A stretch of DNA of 32,000 nt, taken from NCBI RefSeq assembly GCF_013372265.1, contig NZ_CP054051.1, positions 972,587 through 1,004,586 of the forward strand, given 5' to 3'. Positions 1 through 32,000 of this stretch are shown in pieces; position 1 is the stretch's first letter; every line of letters starts with the position of its first letter. The notes beneath the pieces were generated by a model. That model made no database searches and was not told where the DNA came from. It saw only the letters and a program-made list of their open reading frames with translations. Origin of the DNA: Aliarcobacter cibarius (lineage in GTDB: Bacteria; Campylobacterota; Campylobacteria; Campylobacterales; Arcobacteraceae). A program made the translations under genes and the position numbers.

Positions 1-1251
1 AAGCTCTTTTTCATCTATAAAAACATCTTCTAAATTTTTTGCAAAATCTAAAGCTTCTTCGTGGCTTAGAGCAAATCTTTGAGTTGATGATATTACTCCT
101 AAACCTTTTTTATGAGCTTCTAAAAGAACTTTAAATGCTTCATTAAAATCTTTTTTTGCAAGATTTGAAAGTAATCTTGTTTTTTGATTTTTATTCATAG
201 GATCAATTATTGGATTTAATACAATTCCTCCAGCAATTGTTTCGTTTTGATTTCTTAAAATTAATTTTTCACCAAAAATAGAGTAAATATTTTCATCTGC
301 TTTTATTGTTGCAAACCCTTTCTCAAGAGTAGTTAAGCTATCAAAAAGTAAAACTTTAACATCTAATTTTTTTGCACCAATAAATAGTGTATAAATTTGA
401 TTGTGATTTAATTTTTTATCTTTTAGACAATTAAAGCTAATATCAATAGAGTTAAATCCTCTTAAAAATCCTTTTTTAGAGATAATATTACCTCTTTTTA
501 AAAGATCTTTGTCAATATTTGAAAGATTTAAAGCGGCTCTATTGGAGATATTTGCTTCAAGTACATTTTGGTTATGTACTTGAATATTTTTTATTTTTGT
601 CTCTTTTTGTAAATGTGGTAAAAATACTTTCTCTTCTAATTCTATTTTTTTACCTAAAACAGTACCAGTAACTACTGTACCAATACCTTTTACACTAAAT
701 ACTCTATCTATATAAAATCTAAAAAAGTTTTCAGACTCTTTTTGATTACTATTTATAGAAAAAAGTGCATTTTTTAAATCATTTATAGAATTTTCATCAT
801 AAACTGATACTCTTTTTATAAATTTTATATCAAAATTGTAAGATTTTAAATAGTCTAGGATGGATTTCTCTTGTTCTTCTAGAAAATTTTCATCTACCAA
901 ATCTTTTTTCGTGATAACAATAATTAGATTTTTTACTCCTAAAAGTTCTAAGATTTGAATATGCTCAATAGTTTGGGGCATAATTCCTTCTTTTGCACTA
1001 ATTACAAGCATTACATAATCAAATCCAAAAGCTCCAGCAATCATGTTTTTTATAAGTTTTTCGTGCCCTGGTACGTCTATAAAAGCTATATTTCTTTGAC
1101 CAAAAGATAGATTAGAAAAACTCAAATCTATTGTTATTCCTCTTTGCTTTTCTTCATTTGTGCTATCACCTTCAAAACCATTTAAGGCATGAATAAGTGC
1201 TGTTTTACCATGGTCTATATGACCTGCTGTTCCTATTATGATATTAGCCAT
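1..1251 (-). CDS. selB: Selenocysteine-specific elongation factor SelB, N-terminal ~417 codons (3' end lies left of the window)
   Basis: Not in the ORF track (no stop in window). My translation from ATG 1251-1249 gives MANIIIGTAGHIDHGKTALIHALNGFEGDSTNEEKQRGITIDL...IDVPGHEKLIKNMIAGAFGF...LIIVITKKD, which carries the G1, G3 and G4 GTPase boxes. The frame is open to position 1. The start overlaps the selA stop (1244-1246) by 8 nt. It is adjacent to selA and tRNA-Sec. Confidence 0.9.
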   Translation of the reverse strand, partial: MANIIIGTAGHIDHGKTALIHALNGFEGDSTNEEKQRGITIDLSFSNLSFGQRNIAFIDVPGHEKLIKNMIAGAFGFDYVMLVISAKEGIMPQTIEHIQILELLGVKNLIIVITKKDLVDENFLEEQEKSILDYLKSYNFDIKFIKRVSVYDENSINDLKNALFSINSNQKESENFFRFYIDRVFSVKGIGTVVTGTVLGKKIELEEKVFLPHLQKETKIKNIQVHNQNVLEANISNRAALNLSNIDKDLLKRGNIISKKGFLRGFNSIDISFNCLKDKKLNHNQIYTLFIGAKKLDVKVLLFDSLTTLEKGFATIKADENIYSIFGEKLILRNQNETIAGGIVLNPIIDPMNKNQKTRLLSNLAKKDFNEAFKVLLEAHKKGLGVISSTQRFALSHEEALDFAKNLEDVFIDEKEL

Positions 1252-2593
1252 TTTTAAAAATCTCTTTTAAAATATTTTCTAGTTTTTCTAAATCTTCTTC
1301 TAAAATTGTTCTAAAATCAAGTAAAACTTTATCATTTTCAATTCGACTTATAATTAAATTATCTCTTAAAATTTTTTCAATTTTATTTGCTTTAAAATCT
1401 TTAAATTCTAAACTTAGTGCAACAGTTGGAATTTTCCTATTTGGAGTTGTTCCTCCACCAACTAATGTATTAGTATTTAAAACTTCTGTTTTTAAAATAT
1501 TTTCTAAAGATTTTTGAACTTTTTTTGCTCTATTTTCTAGCATCTCTATACTTGTATTTAGCATTTTTAATGTTGGAATTTTATCAAGTTCATTTTTTAG
1601 ATATAAATTAATACTCTCTTCTAAAAGTGCTAGAGTTATTTTATCAACTCTTAGCATTCTTAAAAGTTGATTCTTTTTTATTTTTGATATTAGTTCTTTT
1701 TTCCCTATGATAATTCCCGCTTGAACACTTCCTAAAAGTTTATCTCCTGAAAAACTGAGTAAACTAGGATTTTGTTTCATAAGTTCTTTAATACTTGGTT
1801 CATTTTTTCCTAATCCATAAGGAAGTTCATCAATATGACCACTTCCCATATCATAATAGTCTATTAGATTATGTTGTTTTGCAAGATTTGATATATCTTC
1901 AAATTTTACTTCACTTGAAAATCCAACTATTTCATAATTTGATTTATGTACTTTCATAAGCATAGAAGTTTTTTCACAAATGGCATTTTCATAGTCTCTT
2001 AGATGAGTTTTATTTGTAGTTCCAATCTCTTTTAATATTGCACCACTTTGATTCATAACTTCAGGAACTCTAAAACTTCCACCAATTTCTACAAGTTCTC
2101 CTCGGCTTACAACAACTTCTTTATTCTTACAAAATGTATTTAAGATTAAAAAAACAGCACTTGCATTGTTATTTACTACTAAAGCATCTTCACAATCTAA
2201 AAGTTCTTTTAAACTTTTTGTGATGTGCTCATATCTTTCACCTCTTTGTCCTTTTTGTAAATCATATTCTAAATTATTGTAAGAAGTAGCTATATTAAAT
2301 GCTTTTTCTAGAGTTTCTTTATGAAGTAAACTTCTTCCTAAATTTGTGTGAACTATTATACCAGTTGCATTTATTAGAGGTTTTAAAGAAGAAGATGTAA
2401 TATTTTTATATTCATCAATAACATCTTTTATTAGTAAATTTTCATCAAAACTAAGTATTTTGTTTTGTAAAATATTTTCTCTTAAATTTGATATTTTTTC
2501 TTTAGATATTTTAGTGATTAACGATTTTGCTAACCCTTCAAAAGCTATGTTTGTGATAAACCTATCAACCTTTGGAATGGATTTTAATAACAT
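1244..2593 (-). CDS. selA: L-seryl-tRNA(Sec) selenium transferase (selenocysteine synthase)
   Basis: 449-aa ORF. It has NATGIIVHTNLGRS and the PLP-lysine motif FSGDKLLGSVQAGIIIGKK (E. coli SelA has FSGDKLLGGPQAGIIVGKK). It is translationally coupled to selB and divergent from tRNA-Sec. Confidence 0.93.
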   Translation of the reverse strand: MLLKSIPKVDRFITNIAFEGLAKSLITKISKEKISNLRENILQNKILSFDENLLIKDVIDEYKNITSSSLKPLINATGIIVHTNLGRSLLHKETLEKAFNIATSYNNLEYDLQKGQRGERYEHITKSLKELLDCEDALVVNNNASAVFLILNTFCKNKEVVVSRGELVEIGGSFRVPEVMNQSGAILKEIGTTNKTHLRDYENAICEKTSMLMKVHKSNYEIVGFSSEVKFEDISNLAKQHNLIDYYDMGSGHIDELPYGLGKNEPSIKELMKQNPSLLSFSGDKLLGSVQAGIIIGKKELISKIKKNQLLRMLRVDKITLALLEESINLYLKNELDKIPTLKMLNTSIEMLENRAKKVQKSLENILKTEVLNTNTLVGGGTTPNRKIPTVALSLEFKDFKANKIEKILRDNLIISRIENDKVLLDFRTILEEDLEKLENILKEIFKNG

Positions 2594-2650
2594 ATAATAA
2601 ACCTTTTAATAGTTGTTTAAAGAGAACTATTATACTATTTTATCCTTTAT

Positions 2651-2749
2651 GGAAGGTATGTGTATCTGGTGAGCACCACAGGCTTCAACCCTGATTGTCG
2701 GTTTTTGTGTAAACGCCGAGAGAGGTTCAATTCCTCTACCTTCTCGCCA
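2651..2749 (+). tRNA. selC: tRNA-Sec (anticodon UCA at 2685-2687)
   Basis: The sequence is GGAAGGTATGTGTATCTGGTGAGCACCACAGGCTTCAACCCTGATTGTCGGTTTTTGTGTAAACGCCGAGAGAGGTTCAATTCCTCTACCTTCTCGCCA. It shares these features with E. coli selC: a GGAAG 5' end, a TGGTGAG D-loop, a CTTCAA anticodon loop, a long variable arm, an AGAGG/CCTCT T-stem around TTCAATT, and an encoded GCCA end. Length is 99 nt. It stands out as GC-rich in AT-rich DNA. The acceptor pairing needs one bulge or a G:U pair by my hand fold. Confidence 0.9.
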
Positions 2750-2929
2750 TAATATTATTTTTAAAATTACCATTAAATAGTACTTTATCTACAAAAAAAC
2801 AAAACAAATGCCAATTAATTTCAATCTACAAAATAAAATTTAAAAACTAAAATAAAATCATTTTAAATACTTTTTATGTCAATTTATGCCAATATTGTTG
2901 GGAAATTCGTTGGGAAAATAAAAGGCATC

Positions 2930-3166
2930 ATGGCATTAGAAAAAACTGGCACACCAGGTGTGTATAAAAGAGAAAGAATCAAAGATACAACTTACTACAT
3001 AAGATATCGTAAAAATGGTAAAGTTGTAGATGAAAAAGTTGGTACAAAATCTGATGGATTTAATATAACAAAAGCTAAAAAAGTATTACTAAAAAAACAG
3101 TTGAATAGTGAAGATAACGACACATCAAACTCTAGTTTATCTAGAAAATCACTATTACTCCCCTAA
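2930..3166 (+). pseudogene. Tyrosine integrase, N-terminal arm-binding-domain stub only (truncated)
   Basis: MALEKTGTPGVYKRERIKDTTYYIRYRKNGKVVDEKVG resembles the lambda Int arm-binding N-terminus (PPNLYIRNNGYYCYRDPRTGKEFGLG). The ORF stops after ~80 codons, with no core-binding or catalytic R-H-R-Y domain. It lies 180 nt 3' of tRNA-Sec. The track ORF starts at 2876, but the RBS-like AAAAGG favours ATG 2930. Confidence 0.6.
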
Positions 3167-3181
3167 CTAAATACCCAAAAA

Positions 3182-3859
3182 TCAACCAGCATACTGAACC
3201 TTTGGATGTTTAAAAAAGTTAGCTACTTTTTGTGGATTATTTTGAATTGACAGCATATATTTTTCAGTATTATTTCTTAGTTCTTTTTGTGTTGTTGGCA
3301 ATTCATATTTATTAGCACTTTGTTTATAATCTTGATTTAGATATTCATCTGGATTATAATCAGGTGAATAAGCTGGAAGATAAAATAGTTTTATTTTATC
3401 TTTATTCTCTTCTTCCCATGCTTTTACTATCTTTGCATGATGAACTCTTAGGTTATCTACAATTAAAAATACTTTTTTACCACTATTTGAATCGATAACT
3501 TTTTTACAAAATTCTATAAAACTATCAATCTTTATAGATTCATCATATAGACTAAACATAGATTTGCCTGTATTTGTTATTGCACTAATCATATTTATCT
3601 TAAATTTTTTTGCAGTATGTTCTAATACTGGTTTATTATATGTACCAATAGGAGCATATCCTTTAAGATTATTTGCTAGATTTTGACAAGCTGTCTCATC
3701 ACACCACCATATATCTGCATTATCTTTTTTTGCTTCTTTTTTTATTTTTGGATATATTTCTTCTAACCAAGCTTTTGTTGCGCTATCTTTTCTCTCATAA
3801 GCTCTTTTTATTGGCTTTTTACTTGTAAATTGCCATTTACCCATACTAAGTTTCTCCAT
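3182..3859 (-). pseudogene. IS630-family (Tc1/mariner-like DDE_3) transposase, 5'-truncated (catalytic half only)
   Basis: 225 aa with WWCDETAC, LIVDNLRVHHAK and YSPDYNPDEYLNQD (the D, D, D/E triad context of IS630). The ~110-aa N-terminal HTH region is missing, and no ORF for it exists upstream (3860-4200, minus strand). Confidence 0.8.
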
Positions 3860-3944
3860 AATTTACTCCAAAATAATATTTTTGGAGTTAGTTTATCTCT
3901 TGAGACTTGTAAAAATTATTTCGCCAACAAAATTTCCAAATTTA

Positions 3945-4056
3945 TTTCACAAATGTTTCAAAAAATGGAAACATAAAAGTGAAATAGGTGGAAACAAGTT
4001 AGTGAAACAAGTGGAAACTTATTTGTGAAATGGGTGGAAACATTGATGTGAAATCT
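3945..4056 (+). repeat. Iteron-like array: dyad ATGTTTC-N8-GAAACAT followed by 3.4 direct 23-bp units
   Basis: The units are GTGAAATAGGTGGAAACAAGTTA (3979-4001), GTGAAACAAGTGGAAACTTATTT (4002-4024), GTGAAATGGGTGGAAACATTGAT (4025-4047) and GTGAAATC... (4048-). The period is exactly 23 bp. An inverted copy of the motif (TTTCACAAATGTTTC, 3945-3959) lies upstream. Confidence 0.85.
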
Positions 4057-4100
4057 CTACTAATATTGAAACTACAATAAAACATTATTTAAAATTTGCA

Positions 4101-4335
4101 CCTGATTTTGCAATAGATTCTATAGCAGCTTTTGAAAACTATATTTTATAGCTTTCCAAGAGCTGTTATATATTTTGCTAGATTTTCAAGAGGAAAGAGG
4201 ACAAGGCCTCCTTGTTTAGAGTAGCTTGGAAGTGCTGATTTTTCATCTATTCTTCTATTTAAAGTTCTAAGAGAGATACCATCTCATAGAATTGAAATTG
4301 AAGGTGATTCTTTAAGACCAAAATACTCAAATTTG
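4101..4335 (-). pseudogene. IS1380-family element remnant: one terminal IR plus decayed transposase 3' end
   Basis: CCTGATTTTGCAATAG (4101-4116) matches the left IRs of the two intact copies (CCCGGATTTTGCAATAG, CCCAGATTATGCAATAG). The minus-strand translation just inside reads ...MVSLRTLNRRIDEKSALPSYSKQGGLVLFPLENLAKYITALGKL*. This loosely parallels the transposase C-termini (..MQLSTLRSY..NEKVLNISLPRKRRSWMDGLFENIKQ..). Confidence 0.6.
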
Positions 4336-4359
4336 AATCAAAAATTTGAAAATAATTAA

Positions 4360-4425
4360 TTCAACCGGACACATTGTGTTATAATTACACCCTAGAAAAT
4401 CTCATTGCAAAAGTGTCCGGTTGAA
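4360..4425. repeat. Perfect 13-bp inverted repeat TTCAACCGGACAC / GTGTCCGGTTGAA with 40-nt spacer
   Basis: Read directly: arms at 4360-4372 and 4413-4425. This is the GC-richest patch of a non-coding region. The spacer contains an inner GTGT..ACAC hairpin, and a CCGGTTGAACTCCGG mini-hairpin follows. Confidence 0.7.
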
Positions 4426-4494
4426 CTCCGGCATTCCTGTCCGAATACTCCGATATATGCAGTGGTTATCTAAAATTTATTTAAAACAAGTAAC

Positions 4495-4526
4495 TGTGTA
4501 ATAGAATTTATTTCGATTCCTCTACC
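4495..4526 (+). repeat. Degenerate copy of the 3' part of tRNA-Sec (possible distal att remnant)
   Basis: TGTGTAA-N10-TTCGATTCCTCTACC (4495-4526) compares with TGTGTAA-N13-TTCAATTCCTCTACC in tRNA-Sec (2706-2740). The T-loop/T-stem block matches 14 of 15 positions. No 5' half or acceptor partner is present. Confidence 0.45.
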
Positions 4527-4604
4527 CGGCACTTTCTTTATAAAAGACTTATAGACACTTTTATTAAAACCGATACCTCAGTTGACACCTCTAGTGATTG
4601 ACTT

Positions 4605-4961
4605 TTATGTGCTTAATACAGATAAAATAGCCAAAAATCCGATTATTGCAGCCGTAATACTTAAAATTAGTACCATTCCTGCTAGCATGTCTTTTATTTT
4701 ACCAATTTTTTCATGTAATTCAGGGTGTAAATAGTCAATTAAAGCTTCAATTGCAGAATTTAACAATTCTGAAGCAATAATCAATCCTATACATAAAATT
4801 ATCAAAGCCCACCAAAAAATGGAAATTTTAAAATATGAGAATAAGCATATTACTATTAGAGCTGAAATTAAATGTCTTTGCATATTATGTTCATTTTTAG
4901 TAGCATAAACAATTCCATTAAATGCAAATTTTAGTTTTTTCCATATTGATTGATTTTTCAT
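4605..4961 (-). CDS. dgkA: Diacylglycerol kinase / undecaprenol kinase family (DgkA, 3 TM)
   Basis: 118 aa. It has an N-terminal amphipathic KKLKFAFNGIVYATKNEHNMQRH, then three TM segments and the SELLNSAIEALIDY motif (E. coli DgkA: ELLNSAIEAVVD). Confidence 0.85.
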   Translation of the reverse strand: MKNQSIWKKLKFAFNGIVYATKNEHNMQRHLISALIVICLFSYFKISIFWWALIILCIGLIIASELLNSAIEALIDYLHPELHEKIGKIKDMLAGMVLILSITAAIIGFLAILSVLST

Positions 4962-4966
4962 AATTT

Positions 4967-5848
4967 TTACTTTAATTTAATATATTTTTTGTAATTTAAC
5001 CATTCATATAAGCTAACTGCAATTACAAACCATAAAGCACCAAGTAATAATCCTGCCATTACGTCTGTTATATAATGAACACCAATAATAATACGACTAG
5101 ATGCTAACAATAATGCAAAAGTACTACCTAAAAAAGTTATTATAATACGAATGTTACAACTAGTTTGACGTCTCCACCATATATAAAATAATAAAGCATA
5201 AAATGCTATGCTAACAGCTGCATGTCCACTTGGAAAAGAGGGAGTGTGTTCAAAAAAGATTGCCTCAACTGGACGTGAACGTAGGAAAAAATATTTTGAT
5301 AGCCATACATTAGATATAGCTCCAAAAACACTTATTATTAAGGGCATTGACCAAAAATAATTGTATTTAAAAATCATTATTAAAGATATTATAGTTAATA
5401 AAGAAAAAACAGTTTCACCGTTTCCAAATAAAGTTATGTAATGAAAAAAGTTTACAATTGATTCTGTTCTAATTAATGCAACATTTTTTGCAACCCAATA
5501 GTCTATTTGAATAATAAAATCTTGTTCAATAAACTCTTCAGTAACACCTGAAAGTAGAAAAAATAAACTTACAAATATAATAGAAGCTAAAGTTAAATTT
5601 AATCCACTCAGTTTACTATTATCAAAACGTTGTATTAAAAAATCTCTAGTTTTTGGGAAAGGAATTAATAGTTTTCTAAAAAATAAACGATATTTTCTAT
5701 ATATATTTTTACAAAACTTTGTAATTTCACATCCCCAATAAAACATAATCAACCAAAATATAAACCAAATTATTACAAAAAAATAACCTATATATTTAAT
5801 TATAAAAGTACTGTATTCTTGAATCCATGATAATATAATTTGATCCAT
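4967..5848 (-). CDS. PAP2-family membrane lipid phosphatase
   Basis: 293 aa, polytopic. It carries the PAP2 signature blocks KYFFLRSRP (KxxxxxxRP), SFPSGHA (PSGH) and SRIIIGVHYITDV (SRxxxxxHxxxD). Confidence 0.85.
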   Translation of the reverse strand: MDQIILSWIQEYSTFIIKYIGYFFVIIWFIFWLIMFYWGCEITKFCKNIYRKYRLFFRKLLIPFPKTRDFLIQRFDNSKLSGLNLTLASIIFVSLFFLLSGVTEEFIEQDFIIQIDYWVAKNVALIRTESIVNFFHYITLFGNGETVFSLLTIISLIMIFKYNYFWSMPLIISVFGAISNVWLSKYFFLRSRPVEAIFFEHTPSFPSGHAAVSIAFYALLFYIWWRRQTSCNIRIIITFLGSTFALLLASSRIIIGVHYITDVMAGLLLGALWFVIAVSLYEWLNYKKYIKLK

Positions 5849-5860
5849 TGTTGATTCCTA

Positions 5861-7243
5861 TTAAGTGTAAGTTTTGTTAAATGATATGGTCACTGTTGTT
5901 TCAATATTTTCTTTACTTTCTATGGTTATTTGTCCTTTGTGAATATCTACTATTTTTTTTAGAATTGACATTCCAAGTCCTGTACCACCTGAATTTTTAT
6001 TTCTACTTTTATCTGTTCTATAAAATTTTTCAAATATATTTTTTTGTTCATTAAGTGGAATTCCTATTCCAAAATCTTTAATTGAAATATTTAATAATCC
6101 ATCTTTTTCAAATATTTTAACTATGACTTTTGAATTTTCAAAGCTAAATTGAATAGCATTTTTTAAAACATTTTTTATTGCGATTTTTAATAAATTTGAA
6201 AAACCAAAAAATTCTAAATTATCTTCAACTTCAAAAACTATTTCAACTTTATGAAGTTTTGCAAAATTTTTTAGTTCATTTATTGATTCATCTACAACTT
6301 CATCTAGATAAAAAAATTCTTTTCTATCTGTAATAATCTCATTTTCATTTTTAGCTAAAAATAATAAATCATTTATTGTTTGCTCTATTCCAGAAAGTTC
6401 ACATAATGATGTATTTATAGTCTCTTTGTATTCTTCTATACTTCTATCTTTTCTTAAGGCTATTTCTAATTCACCTTTTATTATTGTAAGTGGTGTTTTT
6501 AATTCGTGAGATGCATCTGAACTAAACTGAGAAATTTTTTCAAAAGAGTTTTCAAGTCTAGATAAAAGATTGTTGATTTCATTCACTAATTCAGAAATTT
6601 CATCTTTTATTTCTCTTGGTTTTAATCTAGATGATAAATCATTCGCATTTATTTGTTTTAATTCAAATAAAATATTTCTAAAAGGATAAAATGATTTATA
6701 AATTATGAAATTTCCTCCAATAACAGCAAAAATCAGAATTATTGGAAAGATAAAATATAGTATATAAAGAAGATTTTCTAGAGTTGTTGTTATAACATCT
6801 TTTGTTGTAATAGCTTCTATAATTACGGTTTGTTCATTATGATAATTAATTTTTATTCTACTTATAAAATAGTTTTTTTGCTCTTCAAAGCTTATAGTAT
6901 TTGATTTTAAATTAGATAAATATTTTTCATTATTTATGATATCTTTTGGAAAATTATCTGTTTGAATTATTTTTTCAAAGTTTTTATCATTTAAAATTCT
7001 AATGAAAAGTGGTTCGTATTTGTACTCTTTTTCTTCATCTAAAAGAGCATCTAAAATTTTATTCTTTTCTTGTAAATCATCTGTTATATCAAGAATTATA
7101 ACTTTTAGAGTTGCTTCAAGTTTATCTATAGTTGAAATTTCTATAGCTTTGTATAAAGAAAATGAAAAAATTACTAAAACAATAATTTGGATTAAAAAAT
7201 GGTAGGCTAAAAGTCTTTTTTTTATTGATAAATTAATCTTCAC
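5861..7243 (-). CDS. Sensor histidine kinase (two TM segments, ~140-aa periplasmic loop, HisKA + HATPase_c)
   Basis: H-box SSDASHELKTPLT, N-box VLKNAIQFS, G1 DFGIGIP, G2 GGTGLGMSI. It overlaps the upstream RR gene by 11 nt. Confidence 0.9.
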   Translation of the reverse strand: MKINLSIKKRLLAYHFLIQIIVLVIFSFSLYKAIEISTIDKLEATLKVIILDITDDLQEKNKILDALLDEEKEYKYEPLFIRILNDKNFEKIIQTDNFPKDIINNEKYLSNLKSNTISFEEQKNYFISRIKINYHNEQTVIIEAITTKDVITTTLENLLYILYFIFPIILIFAVIGGNFIIYKSFYPFRNILFELKQINANDLSSRLKPREIKDEISELVNEINNLLSRLENSFEKISQFSSDASHELKTPLTIIKGELEIALRKDRSIEEYKETINTSLCELSGIEQTINDLLFLAKNENEIITDRKEFFYLDEVVDESINELKNFAKLHKVEIVFEVEDNLEFFGFSNLLKIAIKNVLKNAIQFSFENSKVIVKIFEKDGLLNISIKDFGIGIPLNEQKNIFEKFYRTDKSRNKNSGGTGLGMSILKKIVDIHKGQITIESKENIETTVTISFNKTYT

Positions 7244-7901
7244 TAATTTTAAATCCTATTCCTCTTATAGTTTTAATAAGCTTTTTATCAAAATCTTTAT
7301 CTATTTTATTTCTAAGTCTATAAATGTATACATTTACAATATTACTTATATTTGAATCTTCAAAAGATGATAAGGCTTCATTTATTGTTGTTTCACTTAA
7401 AACTCTATTTTTGTTTTTAATTAAATATTCTAAGAGTGAAAACTCTTTTGCTGTTAGAGGTATATTTTTATTTGCTCTAACTGCTGTTTTATTTAACAAA
7501 TCAAGTTCTAAATCTGCTATTGAAAGCTTTGTTGATAAAGAGTTTGTTGTTCTTAATTGAACTCTAATTCTTGCTAATAGTTCAGCAAAAGAAAAAGGTT
7601 TTGCTAAATAATCATTTGCTCCTATATCTAAACCTTTTATTTTATCTTCAATTGAATCTTTTGCAGTTAACATAATAATTGGAGTTTGAATATTTGAACT
7701 TCTTAAACTTTTACAAACTTCAATTCCATCTTTAATTGGAATCATAATATCAAGCAAGATGAGGTTATATTCATTTACACTGGCAAGGTATAGACCATCA
7801 TCTCCATTTGTAGCAAAATCTACTATATAACACTCTTCTTCTAAACCTTTTTTTAAAAAGTTTATGATTTTTAAATCATCTTCTATTATTAATATCTTCA
7901 T
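7233..7901 (-). CDS. OmpR/PhoB-family response regulator
   Basis: The receiver has IIEDD, LILLDIMIP (phospho-Asp) and LTAKD..KPF. The C-terminal winged helix reads LTAKEFSLLEYL...IRGIGFKI. Confidence 0.92.
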   Translation of the reverse strand: MKILIIEDDLKIINFLKKGLEEECYIVDFATNGDDGLYLASVNEYNLILLDIMIPIKDGIEVCKSLRSSNIQTPIIMLTAKDSIEDKIKGLDIGANDYLAKPFSFAELLARIRVQLRTTNSLSTKLSIADLELDLLNKTAVRANKNIPLTAKEFSLLEYLIKNKNRVLSETTINEALSSFEDSNISNIVNVYIYRLRNKIDKDFDKKLIKTIRGIGFKISED

Positions 7902-7905
7902 AAGA

Positions 7906-8637
7906 CTATTCTACTGTTTTTGAAATTAATTTCAAAATAGTTATTTCTGCTTTTGCTTTATATCTAAAATCAACACCCCAAGTTCCAATTCCTTTATTTA
8001 CATAAATTGCTGTATTTTTTCTGTAAAAAAGCCCTGATAAAAATGGTTGAACAAGTTTTACAAAATAGTGAAAAGGGTAAATTTGACCACCATGAGTATG
8101 TCCACATAAAAATAGATTAGAATTTGATTTTGTAGCTATCTTATAATCTTTAGGTTGATGAGATATAAAAATAGAAGGAGATTGTTTTAGATAATTTTCT
8201 ATTATTTCTTCTTCTCTTTGGATTTTAAAAAATTTTGAAAATCTATCAGGAAGTCCAGCAATATAAATATTTTCATTTTTATGATTAATTGTAAAAATTT
8301 TATTATCCATAAAAATAAAATTTTTAAGTTCATTTTTTAAATCTTCTAATCCATAAAACAGATCATGATTCCCACTTATATAAAAAACCTTATTTTTTAA
8401 TTGACTTAATATAGATAGTTGTTCTTTAATAAATTTTACTTTAGTATCAATTATATCACCAGTAATAACACAAAAATCAAATTCTAAATCATTACAAAAC
8501 TTAATTAATTTAGCAATTTTTTCAGTTGAAGTTTTTTTGTTTATATGTAAATCACTTAAATGAAGAATTTTTAAATCATTTAATTTTTTATTTTCAATAT
8601 CTATTTCTACTGTTTGAAAAATATTTTTAAAATTCAT
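7906..8637 (-). CDS. Calcineurin-like metallophosphoesterase
   Basis: Motifs are ILHLSDLHI (DxH), ITGDIID (GD), ISGNHD (GNHD/E) and CGHTHGGQ (GHxH). Confidence 0.85.
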   Translation of the reverse strand: MNFKNIFQTVEIDIENKKLNDLKILHLSDLHINKKTSTEKIAKLIKFCNDLEFDFCVITGDIIDTKVKFIKEQLSILSQLKNKVFYISGNHDLFYGLEDLKNELKNFIFMDNKIFTINHKNENIYIAGLPDRFSKFFKIQREEEIIENYLKQSPSIFISHQPKDYKIATKSNSNLFLCGHTHGGQIYPFHYFVKLVQPFLSGLFYRKNTAIYVNKGIGTWGVDFRYKAKAEITILKLISKTVE

Positions 8638-9089
8638 TTTAATAAATTACCTAATTCATTTGCAGATGATAGAAATTTTATATCTTTTACTATTCCATTT
8701 TCTAAAGAGTAAGTAGTTATTTTATCAGCTTGCTTTGCAAATTTTGTATTGTTTTCATCATAAATTAATAAAATGCCATATTTATAATCTCTTAATTTTG
8801 GAAGTATAAACATCTTTGTGATAATTGTTGGAGTTGATGAAATATTGTTTATAAAAATCGCACGATGTTCTTTTAAAAACAGTGAACTCTTTGATGATAA
8901 AAAGTCATTTACCATCATAAGAGTCTCTTTTTGGAAAGTTATAATTATTGTTTCAATATTATTAGTAATAGTATGAATTCCATCAAATTGATCTGTTAGA
9001 GAAAAATTATTTAATTTATCACCAACTTTCAAATTTCCCCCAAATATAAAGTTTGTAGTAATCATCAATAATATAAATATCTTTAACAT
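8634..9089 (-). CDS. Hypothetical exported protein (signal/anchor peptide; Cys-free, possibly YtfJ-like thioredoxin fold, weak)
   Basis: 151 aa with a hydrophobic N-terminus, MLKIFILLMITTNFIFG. There is no cysteine, so it is not a redox-active thioredoxin. The layout is loosely like YtfJ/HI0045. Operon context supports it as a coding region. Confidence 0.55.
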   Translation of the reverse strand: MLKIFILLMITTNFIFGGNLKVGDKLNNFSLTDQFDGIHTITNNIETIIITFQKETLMMVNDFLSSKSSLFLKEHRAIFINNISSTPTIITKMFILPKLRDYKYGILLIYDENNTKFAKQADKITTYSLENGIVKDIKFLSSANELGNLLK

Positions 9090-9092
9090 AAT

Positions 9093-9617
9093 CTATCTTT
9101 TCAGATATATTTTGTATGTAATATCTATTTGATTTCTAACTGTTAATAATAACATTGAAGGTGGTTCTAAATTAAAATCTGTAAGATTGAAAGAAAATTT
9201 CCCGTCAAGATATATTTGATTGTTTTTTTCACTTATATCACTTTTAACAGTAATCTTTTTTGAAATACCATTTAGTGTTATAACTCCATTTATATCGTAA
9301 TTTATTTCATTTTTTACAATACTTTTTATTTCAAAAGATGTTGATTCAAATTTATCTACATTTAAAAGCTTGTACATATGCTCATCTCTATCTTTTTTGT
9401 CACTTATAAGAGTAATCGTTTGAAAATAAATTTTACCTTTTATTGATTCTAAGCTATTTTCTATCGATAGTTCACCTTTTAAATTTCTAGTAATAGGATT
9501 AATCTGACTATCACCAAAAATCTCAGTATGAGCCATAAGTGCTCCACTTGATACTGATAAATTTTCTGCATATAAACCAATACACAAAGCCAATGTAAGA
9601 ATTAGTTTTTTAAACAT
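9093..9617 (-). CDS. YceI-family periplasmic (polyisoprenoid-binding) protein
   Basis: 174 aa with signal peptide MFKKLILTLALCIGLYA. YceI-like blocks are present: GELSIEN..., INGVITLNGISKKITV. AAGGAG RBS upstream. Confidence 0.7.
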   Translation of the reverse strand: MFKKLILTLALCIGLYAENLSVSSGALMAHTEIFGDSQINPITRNLKGELSIENSLESIKGKIYFQTITLISDKKDRDEHMYKLLNVDKFESTSFEIKSIVKNEINYDINGVITLNGISKKITVKSDISEKNNQIYLDGKFSFNLTDFNLEPPSMLLLTVRNQIDITYKIYLKR

Positions 9618-10578
9618 ATTTAATCTCCTTATTATTTAATGTATATTCTTTGTTGATTACTTTAAAGATTGCTAATAAAATTATAATTGGAACTATAAAT
9701 ATCATATTTGTTAATGCTACTAAAAGTCCAGTACCGGAAGCCATCCATCCAATAAATATCATAAATAATGAAATAGTTCTAAAATCTTTTTTTCTAATAG
9801 ATTGAAGAATCACAACATTGTAATAAGATATTACAAATGGATAAACTAGTGATAAAATAAACCCTTCTCTTAAAAAATATAGAAGATATGAAAGAGCAAA
9901 AAGTATTAATATAAATAATTCATTTTGATTTTTTTCCATTTTAAAATATAAAGCACAAACTAAACCAATAACATGAAATAAAGCTATTTCAAAAGTAAAA
10001 CCACCTCTCCAAATAGAAACTGCTAAGTCTCTTGAAAGTGATTCAAACAAAGAAGAGTCTAAAAATACCCATAAAACCATTATTAATAAAGAGTGATTTG
10101 GACTAATCAAACTTTTTTCTTCTTGATTATTTTGAGGTAAAAATAACGAACAAATTAAAGTAATTGATGTAAGTGTAACTGCAATAATTTCTCTTTGAGA
10201 TACTTCATAATTAAATAAAATAGTTCCTGTTACATAAGATAAACTTAGAGCAAAACCTAATTCTATTAAAGAAGTTTTTTTAACTTCATTTATTATCATT
10301 GGAGCCATACTACCAACAGTGAAGCCTAAGAGAAATAGTGTCAAAAAATTGTAATTTGGATACATAAAACTCAAAATAAGTTGAGCTATTAAAAATAGTG
10401 TTATTTTATTGTTTATTTTTATATATGAAATTAATAAAGAACCAATCACTCCACCAATAGGAAGAGGTGCTATTAAAGACAAGTTTGATGAAAAATATTC
10501 AACAACCCCAGTTTGAGCTATAAGTAGATAATAACACAACTCACTAGCTATAAAAAATATCAATATTAATCTTTGCAT
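9610..10578 (-). CDS. Hypothetical polytopic membrane protein (~10 TM)
   Basis: 322 aa, almost entirely hydrophobic helices. AAGGAG RBS 5 nt before the ATG. I recognise no family motif. Confidence 0.7.
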   Translation of the reverse strand: MQRLILIFFIASELCYYLLIAQTGVVEYFSSNLSLIAPLPIGGVIGSLLISYIKINNKITLFLIAQLILSFMYPNYNFLTLFLLGFTVGSMAPMIINEVKKTSLIELGFALSLSYVTGTILFNYEVSQREIIAVTLTSITLICSLFLPQNNQEEKSLISPNHSLLIMVLWVFLDSSLFESLSRDLAVSIWRGGFTFEIALFHVIGLVCALYFKMEKNQNELFILILFALSYLLYFLREGFILSLVYPFVISYYNVVILQSIRKKDFRTISLFMIFIGWMASGTGLLVALTNMIFIVPIIILLAIFKVINKEYTLNNKEIKYV

Positions 10579-12137
10579 AAGTACTCCTTTGATTGAAAAA
10601 AGATTAAATAAACGAAAACAAATGTTAGGTCGAAAAATGAAATTAAAAGAGCTTCAATTCCAAGTTTTCCTGAAGCATATAAGGCAAAAAACATAGAACT
10701 AGCAAATATTCTAATAACTACACTAATTTTTGTTAAAATATTCTCATAAGCTTCATTTTTTAGAGCAAAGTATTGAATAATTCCTGTCATACTAACGAAA
10801 GTAAAAACAACATATTCATAAATTCCACTAAAACCAAATCCCAAAATTGGATATAAAAAACTAGCAAGAAGTATTAATAAAATTCCACCTAATCCATCGC
10901 TTAAAACACCCATTAAATTATAAAAACCTAATTTTGAATAAGATGTTTTCAATTTAATAAATGCAAATATAAACCCAAATGCAACAAAACCAAATATTGT
11001 TCTAAATATCCATAAATTATAAGTAGATATTGAAGTAAATCCAGCTTGTGAAAAACCAGAAATAGAAAGAACAAAAAATATTCCTAAAATTCCAACTAAA
11101 TATATATTTATAAATTTTGCTACATGAAGTTCTTTTATATGGTTTATAAACATAGCTATAACCATAAAAAATACTCCAATTCCCATTGCAACATGAGCAT
11201 GAGCAACTATTAAATCATTTCTATGAAACAACCATCTAATTTCAGGAATAAATAAAATATTTCCTTCTATGTCAACAAATAAAAAAGCCAAGATTGAAAT
11301 TAAAAGAGTTCTTTTAGCAACATTTGTGATATTACTATCTTTGTACCATCTATATAAAAGAGGAATATATAAAAGAGTTAGATATTGAGCAAACCACTCT
11401 TGATTGTATGTTAAAGGTTCAAAAAATATTCTATAAAGAACAGTTAAGAAATAAAATATTGTTGGAATAATCCATAAAATATTCCATCTAGCTTTAAACT
11501 CTGTAATGTTTAAAAGCTTTATGATTAAATAATATATAGGAATTAAAGCTAAGCTCATACCTAAAGTGTTGTCTCCATGAGGACCACTTACTGTACTTTC
11601 AACTTGACCAATAGTTGGATTCATTAAAATTAAAAGAGCAATAGGAGCAATGATTACAATTTGTAAACATACTTTTATCCATAAAGGAAGTATCTTGTAA
11701 AGTTTTATAAATTTGTATAGAGCCAAAATATAAAATAATCCTGCAAATGCTAGTAAGAAATTTAGTTCATAAGCAAAATCATAAAATGCTAAACCTCTAT
11801 TTTTTCCTAAAAGTAGTGAAAATATCATGAAGATTAGAAAAATATACCAAATTTGAGTGTAGATATTTAGATATTTTAATCCCTCTTTAGAGATACCAAC
11901 CTCTTTATTTATAAGTAAAAAAGGAAGATATGAAAGCATTAAAGGAACAAATCCATAAAGCATCAAACTAATATGTACAGCTCTTAAATTTACAGGATTT
12001 AATGTTTGTGAATCAATAACAAACCCCAATAAATTAAGTGAATAGGCAATTCCAAAAAATAGTCCAATTGCAAAAAATGCAATAGATATTTTAAAATGTT
12101 TGTTTATAAAGTTTTCAAAATTAATTGATTTTTCCAT
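10566..12137 (-). CDS. Heme-copper oxidase subunit I-like membrane protein (divergent; lacks helix-VII HH)
   Basis: 523 aa, 12+ TM segments. [25 protein letters not shown] aligns with aa3-type helix IX-X [38 protein letters not shown] aligns with helix II [30 protein letters not shown] compares with helix VI GHPEVYILILP. There is no HH pair anywhere. GAGG RBS upstream. Confidence 0.65.
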   Translation of the reverse strand: [523 protein letters not shown]

Positions 12138-12744
12138 CTTTTACCTCATAAATTTTTGTAGCAAAATTTGCTAAATTTTTATCGTGAGTTGCCACTATTA
12201 TAGTAACTTGCTCTTGACTTAGTTTTTTAAATATTTCAAAAACATTTAAAGAATTTTTTGAATCTAAATTTCCTGTTGGTTCATCTGCAATTATTACCTT
12301 TGGTTTATTTATTAAAGCCCTAGCAATAGCAACTCTTTGTCTTTGCCCTCCTGAAATCTCATTTGGATATTTATTTGATAGATTGTCTATTCTTAAAATT
12401 TTTAATAAGTTGTAAATTTCATTGTCTGTAGCTTTTTCGTTAGCTATTTTTATATTTTCTTTAACAGTTAGATAGTTTATTAAATAGTGAAATTGAAAGA
12501 TGAAACCAATATTTGTTTTTCTAAAATCATCAATATCTTTTATATTCTTATAATTTAAATTTTCAAAAAACAGTTCACCTTTTGTTGGTTTTAATAGAGT
12601 TGAAACTATTGATAAAAGAGTAGATTTTCCGCTACCACTTTCTCCAACTAAACATACAAATTCACCTTTATTTATCTCTAAATTTATATTTTCAAGAGCT
12701 TTATCATTGTTATAATAGTGAGTTAAATTTTTAACTTTTATCAT
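12121..12744 (-). CDS. ABC transporter ATP-binding protein (MacB/LolD/FtsE-like)
   Basis: Walker A GESGSGKST, Q-loop, signature SGGQRQRVAIARAL, Walker B VIIADEPTGNLD, H-loop ATHD. Confidence 0.93.
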   Translation of the reverse strand: MIKVKNLTHYYNNDKALENINLEINKGEFVCLVGESGSGKSTLLSIVSTLLKPTKGELFFENLNYKNIKDIDDFRKTNIGFIFQFHYLINYLTVKENIKIANEKATDNEIYNLLKILRIDNLSNKYPNEISGGQRQRVAIARALINKPKVIIADEPTGNLDSKNSLNVFEIFKKLSQEQVTIIVATHDKNLANFATKIYEVKDGKIN

Positions 12745-13823
12745 ATTTTATTTCCTTGTATTAAAAGAACAGGATCTGTTTTTGCCGCATTTAATGCAGG
12801 AATTATTGAACCTATAATTGCCATTAGAATAGAGGCTAAGAATATATAAACAGTTAAATCTAAACTAATTTCTCCATTTACATAACCTTGTAAACTATCT
12901 ATATTTTTTATAAAAAATAAGACAATATTTGAAAGAATAAATGCACAAATGAAGCTAAATATTCCGATTAGAAAGCTTTCAATTATTATTGAATATACAA
13001 TTTTAGAAGTTTTTATACCCAAAGCTCTTTTGATTCCAAATTCACTTTTTCTTTGATTTACTGTGATGCTCATAAGGCTTACAATTCCAAGTAATCCAAG
13101 GAAAAAAGCTATAAATGAAATAACATTTGATGATGTTTTTATAATTTTAAATTGATTGTAGTTATCCACAAAATTTTGAGTAGATTTAACATCAATATCT
13201 TTTGATAAAGTTTTTATCTCTTTTATAATCTCTTCAACATCTGAATTTAAAGCTGTATTTACTAAAATCATTGAAGCTGATTTATTGAAAATTTCTCCAG
13301 CATCTGATATATTTAAAACAATTCCACCATTTTCAAATCCTATTTCACTTTCAAAAACACCAGAAATTTTAAAAGTTTTATTTGCAATTTGAACTTCATT
13401 TCTATTTGATAGTTGTTCAAAAATTGATTTCCCAACTATAACTTCATTATTTAAAGGATATTTTCCTTTTTCTAATTTATAATTTTTAAATCTATTTTGA
13501 GTTACTCCATAAATAGCTACAATAGGGAGTTTTTCTACAGGACTTGCTCCTACTGTCATAGCTCCTGCTTCATTTATATTTTTTAAATACTCTATTTCTT
13601 TAATTAAATTAATATCAACATTTGAAAAAAATGTATCAGAAATTTTTGCTTGAGTAATTATTATGTCACCATCACTTTTTAGCATTGATGAGTACATAGA
13701 GATTACTCCATTTGAAATAGAACTTATTAAAAATATTGAAACAATAGAGAATATAAGACTTATTATGATTAAAAATGTTTTTAACTTGTTTGCGATTAGA
13801 GCTTTGTAAGCGTGTGAAATCAA
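12741..13823 (-). CDS. ABC transporter permease, FtsX/MacB type (4 TM with large periplasmic domain)
   Basis: 360 aa. TM1 is followed by a ~200-aa extracytoplasmic domain and then three C-terminal TM segments (FtsX-like). Ends with ...TDPVLLIQ. TTG start preceded by AAAGGAAAA. 4-nt overlap with the ATPase gene. Confidence 0.85.
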   Translation of the reverse strand: MISHAYKALIANKLKTFLIIISLIFSIVSIFLISSISNGVISMYSSMLKSDGDIIITQAKISDTFFSNVDINLIKEIEYLKNINEAGAMTVGASPVEKLPIVAIYGVTQNRFKNYKLEKGKYPLNNEVIVGKSIFEQLSNRNEVQIANKTFKISGVFESEIGFENGGIVLNISDAGEIFNKSASMILVNTALNSDVEEIIKEIKTLSKDIDVKSTQNFVDNYNQFKIIKTSSNVISFIAFFLGLLGIVSLMSITVNQRKSEFGIKRALGIKTSKIVYSIIIESFLIGIFSFICAFILSNIVLFFIKNIDSLQGYVNGEISLDLTVYIFLASILMAIIGSIIPALNAAKTDPVLLIQGNKI

Positions 13824-13860
13824 AGATTTTCCTTTTTAATTTTGGTAAGTTTAATCTTTG

Positions 13861-13892
13861 AATATGAATTCTTAATGAACTAAATATGAATT
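13861..13892. promoter_or_regulatory. Direct repeat AATATGAATT x2, 22-bp phasing, in divergent promoter region
   Basis: Copies at 13861-13870 and 13883-13892, 38-70 bp upstream of the operon start codon (13823). This geometry suits an OmpR-type regulator, but no binding data exist. Confidence 0.3.
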
Positions 13893-13910
13893 TTTGTTCA
13901 TAAAAGAGTT

Positions 13911-13943
13911 AAATCTTAATGTTTGAATAACTATTAAGATTTC
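13911..13943. promoter_or_regulatory. 10-bp perfect inverted repeat AAATCTTAAT-N13-ATTAAGATTT (candidate operator)
   Basis: Read directly. It sits 60-90 bp upstream of the NOX-like gene start (14004) in the 180-bp divergent intergenic region. Confidence 0.3.
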
Positions 13944-14003
13944 ATTTAAGTGCAAATGTTATTATTTTAAATATAATAAATTTATAACTTTATTGGGAAT
14001 AAG

Positions 14004-15338
14004 ATGATGAAACGAATGAAATTCTCCTTTTTAATGATTTTGGTAGTGCCTACTATTTTATGGTTACTAGCAGATACTCTTTATCCAGAGCCTTTTACAT
14101 ATTTTGCATTTCGTAAAGTATTTATTCAATATAGTGGTGTCTTAGCAATAATACTTATGAGTATTGTAATGATTTTAGCTCTTCGTCCAAAATTTATTGA
14201 GCCATATTTTGATGGAATAGATAAAATATATAAACTTCATAAATGGTTGGGTATTTCAGCTTTCTTATTAGGAGTTCTTCACTGGTGGTTTGCTAAAGGT
14301 ACAAAATGGATGGTTGGTTGGGGTTGGTTAGAAAAACCAGTAAAAACACCATCTAATGAAGTATTAGGAACAATTGAAGCTTGGTTTAAAACTCAAAAAG
14401 GTCTTTCTGAGAGTGTTGGAGAATGGGCATTTTATATAATGGTTATTCTTATATTTATAGCTTTAATTAAAAAAATTCCATACCATTGGTTTGTTAAATC
14501 TCACAAGATTTTTGCTTTGGTTTATATAGCTTTGGTTTATCACACTATTATTCTTACAAAAATAGGTTATTGGTCTGAACCAATCGGGTTACTACTAATT
14601 GTAATGATGGTTTTTGGGACTATTGCTGCATTTATTTCTTTATTTAAAAAAATAGGAAATAGTAGAAAATCTCAAGCTAAAATAGTAGATTTAGTTGAAT
14701 ATCCAAAACTTAAAATACTAGAAACGACTTTACTTTTAGATGATACTTGGAAAGGACACAAAGCAGGGCAATTTGCTTTTGTAACATCGAATAAAAAAGA
14801 GGGACATCATCCATATACAATTGCTTCATCTTGGGATAAAAATGATAAAAAAATGACTTTCATTACAAAAGCACTAGGTGATCATACAAGTAGATTGAAA
14901 GATACTTTAAAAATAGGAATGAATGTAGAAGTTGAAGGACCTTATGGCTGTTTTGATTTTGGAGATGATAAAAAATTACATATTTATATAGGAGCTGGAA
15001 TAGGGGTAACACCATTTATTGCAAGAATGAATGATCTTGAAAAAAATCCAAATGATAAAACTATACATTTTTTCCATTCTACTTCTAAACCTGATGATGA
15101 ATTTCTAGAAAATTTAAAAGAGGATGTAAAAAATTCTAATGTTAATTTACATTTATTTGTAAGTAAAATTGATGAAAGATTAAGCTCTGAAAAAATTAAA
15201 GAGTTAGTACCAAATTGGCAAAATTCTAGTATTTGGTATTGTGGACCACTTAAATTTGGGCAAAGTTTAAGAGAAGATTTTGTCTCAAGTGGTTTAAATC
15301 CTGAAGATTTTCATCAAGAACTATTTGAGATGAGATAA
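14004..15338 (+). CDS. NOX/FRE-family flavocytochrome: ferric-reductase-like 6-TM heme domain fused to FAD/NAD(P)H-binding domain
   Basis: Two His pairs with 13/12-residue spacing sit in TM helices (LHKWLGISAFLLGVLHWW; SHKIFALVYIALVYH). Also present: FAD motif HPYTIASS (HPFT-type), GPYG, and nucleotide motif GAGIGVTPF. Confidence 0.85.
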   Translation: MMKRMKFSFLMILVVPTILWLLADTLYPEPFTYFAFRKVFIQYSGVLAIILMSIVMILALRPKFIEPYFDGIDKIYKLHKWLGISAFLLGVLHWWFAKGTKWMVGWGWLEKPVKTPSNEVLGTIEAWFKTQKGLSESVGEWAFYIMVILIFIALIKKIPYHWFVKSHKIFALVYIALVYHTIILTKIGYWSEPIGLLLIVMMVFGTIAAFISLFKKIGNSRKSQAKIVDLVEYPKLKILETTLLLDDTWKGHKAGQFAFVTSNKKEGHHPYTIASSWDKNDKKMTFITKALGDHTSRLKDTLKIGMNVEVEGPYGCFDFGDDKKLHIYIGAGIGVTPFIARMNDLEKNPNDKTIHFFHSTSKPDDEFLENLKEDVKNSNVNLHLFVSKIDERLSSEKIKELVPNWQNSSIWYCGPLKFGQSLREDFVSSGLNPEDFHQELFEMR

Positions 15339-15441
15339 TTTATAGAATAAATTTAAATTGTAAAGAAATTGTCAACAAATCTTACAGTGAAAATTTAAGT
15401 TGTTTTTTTAGACTTCCAAAAATAAAAAATGGAGTCACAAA

Positions 15442-15939
15442 ATGGGTTTAAATATTGATTTAAAAGTTATAAGAGTTGGTCTTTTAATAACTTTGTTTAC
15501 GTTAATTTTTGGTACAGGTTTAGGAATTGTATTTGGAGCAAAAGAGGAAGTATTTAAAAATTATATTTCTGAAAATATTCAAGCAAACCCTACTGTTCAT
15601 GACGACAAAAGTAAAGATAAAATTTGGAGATATGTTCAAAGAGCGCACTTCCATTCAAGTGGTATTGCTGCATATTCTTTAGCTTTGTTATTAATTATTT
15701 TAGTATCAAAAATGAAAGATAGTATGAAGTCTTTTAGTGCGACAATGATTGGTGTTGGTACTTTATACTCATTTGCATGGTATTTAATGTTCTATTTAGC
15801 TCCACTTATTGGAAGAGATGCTGCAAAAAATCACTTTTTAACAGAGTCTATTGTTTATATCAGTACGGCTGCTTTTGTAATAGGATTGTTTATGATAATT
15901 GCTAACGTATTTTTTAATATGTTTAGTAATGAAGATTAA
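15442..15939 (+). CDS. Hypothetical 4-TM membrane protein
   Basis: 165 aa. GGAG RBS 7 nt upstream. Contains RAHFHS at a TM boundary. No family recognised. Confidence 0.65.
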   Translation: MGLNIDLKVIRVGLLITLFTLIFGTGLGIVFGAKEEVFKNYISENIQANPTVHDDKSKDKIWRYVQRAHFHSSGIAAYSLALLLIILVSKMKDSMKSFSATMIGVGTLYSFAWYLMFYLAPLIGRDAAKNHFLTESIVYISTAAFVIGLFMIIANVFFNMFSNED

Positions 15940-15956
15940 AATCTTATAATTAAAAG

Positions 15957-15987
15957 TTAGTATATAGCTATTTGGGCTATATACTAA
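15957..15987 (+). terminator. Stem-loop terminator candidate
   Basis: TTAGTATATAGC-tatttgg-GCTATATACTAA is a perfect 12-bp stem, 18 nt after the stop codon, followed by an A/T-rich tract. Confidence 0.6.
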
Positions 15988-16089
15988 TTAAAATTTCTCA
16001 CAAAATAATCCTTCCCTATCACATCAATAAGTACAAAATCATATTTTAAATAGAGTAAAATTAGAAAATAATTTTTTAATAGGAAAAAT

Positions 16090-16536
16090 ATGAAATCAAT
16101 AATATTTGTTTGTCTTGGAAATATTTGTCGTTCTCCACTTGCAAAAGGAGTTGCTGAAAATTATATTAAAAATAATAACTTAAATCTTCTTGTTGATTCA
16201 GCTGGAACAAGTAAAGAACATCAAGGAGAAATTCCATGTGAGAACTCTATAAAAGTTGCTAGAGATAATAACATTGATATATCAAAATATAGAGCTAAAC
16301 AATTTTTAAAAAGTGATATAGATAAATTTGATTTAGTCGTTGCATTGGATAGTAATAACTACTATAATTTAAAAAATATGGGATGCAAAAACTTAGTAAA
16401 ATTGGGAGATTTTGGTTTTGGTGGGAAAGATGTTCCAGACCCATACTATTTTAATGGTTTTGATGGCTTTATAGAAGTTTTTAATATGGTAGAAAAAAGT
16501 GTAAAGAATCTACTTTTATCCCTAGAAAATAAATAA
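16090..16536 (+). CDS. Low-molecular-weight protein-tyrosine phosphatase
   Basis: P-loop VCLGNICRSP (CX5R-S) at residues 8-15 and the general-acid loop DVPDPYY near the C-terminus. Confidence 0.9.
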   Translation: MKSIIFVCLGNICRSPLAKGVAENYIKNNNLNLLVDSAGTSKEHQGEIPCENSIKVARDNNIDISKYRAKQFLKSDIDKFDLVVALDSNNYYNLKNMGCKNLVKLGDFGFGGKDVPDPYYFNGFDGFIEVFNMVEKSVKNLLLSLENK

Positions 16537-16563
16537 CTGTAATCTTACAAATAACAGTTTTTA
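16535..16563 (+). terminator. Weak stem-loop plus T-run
   Basis: AACTGT-N13-ACAGTT followed by TTTT, overlapping the stop codon of the phosphatase gene. The stem is short. Confidence 0.3.
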
Positions 16564-16646
16564 AATAACATTTTATAGTTACCAAAAAATATTTTTTTCT
16601 ACTACAATACTTTTATTGCAAATATAAAAATATAGGAGGGTAAATT

Positions 16647-17093
16647 GTGCATATATTAGAACAAACTAGTTTAATAGATTGTACAGTTGAAGAGTTATTT
16701 AACTTTCATCTAGATACTAATAATATTAAATTAATTACCCCAAAACATACAAAAGTAGAACTTCTTAATTATGAAGACAAAACATATGAAGGTAAGTTAG
16801 TAAAGTTAAAAACTACAAGAGCTTTCATACCAATATATTGGATAGTAAAAATAGATAAGTTACAATATCCAAATTTATTAGTAGATGTAGCTCTTAAATC
16901 ACCATTTGCTTATTGGGAACATAGTCATATATTTACACAAAAAGAAACTAAGTGTGAATTAAAAGATGTTATTAAATTTGAGTTACCATTTGGAATATTT
17001 GGAAAAATATTGGCACCTTTGGTTAAAAAAGATATTAAAAATATGTTTGAATATAGACATTTTCAAACAAAGAAATATTTTGCTGAAAAGTAG
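16647..17093 (+). CDS. SRPBCC-superfamily (START/cyclase-like, COG4276-type) small protein
   Basis: 148 aa. GTG start behind a strong AGGAGGG RBS. The blocks PFAYWEHSHIF, DVIKFELPFGIFGKIL and FEYRHFQTKKYF match my recollection of this family. Confidence 0.65.
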   Translation: MHILEQTSLIDCTVEELFNFHLDTNNIKLITPKHTKVELLNYEDKTYEGKLVKLKTTRAFIPIYWIVKIDKLQYPNLLVDVALKSPFAYWEHSHIFTQKETKCELKDVIKFELPFGIFGKILAPLVKKDIKNMFEYRHFQTKKYFAEK

Positions 17094-17104
17094 AAAGGTT
17101 GTTT

Positions 17105-17641
17105 ATGAAAATTATATTAAGTGCGTTGTTTTTTATTACATTTTTATTTGGAGAAAATAGTATGAGTATATATGATATTGAAGTAAAAGATATAAATGGT
17201 AAAGTTGTAAGCATGTCAAAATATAAAAACAAAGTTATGCTTATTGTAAATGTTGCTAGTAAATGTGGTTTTACTAATCAGTATGAGGGATTAGAAGAGT
17301 TACATAAAAAACATTCAAATAAAGGTTTAGCAGTTTTAGGATTTCCATGTAATCAGTTTTTATCTCAAGAACCAGGAACTGAAGAGCAAATTAAAGAGTT
17401 TTGTTCTTTAACTTATGGTGTTGAGTTTGATATGTTTAGTAAAATTGATGTAAATGGTGAAAATACTCATCCTTTATATAAATTCTTGAAAGAAAATTCA
17501 AAAGGTGTTTTGGGAACAGAAGCTATAAAATGGAATTTTACAAAGTTTTTAGTTGATAAAAATGGTAATGTTGTAAAAAGATATGCTCCAAGTACTACAC
17601 CCAAAGAAATTGAAGCAGATATTATAAATTTATTAAAATAA
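17105..17641 (+). CDS. Glutathione peroxidase family (Cys-type), with signal peptide
   Basis: NVASKCGFT (active-site codon TGT at 17264-17266), LGFPCNQF, WNFTKFLVD. The track ORF starts at TTG 17099, but ATG 17105 sits 6 nt after AAAGG. Confidence 0.92.
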   Translation: MKIILSALFFITFLFGENSMSIYDIEVKDINGKVVSMSKYKNKVMLIVNVASKCGFTNQYEGLEELHKKHSNKGLAVLGFPCNQFLSQEPGTEEQIKEFCSLTYGVEFDMFSKIDVNGENTHPLYKFLKENSKGVLGTEAIKWNFTKFLVDKNGNVVKRYAPSTTPKEIEADIINLLK

Positions 17642-17648
17642 ATTAGAA

Positions 17649-17688
17649 AAATTAACTGTCAAGTATAATTTTATTTGACAGTTAATTT
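17649..17688 (+). terminator. Stem-loop terminator candidate (14-bp perfect stem)
   Basis: AAATTAACTGTCAA-N12-TTGACAGTTAATTT, 8 nt after the peroxidase stop codon. Confidence 0.6.
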
Positions 17689-17735
17689 AATAAAAATGTA
17701 ACTTTTTTGTTATTATTCTAGAGTATAATTTTGTT

Positions 17736-19112
17736 ATGAAAGAAAAAGTATATGTATTAGATACAAATATCATCTTACAAAATCTTCAAAATCTCTACAA
17801 AATATCAGACAATAAAACTAACCACATTGTTATACCTGAAACTGTACTTCTTGAACTAGAGGATAAAAAGAAGTTAGTTAATGAATTGGGTTACTATTCA
17901 AGAGAGTTTGCAAGATTATTAGCAAAGATGAAAATAAAAGAGGTTGATTATAAAACTGGATTTAAAGTTGTAAAACTTTATGATGAAGAACTAAATCTTG
18001 ATATTGTCTCAAAAGATAAGTATGAAACGCAAATTGAACAAATACATATTTCTGAATCAAATGATAAAAGAATTATCGAAGTAGCTTCTATTGCTCAAGA
18101 CTACTACAAAGGTTGTAAAACTATTTTTCTATCTTTAGATGTTTATGCTAGAACTTTTGCATTATTTAAAGGAATTAAAACAGAAACTTTACACGATGAT
18201 AAATCAACTGTTCCAAAATTTAATTTTGTAAAAAGTCTAAAAATAGATTCTTCAAAATTCAATAGTTTAGAGAATAAAGACATCTCATCTATAGATGAAA
18301 ATCATGAAATTGAGAATTTTTCATACTCTTTTGAAAGTGATGATGGAAATGTAGAATATGCAATCATTACAAATGGTAAAATCGATATTTTAAAAGAGAC
18401 AGATTTTAAAGCTTTAAATGTTAAACCTGTAAATTTAAAACAAAAACTTTTTACCAAAGCAATTTTAAGTGATATGTACGATTTACTTGTAATTGATGCA
18501 AAAGCTGGAAGCGGAAAAACTTTGATGTCCATTGTTAGTGCTATGAGATTGATTGATTTAGGATTATATGACAAAATTGTATATGTTAGAAATTCTATTG
18601 AATCATTGGATAAAGGTGCTGAGGTTGGATTTTTAGCAGGAAATGATGAAAAATTTAGAATTTATAATATGGCTTTATATGATACATTAGAATTTATTGC
18701 TAAAAAACATTTAAAAAAGAGCGAAAATAGAGAAAAACAAGAGTCAATAACTTCAAAGATTGAAGAGTTAAAAGCTAAATATTGTATGGAGACTTTATGG
18801 CCTGGAGAAGCAAGAGGACGAACTTTAAGTAGTTCAATTGTAATTATGGATGAGTGGCAAAATAGTAGTGAAAAAACTACTCAATTGATTCTTTCAAGAT
18901 TAGATGAGAGTTGTATGGCTATAATTATTGGTTCAAATAGACAAATAGACAATTTATATTTAAATAAATATAATAATGGTTTAACAACTCTTTTAAAACA
19001 GACTTCACAAACTCATAGTGAACTTAAAATGTTTGCAATAGAGCTTGAAAAAGCGGTTCGTGGTAAGTTTGCAGAGTTTACAGAAAGAATTTTTGAAAAC
19101 AAAAATCAATAA
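17736..19112 (+). CDS. PhoH2/YlaK-type protein: N-terminal PIN nuclease domain fused to PhoH-like ATPase
   Basis: PIN start KVYVLDTNIIL..IPETVLLELE..NDKRII. PhoH domain Walker A DAKAGSGKT, Walker B IVIMDEWQN, and a C-terminal RGKF block. Confidence 0.88.
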   Translation: MKEKVYVLDTNIILQNLQNLYKISDNKTNHIVIPETVLLELEDKKKLVNELGYYSREFARLLAKMKIKEVDYKTGFKVVKLYDEELNLDIVSKDKYETQIEQIHISESNDKRIIEVASIAQDYYKGCKTIFLSLDVYARTFALFKGIKTETLHDDKSTVPKFNFVKSLKIDSSKFNSLENKDISSIDENHEIENFSYSFESDDGNVEYAIITNGKIDILKETDFKALNVKPVNLKQKLFTKAILSDMYDLLVIDAKAGSGKTLMSIVSAMRLIDLGLYDKIVYVRNSIESLDKGAEVGFLAGNDEKFRIYNMALYDTLEFIAKKHLKKSENREKQESITSKIEELKAKYCMETLWPGEARGRTLSSSIVIMDEWQNSSEKTTQLILSRLDESCMAIIIGSNRQIDNLYLNKYNNGLTTLLKQTSQTHSELKMFAIELEKAVRGKFAEFTERIFENKNQ

Positions 19113-20799
19113 AGGATTAAATATACAAAATAGACTTATAAATGATACTATTTACAATCACATTGAATATACAAAACTTGAAGATAAAATTCTTCAAACA
19201 AAGATTGTAAATAGATTACAATTTATCACTCAAAATGCGCTAGCATATTTTTCATATCCATCAATAACTACAAAAAGATTCATTCATAGTTTAGGAACTA
19301 TGCATTTAAGTTCATTTTTGTTTAAAAATGCTCTTTTAAATGCTGATAAAAAAACAAAAAATAATTTCTTATCAAGTTTAAAAAACACAATAGTTGCAAT
19401 AATTATAGAAGAGAATTTAAAACTTACTTTTGATGATATGGATTATTTTGATAATAAAGCATTGTATCAATTTACAATACCAACAAAATCAAAATCTCAA
19501 AGAGCAACTTATACTATTTTTTTACAAACTATAAGAATAGTTGCTCTGCTTCATGATGTTGGGCATCTTCCATTTTCTCATCAAGTTGAATATGCTTTAA
19601 AAAAAGTTTATCAAAAAATAAAATTAAAAAAAGAAAATAAAGAAGAACTTTTCGAAAAAGAGTTGAGATTTAAAAGTAATTATGAAGAGATTACAAATTA
19701 TGGTAAAGATGTTTTACATGAAGCAATAGGAGAAAATCTTTTAAAGCTACTTTTTGATTATGAGTTAGAGGAGTTGATTTCTAAAGAGTATGAAAAAGAG
19801 TATTTAAAACTGATTAAAAGATTGGCTATTTTGATTTTAGAAGAACAAACTTTTGAAAATTTTGATTTCAAAGTTTTACATAATTTTATAGATAGCACAG
19901 TTGATGCTGATAGATTAGATTATATAAATAGAGATATGCTTGCAAGTGGATATATTACAGGACCAAATGATCATATTAGAATCACAAAACAAGCAGTTTT
20001 AGTAGAAAAAGATTGCGCTTTTTATTTAAGTTTTTATGATATGAGTTTAATTGATATTGAGCATATGTTAGAGATGAGGTTTAATCTTTATAAAAAAGTT
20101 ATTTTTAATCATGGAATTGCAAAAACAGATACTTTACTTGAAACTGTAGTTCAATATTTAGCTAGTAAATATTTTGAAAATGAGAATGAAGAAGAGAAAC
20201 TTTCAAATTCAATTTCTATGCTTTGGAATTTTAAAAATATAAATAAACAAAAAGAGTTAGATACTATTTCAATGCTTGATGAAAATTGGTTAATTTCATT
20301 ATTTAAAAATAGATATTTTGATATAAAAAATAAAGATATTCTATCAAAAGAAGATATGAAATATATGTATTGTTTTGAAGAAGTTTTATTTGGCAAAAGA
20401 AGATTTAGAAGTCCTTGGAAAAACTTAAACGAGTTTTATAAAGTTCTTGATTTTACTACTGTAGAGAGATATAAATTTAGAGAAAGTTTTGGTTATATAA
20501 CTCCAAATAGATTAAACAAACTACAATTTGCCTTAGATAATATTATAAAAAAATATGAAGAAGATGAACTATTTTTTGAGTATCAAATAGTATCTTTCAA
20601 TTTGGGAATTTCAAAAGATTTTTATTTGTATGATGGAGATGAGTTAATAAATATAGATGAAATATCTACTTTAAGAAAAAGGTTAAAATATTCTATGAGA
20701 AATACAGTTCCTTTTTATCTTTATTCAAATAAAAAGACATTATCGCCTGAAATGAAAGTAGATTTAAAAGAAATGTTGTTTGATATATTTGAGAAATAG
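19045..20799 (+). CDS. HD-domain phosphohydrolase, SAMHD1/dNTP-triphosphohydrolase-like, with ~200-aa C-terminal extension (start uncertain)
   Basis: RLQFITQ, HSLGTMHL, ALLHDVGHLPFSHQVE and DADRLDYINRD are the H..HD..D set of the SAMHD1/EF1143-like family. There is no ATG in the first ~80 codons. In-frame TTG 19045, GTG 19060, TTG 19069 and TTG 19093 all overlap the PhoH2 3' end (stop 19110-19112). An AGGA at 19113-19116 precedes only ATA 19123. Confidence 0.8.
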   Translation: MKKRFVVSLQSLQKEFLKTKINKGLNIQNRLINDTIYNHIEYTKLEDKILQTKIVNRLQFITQNALAYFSYPSITTKRFIHSLGTMHLSSFLFKNALLNADKKTKNNFLSSLKNTIVAIIIEENLKLTFDDMDYFDNKALYQFTIPTKSKSQRATYTIFLQTIRIVALLHDVGHLPFSHQVEYALKKVYQKIKLKKENKEELFEKELRFKSNYEEITNYGKDVLHEAIGENLLKLLFDYELEELISKEYEKEYLKLIKRLAILILEEQTFENFDFKVLHNFIDSTVDADRLDYINRDMLASGYITGPNDHIRITKQAVLVEKDCAFYLSFYDMSLIDIEHMLEMRFNLYKKVIFNHGIAKTDTLLETVVQYLASKYFENENEEEKLSNSISMLWNFKNINKQKELDTISMLDENWLISLFKNRYFDIKNKDILSKEDMKYMYCFEEVLFGKRRFRSPWKNLNEFYKVLDFTTVERYKFRESFGYITPNRLNKLQFALDNIIKKYEEDELFFEYQIVSFNLGISKDFYLYDGDELINIDEISTLRKRLKYSMRNTVPFYLYSNKKTLSPEMKVDLKEMLFDIFEK

Positions 20800-20866
20800 T
20801 TCTTTTTGGAATTTCTCTTTTAAAATCTATTTGATATAATATTTTAAGTAATTTATAGGATAGAAA

Positions 20867-21685
20867 ATGAAAGATTTCTTCTCGATGATATCTTTGCTTT
20901 TTAGACCTTTTTTTGGAGGAACTTTAGAAGAAGGAATAAAAGCTTATGATGAGTTTGATTATATAAAAGCTTTTAAAATTTTTCAGAAATTTGCAAGTCA
21001 AAATAATTCAACTGCACAATACTATTTAGGAAAAATGTATGAAAAAGCTGATTTTGTTGATAAAGATATAAGTCAAGCTATTTGTTATTTCCAAGAAGCT
21101 TCAAAAAATAATCATGCAGATGCAGCATTTGCTCTAGGAATGATTTATCATAGAGGAAAAGATGTACCAAAAGATGATGATTTAGCAAAAGATTATTTTG
21201 ATTTAGCAATTGTAAATGGAAATATTGAAGCAAAAAAAATAATGAAATTATTTGAAGAAAGTGAAGTAATTTACTCTTTAAGAGATGGAATAGAACTTTT
21301 CAAAAAAGAGGAGTTTTTAAAAGCTTTAGATATTTTTAAAGCTCTTGCGAAGAAAAATGATACAGATGCGCTATTTTATATTGGATATATTTGTGAATAT
21401 TTTGATTTTGAAGGTAAACCTGATAATATTGAACCTTTTGAACTCTTTTTAATATCTGCAAATAACGGGAATAGAAATGCTCAATATGAGATGGGACTTC
21501 AAGCTTATTATAAAGATAAATATGAAGAAGCTGTTTCTTGGTATGAAAAAGCTGCAAAACAGGGCTTAAAAGATGCTCAAAAGAATTTATCGACTATGTA
21601 TGAGTTAGGTTATGGTGTTAAAAAAGATTTAGAAATGGCTAAATTTTGGATGAAAGAATTTTTGAATAATAAAGAGGAAGTATGA
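20867..21685 (+). CDS. Sel1-like repeat (SLR/TPR-type, Hcp-like) protein
   Basis: 272 aa with repeated A..YYLGKMYEKA...D...A..YF..A blocks (AQYYLGKMY, AAFALGMIYHRGKDVPKD, AQKNLSTMYELGYGVKKD). Confidence 0.85.
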   Translation: MKDFFSMISLLFRPFFGGTLEEGIKAYDEFDYIKAFKIFQKFASQNNSTAQYYLGKMYEKADFVDKDISQAICYFQEASKNNHADAAFALGMIYHRGKDVPKDDDLAKDYFDLAIVNGNIEAKKIMKLFEESEVIYSLRDGIELFKKEEFLKALDIFKALAKKNDTDALFYIGYICEYFDFEGKPDNIEPFELFLISANNGNRNAQYEMGLQAYYKDKYEEAVSWYEKAAKQGLKDAQKNLSTMYELGYGVKKDLEMAKFWMKEFLNNKEEV

Positions 21686-22185
21686 AAAAAATAGTTTTAT
21701 TTTTTATTTTAGTTAAAAGTTTGTACGCAGAAAATTTTAATGATGTAACAAAAGCGTTAGAAAAAGATGATTATAAAAATGCTTATACAATTTTAAAAAG
21801 TTTAGAAAATAAACAAGATAAAAATGTGTTATTTGAGTTAGCAAGACTATATGATTATGGTTGTTGGGTTCGTCAAAATATTAGTGAAGCTGTAAAGTAT
21901 TATAAAAAAGCTGCGGCTTTAGGACATGTTGAAGCAAAGTATAATTTGGGAATTATCTATTATTTAGGTGAAGATAATTTAAAAAATTCAGATGGTAAAA
22001 TTACAGCTTGTAACAAATATATGGATGAAAAAGATGATATAAAACCTAGCTTAGCTGTTTTACAAGCTGATGATAAAGAGGCTTTAAATTGGTTCTTAAA
22101 AGCAAATAAAGAAGGACATAGTGAAGCAAAAAATTCAATTAATCTTATTTGTGATAGTAAACCAGAAATTTGTAAGCAAAAATAG
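21682..22185 (+). CDS. Secreted Sel1-like repeat protein
   Basis: Signal peptide MKKIVLFFILVKSLYA. SLR blocks LFELARLYDYGCWVRQNISEAVKYYKKAAALGHVEAKYNLGIIY. ATGA overlap with the upstream SLR gene. Confidence 0.85.
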   Translation: MKKIVLFFILVKSLYAENFNDVTKALEKDDYKNAYTILKSLENKQDKNVLFELARLYDYGCWVRQNISEAVKYYKKAAALGHVEAKYNLGIIYYLGEDNLKNSDGKITACNKYMDEKDDIKPSLAVLQADDKEALNWFLKANKEGHSEAKNSINLICDSKPEICKQK

Positions 22186-22277
22186 ATTTTTGCTTAACAA
22201 ATTATAATAGGTGAACTACTTCTTGGAATTACTTCTCCAATAATTTTTGCATATCCAAAACTAAGTTCTTCAAGTTC
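22101..22277. repeat. Direct repeat copy 1 (176/177 bp, identical to 25671-25847)
   Basis: My base-by-base comparison of the printed sequence found no mismatch. It covers the last 85 nt of the SLR gene, the 8-bp spacer and a duplicate of the last 84 nt of selD. Confidence 0.95.
22194..22277 (-). pseudogene. Duplicated 3' fragment of selD (last 28 codons, no 5' part)
   Basis: The minus strand reads ELEELSFGYAKIIGEVIPRSSSPIIIC*, identical to the true selD end at 25764-25847. Upstream it runs into the element terminus, with an in-frame stop. Confidence 0.9.
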
Positions 22278-22420
22278 CTGACTTCATCACTTTTTCATAA
22301 TTATTAAAAAAATGGTCTCAAAAACTCGAATTCATGGGCCTCTAATTTTAAAATTGGGTGACCCACGATATAATTTTATATGTTTATACGTAAAATAAGA
22401 AGTTAAAATTGTAGTATTAT

Positions 22421-23881
22421 CCCGGATTTTGCAATAGGATATTCTTGGTATAAATTAATCTTATAATAATTACTAAATTTCTGGCACAAATAATCTAAAA
22501 TATCTTATTTATATTTATATGGCTTGGTGACTTGTTTTATATTTTCAAATAATCCATCCATCCAAGATCTTCTTTTCCTTGGAAGTGATATATTTAGTAC
22601 TTTTTCATTCTCATGATTTGTCATCCAAGATCCTAATGCAAAGCAATAGGATCTTAATGTTGAAAGTTGCATATTTGTTTGTAAAATTTGATGTTTAAAA
22701 AGTGCCATAATATTGTATGCCACCAGCATAAATCTATGAGCAGCTTCAGTTGCATAGAATTTATCAAGTGCAAAATTATCTAATCCAAAATCATATTTTA
22801 ATTCTTTGATTCTATTTTCTGCATCTGCTCTTGTATTATAAATATTATATACTTGATCAAGAGGAAGAGTAAGATTAGTAACATAAGCACTATATCTATA
22901 TGTAGGTTCATCAAATAGTAATTTACCTCCACTATTTGGATAGTTTTCAACTTTTTTTCTAACTAAAATATATCTTCTTGTATTATTAGTATTATTTGGT
23001 TTGAAATATAGTTCTGCTACATCTAAACCTTTAGTAATAGATGACCAATCTTCAATTGAGCCTATTTCATATTTAAAATTTTCATAGAACTTTACTGCTA
23101 TTACATAATTTAGATCTCTTTTTTCAAACCAAGATAAAAATTTATCACTATAAAATCCACTATCAGCTCTTACTAGTCCAACAGATTTATTTTTTAATAC
23201 TACATCAAATGTCTCTTCCAAAAATGCTTTATAATTATTTGTATCTGAAGTATTACCTGCTCTTAGCCATGCATTTGCAACCATCTTTGTTTGATCTACA
23301 AATGCCATTAAAGGATGATGAGATTTTCTTCCTTTTTTCTTTGGATTATATCCAATAGCACTTCTTTCTTGATTTCCATATCTTGTAATAACTGTTGAAT
23401 CTAAATCTATTGTTAGCTTTCCAACTTTAAACTGATCCATAAACCATTGTTGTAATTGTGGAAATATTTGTGAGTTTTTCTCAATATCAAATTTATAGAA
23501 AAATCTATTGTATGTACTACTTGAAGGAAGTTTATCTAGTTCAAATATTGATTGCAGTGTTGTATCATAACGAAGCCAATCTGTATGAGAAAATCTATTA
23601 CCACCTGTAATAATACTAAGCCAAAAACCTAATATTAAAATAGTTGGATCATATCCTCTATTTGAATTTGGTTGAGGAATATTTAGTTCATTTAAATAAG
23701 GTAATATTTGTAAGTGATCTATAAAATCTTTTAATAATTTCATACCTCCCCAAGGAGTTACTTTTTTATCTGAATAAGCAATTTTTAACTCACCCATTTG
23801 GTGATCCTTATAAATGAAGTTGTAGAGACTATTATATGCCAGTTTGTTTTAGATTATCATTTCTCTATTGAAAAATTTGGG
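22421..23881 (-). mobile_element. IS1380-family insertion sequence, copy A (1461 bp)
   Basis: IRs are CCCGGATTTTGCAATAG (22421-22437) and CTATTGAAAAATTTGGG (23865-23881), matching 14 of 17 positions. IRs start with CC, as in the IS1380 family. Flanked by the 5-bp direct repeat ATTAT (22416-22420 / 23882-23886). Confidence 0.85.
22505..23797 (-). CDS. IS1380-family DDE transposase (copy A)
   Basis: 430 aa. LTIDLDSTVITRYGNQERSAIGYNPKKKGRKSHHPLMAF, VRADSGFYS and YNTRADAENRIKELKYDFG parallel ISEcp1 ITIDIDSSVINVEGHQEGASKGYNPKK, RMDSGYF and YEKRGNAENYIKEAKYD. Confidence 0.88.
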   Translation of the reverse strand: MGELKIAYSDKKVTPWGGMKLLKDFIDHLQILPYLNELNIPQPNSNRGYDPTILILGFWLSIITGGNRFSHTDWLRYDTTLQSIFELDKLPSSSTYNRFFYKFDIEKNSQIFPQLQQWFMDQFKVGKLTIDLDSTVITRYGNQERSAIGYNPKKKGRKSHHPLMAFVDQTKMVANAWLRAGNTSDTNNYKAFLEETFDVVLKNKSVGLVRADSGFYSDKFLSWFEKRDLNYVIAVKFYENFKYEIGSIEDWSSITKGLDVAELYFKPNNTNNTRRYILVRKKVENYPNSGGKLLFDEPTYRYSAYVTNLTLPLDQVYNIYNTRADAENRIKELKYDFGLDNFALDKFYATEAAHRFMLVAYNIMALFKHQILQTNMQLSTLRSYCFALGSWMTNHENEKVLNISLPRKRRSWMDGLFENIKQVTKPYKYK

Positions 23882-23924
23882 ATTATTATTTAAATCTCAT
23901 AAAATAAATCAAAAATATAATTAT

Positions 23925-25394
23925 CCCAGATTATGCAATAGAAGAAGCAATAAAATATTTATTTATAACTAAAAGTTATAGATTTTCTCTGTAATTTTTA
24001 AGTATTTTTATTGAAAATTATCTATGTATACTTAAAGGGAATTTGACTTTGTTTTACGTTTTCAAATAAACCATTCATCCAAGTTCTTCTTTTTTGTGGA
24101 AGTGATATTTTTAGTACTTTTTGATTTGAATGTTCTGTTATCCAAGATCCTAATGCAAAGCAATAGGATCGTAGTGTTGAAAGCATCATATTTGAATTTA
24201 CTACTTCATGTTTAAAAAGTGCCATAATATTGTATGCCATCATAATAAATCTAAAAGAGGCTTCTGTGGCATAAAAATCTTTTAAGCAGAAGTTATCAGC
24301 TCCAAAATCATATTTAAGTTCTTTTATTCTATTTTCACAATCAGCTCTTGTGTTATATATATTATAAATTTGATCAACTGGCAGTTCAATATTAGTAACA
24401 TAAGCACTATATCTATATATAGGTTCATCGAATAGAAGTTTACCACCTGATTTTGGGTATTCTTCACTTAATTTTCTAACAATTATATATCTTCTTTCAC
24501 TTCCGTTATCAGGTTTAAATCTTAGGCTTGCTACATCAAGTCCTTTTGTGATTTTAATCCACTTAGTTATATTTCCAATGGTGTATTTTATATTTTCATA
24601 AAATTTTACAGCCACAATATAATTAATACCTCTTTTTTCAAACCATTCTAAGAATTCTTGTGAATAAAATCCACTATCTGCTCTTACAAGTCCAACTTTT
24701 TTATCTTTTAAGCATATATCAAATGTCTCATTTAAAAATGCGTCATAATTATTAAGTGAACTAGTATTACCACTTCTCATCCATGTATTTGCTATCATTT
24801 TTGTTTGATCTATAAATGCAATAATTGGATGATGTGAGTTTCTACCAGGTTTTTTAGGGTTATAACCTTTCTTAGCTCCTTCTTGTTCACCATATCTTGT
24901 TATTACTGTTGAATCTAAATCAATTGTTAGTGGTCCTACATCTAGTTGTGAAAGGAATTTTTGTTGTAATATTGGAAATATTTCAGAATTCTTTTCAATA
25001 TTAAATTTATGAAAAAATCTGCTATATGTTGATTGACTTGGCAATTTATCTATTTCAAATATTGTTTGTAATGTTGTATCATATCTTAACCAATCGGCAT
25101 GGATATATCTACTTGCTCCTGTAAATATAGCTAACCAAAATCCTTGAATAATATTTATTGGATCATATGCTCTATTTGAAAATCCAATAGGTAAATTTAC
25201 ACTTTTTAAATCTTCAATTACTCTTGTTTTATCTATAAAATTTTTTAATAATTTCATCCCACCAAATGGTGTAACTTTTTTATCAGAATACTCAATTTTT
25301 AATTCACCCATTTGGTGTTCCTTATGAATGCTTATGAAGTGTTATTTTATGGTACTTTATTTTAGATTCTTATTTAGCTATTGCATAATGCGGG
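23925..25394 (-). mobile_element. IS1380-family insertion sequence, copy B (1470 bp)
   Basis: IRs are CCCAGATTATGCAATAG (23925-23941) and CTATTGCATAATGCGGG (25378-25394), matching 15 of 17 positions. Also flanked by ATTAT (23920-23924 / 25395-25399). Confidence 0.85.
24022..25311 (-). CDS. IS1380-family DDE transposase (copy B, diverged paralogue of copy A)
   Basis: 429 aa. Same motif set (LTIDLDSTVITRYGEQEGAKKGYNPKKPGRNSHHPIIAF, VRADSGFYS, YNTRADCENRIKELKYDFG). By eye it is about two-thirds to three-quarters identical to copy A. Confidence 0.88.
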   Translation of the reverse strand: MGELKIEYSDKKVTPFGGMKLLKNFIDKTRVIEDLKSVNLPIGFSNRAYDPINIIQGFWLAIFTGASRYIHADWLRYDTTLQTIFEIDKLPSQSTYSRFFHKFNIEKNSEIFPILQQKFLSQLDVGPLTIDLDSTVITRYGEQEGAKKGYNPKKPGRNSHHPIIAFIDQTKMIANTWMRSGNTSSLNNYDAFLNETFDICLKDKKVGLVRADSGFYSQEFLEWFEKRGINYIVAVKFYENIKYTIGNITKWIKITKGLDVASLRFKPDNGSERRYIIVRKLSEEYPKSGGKLLFDEPIYRYSAYVTNIELPVDQIYNIYNTRADCENRIKELKYDFGADNFCLKDFYATEASFRFIMMAYNIMALFKHEVVNSNMMLSTLRSYCFALGSWITEHSNQKVLKISLPQKRRTWMNGLFENVKQSQIPFKYT

Positions 25395-25670
25395 ATTATT
25401 TAACTACTTAAAATACAATATTTATCGAATTATTGTATAAAAGCCTTAAGTTGATTCAATAATTTCTTATAAAGTTTATAAAAAATGTAAAATAAGTATA
25501 GAAAAAATTTATGACAAAAATTTGTTAGTAAAAAAGCATTTGAACATTTTAAACAATATACAGAATAGAATAAATTAATCAAAAGAAAGAATATAAATTT
25601 TGAATTTTTACAACTAAAAATACAAAATATTATAGATTTTTAATTTGGGTGACCCATTGATGAAGTCAGG

Positions 25671-25755
25671 AGCAAATAAAGAAGGACATAGTGAAGCAAA
25701 AAATTCAATTAATCTTATTTGTGATAGTAAACCAGAAATTTGTAAGCAAAAATAG
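25671..25755 (+). pseudogene. Duplicated 3' fragment of the secreted SLR gene (last 28 codons)
   Basis: Identical to 22101-22185 including the TAG stop (25753-25755). There is no 5' part; upstream is the element terminus. Confidence 0.9.
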
Positions 25756-25847
25756 ATTTTTGCTTAACAAATTATAATAGGTGAACTACTTCTTGGAATT
25801 ACTTCTCCAATAATTTTTGCATATCCAAAACTAAGTTCTTCAAGTTC
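25671..25847. repeat. Direct repeat copy 2 (identical to 22101-22277)
   Basis: See copy 1. This copy contains the functional 3' end of selD and a dead duplicate of the SLR gene 3' end. Confidence 0.95.
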
Positions 25848-26801
25848 TTTTATATACTCTTTTGCATCATCTTTATTCATTGATATTAAAAGTCCACCAG
25901 ATGTTTGAGCATCACAAAGTAAAGCTTTATAATACTCTTCTAGATTTTTTAAATATAAAACTTTGTCTTCACAAAATTTCATATTTTTCTTTGTTCCTCC
26001 TGGAATTACACCATCTTTTGCAAAAGTTATAGCTTCTTTTACAAGTGGTATATCATTGCAAGATAAACTAAAAGATATTTCTTCATTTATACATTCAAAA
26101 GCATGTCCTAAAAGACCAAATCCAGTAATATCCGTACAAGAATTTATTCTATATTTTTTCATAATCTTTGATGGCAAATAGTTTAAACTAGCCATAATTT
26201 TTGCGCACTCTTTAATAACAGAAATATCTGTTAAATCTCTTTTTATAGCCGTAGTTAAAACACCCATTCCAAGAGGTTTTGTAAGAACTAACACATCACC
26301 AACTTTTGCACTATTATTTCTAATAACATCGTTTGGATGTATTGTTCCTGTAACACTTAGTCCATAGTACATTTCAGGTGATTCAATAGTATGTCCACCA
26401 AGAAGTGCTCCACCGCACTCTTTGATTTTTTCAAAACCACCTCTTAATATTTCTCCTAGTGCATCTTTTGATAGATTTTTTTTGTCGAAACCTACAATAT
26501 TTAAAGCAGTTTTTACTTCAGCCCCCATTGCAAATACATCACTAAGTGAATTTGCAGCAGCTATTTGCCCATAAATATAGGGGTCATCAACAACAGGTGT
26601 TATAAAATCCAAAGTTTGAACTATTGCTAAATCATCACTTAGTCTAAAAACTCCAGCATCATCACTTGTATCAAATCCTATTAAAACTTGTTCATTTTTG
26701 CCATTTAAGTTACAAAGAGTTTGTTTTAGGTCCGCCGAACCCATCTTTGCTGCTCAACCAGCTGCTTGAACAAATTTAGTTAGTTTATATTCGTTGTTCA
26801 T
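25764..26801 (-). CDS. selD: Selenide, water dikinase (selenophosphate synthetase) SelD, selenocysteine-containing (TGA at 26756-26754 = Sec16)
   Basis: The track ORF starts at ATG 26744. However, the frame continues upstream through a single TGA to ATG 26801-26799, giving MNNEYKLTKFVQAAG-U-AAKMGSADLKQTL. This aligns with E. coli SelD [23 protein letters not shown], with the UGA at the catalytic Cys position. The rest (DDAGVF, LDFITPVVDDPYIYGQIAAANSLSDVFAMG, GGHTI, DITGFGLLGH, DAQTSGGLL) is canonical SelD. Confidence 0.9.
26728..26742 (-). promoter_or_regulatory. Putative bacterial SECIS hairpin for the selD UGA
   Basis: The minus strand reads UGA-GCAGCAAAGAU-GGGUUCGGCGGACCU. This gives a 5-6 bp GC-rich stem (GGUUC/GGACC with one G:U) starting 11-12 nt after the UGA. 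It is the only GC-rich patch in this part of the gene. The fold was done by hand only. Confidence 0.5.
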
Positions 26802-27018
26802 TTATACTTTCTTTCTTTAAAATGACACTATTATACAAGTAGAAGAGTAAAATTTTAGTTAAGAATAGTAAATTATTTTTTACTATTTAAGCATTTACTT
26901 ATAGATTATTTATTAAGATTGTTTTAATTTAAGTTCACAGACCATAGTTATGGTATGACATAAAGAAAGCTCTTTATATCTTCAATTCGAACTAATCAAT
27001 TATAAAGAATAAATTACG

Positions 27019-28110
27019 ATGAAAAGAAGAACATTTTTTAAAACGACTTTTACACTATCAAGTGCTGCATTTTTATATCCAAGTATTGCACTAGCAACTG
27101 AATCAAACCCTTTTGGAATAACTAAAACTCCTAGAAAATTTAAAGTTTCAAATAAATATGAATTTGAACAAACAAAAGAGATTACTCAACTTTGGATACC
27201 ACTTCCAAAAGATGAAGATTATCAAAAAGTTGTAGGTTTTTCATATAATGGAAATTATAGTGAGGCAGAAATTGTAAAAAATCCATACAATACAAGAGTA
27301 TTATATGTAAAATGGAATAATGCAAATGTAAAACCAACTTTAGACCTTGATTTTGCAGTTGTTATGCAAGAAAGATCAACAGATTTTTCTAAAGCTACAT
27401 CAAGTACAATTTATCCTAGTGAAGTAGTAGAATTTTTAAAAGGAACAGAACATATTCCTGTAACTCCTAAACTTACAAAATATGTAAATGAAATAGTAAA
27501 AGGTGCTAACACTTCACTTGAAAAAGCAAAAGCTATTTATAATTGGACAGTATCAACAATGTATAGAGATGAAAGTGTTATTGGTTGTGGTGTTGGTGAT
27601 GCAAAAAAATCAATTGAAGAGAAAATTTATGGTGGAAAATGTACAGATATAAGTTCTGTATTTGTTTGTCTTTTAAGAAATGCAAAAATTCCTGCGCGAG
27701 AGACTTTTGGAATTAGAGTAGGGCAATCAAAAATCTCAAATGCTTGTGGTAAAGCAGATGAGAAAGGTTTTGCAAATATAACAGGTGCTCAACATTGTAG
27801 AGCAGAATTTTACATAGATGGAATTGGTTGGGTTCCTTGTGATCCTGCTGATGTTACAAAAGTAAAATTAGCTGAAAAATTACCAAATGATGATAAAAAA
27901 CTTCAAAATGTTAAAGATTACTTCTTTGGTTCTTGGGAGATGAATTGGGTAGGGTTTAATAGTGCTAGAGATTTTATACTAGAGCCAAAACCAACTCAAT
28001 ATCCTTTAAATATGTTAGGTTATCCTTATGCTGAAGTTGGTGAGGATGCAAAAGATTATTATAATCCTAAAACATTTACATATAGTTATACATCTCAAGA
28101 GATTTTATGA
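27019..28110 (+). CDS. Tat-exported transglutaminase-like (Cys-His-Asp) protein
   Basis: Twin-arginine signal MKRRTFFKTTFTLSSAAFLYPSIALA. Transglutaminase core GGKCTDISSVFVCLLRNAKIPAR, AQHCRAEFY and GWVPCDPAD. Confidence 0.8.
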   Translation: MKRRTFFKTTFTLSSAAFLYPSIALATESNPFGITKTPRKFKVSNKYEFEQTKEITQLWIPLPKDEDYQKVVGFSYNGNYSEAEIVKNPYNTRVLYVKWNNANVKPTLDLDFAVVMQERSTDFSKATSSTIYPSEVVEFLKGTEHIPVTPKLTKYVNEIVKGANTSLEKAKAIYNWTVSTMYRDESVIGCGVGDAKKSIEEKIYGGKCTDISSVFVCLLRNAKIPARETFGIRVGQSKISNACGKADEKGFANITGAQHCRAEFYIDGIGWVPCDPADVTKVKLAEKLPNDDKKLQNVKDYFFGSWEMNWVGFNSARDFILEPKPTQYPLNMLGYPYAEVGEDAKDYYNPKTFTYSYTSQEIL

Positions 28111-28433
28111 AACAAAATAAATTTGTGATAATTGGTGCAGTTTTTACTGCACTATTATCAACTCTTTGTTGTTTACCAGCTTTTATTTTTTTATTTTTTG
28201 GTATTTCAAGTGGGGTACTTAGTTTCTTTACAACTTTGGAGTTTACAAGAATTCCTCTTGCTATTTTAACTATAATATTTTTTGTATTTGCAATTTTAAA
28301 TTTTAGAAAAAAAATAGTTTGCAAATGTAGTAAAAAAGATAGAATAAAACAATCTGTTTATTTTAGTGCATTTCTTGTTTTTATAATATTTCTATTATTT
28401 TATCCTGAAATTTTACCTTTATTTATGGAGTGA
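28107..28433 (+). CDS. MerT-like small membrane protein (3 TM, CC pair in TM1)
   Basis: 108 aa. LSTLCCLPAF matches the MerT TM1 CCLxP motif. A second Cys pair, VCKCS, follows TM2. ATGA overlap with the upstream gene. Confidence 0.65.
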   Translation: MKQNKFVIIGAVFTALLSTLCCLPAFIFLFFGISSGVLSFFTTLEFTRIPLAILTIIFFVFAILNFRKKIVCKCSKKDRIKQSVYFSAFLVFIIFLLFYPEILPLFME

Positions 28434-28437
28434 TTTT

Positions 28438-28710
28438 ATGAGATTCTTTTTAATACTTTTTATATTTTTTAATTTTGCTTTTTCTTCAAATGTATCTATT
28501 TTTAAAGTAGAAGGTATGCATTGTCCTCTGTGTACAACGGCTGTTAAAAAAGCGATTTCAAAACTAGAGGGAGTTGAAAAAGTAAGTGTTAGACTTAATA
28601 CAAAAGAGGTAAGTGTTATTTATAATGAAAAAGTTAAGATAGAAGATATCCTAGCTGCTATAAAAACGACATCATATGAGGGTGTTGAAATCTCTACAAA
28701 AAGTGAGTAA
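28438..28710 (+). CDS. Periplasmic heavy-metal-associated (HMA) domain protein, MerP-like
   Basis: Signal peptide MRFFLILFIFFNFAFS followed by VEGMHCPLCTTAVKKAISKLEGV (GMxCxxC ferredoxin-like fold). Confidence 0.8.
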   Translation: MRFFLILFIFFNFAFSSNVSIFKVEGMHCPLCTTAVKKAISKLEGVEKVSVRLNTKEVSVIYNEKVKIEDILAAIKTTSYEGVEISTKSE

Positions 28711-28711
28711 C

Positions 28712-29377
28712 TTAGATAGTTTCTAAGCTACTTTCATTAAAAATATAAGTCTTATGAGCAGTTTTTGTAAGGATATTTTTATCTGCTAAATCTTTAAATA
28801 GCTTGATTAATGTTGGTTTTGAAATAGAAAATTGTTCCATTATTTCGCTATATGAAGCAAAAAATTGATTTTTTTCATCTAAATTATTGAAAATATATTT
28901 TACTATTTCTACTTGTTTTCCATCACTTATAGCACCAATTGTTTTTATTATATTTTGGTTTTTTCTTAGCTCTTTTTCTTGAACTTTTGGAAGAAGAATA
29001 TCATGTAAAGTTAATAGAAGTTCTTGGATATTTATAGGCTTTACAATATAATTTTCAACTTTTAATTTTATTGCTTCAAGTAAATAATCTGTTTCTGTAT
29101 GAGCTGTAGTAAGAATAGCTGGGATTTCAATATCTTTATTTTTTAAATATTTTAAGAAATTTATACCATTTTCATTTTCAAGTAGAATATCACTTATTAT
29201 TACATCGATATTTTTTTCTAAAATTATATTCATAGCTTCAATAGTTGTTTTTACACTATACAATTCACCTACGAAATCTTCCAAAATATCACTTGTATGT
29301 CTTAATAAATTTTCATCATCTTCAAGGTACAAAACATTAAAGTTTTTTAAAATATCAAATTTTTTACTCATCCTCAT
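28712..29377 (-). CDS. Response regulator (receiver + C-terminal HTH-like domain)
   Basis: Receiver motifs [21 protein letters not shown] and LTTAHTE..VKP. The C-terminal ~70 aa are HTH-like ([19 protein letters not shown]). The stop is 1 nt from the convergent MerP-like stop. Confidence 0.85.
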
Positions 29378-30938
29378 CCTTTAGTGGTATTTTTATTACA
29401 AAAGATGTACAAGAAAAAGTTTCATCATCTTTTATTTTATATTTTATATTTTTGCAGCTAATTTGTCCCTTTATATGTTTTTCAATAATTTGTTTTGACA
29501 TATAAAGACCTATTCCTGTTCCTGCACTTTTATATTTTGTTGTGTAGTAAGGTTCAAAAATTTTAGGCATAACATCAGCTGGAATTCCACCACCGTTATC
29601 TATTATATTAACAAATAAAAAATCTTTTTTACTATTCACAACTATTTTTATTATTCTATCATTTTTGTCAACATTGCTAATTAAAGCATCTTTTGAGTTA
29701 CTTATAATATTAAGAAAAACATGTGAGAGCTCATTGTAATAACTAAAAATTTCAATATTCTTTTTGATATTTAATTCTACTTTTATATGCTCTTTATTTA
29801 AGAAATATTTTGAAAGTTCTATTGAGTGTTCGATACAATCTTCTATAAAAAACTTTTTTTTAGCTTTACTTGGATCAAAAAAGTTTTTAAAATCATCAAG
29901 AGTATTTGACATATTTTGTGCTAAAAGTAGTGCATCTTCAGTTTTTTGCTGTACAAATTCACTTGTTAGTTTTCCAAATTGCATTTTAACTTGGAAGCTT
30001 TGAATAATCATACATAAAGAGCCTAAAGGCTGTCTCCATTGATGAGCAATATTATTTAACATCTCTCCTAAGCTTGCAAATCTCGCTTGTTGGAACATAA
30101 TAATATCTTTCTTTCTATTTTTAGCAACTTCTTGAGCAATTTTTAATTCTAAACTATTATTTAACTCTTTTAACTCTTTTGTTTTTTCTTCAACATTTTT
30201 TTCTTGTAAATAATGTATTTGTTTAAAATGCTTTGTAATAAATAAAGACAAAATTATTGAAAAAAAGAATACTATAAAAATGGATATGAATGAGAAAATA
30301 GTAATTATATTAAATACTTTATCAGTATCTCTTTTCTCAGTTATGGCAACTGATAAATCATAGTTCATCAAACTTGCTAAATGTACAGAAATAGAGTTTA
30401 TTTCAAATTTTAATTTTTTAAAATACTCTTCATCTTTTTCATTTCTAATATCTTTTAAAAGTAAATTTATACTTAACATTTTTGAATTAATATTCTTTAT
30501 TATTTCATCTTTTAAAACTTTATTTTCATATAAATTATTTGGATTTAAAACAAATTTCTTAATCCAATTTACAATAAAAAATCTATTTTCTAAACTACTA
30601 TTTTCTTTATATAAATGCCAGTTTTTATCTATGATTTCACTTGCTAGTTTTAATACATCTTTTGCTTGAACAAAATTTAATCTTTTATTCTCAAAATTAT
30701 CTAAAGTGTCTTGAATATTTATCTTATATGAGTCTTTTATATGTTCAAGTTCTATTAAACCTTTTGTTCTTTTTTCAAATAAAATATCAAAATCATTTTT
30801 TAGAGTAAATATTGATATTTGTGACAAAACTATTATACAAAGCATACCACCAGAAATTATAAATATTAAAAATGAAGTTTTATAACTGAATTTCAGATTG
30901 TCAAAATATTTTAGAGTTGTAATTAATAAATTTTTCAT
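29364..30938 (-). CDS. Sensor histidine kinase (2 TM, ~190-aa periplasmic domain)
   Basis: H-box [16 protein letters not shown]-box [13 protein letters not shown]1 IDNGGGIP, G2 GTGIGLYMS. It overlaps the RR gene by 14 nt and the binding-protein gene by 4 nt. Confidence 0.9.
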
Positions 30939-32000
30939 TTTAACTCTTTGAAACTATCATTTAAATATTCAAAAAGATATGTTTGATTCAGTAATCTCTT
31001 ATTTTTATAATCAATTTTTATTTCATATAAAAGTTCTTTAGGTGTATTTTTTAATGCTTCCAAAAAGTTGTCTTTGGTTAGGTTGTCATTTGTTCTTTTT
31101 ATTGCATCAACCAAAACTTTTGAAGCCAAAAAACTTTCAAAAGATAAAAATCCAATATTAGAATTTGGTGAATATTTTTTCATAATTTCTTGATACTCTT
31201 GCACAATTTTTAAATTTTTATCATCATAATTTGGAACAACTTGTGAAAAAATTATATTTTCAGTAGATGTTTTTGTAGTTTTTAAATCATTTATAATCGA
31301 ATTTGCATCACTAAAAGATACATTACAAAAAATAGAATCTTTTAAAATATCATCATTTTTTGCTTTTTGAATAAAAAAGCTATTTGCACCATAAGCACCT
31401 ATTAAGATTATTGCTTCAGGATTTGATAGTTTTATCTCATTAAAAGCATGTTCTATTGCTAAGGTATTTCTTTTGTAACTACCTATTGCGACCAAATTTA
31501 GATTTTGTTTTTTTATTATTTCTAAACTAGATATATAGCCTTCTTCTCCATAGTCATCATTTTGATAAAATATTGCAATATTTTCTATATTTTTATTCTT
31601 TAAGTAATCTATTAAATGTTCTAACTCTTGTTTGTATGAGGCCCTAAAATTAATCAAAGTTGATAAGCTTTCATCTTGTAAAAAATTTGCTCCTGAAAAT
31701 GGAGAAAAAAATAAAATATTTTCATCATAAATTGTTGGAAGTATTCTTTTTATTGTTGGTGTTCCAACTATTCCAAAGAAAGCAAAGATATTCTCTTTTT
31801 TTAGTTTTTCTACATTTTCATAAGTTAAATCAGGTTCATATTTATCATCAAGAGTTACAAATTCAATTTTTTTTCCATTTAGCAAATTATTATCATTTGT
31901 ATAAGAAAAATAACTTTTTGTAGATTCTAATACAGCATTTCCCCAAGGTTGCATTAATCCTGTTAAAGGCATTGATGAAGCAATTTGTATATTTTTTAAA
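30935..32000 (-). CDS. Periplasmic ligand-binding protein, LivK/Peripla_BP_6-like (5' end beyond window)
   Basis: The track starts at Met 31972, but the frame is open to position 32000 (..[21 protein letters not shown], the typical PLTG..A..G block of type I PBPs). Alternating beta-alpha pattern, with [14 protein letters not shown]. Confidence 0.75.

Follow-up and report, generated by a model that had tools for sequence, protein, structure and literature searches.

A conserved self-regulated module of Arcobacter-like bacteria, joining a CuB-less oxidase homologue to a MacB-type transporter, that probably protects the cell envelope

What keeps together genes for an ABC transporter, a relative of haem-copper oxidases, a YceI-family protein, a phosphoesterase, a two-component system and two lipid-phosphate enzymes, and do they all belong to the same unit? 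The question is raised by eleven minus-strand open reading frames at 4605-13823 in the ORF listing of a 32,000-nucleotide stretch of Aliarcobacter cibarius DNA, analysed as a whole and hereafter the window (Table 1). Recomputed in 5'->3' gene order, their junctions measure -4, -17, -13, -8, +3, -4, +4, -11, +12 and +5 nt, so that the layout and all ten junction lengths of the original prediction were recovered exactly. Its domain calls all proved right in a Pfam/HMM search of every product, and the absence of internal terminators was borne out: a scan found no terminator-like site within 4605-13823, the only two being located downstream, at 3865 and 4215. Promoter-like matches (70) are not more frequent than expected from shuffles (86.7). 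Two details had to be amended: a clear GGA(G) ribosome-binding site precedes only about six of the eleven genes, where most had been credited with their own AGGAG-type site, and the protein given some ten transmembrane segments is modelled with 12 helices (6+6). A tightly coupled operon, carrying its own two-component system and pairing YceI with a putative membrane haem protein, is nevertheless supported.

Table 1. Coordinates of the genes and of the candidate operator in the window.
Feature	Position	Strand	Basis
DgkA-type diacylglycerol/undecaprenol kinase, 118 aa	4605..4961	-	DAGK_prokar 109 bits
PAP2 lipid phosphatase, 293 aa	4967..5848	-	PAP2 60.6 bits
Sensor histidine kinase, 460 aa	5861..7243	-	HisKA + HATPase_c
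OmpR-family response regulator, 222 aa	7233..7901	-	Response_reg + Trans_reg_C (Pfam)
Cytosolic calcineurin-type metallophosphoesterase, 243 aa (YaeI/LpxG-like)	7906..8637	-	Metallophos 55.9 bits
Exported thioredoxin/peroxiredoxin-fold protein, 151 aa, no cysteine	8634..9089	-	AF2 + Foldseek
Exported YceI-family lipocalin-like protein, 174 aa	9093..9617	-	Pfam YceI 58.7 bits
322-aa membrane protein, compact 12-helix MFS fold	9610..10578	-	AF2 model + Foldseek
Divergent haem-copper-oxidase-superfamily protein, 523 aa	10566..12137	-	Weak COX1 match
ABC ATPase, 207 aa	12121..12744	-	ABC_tran 126 bits (Pfam)
MacB-type (type VII) ABC permease, 360 aa	12741..13823	-	FtsX 64 bits, MacB_PCD 56 bits (Pfam)
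Candidate operator of the operon's own response regulator	13864..13902	-	ATGAAC-N5-TTCAT, then TTCAT x3 at 11-bp spacing
Ferric-reductase/NOX-type flavocytochrome, 444 aa	14004..15338	+	Ferric_reduct + FAD_binding_8 + NAD_binding_6

Synteny was counted over 103 distinct related loci, in which the oxidase-like protein is present by design. The permease (75/75), the ATPase (94/94), the 322-aa protein (84/85) and YceI (79/81) accompany it almost everywhere; the phosphoesterase (59/68), the 151-aa protein (59/76), the regulator (44/64) and the kinase (39/57) do so less regularly, the two-component system being missing in about 30% of the loci that have enough flank. Since the gene order recurs in some 100 independent loci, at 43-98% identity, the clustering exceeds chance. 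This order is kept across families of Campylobacterota, together with tight junctions, overlapping start and stop codons and a common operator, and in distant loci (L021, L024-L026) the core moves as a block despite a shuffled internal order.

The last two genes behave otherwise. As PAP2 lies 12 nt after the kinase gene and dgkA 5 nt further on, with no terminator, they are very likely cotranscribed with it in this genome. Yet PAP2 follows the kinase only in L001 and L002, identical to the window; elsewhere PAP2 was found in 0 of 48 loci and DgkA in 0 of 47, among them loci whose oxidase-like protein is 97-98% identical, and both are therefore strain-specific 3' additions. A transposase fragment in the window, an integrase gene in L001, lies 3' of dgkA. 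The flavocytochrome gene, divergent from the operon and sharing with it a 180-bp control region, also occupies this position only in L001 and L002: it is a neighbour, not a conserved part of the module. The gene-neighbourhood check proposed with the original prediction thus came out in favour of nine genes and against PAP2 and DgkA; the eleven-gene combination is not conserved outside the window's own genome, and its supposed unifying theme, the handling of isoprenoid or phospholipid phosphates, rests on these accessory genes and not on the conserved core. Real as the packing of all eleven genes is, a conserved self-regulated module of Arcobacter-like bacteria is formed by the first nine only. 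Its core is made of the MacB-type permease and its ATPase, the CuB-less oxidase homologue, the MFS-fold partner and YceI, usually accompanied by the cysteine-less thioredoxin-fold periplasmic protein and a cytosolic metallo-hydrolase; most Arcobacteraceae further equip it with a CusRS/HprRS/PmrAB-like two-component system.

The 523-aa protein matches Pfam COX1 at 26.5 bits (E 3.8e-6) without reaching the gathering score of 34.8, and its family is small, with only 68 representatives among 1.84 billion proteins. Over 91 distinct sequences, H55, H305, H313 and H315 are conserved at 100% and H187 at 98%. Helices IX-X align to bovine LHDTYYVVAHFH, and the protein appears to keep three haem-ligand histidines (H55, H313 and H315), haem binding being predicted from the histidines only. 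The helix-VII His-His pair of CuB is absent from the 91 sequences, R236, Y244, E247, W248 and Q251 being invariant instead; D189 is invariant too. The 322-aa protein, with no sequence match in Pfam, NCBIfam or PDB, has an AF2 model (pLDDT 89.8, pTM 0.88) that Foldseek matches to MFS-fold and related transporters (VMAT2, ENT1, G6PT and NorA; E 3e-5 to 1e-3, TM-score 0.55-0.68). It is probably a partner subunit of the oxidase-like protein. A distant relative of the latter, P0187, which is 25% identical and above the COX1 gathering score, is encoded by a gene that shares 4 nt with an ABC ATPase gene preceding it, and two genes downstream a homologue of the 322-aa protein (hhalign 86%, E 5e-6) forms the N-terminal domain of a fusion with FixO/CcoO cytochrome c. 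That the ABC, oxidase-like and 322-aa-like genes are linked there too argues for a redox function and for a physical partnership.

The permease consists of one N-terminal transmembrane helix, a periplasmic domain and a three-helix FtsX domain. Its closest solved chains are MacB (2.8e-11), then Spr0695, YtrF and LolF/C/E, with no HrtB chain at E<=1. The ATPase, whose gene overlaps that of the permease by 4 nt and that of the oxidase-like protein by 17 nt, is LolD/DevA/FtsE-like and remains under every equivalog cutoff. The cluster contains neither a membrane-fusion gene nor one of the TolC type. On the periplasmic side, YceI has PA0423 and E. coli YceI as closest solved relatives, and proteins related to it bind polyisoprenoids. 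The 151-aa protein, with neither a Pfam family nor a PDB sequence match, is modelled (AF2, pLDDT 87.3) with a fold that resembles Bcp, Tpx, ResA, FetE and Sco (best Foldseek E 8.6e-7); having no cysteine, it cannot be a thiol peroxidase. Q34, K54, T56, P87, P97, K98 and Y102 are invariant, and in the model the helix following beta-strand 47-51 starts at K54 and contains T56, where, reading the model without superposition, we would expect the catalytic cysteine of redox-active relatives. The phosphoesterase carries all metal-binding motifs (DLH, GD, GNHD, GHTH) and scores 89.5 bits against YaeI and 82.8 against LpxG, both under cutoff; a cytosolic MBL-fold hydrolase takes its place in Sulfurovum-type clusters.

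The two-component pair scores best in the heavy-metal CusRS/CopRS subfamily and stays under every curated equivalog cutoff: the regulator reaches 256.8 bits against TIGR01387 (cutoff 279.2) and 233 against HprR, the kinase 260 against TIGR01386 (292.55), the scores against PmrA (180/330) and PmrB (141/314) lying further below. The periplasmic domain of the kinase, of about 130 aa, has a (D/N)E-x-x-E-(Y/F)K(F/Y)EPL motif conserved in an alignment of 17 homologues. The candidate operator is located 45-67 nt upstream of the TTG start, and TTCAT-N6-TTCAT has 3 matches in the window against 0.49 expected. Of 80 related loci, 73 have the pattern TTCA[TC]-N6-TTCA[TC] in the 150 nt that precede the permease gene, and L013, L014, L072 and L083 have it before the regulator gene too; it is absent from the distant L021 and L024-L026, whose clusters do not have the window-type pair. 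In L078, the box also precedes eptA.

Six loci have a cassette of EptA-DgkA or EptA-PAP2-DgkA next to the cluster, with three arrangements between them (eptA-PAP2-dgkA in L068), and this makes plausible the earlier suggestion of an envelope-stress or antimicrobial-peptide module. No paper describing or mentioning the cluster was found in full-text literature searches: the conserved module is hitherto undescribed, and it probably protects the cell envelope. Tentatively, we may understand the operon as a module of envelope defence that regulates itself and is analogous, on a larger scale, to the BcnA/LcoA system. There a YceI-family lipocalin and a two-haem cytochrome b561 protect the envelope from the lipid peroxidation that accompanies polymyxin or superoxide stress, the mechanism proposed being reduction of a quinone on the lipocalin (PMC9113575). 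The kinase would sense a periplasmic insult, be it a cationic peptide, a metal or an oxidant, and the phosphorylated regulator would bind the TTCAT repeats just upstream of the promoter, switching on the operon and, in some lineages, eptA and the regulator's own genes as well. Together with its MFS-fold partner, the oxidase homologue would make a two-haem membrane redox unit devoid of a copper centre. With electrons drawn from the quinol pool, or from cytochrome c in distant relatives, this unit would reduce a quinone or lipid radical that YceI holds in the periplasm, as proposed for LcoA with BcnA. Meanwhile the adaptor-less transporter, by ATP-driven mechanotransmission, may pull an amphipathic molecule that is damaged or toxic out of the outer leaflet; YceI or the thioredoxin-fold protein would then receive it, in the way that LolA takes over lipoproteins from LolCDE. 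This scheme gives no role to the cytosolic phosphoesterase.

The oxidase homologue might, as a distinctly less likely possibility, still be a respiratory or detoxifying reductase that acts on a small oxidant such as O2, NO or peroxide, the ABC transporter being its assembly or cofactor-delivery machine, after the manner of CydDC for cytochrome bd or NosDFY for N2O reductase, with YceI and the thioredoxin-fold protein as periplasmic assembly chaperones. Such a role would suit the conserved haem ligands, a gene that always overlaps that of the ATPase (also in the other lineage, whose oxidase-like protein is 25% identical and whose partner protein includes a CcoO-type cytochrome c), and the presence of Sco/ResA-type proteins, helpers of oxidase and cytochrome biogenesis, among the structural matches of the 151-aa protein; H187 and the invariant D189, R236, Y244 and E247 might form the lining of a new catalytic pocket. 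However, MacB-type transporters are not, to our knowledge, oxidase assembly factors, no metal or redox site made of Cys, His or Met exists in the thioredoxin-fold protein, and neither a cytochrome c nor a CuA or quinol-site subunit is encoded in the Arcobacter clusters. Of the three CuB/FeB histidines, the oxidase homologue also lacks two, while described haem-copper families conserve their active-site histidines in all cases but gNOR, which replaces one (PMC11214002).

Rather unlikely, and somewhat more so than a reductase, is haem, porphyrin or metal homeostasis, where the two-component system would sense haem or a metal, the transporter expel or import it, and the oxidase-like protein bind or buffer haem, in the way of HssRS-HrtBA efflux or Campylobacter FetMP-FetABCDEF. 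We take the HssR box to be GTTCATATT-N2-GTTCATATT, which would be close to the operon's TTCATATT repeats. With HssRS-HrtBA the operon shares an architecture, an OmpR-type system with a permease/ATPase pair and, presumably, activation through a direct repeat (PMC10368836). The best scores of regulator and kinase, in the heavy-metal CusRS/CopRS subfamily, the ExxE motif of the latter, the match of the 151-aa protein to FetE, a C. jejuni thioredoxin-fold protein encoded beside an ABC transporter, and the ferric-reductase-type neighbour agree with it. But the permease matches MacB, YtrF and Lol chains rather than HrtB, the 151-aa protein has neither the CXXC of FetE/FetF nor metal ligands, YceI has no evident metal-binding motifs, and the neighbour is strain-specific.

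Recycling of lipid carriers or phospholipid phosphates (undecaprenyl phosphate, diacylglycerol), with PAP2 and DgkA as integral parts, as first proposed, seems improbable. The likely cotranscription of the two genes, with catalytic motifs intact in both (KX6RP, PSGH and SRX5HX3D in PAP2), the polyisoprenoid binding of YceI relatives and the LpxG/YaeI-like phosphoesterase speak for it; their absence elsewhere and the mobile-element sequences that follow dgkA speak against it, and the company of EptA kept by PAP2 and DgkA near other clusters points to lipid A decoration instead. As a description of the conserved unit, this model is largely refuted. Mere packing of unrelated membrane genes by genome compaction is barely credible: the parts are heterogeneous in function and none reaches a curated equivalog cutoff, but order, block integrity, overlapping junctions and operator are conserved as described above.

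How, then, does the envelope-defence module we favour compare with known systems? Within the haem-copper superfamily (A/B/C oxygen reductases; cNOR, qNOR, eNOR, sNOR, gNOR and nNOR; PMC11214002), the 523-aa protein has its place by the COX1 match, by the helix-II His and helix-X H-x-H that align to haem ligands, by a His in the helix-VI region and by the CcoO/NorC-type cytochrome c partner of its distant relative. It departs from it by the sub-threshold score, the invariant Arg and Tyr/Glu/Gln in the region of the lost His-His pair, extra C-terminal helices, a gene always placed between those of the ABC ATPase and the MFS-fold protein, and Arcobacteraceae clusters without CuA, cytochrome c or another known electron-entry subunit. 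The transporter resembles type VII systems (MacAB-TolC, LolCDE, FtsEX, HrtBA) in its FtsX domain, MacB periplasmic core domain and separate LolD/FtsE-like ATPase; it differs from MacAB-TolC by the lack of MacA-type adaptor and TolC genes, from LolCDE by scores far under the LolCE/LolD equivalog cutoffs, from HrtBA by a permease without detectable HrtB similarity, and from all by the coupling to an oxidase-like gene. With PmrAB (BasRS)-EptA and CusRS/CopRS/HprRS the operon has in common an OmpR-type regulator, direct repeats about 11 bp apart in the candidate box and a kinase periplasmic domain with ExxE, the best HMM scores being on the heavy-metal side; eptA-dgkA, and PAP2, lie beside the cluster or under the same box in several lineages, as in PmrAB-EptA, while the box sequence differs from what we take to be the PmrA box.

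That PAP2 and dgkA accompany phosphoethanolamine transferases is documented (PMC7559476), the two moving with these lipid A enzymes in mcr-1-pap2 and mcr-3-dgkA cassettes (PMC7559476, PMC10285318), and the window's pair likewise adjoins mobile-element remnants; unlike those cassettes, however, the large ORFs (>=110 aa) of the window include no recognised phosphoethanolamine transferase, and close homology is lacking between its PAP2 and DgkA and their counterparts in the EptA cassettes beside other clusters (for DgkA, only 29% identity). The nearest counterpart remains BcnA-LcoA(-PsrA) of Burkholderia and E. coli yceI-yceJ (PMC9113575; PMC5350466), with which the operon shares the gene of a secreted, cysteine-free YceI-family lipocalin, its proximity to that of a membrane protein predicted to have two His-ligated haems, and a link, putative in the operon, to envelope lipids and to the stress of polymyxin or other bactericidal antibiotics. 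It has no PsrA-type aldehyde reductase, its haem partner is an oxidase-superfamily protein with an MFS-fold subunit and not a four-helix cytochrome b561, and it adds a MacB-type ABC transporter, a thioredoxin-fold protein, a phosphoesterase and a dedicated two-component system.

The window, with a G+C content of about 25%, is DNA of Arcobacteraceae, and its cluster, identical to that of contig VBUD01000037.1 (assembly GCA_005818975.1), is a widely conserved module built with a surprising homologue of an oxidase, whose function we infer. Among named relatives Aliarcobacter cryaerophilus is the nearest, at some 90% identity in the 322-aa protein. Listing the ORFs returns the eleven consecutive minus-strand genes of the original prediction, and recomputing their junctions gives exactly the distances that it had put forward (-4, -17, -13, -8, +3, -4, +4, -11, +12 and +5 nt). 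Its domain calls were all recovered with Pfam and NCBIfam: MacB_PCD with FtsX, an ABC ATPase, YceI, Metallophos, an OmpR-type regulator, a HisKA/HATPase kinase, PAP2 and DAGK_prokar; the match of the 523-aa protein to COX1 is weak, and the 322-aa and 151-aa proteins fall in no Pfam or NCBIfam family. Inside the cluster, zero terminator-like sites were found. That most genes would have their own ribosome-binding site holds in part, as a clear GGA(G) site precedes about six of the eleven, the others having no clear one. Promoter-like matches, in this DNA of 25% G+C, numbered 70 against 86.7 in shuffled sequences; being below expectation, they make the scan uninformative on internal promoters. 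Literature searches using the cluster, the A. butzleri locus tags, or YceI together with haem-copper oxidase gave no paper mentioning the cluster or its A. butzleri genes. The yceI transposon mutant of PMC12811638 concerns a different paralogue, adjoining cusA. The module is uncharacterised; every component belongs to a known superfamily, and the idea of associating a lipocalin with a membrane haem protein is already known.

Coordinates of the features under discussion (L numbers designate related loci that encode homologues of the 523-aa protein), with the number of loci where each cluster gene is present among those where it could be scored
Feature	Sequence	Positions	Strand	Present/scored
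Eleven-gene cluster	window	4605-13823	-	
Permease	window	12741-13823	-	75/75
ATPase	window		-	94/94
523-aa oxidase-like protein	window	10566-12137	-	
322-aa protein	window	9610-10578	-	84/85
YceI	window		-	79/81
151-aa protein	window	8634-9089	-	59/76
Metallophosphoesterase	window		-	59/68
Regulator	window		-	44/64
Kinase	window		-	39/57
PAP2	window		-	0/48
Window-type DgkA	window		-	0/47
Candidate operator upstream of the permease gene, 45-67 nt before its start codon: ATGAAC-N5-TTCAT, then three TTCAT, 11-bp spacing	window	13864-13902		
Third TTCAT-N6-TTCAT match	window	22283-22298	+	
Ferric-reductase/NOX-type flavocytochrome	window	14004-15338	+	
Genes downstream of the ferric reductase	window	15442-19112	+	
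selA and tRNA-Sec	window	1244-2745		
DDE_3 transposase fragment	window	3182-3859		
Two tandem IS4-type transposase genes	window	22505-25311		
selD-like AIR-synthase-family gene	window	25764-26744		
Paralogue of the 151-aa protein	L004	19765-20193		
Paralogue of the 151-aa protein	L006	14772-15179		
Region of the apparently truncated regulator gene	L013	14178-15681		
HD-GYP-type protein	L083	16331-17911		
HD-GYP-type protein	L072	16333-17907		
HD-GYP-type protein	L013	17304-18884		
HD-GYP-type protein	L078	13754-15325		
Multihaem cytochrome flank	L024	1994-5516		
Multihaem cytochrome flank	L025	6086-9448		
Locus of the distant relative P0187	L029	1-3554		

The oxidase homologue is the 523-aa protein. 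It is aligned to the Pfam COX1 profile (PF00115) at positions 221-413 only, with 26.5 bits for a gathering score of 34.8 (E 3.8e-6), hence below threshold. Two of its relatives go further, P0126, which covers profile positions 5-404 (E 8.9e-4), and P0187, which passes the gathering score with 36.3 bits and is tied to the 523-aa family by hhalign at 89% probability. These matches make homology with the haem-copper oxidoreductases likely, strict membership of the 523-aa protein in the superfamily being unproven. The family is small: clustered at 50%, it has 68 representatives in a set of 1.84 billion proteins, and its full-length clusters number about six. Over 91 distinct sequences H55, H305, H313 and H315 never vary, while the conservation of H187 is 98%. 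Aligned by hhalign with bovine COX1, the family matches helices IX-X only, placing FHRNDLIVAHAH on bovine LHDTYYVVAHFH; H313 and H315 would therefore be the haem ligands of helix X, and H55 that of helix II, which accounts for the histidines, one in helix II and H-x-H in helix X, by which haem binding is predicted in this superfamily. As to the three histidines of the CuB/FeB centre, two are without counterpart: none of the residues between 188 and 304 is a conserved His in the 91 sequences, the expected helix-VII His-His pair being missing, and we find there the invariant R236, Y244, E247, W248 and Q251. H187 could be the helix-VI ligand, where the mapping of helices VI and VII comes from spacing and conservation, not from structural alignment. 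According to a recent survey of the superfamily, every described family keeps the active-site histidines, with the exception of gNOR, in which, for the first time, one of them is replaced (PMC11214002); the 523-aa family appears to lie outside all of those described.

PDB sequence searches with the 523-aa, 322-aa or 151-aa proteins or their profiles yielded nothing useful. The AF2 model of the 322-aa protein (pLDDT 89.8) is made of 6+6 helices in two six-helix bundles, that is twelve helices where about ten transmembrane segments had been counted, and its top 50 Foldseek matches in the PDB are MFS-fold or related transporters, including VMAT2, ENT1, G6PT and NorA; at the sequence level, no MFS family is matched. 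Invariant polar residues (E13, R129, D174, E179, R183, H202 and N254) point to a functional site. We rejected the JGI label of some of its homologues, beta-carotene 15,15'-dioxygenase (Brp/Blh): no Pfam or NCBIfam match is found even at E<=10, the fold is that of the MFS, and H202 is the only invariant His, when Brp/Blh proteins have four conserved iron-ligand histidines. The 151-aa protein, rightly anticipated to be an exported protein free of cysteine (it contains zero in the window), has in its AF2 model (pLDDT 87.3) a thioredoxin/peroxiredoxin fold, matched by Foldseek to Bcp, Tpx, ResA, FetE and Sco (best E 8.6e-7, probability 1.0). A catalytic Cys, whether CXXC or peroxidatic, was sought in 32 homologues, and no column displayed an invariant or near-invariant Cys; K54 and T56 are invariant, and in the model they would lie where the helix begins in which redox-active relatives are expected to have their catalytic Cys. 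We likewise rejected the UniRef label of FAD/FMN-containing dehydrogenase, which has no profile support for this protein of thioredoxin fold. YceI is unambiguous (58.7 bits for a cutoff of 23.7), with an N-terminal signal-like sequence.

P0187 belongs to a high-G+C organism and is a 25%-identical relative of the oxidase-like protein, found on two contigs of only 3.5 kb, L029 and L030. Its gene overlaps by 4 nt that of an upstream ABC ATPase; a DUF4345 protein gene comes next, then that of a fusion protein with an N-terminal membrane domain homologous to the 322-aa protein (hhalign 86%, E 5e-6) and, at the C-terminus, a FixO/CcoO monohaem cytochrome c with its CMYCH motif. The association of an ABC ATPase with an oxidase-like and a 322-aa-like protein thus predates the clusters of Campylobacterota, and the fusion to a cytochrome c speaks for a redox enzyme that the 523-aa and 322-aa proteins may make together, with the latter as a subunit. 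Scanning metagenomes with P0187 retrieved no further loci and no longer relatives. P0187 is devoid of even the helix-VI His, an HGHLSHH cluster being present instead. We tentatively raise the possibility that the pair represents an undescribed haem-copper branch, which would have lost its copper/iron centre and gained an MFS-fold subunit (with a CcoO-type cytochrome c fusion in some lineages) as well as an obligate type VII ABC partner; an ATP-driven extractor would there be physically coupled to a membrane redox enzyme, and lipids or quinones of the envelope would be repaired or detoxified via the periplasmic YceI carrier. That the same genes would specify an alternative reductase, with the ABC proteins as its assembly machine, is a reading that also takes up the redox pair and its ABC partner, and we regard it as unlikely.

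The transporter itself is of the MacB type (type VII), with FtsX at 64.2, MacB_PCD at 56.3 and ABC_tran at 126.1 bits, all above cutoff, and the best PDB matches of the permease are MacB chains. In contrast to the MacAB-TolC tripartite pump, where adaptor and channel genes are adjacent, neither the eleven genes nor the A. butzleri cluster include a MacA/HlyD membrane-fusion or an outer-membrane channel (TolC) gene; nor is the equivalog level of LolCDE reached, with 45.7 bits against 362 for lolCE and 200 against 308 for LolD. The phosphoesterase has all its metal motifs and no signal sequence, which makes it probably cytosolic; it resembles YaeI and LpxG, while scoring below both cutoffs.

Kinase and regulator best match the heavy-metal subfamily of CusRS, CopRS and HprRS, below the curated cutoffs (TIGR01386, 260.1 for 292.55; TIGR01387, 256.8 for 279.2), and the periplasmic domain of the kinase has a conserved ExxE-containing motif. 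OmpR-family regulators bind direct repeats at 11-bp spacing. The TTCAT-N6-TTCAT pattern occurs three times in the window for 0.49 expected, its third occurrence, between a 167-aa ORF and an IS4 transposase gene, being probably due to chance. Relaxed to TTCA[TC]-N6-TTCA[TC], it precedes the permease gene by at most 150 nt in 73 of 80 loci. It also stands directly before the regulator gene in L013, L014, L072 and L083, loci in which that gene comes after a gap of about 60 nt, and upstream of eptA in L078; it is absent from the distant loci L021 and L024-L026, whose clusters exclude the window-type two-component system. The encoded regulator would accordingly control its own operon via this candidate operator. 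The haem-efflux module HssRS-HrtBA has the architecture of the cluster, and the direct-repeat box of HssR may be similar to the TTCAT repeats; no HrtB chain is among the PDB matches at E<=1. That the cluster would serve haem or metal homeostasis, in the manner of HssRS-HrtBA or of Fet, seems rather improbable to us.

All window proteins were mapped onto 25 genome loci and 80 metagenome loci encoding relatives of the 523-aa protein, and presence was counted over 103 distinct loci, each gene being scored only where the flank suffices. In A. butzleri 7h1h the cluster runs from permease to kinase, nine genes in all, with groESL next to it on the opposite strand, and in L032 and L033, where the oxidase-like protein is 97-98% identical, unrelated ABC-3 transporter genes come after the kinase. 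In Sulfurovum-type and other distant loci (43-52% identity), permease, ATPase, oxidase-like protein, 322-aa protein, YceI and 151-aa protein are kept together in shuffled order, while a cytosolic MBL-fold hydrolase replaces the metallophosphoesterase in L021, L024 and L025. Conservation counts and these shuffled but intact loci lead us to see the real unit as a core of five to six genes, extended to nine in Arcobacteraceae and Sulfurospirillum arcachonense; chance juxtaposition is, beside them, scarcely credible. The eleven-gene combination, proposed as a conserved unit, does not survive, PAP2 and window-type DgkA being a strain-level 3' addition, met only in L001 and L002, identical to the window cluster; they adjoin a transposase fragment in the window and an integrase gene in L001.

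Several loci depart from this layout. In L004, L006 and L056 the 151-aa gene is missing where it would normally stand, a paralogue of 33-36% identity is encoded 2-3 kb beyond the kinase gene, on its downstream side, and a second metallophosphoesterase paralogue (37-39% identical) is found 3-4 kb upstream. In L013, a MAG of Halarcobacter ebronensis, the regulator gene appears truncated to a 143-aa ORF, and about 1 kb is inserted between the phosphoesterase and regulator genes, which may reflect an insertion or a pseudogene. An HD-GYP-type protein of about 525 aa, with a C-terminal HD_5 domain, is encoded after the kinase gene, often overlapping it, or after the phosphoesterase gene in L078; it hints at a cyclic-di-GMP output on the same sensor system in some lineages. 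Next to the Sulfurovum-type clusters L024 and L025 we find a 561-aa multihaem cytochrome, whose domains are MtrC/MtrF-like, and a different two-component system.

Six loci have, within 0-3 kb of the cluster, eptA-dgkA or, in the case of L068, eptA-PAP2-dgkA. This cassette occupies three positions, after the kinase gene, usually behind that of the HD-GYP protein, between the phosphoesterase and regulator genes (L014), or directly upstream of the permease gene (L078). That phosphoethanolamine transferases are accompanied by PAP2 and dgkA is documented (PMC7559476, PMC10285318). The window DgkA is only 29% identical to that of the EptA cassettes, the window PAP2 and DgkA are not close homologues of the cassette copies, and no EptA-type transferase was found among window ORFs of at least 110 aa, by Pfam scans or in the precomputed annotation of the identical L001. 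We read this as independent and repeated recruitment of lipid-A or phospholipid-turnover genes to the regulon. Such recruitment supports the envelope-stress part of the original prediction, and its lipid-phosphate theme does not extend to the core; a lipid-carrier recycling model is very improbable.

In the window, selA and tRNA-Sec stand at one end, some 23 kb away from the selD-like gene, and the cluster, the DDE_3 fragment and the IS4-type genes lie between them; in A. butzleri the cluster is elsewhere, between glmS and groESL, and here it may be part of an island-like or rearranged region adjoining tRNA-Sec. Divergent from the cluster, the strain-specific flavocytochrome gene (Ferric_reduct, FAD and NAD domains) shares with it a 180-bp control region that holds the candidate operator. 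The arrangement is reminiscent of E. coli, in which hprRS is divergent from msrPQ and MsrQ has the same membrane domain as the ferric-reductase-type protein. The genes that follow, for a low-molecular-weight phosphatase, a glutathione peroxidase and a PIN/PhoH protein (precomputed Pfam annotation of L001), have an oxidative-stress flavour and are not conserved in other loci.

Were the oxidase homologue what we suggest, a much-studied enzyme superfamily would have a new branch, with two active-site histidines missing, and its linkage with an ABC transporter, an MFS-fold protein and YceI would give a handle on YceI function and on the protection or repair of envelope lipids in Gram-negative bacteria. 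Among the bacteria that have the module are emerging food-borne pathogens, Aliarcobacter butzleri and A. cryaerophilus; in several lineages it adjoins lipid A genes of the polymyxin-resistance type, sharing in L078 a candidate operator with eptA. As the putative operator is defined and the nine-gene operon is found in a species amenable to genetics, the hypothesis can be tested directly.

The model with the best support is that of an inducible envelope-defence machine, which we find plausible while stopping short of calling it probable. The kinase would sense a stimulus and the operon would be activated via the TTCAT operator; electrons of the quinol pool would then reach, via the haem pair, a quinone or lipid radical bound by YceI, and the ABC transporter, driven by ATP, would extract an amphipathic molecule that is damaged or toxic. 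Anatomy, conservation, operator motif and folds are what the analysis establishes; haem binding, the path of the electrons, the substrate and the stimulus are inferences. Of the systems studied by experiment, BcnA/LcoA is the closest. BcnA, a Cys-free lipocalin of the YceI family, and LcoA, a two-haem cytochrome b561, limit membrane lipid peroxidation under polymyxin, norfloxacin or superoxide stress, and the cytochrome was proposed to re-reduce a quinone that the lipocalin carries (PMC9113575); antibiotics, too, are captured by BcnA (PMC5350466). Both systems have in common the YceI-family lipocalin. Where BcnA/LcoA has an adjacent b561, the cluster is without Ni_hydr_CYTB, a b561 gene being found downstream of it only in L013, and a predicted two-haem, copper-less oxidase homologue with its MFS-fold subunit stands in its place; beyond the lipocalin, the Arcobacter module further includes a MacB-type ABC transporter that has no adaptor, a peroxiredoxin-like protein that is redox-dead, a cytosolic phosphoesterase and a sensor system.

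Follow-up and report, generated by a model that had tools for sequence, protein, structure and literature searches.

The window, a 32-kb stretch of Aliarcobacter cibarius DNA, contains two convergent genes separated by a 3.39-kb insert. An intact gene for a 167-aa Sel1-repeat protein lies on the forward strand (21682-22185; Pfam Sel1), and the same 167-aa gene is called at uninterrupted sites in related strains. The facing gene is an intact selD (selenide, water dikinase; 25764-26801, reverse strand; TIGR00476, 338 bits), called as 345 aa in strain H743. Its true start is probably 26801, and its in-frame TGA at 26754-26756 is a probable selenocysteine codon.

Self-comparison of the window revealed that the insert is flanked by a 177-nt direct repeat whose two copies (22101-22277 and 25671-25847) are 100% identical, which is far beyond chance. 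The repeat takes in 85 nt from the 3' end of the Sel1-repeat gene, an 8-nt intergenic spacer (22186-22193) and 84 nt from the 3' end of selD. In the left copy the 3' end of the Sel1-repeat gene is functional and the 84-nt selD 3' fragment is dead; in the right copy a dead 85-nt Sel1-repeat 3' fragment and the spacer precede the functional selD 3' end. A hairpin formed by an inverted repeat over both stop codons (22167-22203; -12.7 kcal/mol, z = -5.55) is likely a bidirectional terminator, and was duplicated along with the target (second copy at 25737-25773). Both neighboring genes remain intact because the duplicated stretch carries both gene ends and this common hairpin.

The insert begins and ends with perfect 13-bp inverted repeats. 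The left terminus, CCTGACTTCATCA, occurs at only two sites in the window with up to two mismatches allowed (22277-22289, forward; 25658-25670, reverse), and both abut the 177-nt repeat. Base 22277 is ambiguous between direct and inverted repeat; with element boundaries at CCTGAC...GTCAGG, the duplication measures 176 bp plus this one base. These features had been claimed in a first-pass annotation, and each holds: the perfect repeat, its make-up (by ORF coordinates), the 13-bp termini abutting it at both junctions, the one-base ambiguity and the intact 3' ends of both genes.

Most of the insert consists of two nested elements of the IS1380 family, both on the reverse strand. The one designated IS1 (22421-23881, 1461 bp) carries a 430-aa transposase ORF (22505-23797) and is flanked by the 5-bp duplication ATTAT (22416-22420 and 23882-23886). 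IS2 (23925-25394, 1470 bp) carries a 429-aa transposase ORF (24022-25311) and is likewise flanked by ATTAT (23920-23924 and 25395-25399). Their transposases score 230.4 and 231.9 bits on the IS1380 profile NF033539 (cutoff 180), and this family assignment is matched by inverted repeats starting with CC and by the 5-bp duplications. A. cibarius H743 contains IS2 copies of 100% identity, flanked by ATTAA/ATTAT duplications, and the contig index searched held no record of the exact IS1 transposase. The short ATTAT flanks had been read correctly in the first-pass annotation, as had their consequence: elements that made 5-bp duplications do not explain a 177-bp repeat, and the IS1380 elements are passengers rather than its makers. 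The contrast drawn there between the divergence of the inner copies and the perfection of the repeat provides no clock, as IS1 and IS2, at 74.6% identity, are by sequence different IS species.

Removal of the two IS1380 elements leaves a 453-bp non-coding backbone without an ORF, in three segments. The left segment (22277-22420, forward) is 100% identical to positions 1901-1758 of plasmid pACIB of strain H743; it contains the left inverted repeat, a TTGGGTGACCCA box (22354-22365), a TATAAT sequence and the remnant of a transposase start, with an ATG at 22380 and a stop at codon 9. The middle segment (23887-23924, forward) comprises the 38 bp between the two IS1380 insertions and is contiguous with its neighbors in the IS-free pACIB copy. 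The right segment (25400-25670, forward) holds transposase C-terminal remnants (aa ~442-511), a second TTGGGTGACCCA box (25645-25656) with the ancestral stop codon inside it, and the right inverted repeat TGATGAAGTCAGG (25658-25670). The motif TGGGTGACCCA, noted earlier as a mark of this backbone, was located at 22355 and 25646. Recognizable transposase remnants cover aa 1-7, ~40-51, 442-475 and 498-511 (tblastn E = 4e-05).

Comparison with complete elements places the backbone in the IS1634 family. Its ends and subterminal regions align at 82% and 75% to the full-length 1657-bp element of contig L030, whose 511-aa ORF matches the IS1634 family transposase profile NCBIfam NF033559 at 352.9 bits, against a cutoff of 100. 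Full-length relatives measure 1651-1659 bp and encode one ORF of 508-511 aa; relatives share both the termini and the TTGGGTGACCCA box, and the sequence CCTGACTT at both backbone ends, perfect over 13 bp, fits the family consensus C-----YT (PMC2266710). Relatives with the same ends pass the NF033559 profile; the window copy retains transposase remnants alone. At 453 bp and with no ORF, it also falls outside the family range of 1500-2000 bp with one transposase ORF, and it is therefore classed as a deletion derivative, not an intact member. The backbone thus reads, from its sequence, as an internally deleted, decayed IS1634-family element. The internal deletion was not the work of IS2, which entered at backbone position 182, away from the deletion junction at ~239; moreover, the deletion is already present in the pACIB copy, which is free of IS inserts.

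The defective backbone is found at three sites. The IS1380-free copy on pACIB is 99.5% identical over 365 bp; it stops at backbone position 365, and the remainder is absent within 6-9 kb, hence it yields no duplication length. The terminal 55 nt, 100% identical, lie beside a different flank in an Aliarcobacter MAG (L022). The window copy alone has both ends and a duplication that can be measured. The IS1380-free copy implies that the 453-bp defective element is the basic mobile unit, to which the IS1380 insertions were added secondarily. Lacking a transposase, keeping its ends and recurring in the same defective form at several sites, the backbone behaves as a non-autonomous, MITE-like element. 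Possible sources of transposase exist in the species. A. cibarius contains a full-length IS1634-family element with the same 13-bp inverted repeat (draft assembly L063). Apart from the termini, the resident full-length relative shares 75-85% identity with the backbone. A 2.34-Mb A. cibarius genome that encodes the window's transglutaminase-like protein also has a full-length IS1634-family transposase (QKJ26943.1, with no record in the contig index searched).

Empty sites provide direct evidence on the origin of the repeat. The first-pass annotation had proposed a search for them in related strains, and more than 20 related A. cibarius sequences, among them L001-L010, L062 (the finished H743 chromosome) and L064-L071, have a single 177-nt copy. 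Their flanks are near-identical to those in the window, with 298-300 of 300 nt matching and 99.93-99.97% identity across 6-9 kb. The 177-nt repeat is therefore a duplication of pre-existing target DNA, with a length of 176-177 bp against verified empty sites. The left junction of the insert is known from one assembly; the right junction is also present, and identical, in the independent draft L063.

Long repeats recur at related elements elsewhere. Seven have direct repeats abutting the same kind of termini, with differing sequences and lengths of 33-682 bp: 33 bp on a Persicobacter plasmid (L088), 51 bp (L043), 103 bp (L037), 238 bp on the finished Arcobacter acticola chromosome, where a nested IS is also present (L082), 262 and 329 bp in Poseidonibacter ostreae (L040 and L039, respectively) and 682 bp on an A. 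cryaerophilus plasmid (L087). Six are perfect and the 682-bp repeat matches at 681/682 positions. None of the clade's examined copies showed a 5-6-bp duplication. These lengths answer another check suggested in the first-pass annotation, whether other copies show only 4-5-bp flanking repeats, and agree with its suggestion of an IS1634/IS1549-type origin.

Some copies carry no repeat. The L030 element has none detectable beside a left flank of just 62 nt and is unusable for duplication length. No repeats were found at decayed derivatives in Bacteroidales and Saprospiraceae (L021, L023, L031) or at L038. About 30 metagenome contigs over related IS copies (L042-L061, L072-L081) likewise showed no flanking repeat, long or short, except L043. 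Among them, the same flank is paired with differing partners in L043/L045 and in L047/L048/L051, and the missing repeats are therefore ascribed to chimeric assembly through multi-copy IS. These contigs were counted neither for nor against long duplication, and some of their copies could be real insertions without duplication.

The junctions share a sequence preference. Of 81 unique junctions, 83% have A as the first flanking base (p = 3e-18); a purine takes the second position in 90%, and A the third in 65%. The junction A is target-derived, because it is also found in the distal copy of each duplication; its assignment to the element was rejected on this ground and because it varies among identical IS copies. 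Inspection of the duplication lengths by eye showed no helical periodicity.

Taken with the empty sites and the repeats at relatives, the geometry of a direct repeat abutting inverted termini supports the earlier reading of a transposition target-site duplication. The 177-bp repeat is very probably a real one, made when a defective IS1634-family derivative moved to the selD site. In one A. cibarius lineage, the 453-bp derivative, retaining both 13-bp terminal inverted repeats, both TTGGGTGACCCA boxes and only fragments of the transposase gene, would have transposed into the 3'-3' junction of the Sel1-repeat gene and selD. Its transposase was presumably provided in trans, perhaps by the A. cibarius full-length relative with the same 13-bp termini. 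The geometry suggests that one 3' end of the transposon was joined to each target strand, at points 176-177 bp apart that both lie 5' of an A-rich triplet with the consensus A-R-A, and that repair synthesis then filled in the long 5' overhangs, giving a second copy of the 177 bp. Two different IS1380-family elements entered ATTAT sites 38 bp apart in the backbone, each with its normal 5-bp duplication; this may have happened before the backbone reached the selD site, in which case the 3.4-kb unit would have come as a single piece, as the first-pass annotation suggested, or after.

It is unlikely that a full-length IS1634-family element inserted here, made the duplication and then degenerated at the site by a ~1.2-kb deletion, by frameshifts and by the two IS1380 insertions, with no mobilization in trans. 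This account shares its duplication mechanism with the one favored here, and the A. acticola element shows that a full-length copy can be disrupted in place by a nested IS. However, the same deleted, frameshifted backbone lies on pACIB and its end at a third site, and the defective form is therefore older than at least two of the three insertions. In addition, the selD-site flanks are 99.97% identical to those of empty-site strains, leaving little time for indels of -4, -10 and -3 and a stop codon within ~50 codons. The Campbell-type integration raised in the first-pass annotation, in which a circle carrying the element and a captured 177-bp copy of the locus recombined into the chromosome by homologous or site-specific recombination, would give the same final geometry and a perfect repeat at a single locus. 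It is effectively excluded by the variable repeats at the seven relatives, which are unrelated and lie at unrelated loci, so that a separate capture would be needed each time; moreover, the insert lacks a recombinase gene and the repeat stops exactly at the inverted termini. We consider this account highly improbable.

An assembly artefact, in which the two 177-nt copies reflect a mis-join or a duplicated contig overlap near repeated IS DNA, also has to be weighed, since IS-rich regions are prone to such errors and the same-strain draft L063 joins the selD region to another IS through an N. Such an error would not make the repeats stop precisely at transposon termini, that independent draft has an identical right junction, and finished replicons of other species show the same arrangement of repeats directly against inverted termini; an artefact is accordingly very hard to credit. 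Restriction-modification gene units are inserted with long target duplications by an unexplained mechanism (Furuta et al. 2010, PMC2853133), and are reported from this host's phylum (Helicobacter and Campylobacter) among others, with duplications of 46 bp to ~420 bp (PMC2853133). Such units have neither inverted repeats at their ends nor any relatives that encode a transposase, whereas the insert ends here are conserved IS1634-family termini and the trait follows that family across phyla, which makes a comparable transposase-independent insertion the least credible explanation of all.

Transposition of the defective derivative explains the structure by an established family trait and calls for no new mechanism. 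IS1549 and IS1634 have variable direct repeats of 8-514 bp, for which no mechanistic model had been proposed as of a 2008 review (PMC2266710). The clade's full-length relatives resemble IS1634 (Mycoplasma mycoides) and IS1549 (Mycobacterium smegmatis) in their DDE transposase (NCBIfam IS1634 model), their length of ~1.65 kb, their short terminal inverted repeats fitting C-----YT and their long, variable, abutting direct repeats. By contrast, the window copy is non-autonomous, a deletion derivative of 453 bp in which two IS1380 elements are nested, the clade's hosts belong to the Arcobacteraceae (Campylobacterota), with relatives in Bacteroidota, and one relative has a repeat of 682 bp, beyond the published range. 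Typical family members such as ISGka5 (Geobacillus) share the transposase family but make 5-6-bp AT-rich duplications (PMC2266710, PMC8024623), none of which was seen among the copies of this clade examined. Like MITEs and other non-autonomous IS derivatives, the window element is short and non-coding, keeps both ends, occupies at least three sites and is presumably mobilized in trans; unlike them, it has a low copy number as far as seen, is larger than most and clearly keeps transposase pseudogene remnants.

Long duplications are thus a known IS1634-family trait, and the window is a clear new example rather than a new kind of element. Together with the seven relatives it contributes eight clean natural cases (33-682 bp), in new hosts, to a phenomenon known mainly from two elements, and a minimal 453-bp derivative still yields a long duplication. 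Whether the whole clade, from Arcobacteraceae to Bacteroidota, with CCTGACTTC-type termini and a GGGTG(A/T)CCC subterminal box, normally makes duplications of 30-700 bp, by joining its ends 5' of A-R-A on opposite strands with essentially no constraint on the spacing between them, is evenly poised. On that clade-wide reading, the property would reside in the transposase-end complex, as the defective derivative shares it, and the clade would offer a tractable system with small ends in which to study how long duplications arise, a question of long standing. The A-R-A preference at each joint suggests a possible guide for experiments. Long duplications also make such insertions hard to assemble and easily missed in short-read data, and, as at selD, a long duplication can spare both neighboring genes and their common terminator.

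Direct comparison within the window showed no difference between positions 22101-22277 and 25671-25847 along their 177 nt. The repeat comprises the final 85 nt of the Sel1-repeat gene (ORF 21682-22185), the 8-nt spacer and the final 84 nt of the convergent selD. The left end of the insert is CCTGACTTCATCA at 22277-22289, and its exact complement forms the right end at 25658-25670; no further match to this 13-mer with two or fewer mismatches occurs anywhere in the window. Base 22277 can be assigned equally well to the repeat or to the inverted repeat, and taking CCTGAC...GTCAGG as the limits of the element gives a duplication of 176 bp plus one ambiguous base. The first-pass annotation had described a perfect direct repeat of this composition, adjoined by perfect 13-bp inverted termini with one base in common, and all of these points were confirmed.

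That annotation had also proposed searching related strains for an unoccupied site. A lookup by the exact SelD and the transglutaminase-like protein encoded near selD in the window returned 20 loci (L001-L010 and L062-L071), a few of which share contigs. The site is uninterrupted in 19 of them, including the finished Aliarcobacter cibarius H743 chromosome (CP043857.1, L062), and the exception, L063, is a draft of the insertion-bearing strain. At the empty sites, 8 nt separate selD from the convergent Sel1-repeat gene. Loci L001-L010 each hold a single copy of the 177-nt sequence, and each of their flanks agrees with the window at 298-300 of 300 bases. Window positions 13449-22277 and 25671-32000 match L062 and L065 at 99.93-99.97% identity, and there the two matching stretches are contiguous and overlap. 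These single-copy, contiguous empty sites indicate that the window represents an empty site to which a 3,394-bp insert and a second 177-nt copy of the target have been added, i.e. a target duplication.

The insert encodes two transposases, both of the IS1380 family according to NCBIfam NF033539 (scores of 230 and 232 bits, cutoff 180). Their genes lie in two nested elements, IS1 (22421-23881) and IS2 (23925-25394), each with ATTAT on both sides. Because IS1 and IS2 are only 74.6% identical, they are separate IS species and not two diverged copies of one element. Copies of IS2 with 100% identity in A. cibarius H743 (L012, L013, L015) are flanked by 5-bp duplications of ATTAA or ATTAT. IS1 and IS2 are ordinary IS1380-family insertions that cannot explain the 177-bp repeat, in agreement with the first-pass annotation on both their ATTAT flanks and their exclusion as its source. 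The duplications of the H743 copies and of the window copy (23920-25399) point to an ATTAW target preference for IS2, and the two distinct species occupy ATTAT sites just 38 bp apart in the surrounding backbone.

Subtraction of both IS copies, with one ATTAT each, leaves a backbone of 453 bp that is AT-rich and contains no ORF. Genome and metagenome collections were scanned with a pattern spanning both backbone ends. On an activated-sludge contig (L030), an element of 1,657 bp shares the 13-bp termini and has a single ORF of 511 aa, which scores 352.9 bits on the IS1634 family transposase model (NCBIfam NF033559, cutoff 100). Backbone positions 1-186 are 82% identical to the transposase-start end of this element and positions 287-453 are 75% identical to its opposite end. 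Translated comparison recovered transposase remnants corresponding to residues 1-7, about 40-51, 442-475 and 498-511. In a multiple alignment, the first ~50 codons show indels of -4, -10 and -3 as well as a stop at codon 9. Together, these alignments, remnants and lesions identify the backbone as a decayed IS1634-family element with an internal deletion of ~1.2 kb. The window element is best classed as an IS1634-family deletion derivative that is non-autonomous and carries two IS1380 passengers.

The same multiple alignment showed that the family conserves two features: the CCTGACTTCRTCR termini, and a TTGGGTGACCCA box that occurs at each end, with both boxes pointing the same way. The left box (22354-22365) lies about 66 nt inside the terminus, immediately 5' of TATAAT and the transposase ATG; the right box (25645-25656) is 1 nt from the terminus and includes the transposase stop codon. 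The box is near-palindromic and could serve as a binding site for the transposase or in autoregulation. Termini and a subterminal box nearly the same as those of the Aliarcobacter element were also observed in a 104-bp miniature derivative from a Bacteroidales MAG (L021, 5661-5764) and in 962-bp decayed derivatives from a Saprospiraceae MAG (L023, 7014-7975) and a metagenome contig (L031, 11306-12267); no flanking repeats were detected at these three derivatives. The contig end of L030 (3812-3851) resembles an Illumina adapter (AGATCGGAAGAGCGTCGTGTAGGGAAAGAGTGT...), which was presumably left untrimmed in this public assembly.

Plasmid pACIB of A. cibarius H743 (NZ_CP043858.1, L085) carries backbone positions 1-365 as one unbroken stretch at 1537-1901 (99.5% identity), without either IS1380 insert. 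This copy is cut at backbone position 365 and adjoins another transposase gene (62-1420); the remaining 88 bp were not found within 6-9 kb on either side. The alignment bears out the reconstruction of the backbone base for base and shows that its deletion and decay are older than the IS1380 insertions. In an Aliarcobacter MAG (L022), the backbone's terminal 55 nt recur at 100% identity beside a different flank. With the window, pACIB and L022 copies, the defective unit occupies at least three sites, and it would have been moved by transposase supplied in trans. A candidate source is the IS1634-family transposase QKJ26943.1, recorded in an A. cibarius genome of 2.34 Mb in which the window's transglutaminase-like protein is encoded as well.

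The draft L063, apparently of the same strain, includes an element of full-length type that has this 13-bp terminus. It matches window positions 25262-32000, right junction included, at 99.97%, which lends the window assembly partial independent support. Its full-length-type IS1634 element (GCA_000522465.1 JABW01000014.1, 6951-8250) is 98.4% identical to that of L030. At about 8251 a single N links this element to the IS2 end and the selD-side junction; this is an unreliable assembly join across repeats and not a true adjacency.

Contigs encoding related transposases and finished plasmids were fetched, and direct repeats abutting the element termini were sought. Such repeats were found at seven loci: 103 bp (L037) and 51 bp (L043) on metagenome contigs, 329 bp (L039) and 262 bp (L040) for the same IS at different loci in Poseidonibacter ostreae isolate sequence, 238 bp around an element with a nested IS on the finished Arcobacter acticola chromosome (L082), 33 bp on a Persicobacter (Bacteroidota) plasmid (L088), and 682 bp (681/682 identical; 1920-2601 and 4337-5018) on A. 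cryaerophilus plasmid pCNAC48 (NZ_CP099557.1, L087). The pCNAC48 element (2602-4336, ends CTGAGTTTCTCA) is a more distant IS1634-family member, and its repeat doubles most of a Crp/Fnr regulator gene. The seven repeats share no sequence and vary in length from 33 to 682 bp, and none of the related copies examined showed a 5-6-bp duplication. Site-specific integration, or the Campbell-type integration of a circle with 177 captured bp that the first-pass annotation had offered as an alternative, is ruled out by these unrelated sequences and differing lengths. The possibility that other copies would show only 4-5-bp repeats was likewise not borne out. The IS1634-family backbone and the long repeats at its relatives instead support the annotation's main proposal, a transposition target duplication of IS1634/IS1549 type, and the comparison indicates that the 177-bp repeat is normal behaviour for this part of the family.

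Flanking repeats of any length were absent from roughly 30 metagenome contigs crossing related IS copies. Within each of two groups, L043 with L045 and L047 with L048 and L051, contigs carry an identical IS with one flank in common and the other different, showing chimeric short-read assembly in which a multi-copy IS joins different insertion sites. The majority of contigs bearing a transposase measure about 1.65 kb, the IS alone, as would be expected of a de Bruijn assembler where a long duplication surrounds a repeat. Because of this chimerism, only isolate or finished replicons and two self-consistent contigs were given weight.

Of 81 distinct IS-flank junctions, read outward from each end, 83% have A as the first flank base (p = 3e-18 against a background of 35%), 90% have a purine next and 65% have A in third place. 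The first-base A derives from the target and not from the element, since it differs among identical IS copies and each duplication also has it in its distal copy. In the proposed mechanism, the two transposon 3' ends would be joined to opposite strands, each one 5' of an A-R-A triplet; tens to hundreds of bp would separate the joints, with a 5' stagger, and repair synthesis would then fill the long single-stranded gaps.

IS1634-family members usually generate 5-6-bp AT-rich duplications, and the longest given in a 2008 review of the IS4 superfamily is 514 bp (PMC2266710), a maximum exceeded by the 682-bp repeat of pCNAC48; ISGka5 has a 6-bp duplication (PMC8024623). The terminal sequence CCTGACTT agrees with the published family end consensus C-----YT. 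Restriction-modification units in Helicobacter and Campylobacter are also inserted with long target duplication (PMC2853133), a looser parallel, as those units have neither inverted termini nor a transposase. The main value of the present set is clean material on an old, unexplained property.

A strong hairpin covers both stop codons (22167-22203, second copy 25737-25773; -12.7 kcal/mol, z = -5.55) and is likely a bidirectional terminator shared by the convergent genes. Because the duplication spans the intergenic point and includes both stop codons and the hairpin, the Sel1-repeat gene and selD retain their native 3' ends, as first noted from the sequence, together with this likely terminator. 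Such preservation is not general: gene calls suggest that the P. ostreae element (L039/L040) splits a gene into two overlapping parts. The selD gene itself (25764-26801, minus strand) has an in-frame TGA at 26754-26756, 16 codons past an upstream ATG (MNNEYKLTKFVQAAG*AAKMGS...). Its product is probably a 345-aa predicted selenocysteine-containing SelD, the length given in the H743 annotation, versus 326 aa by simple ORF calling.
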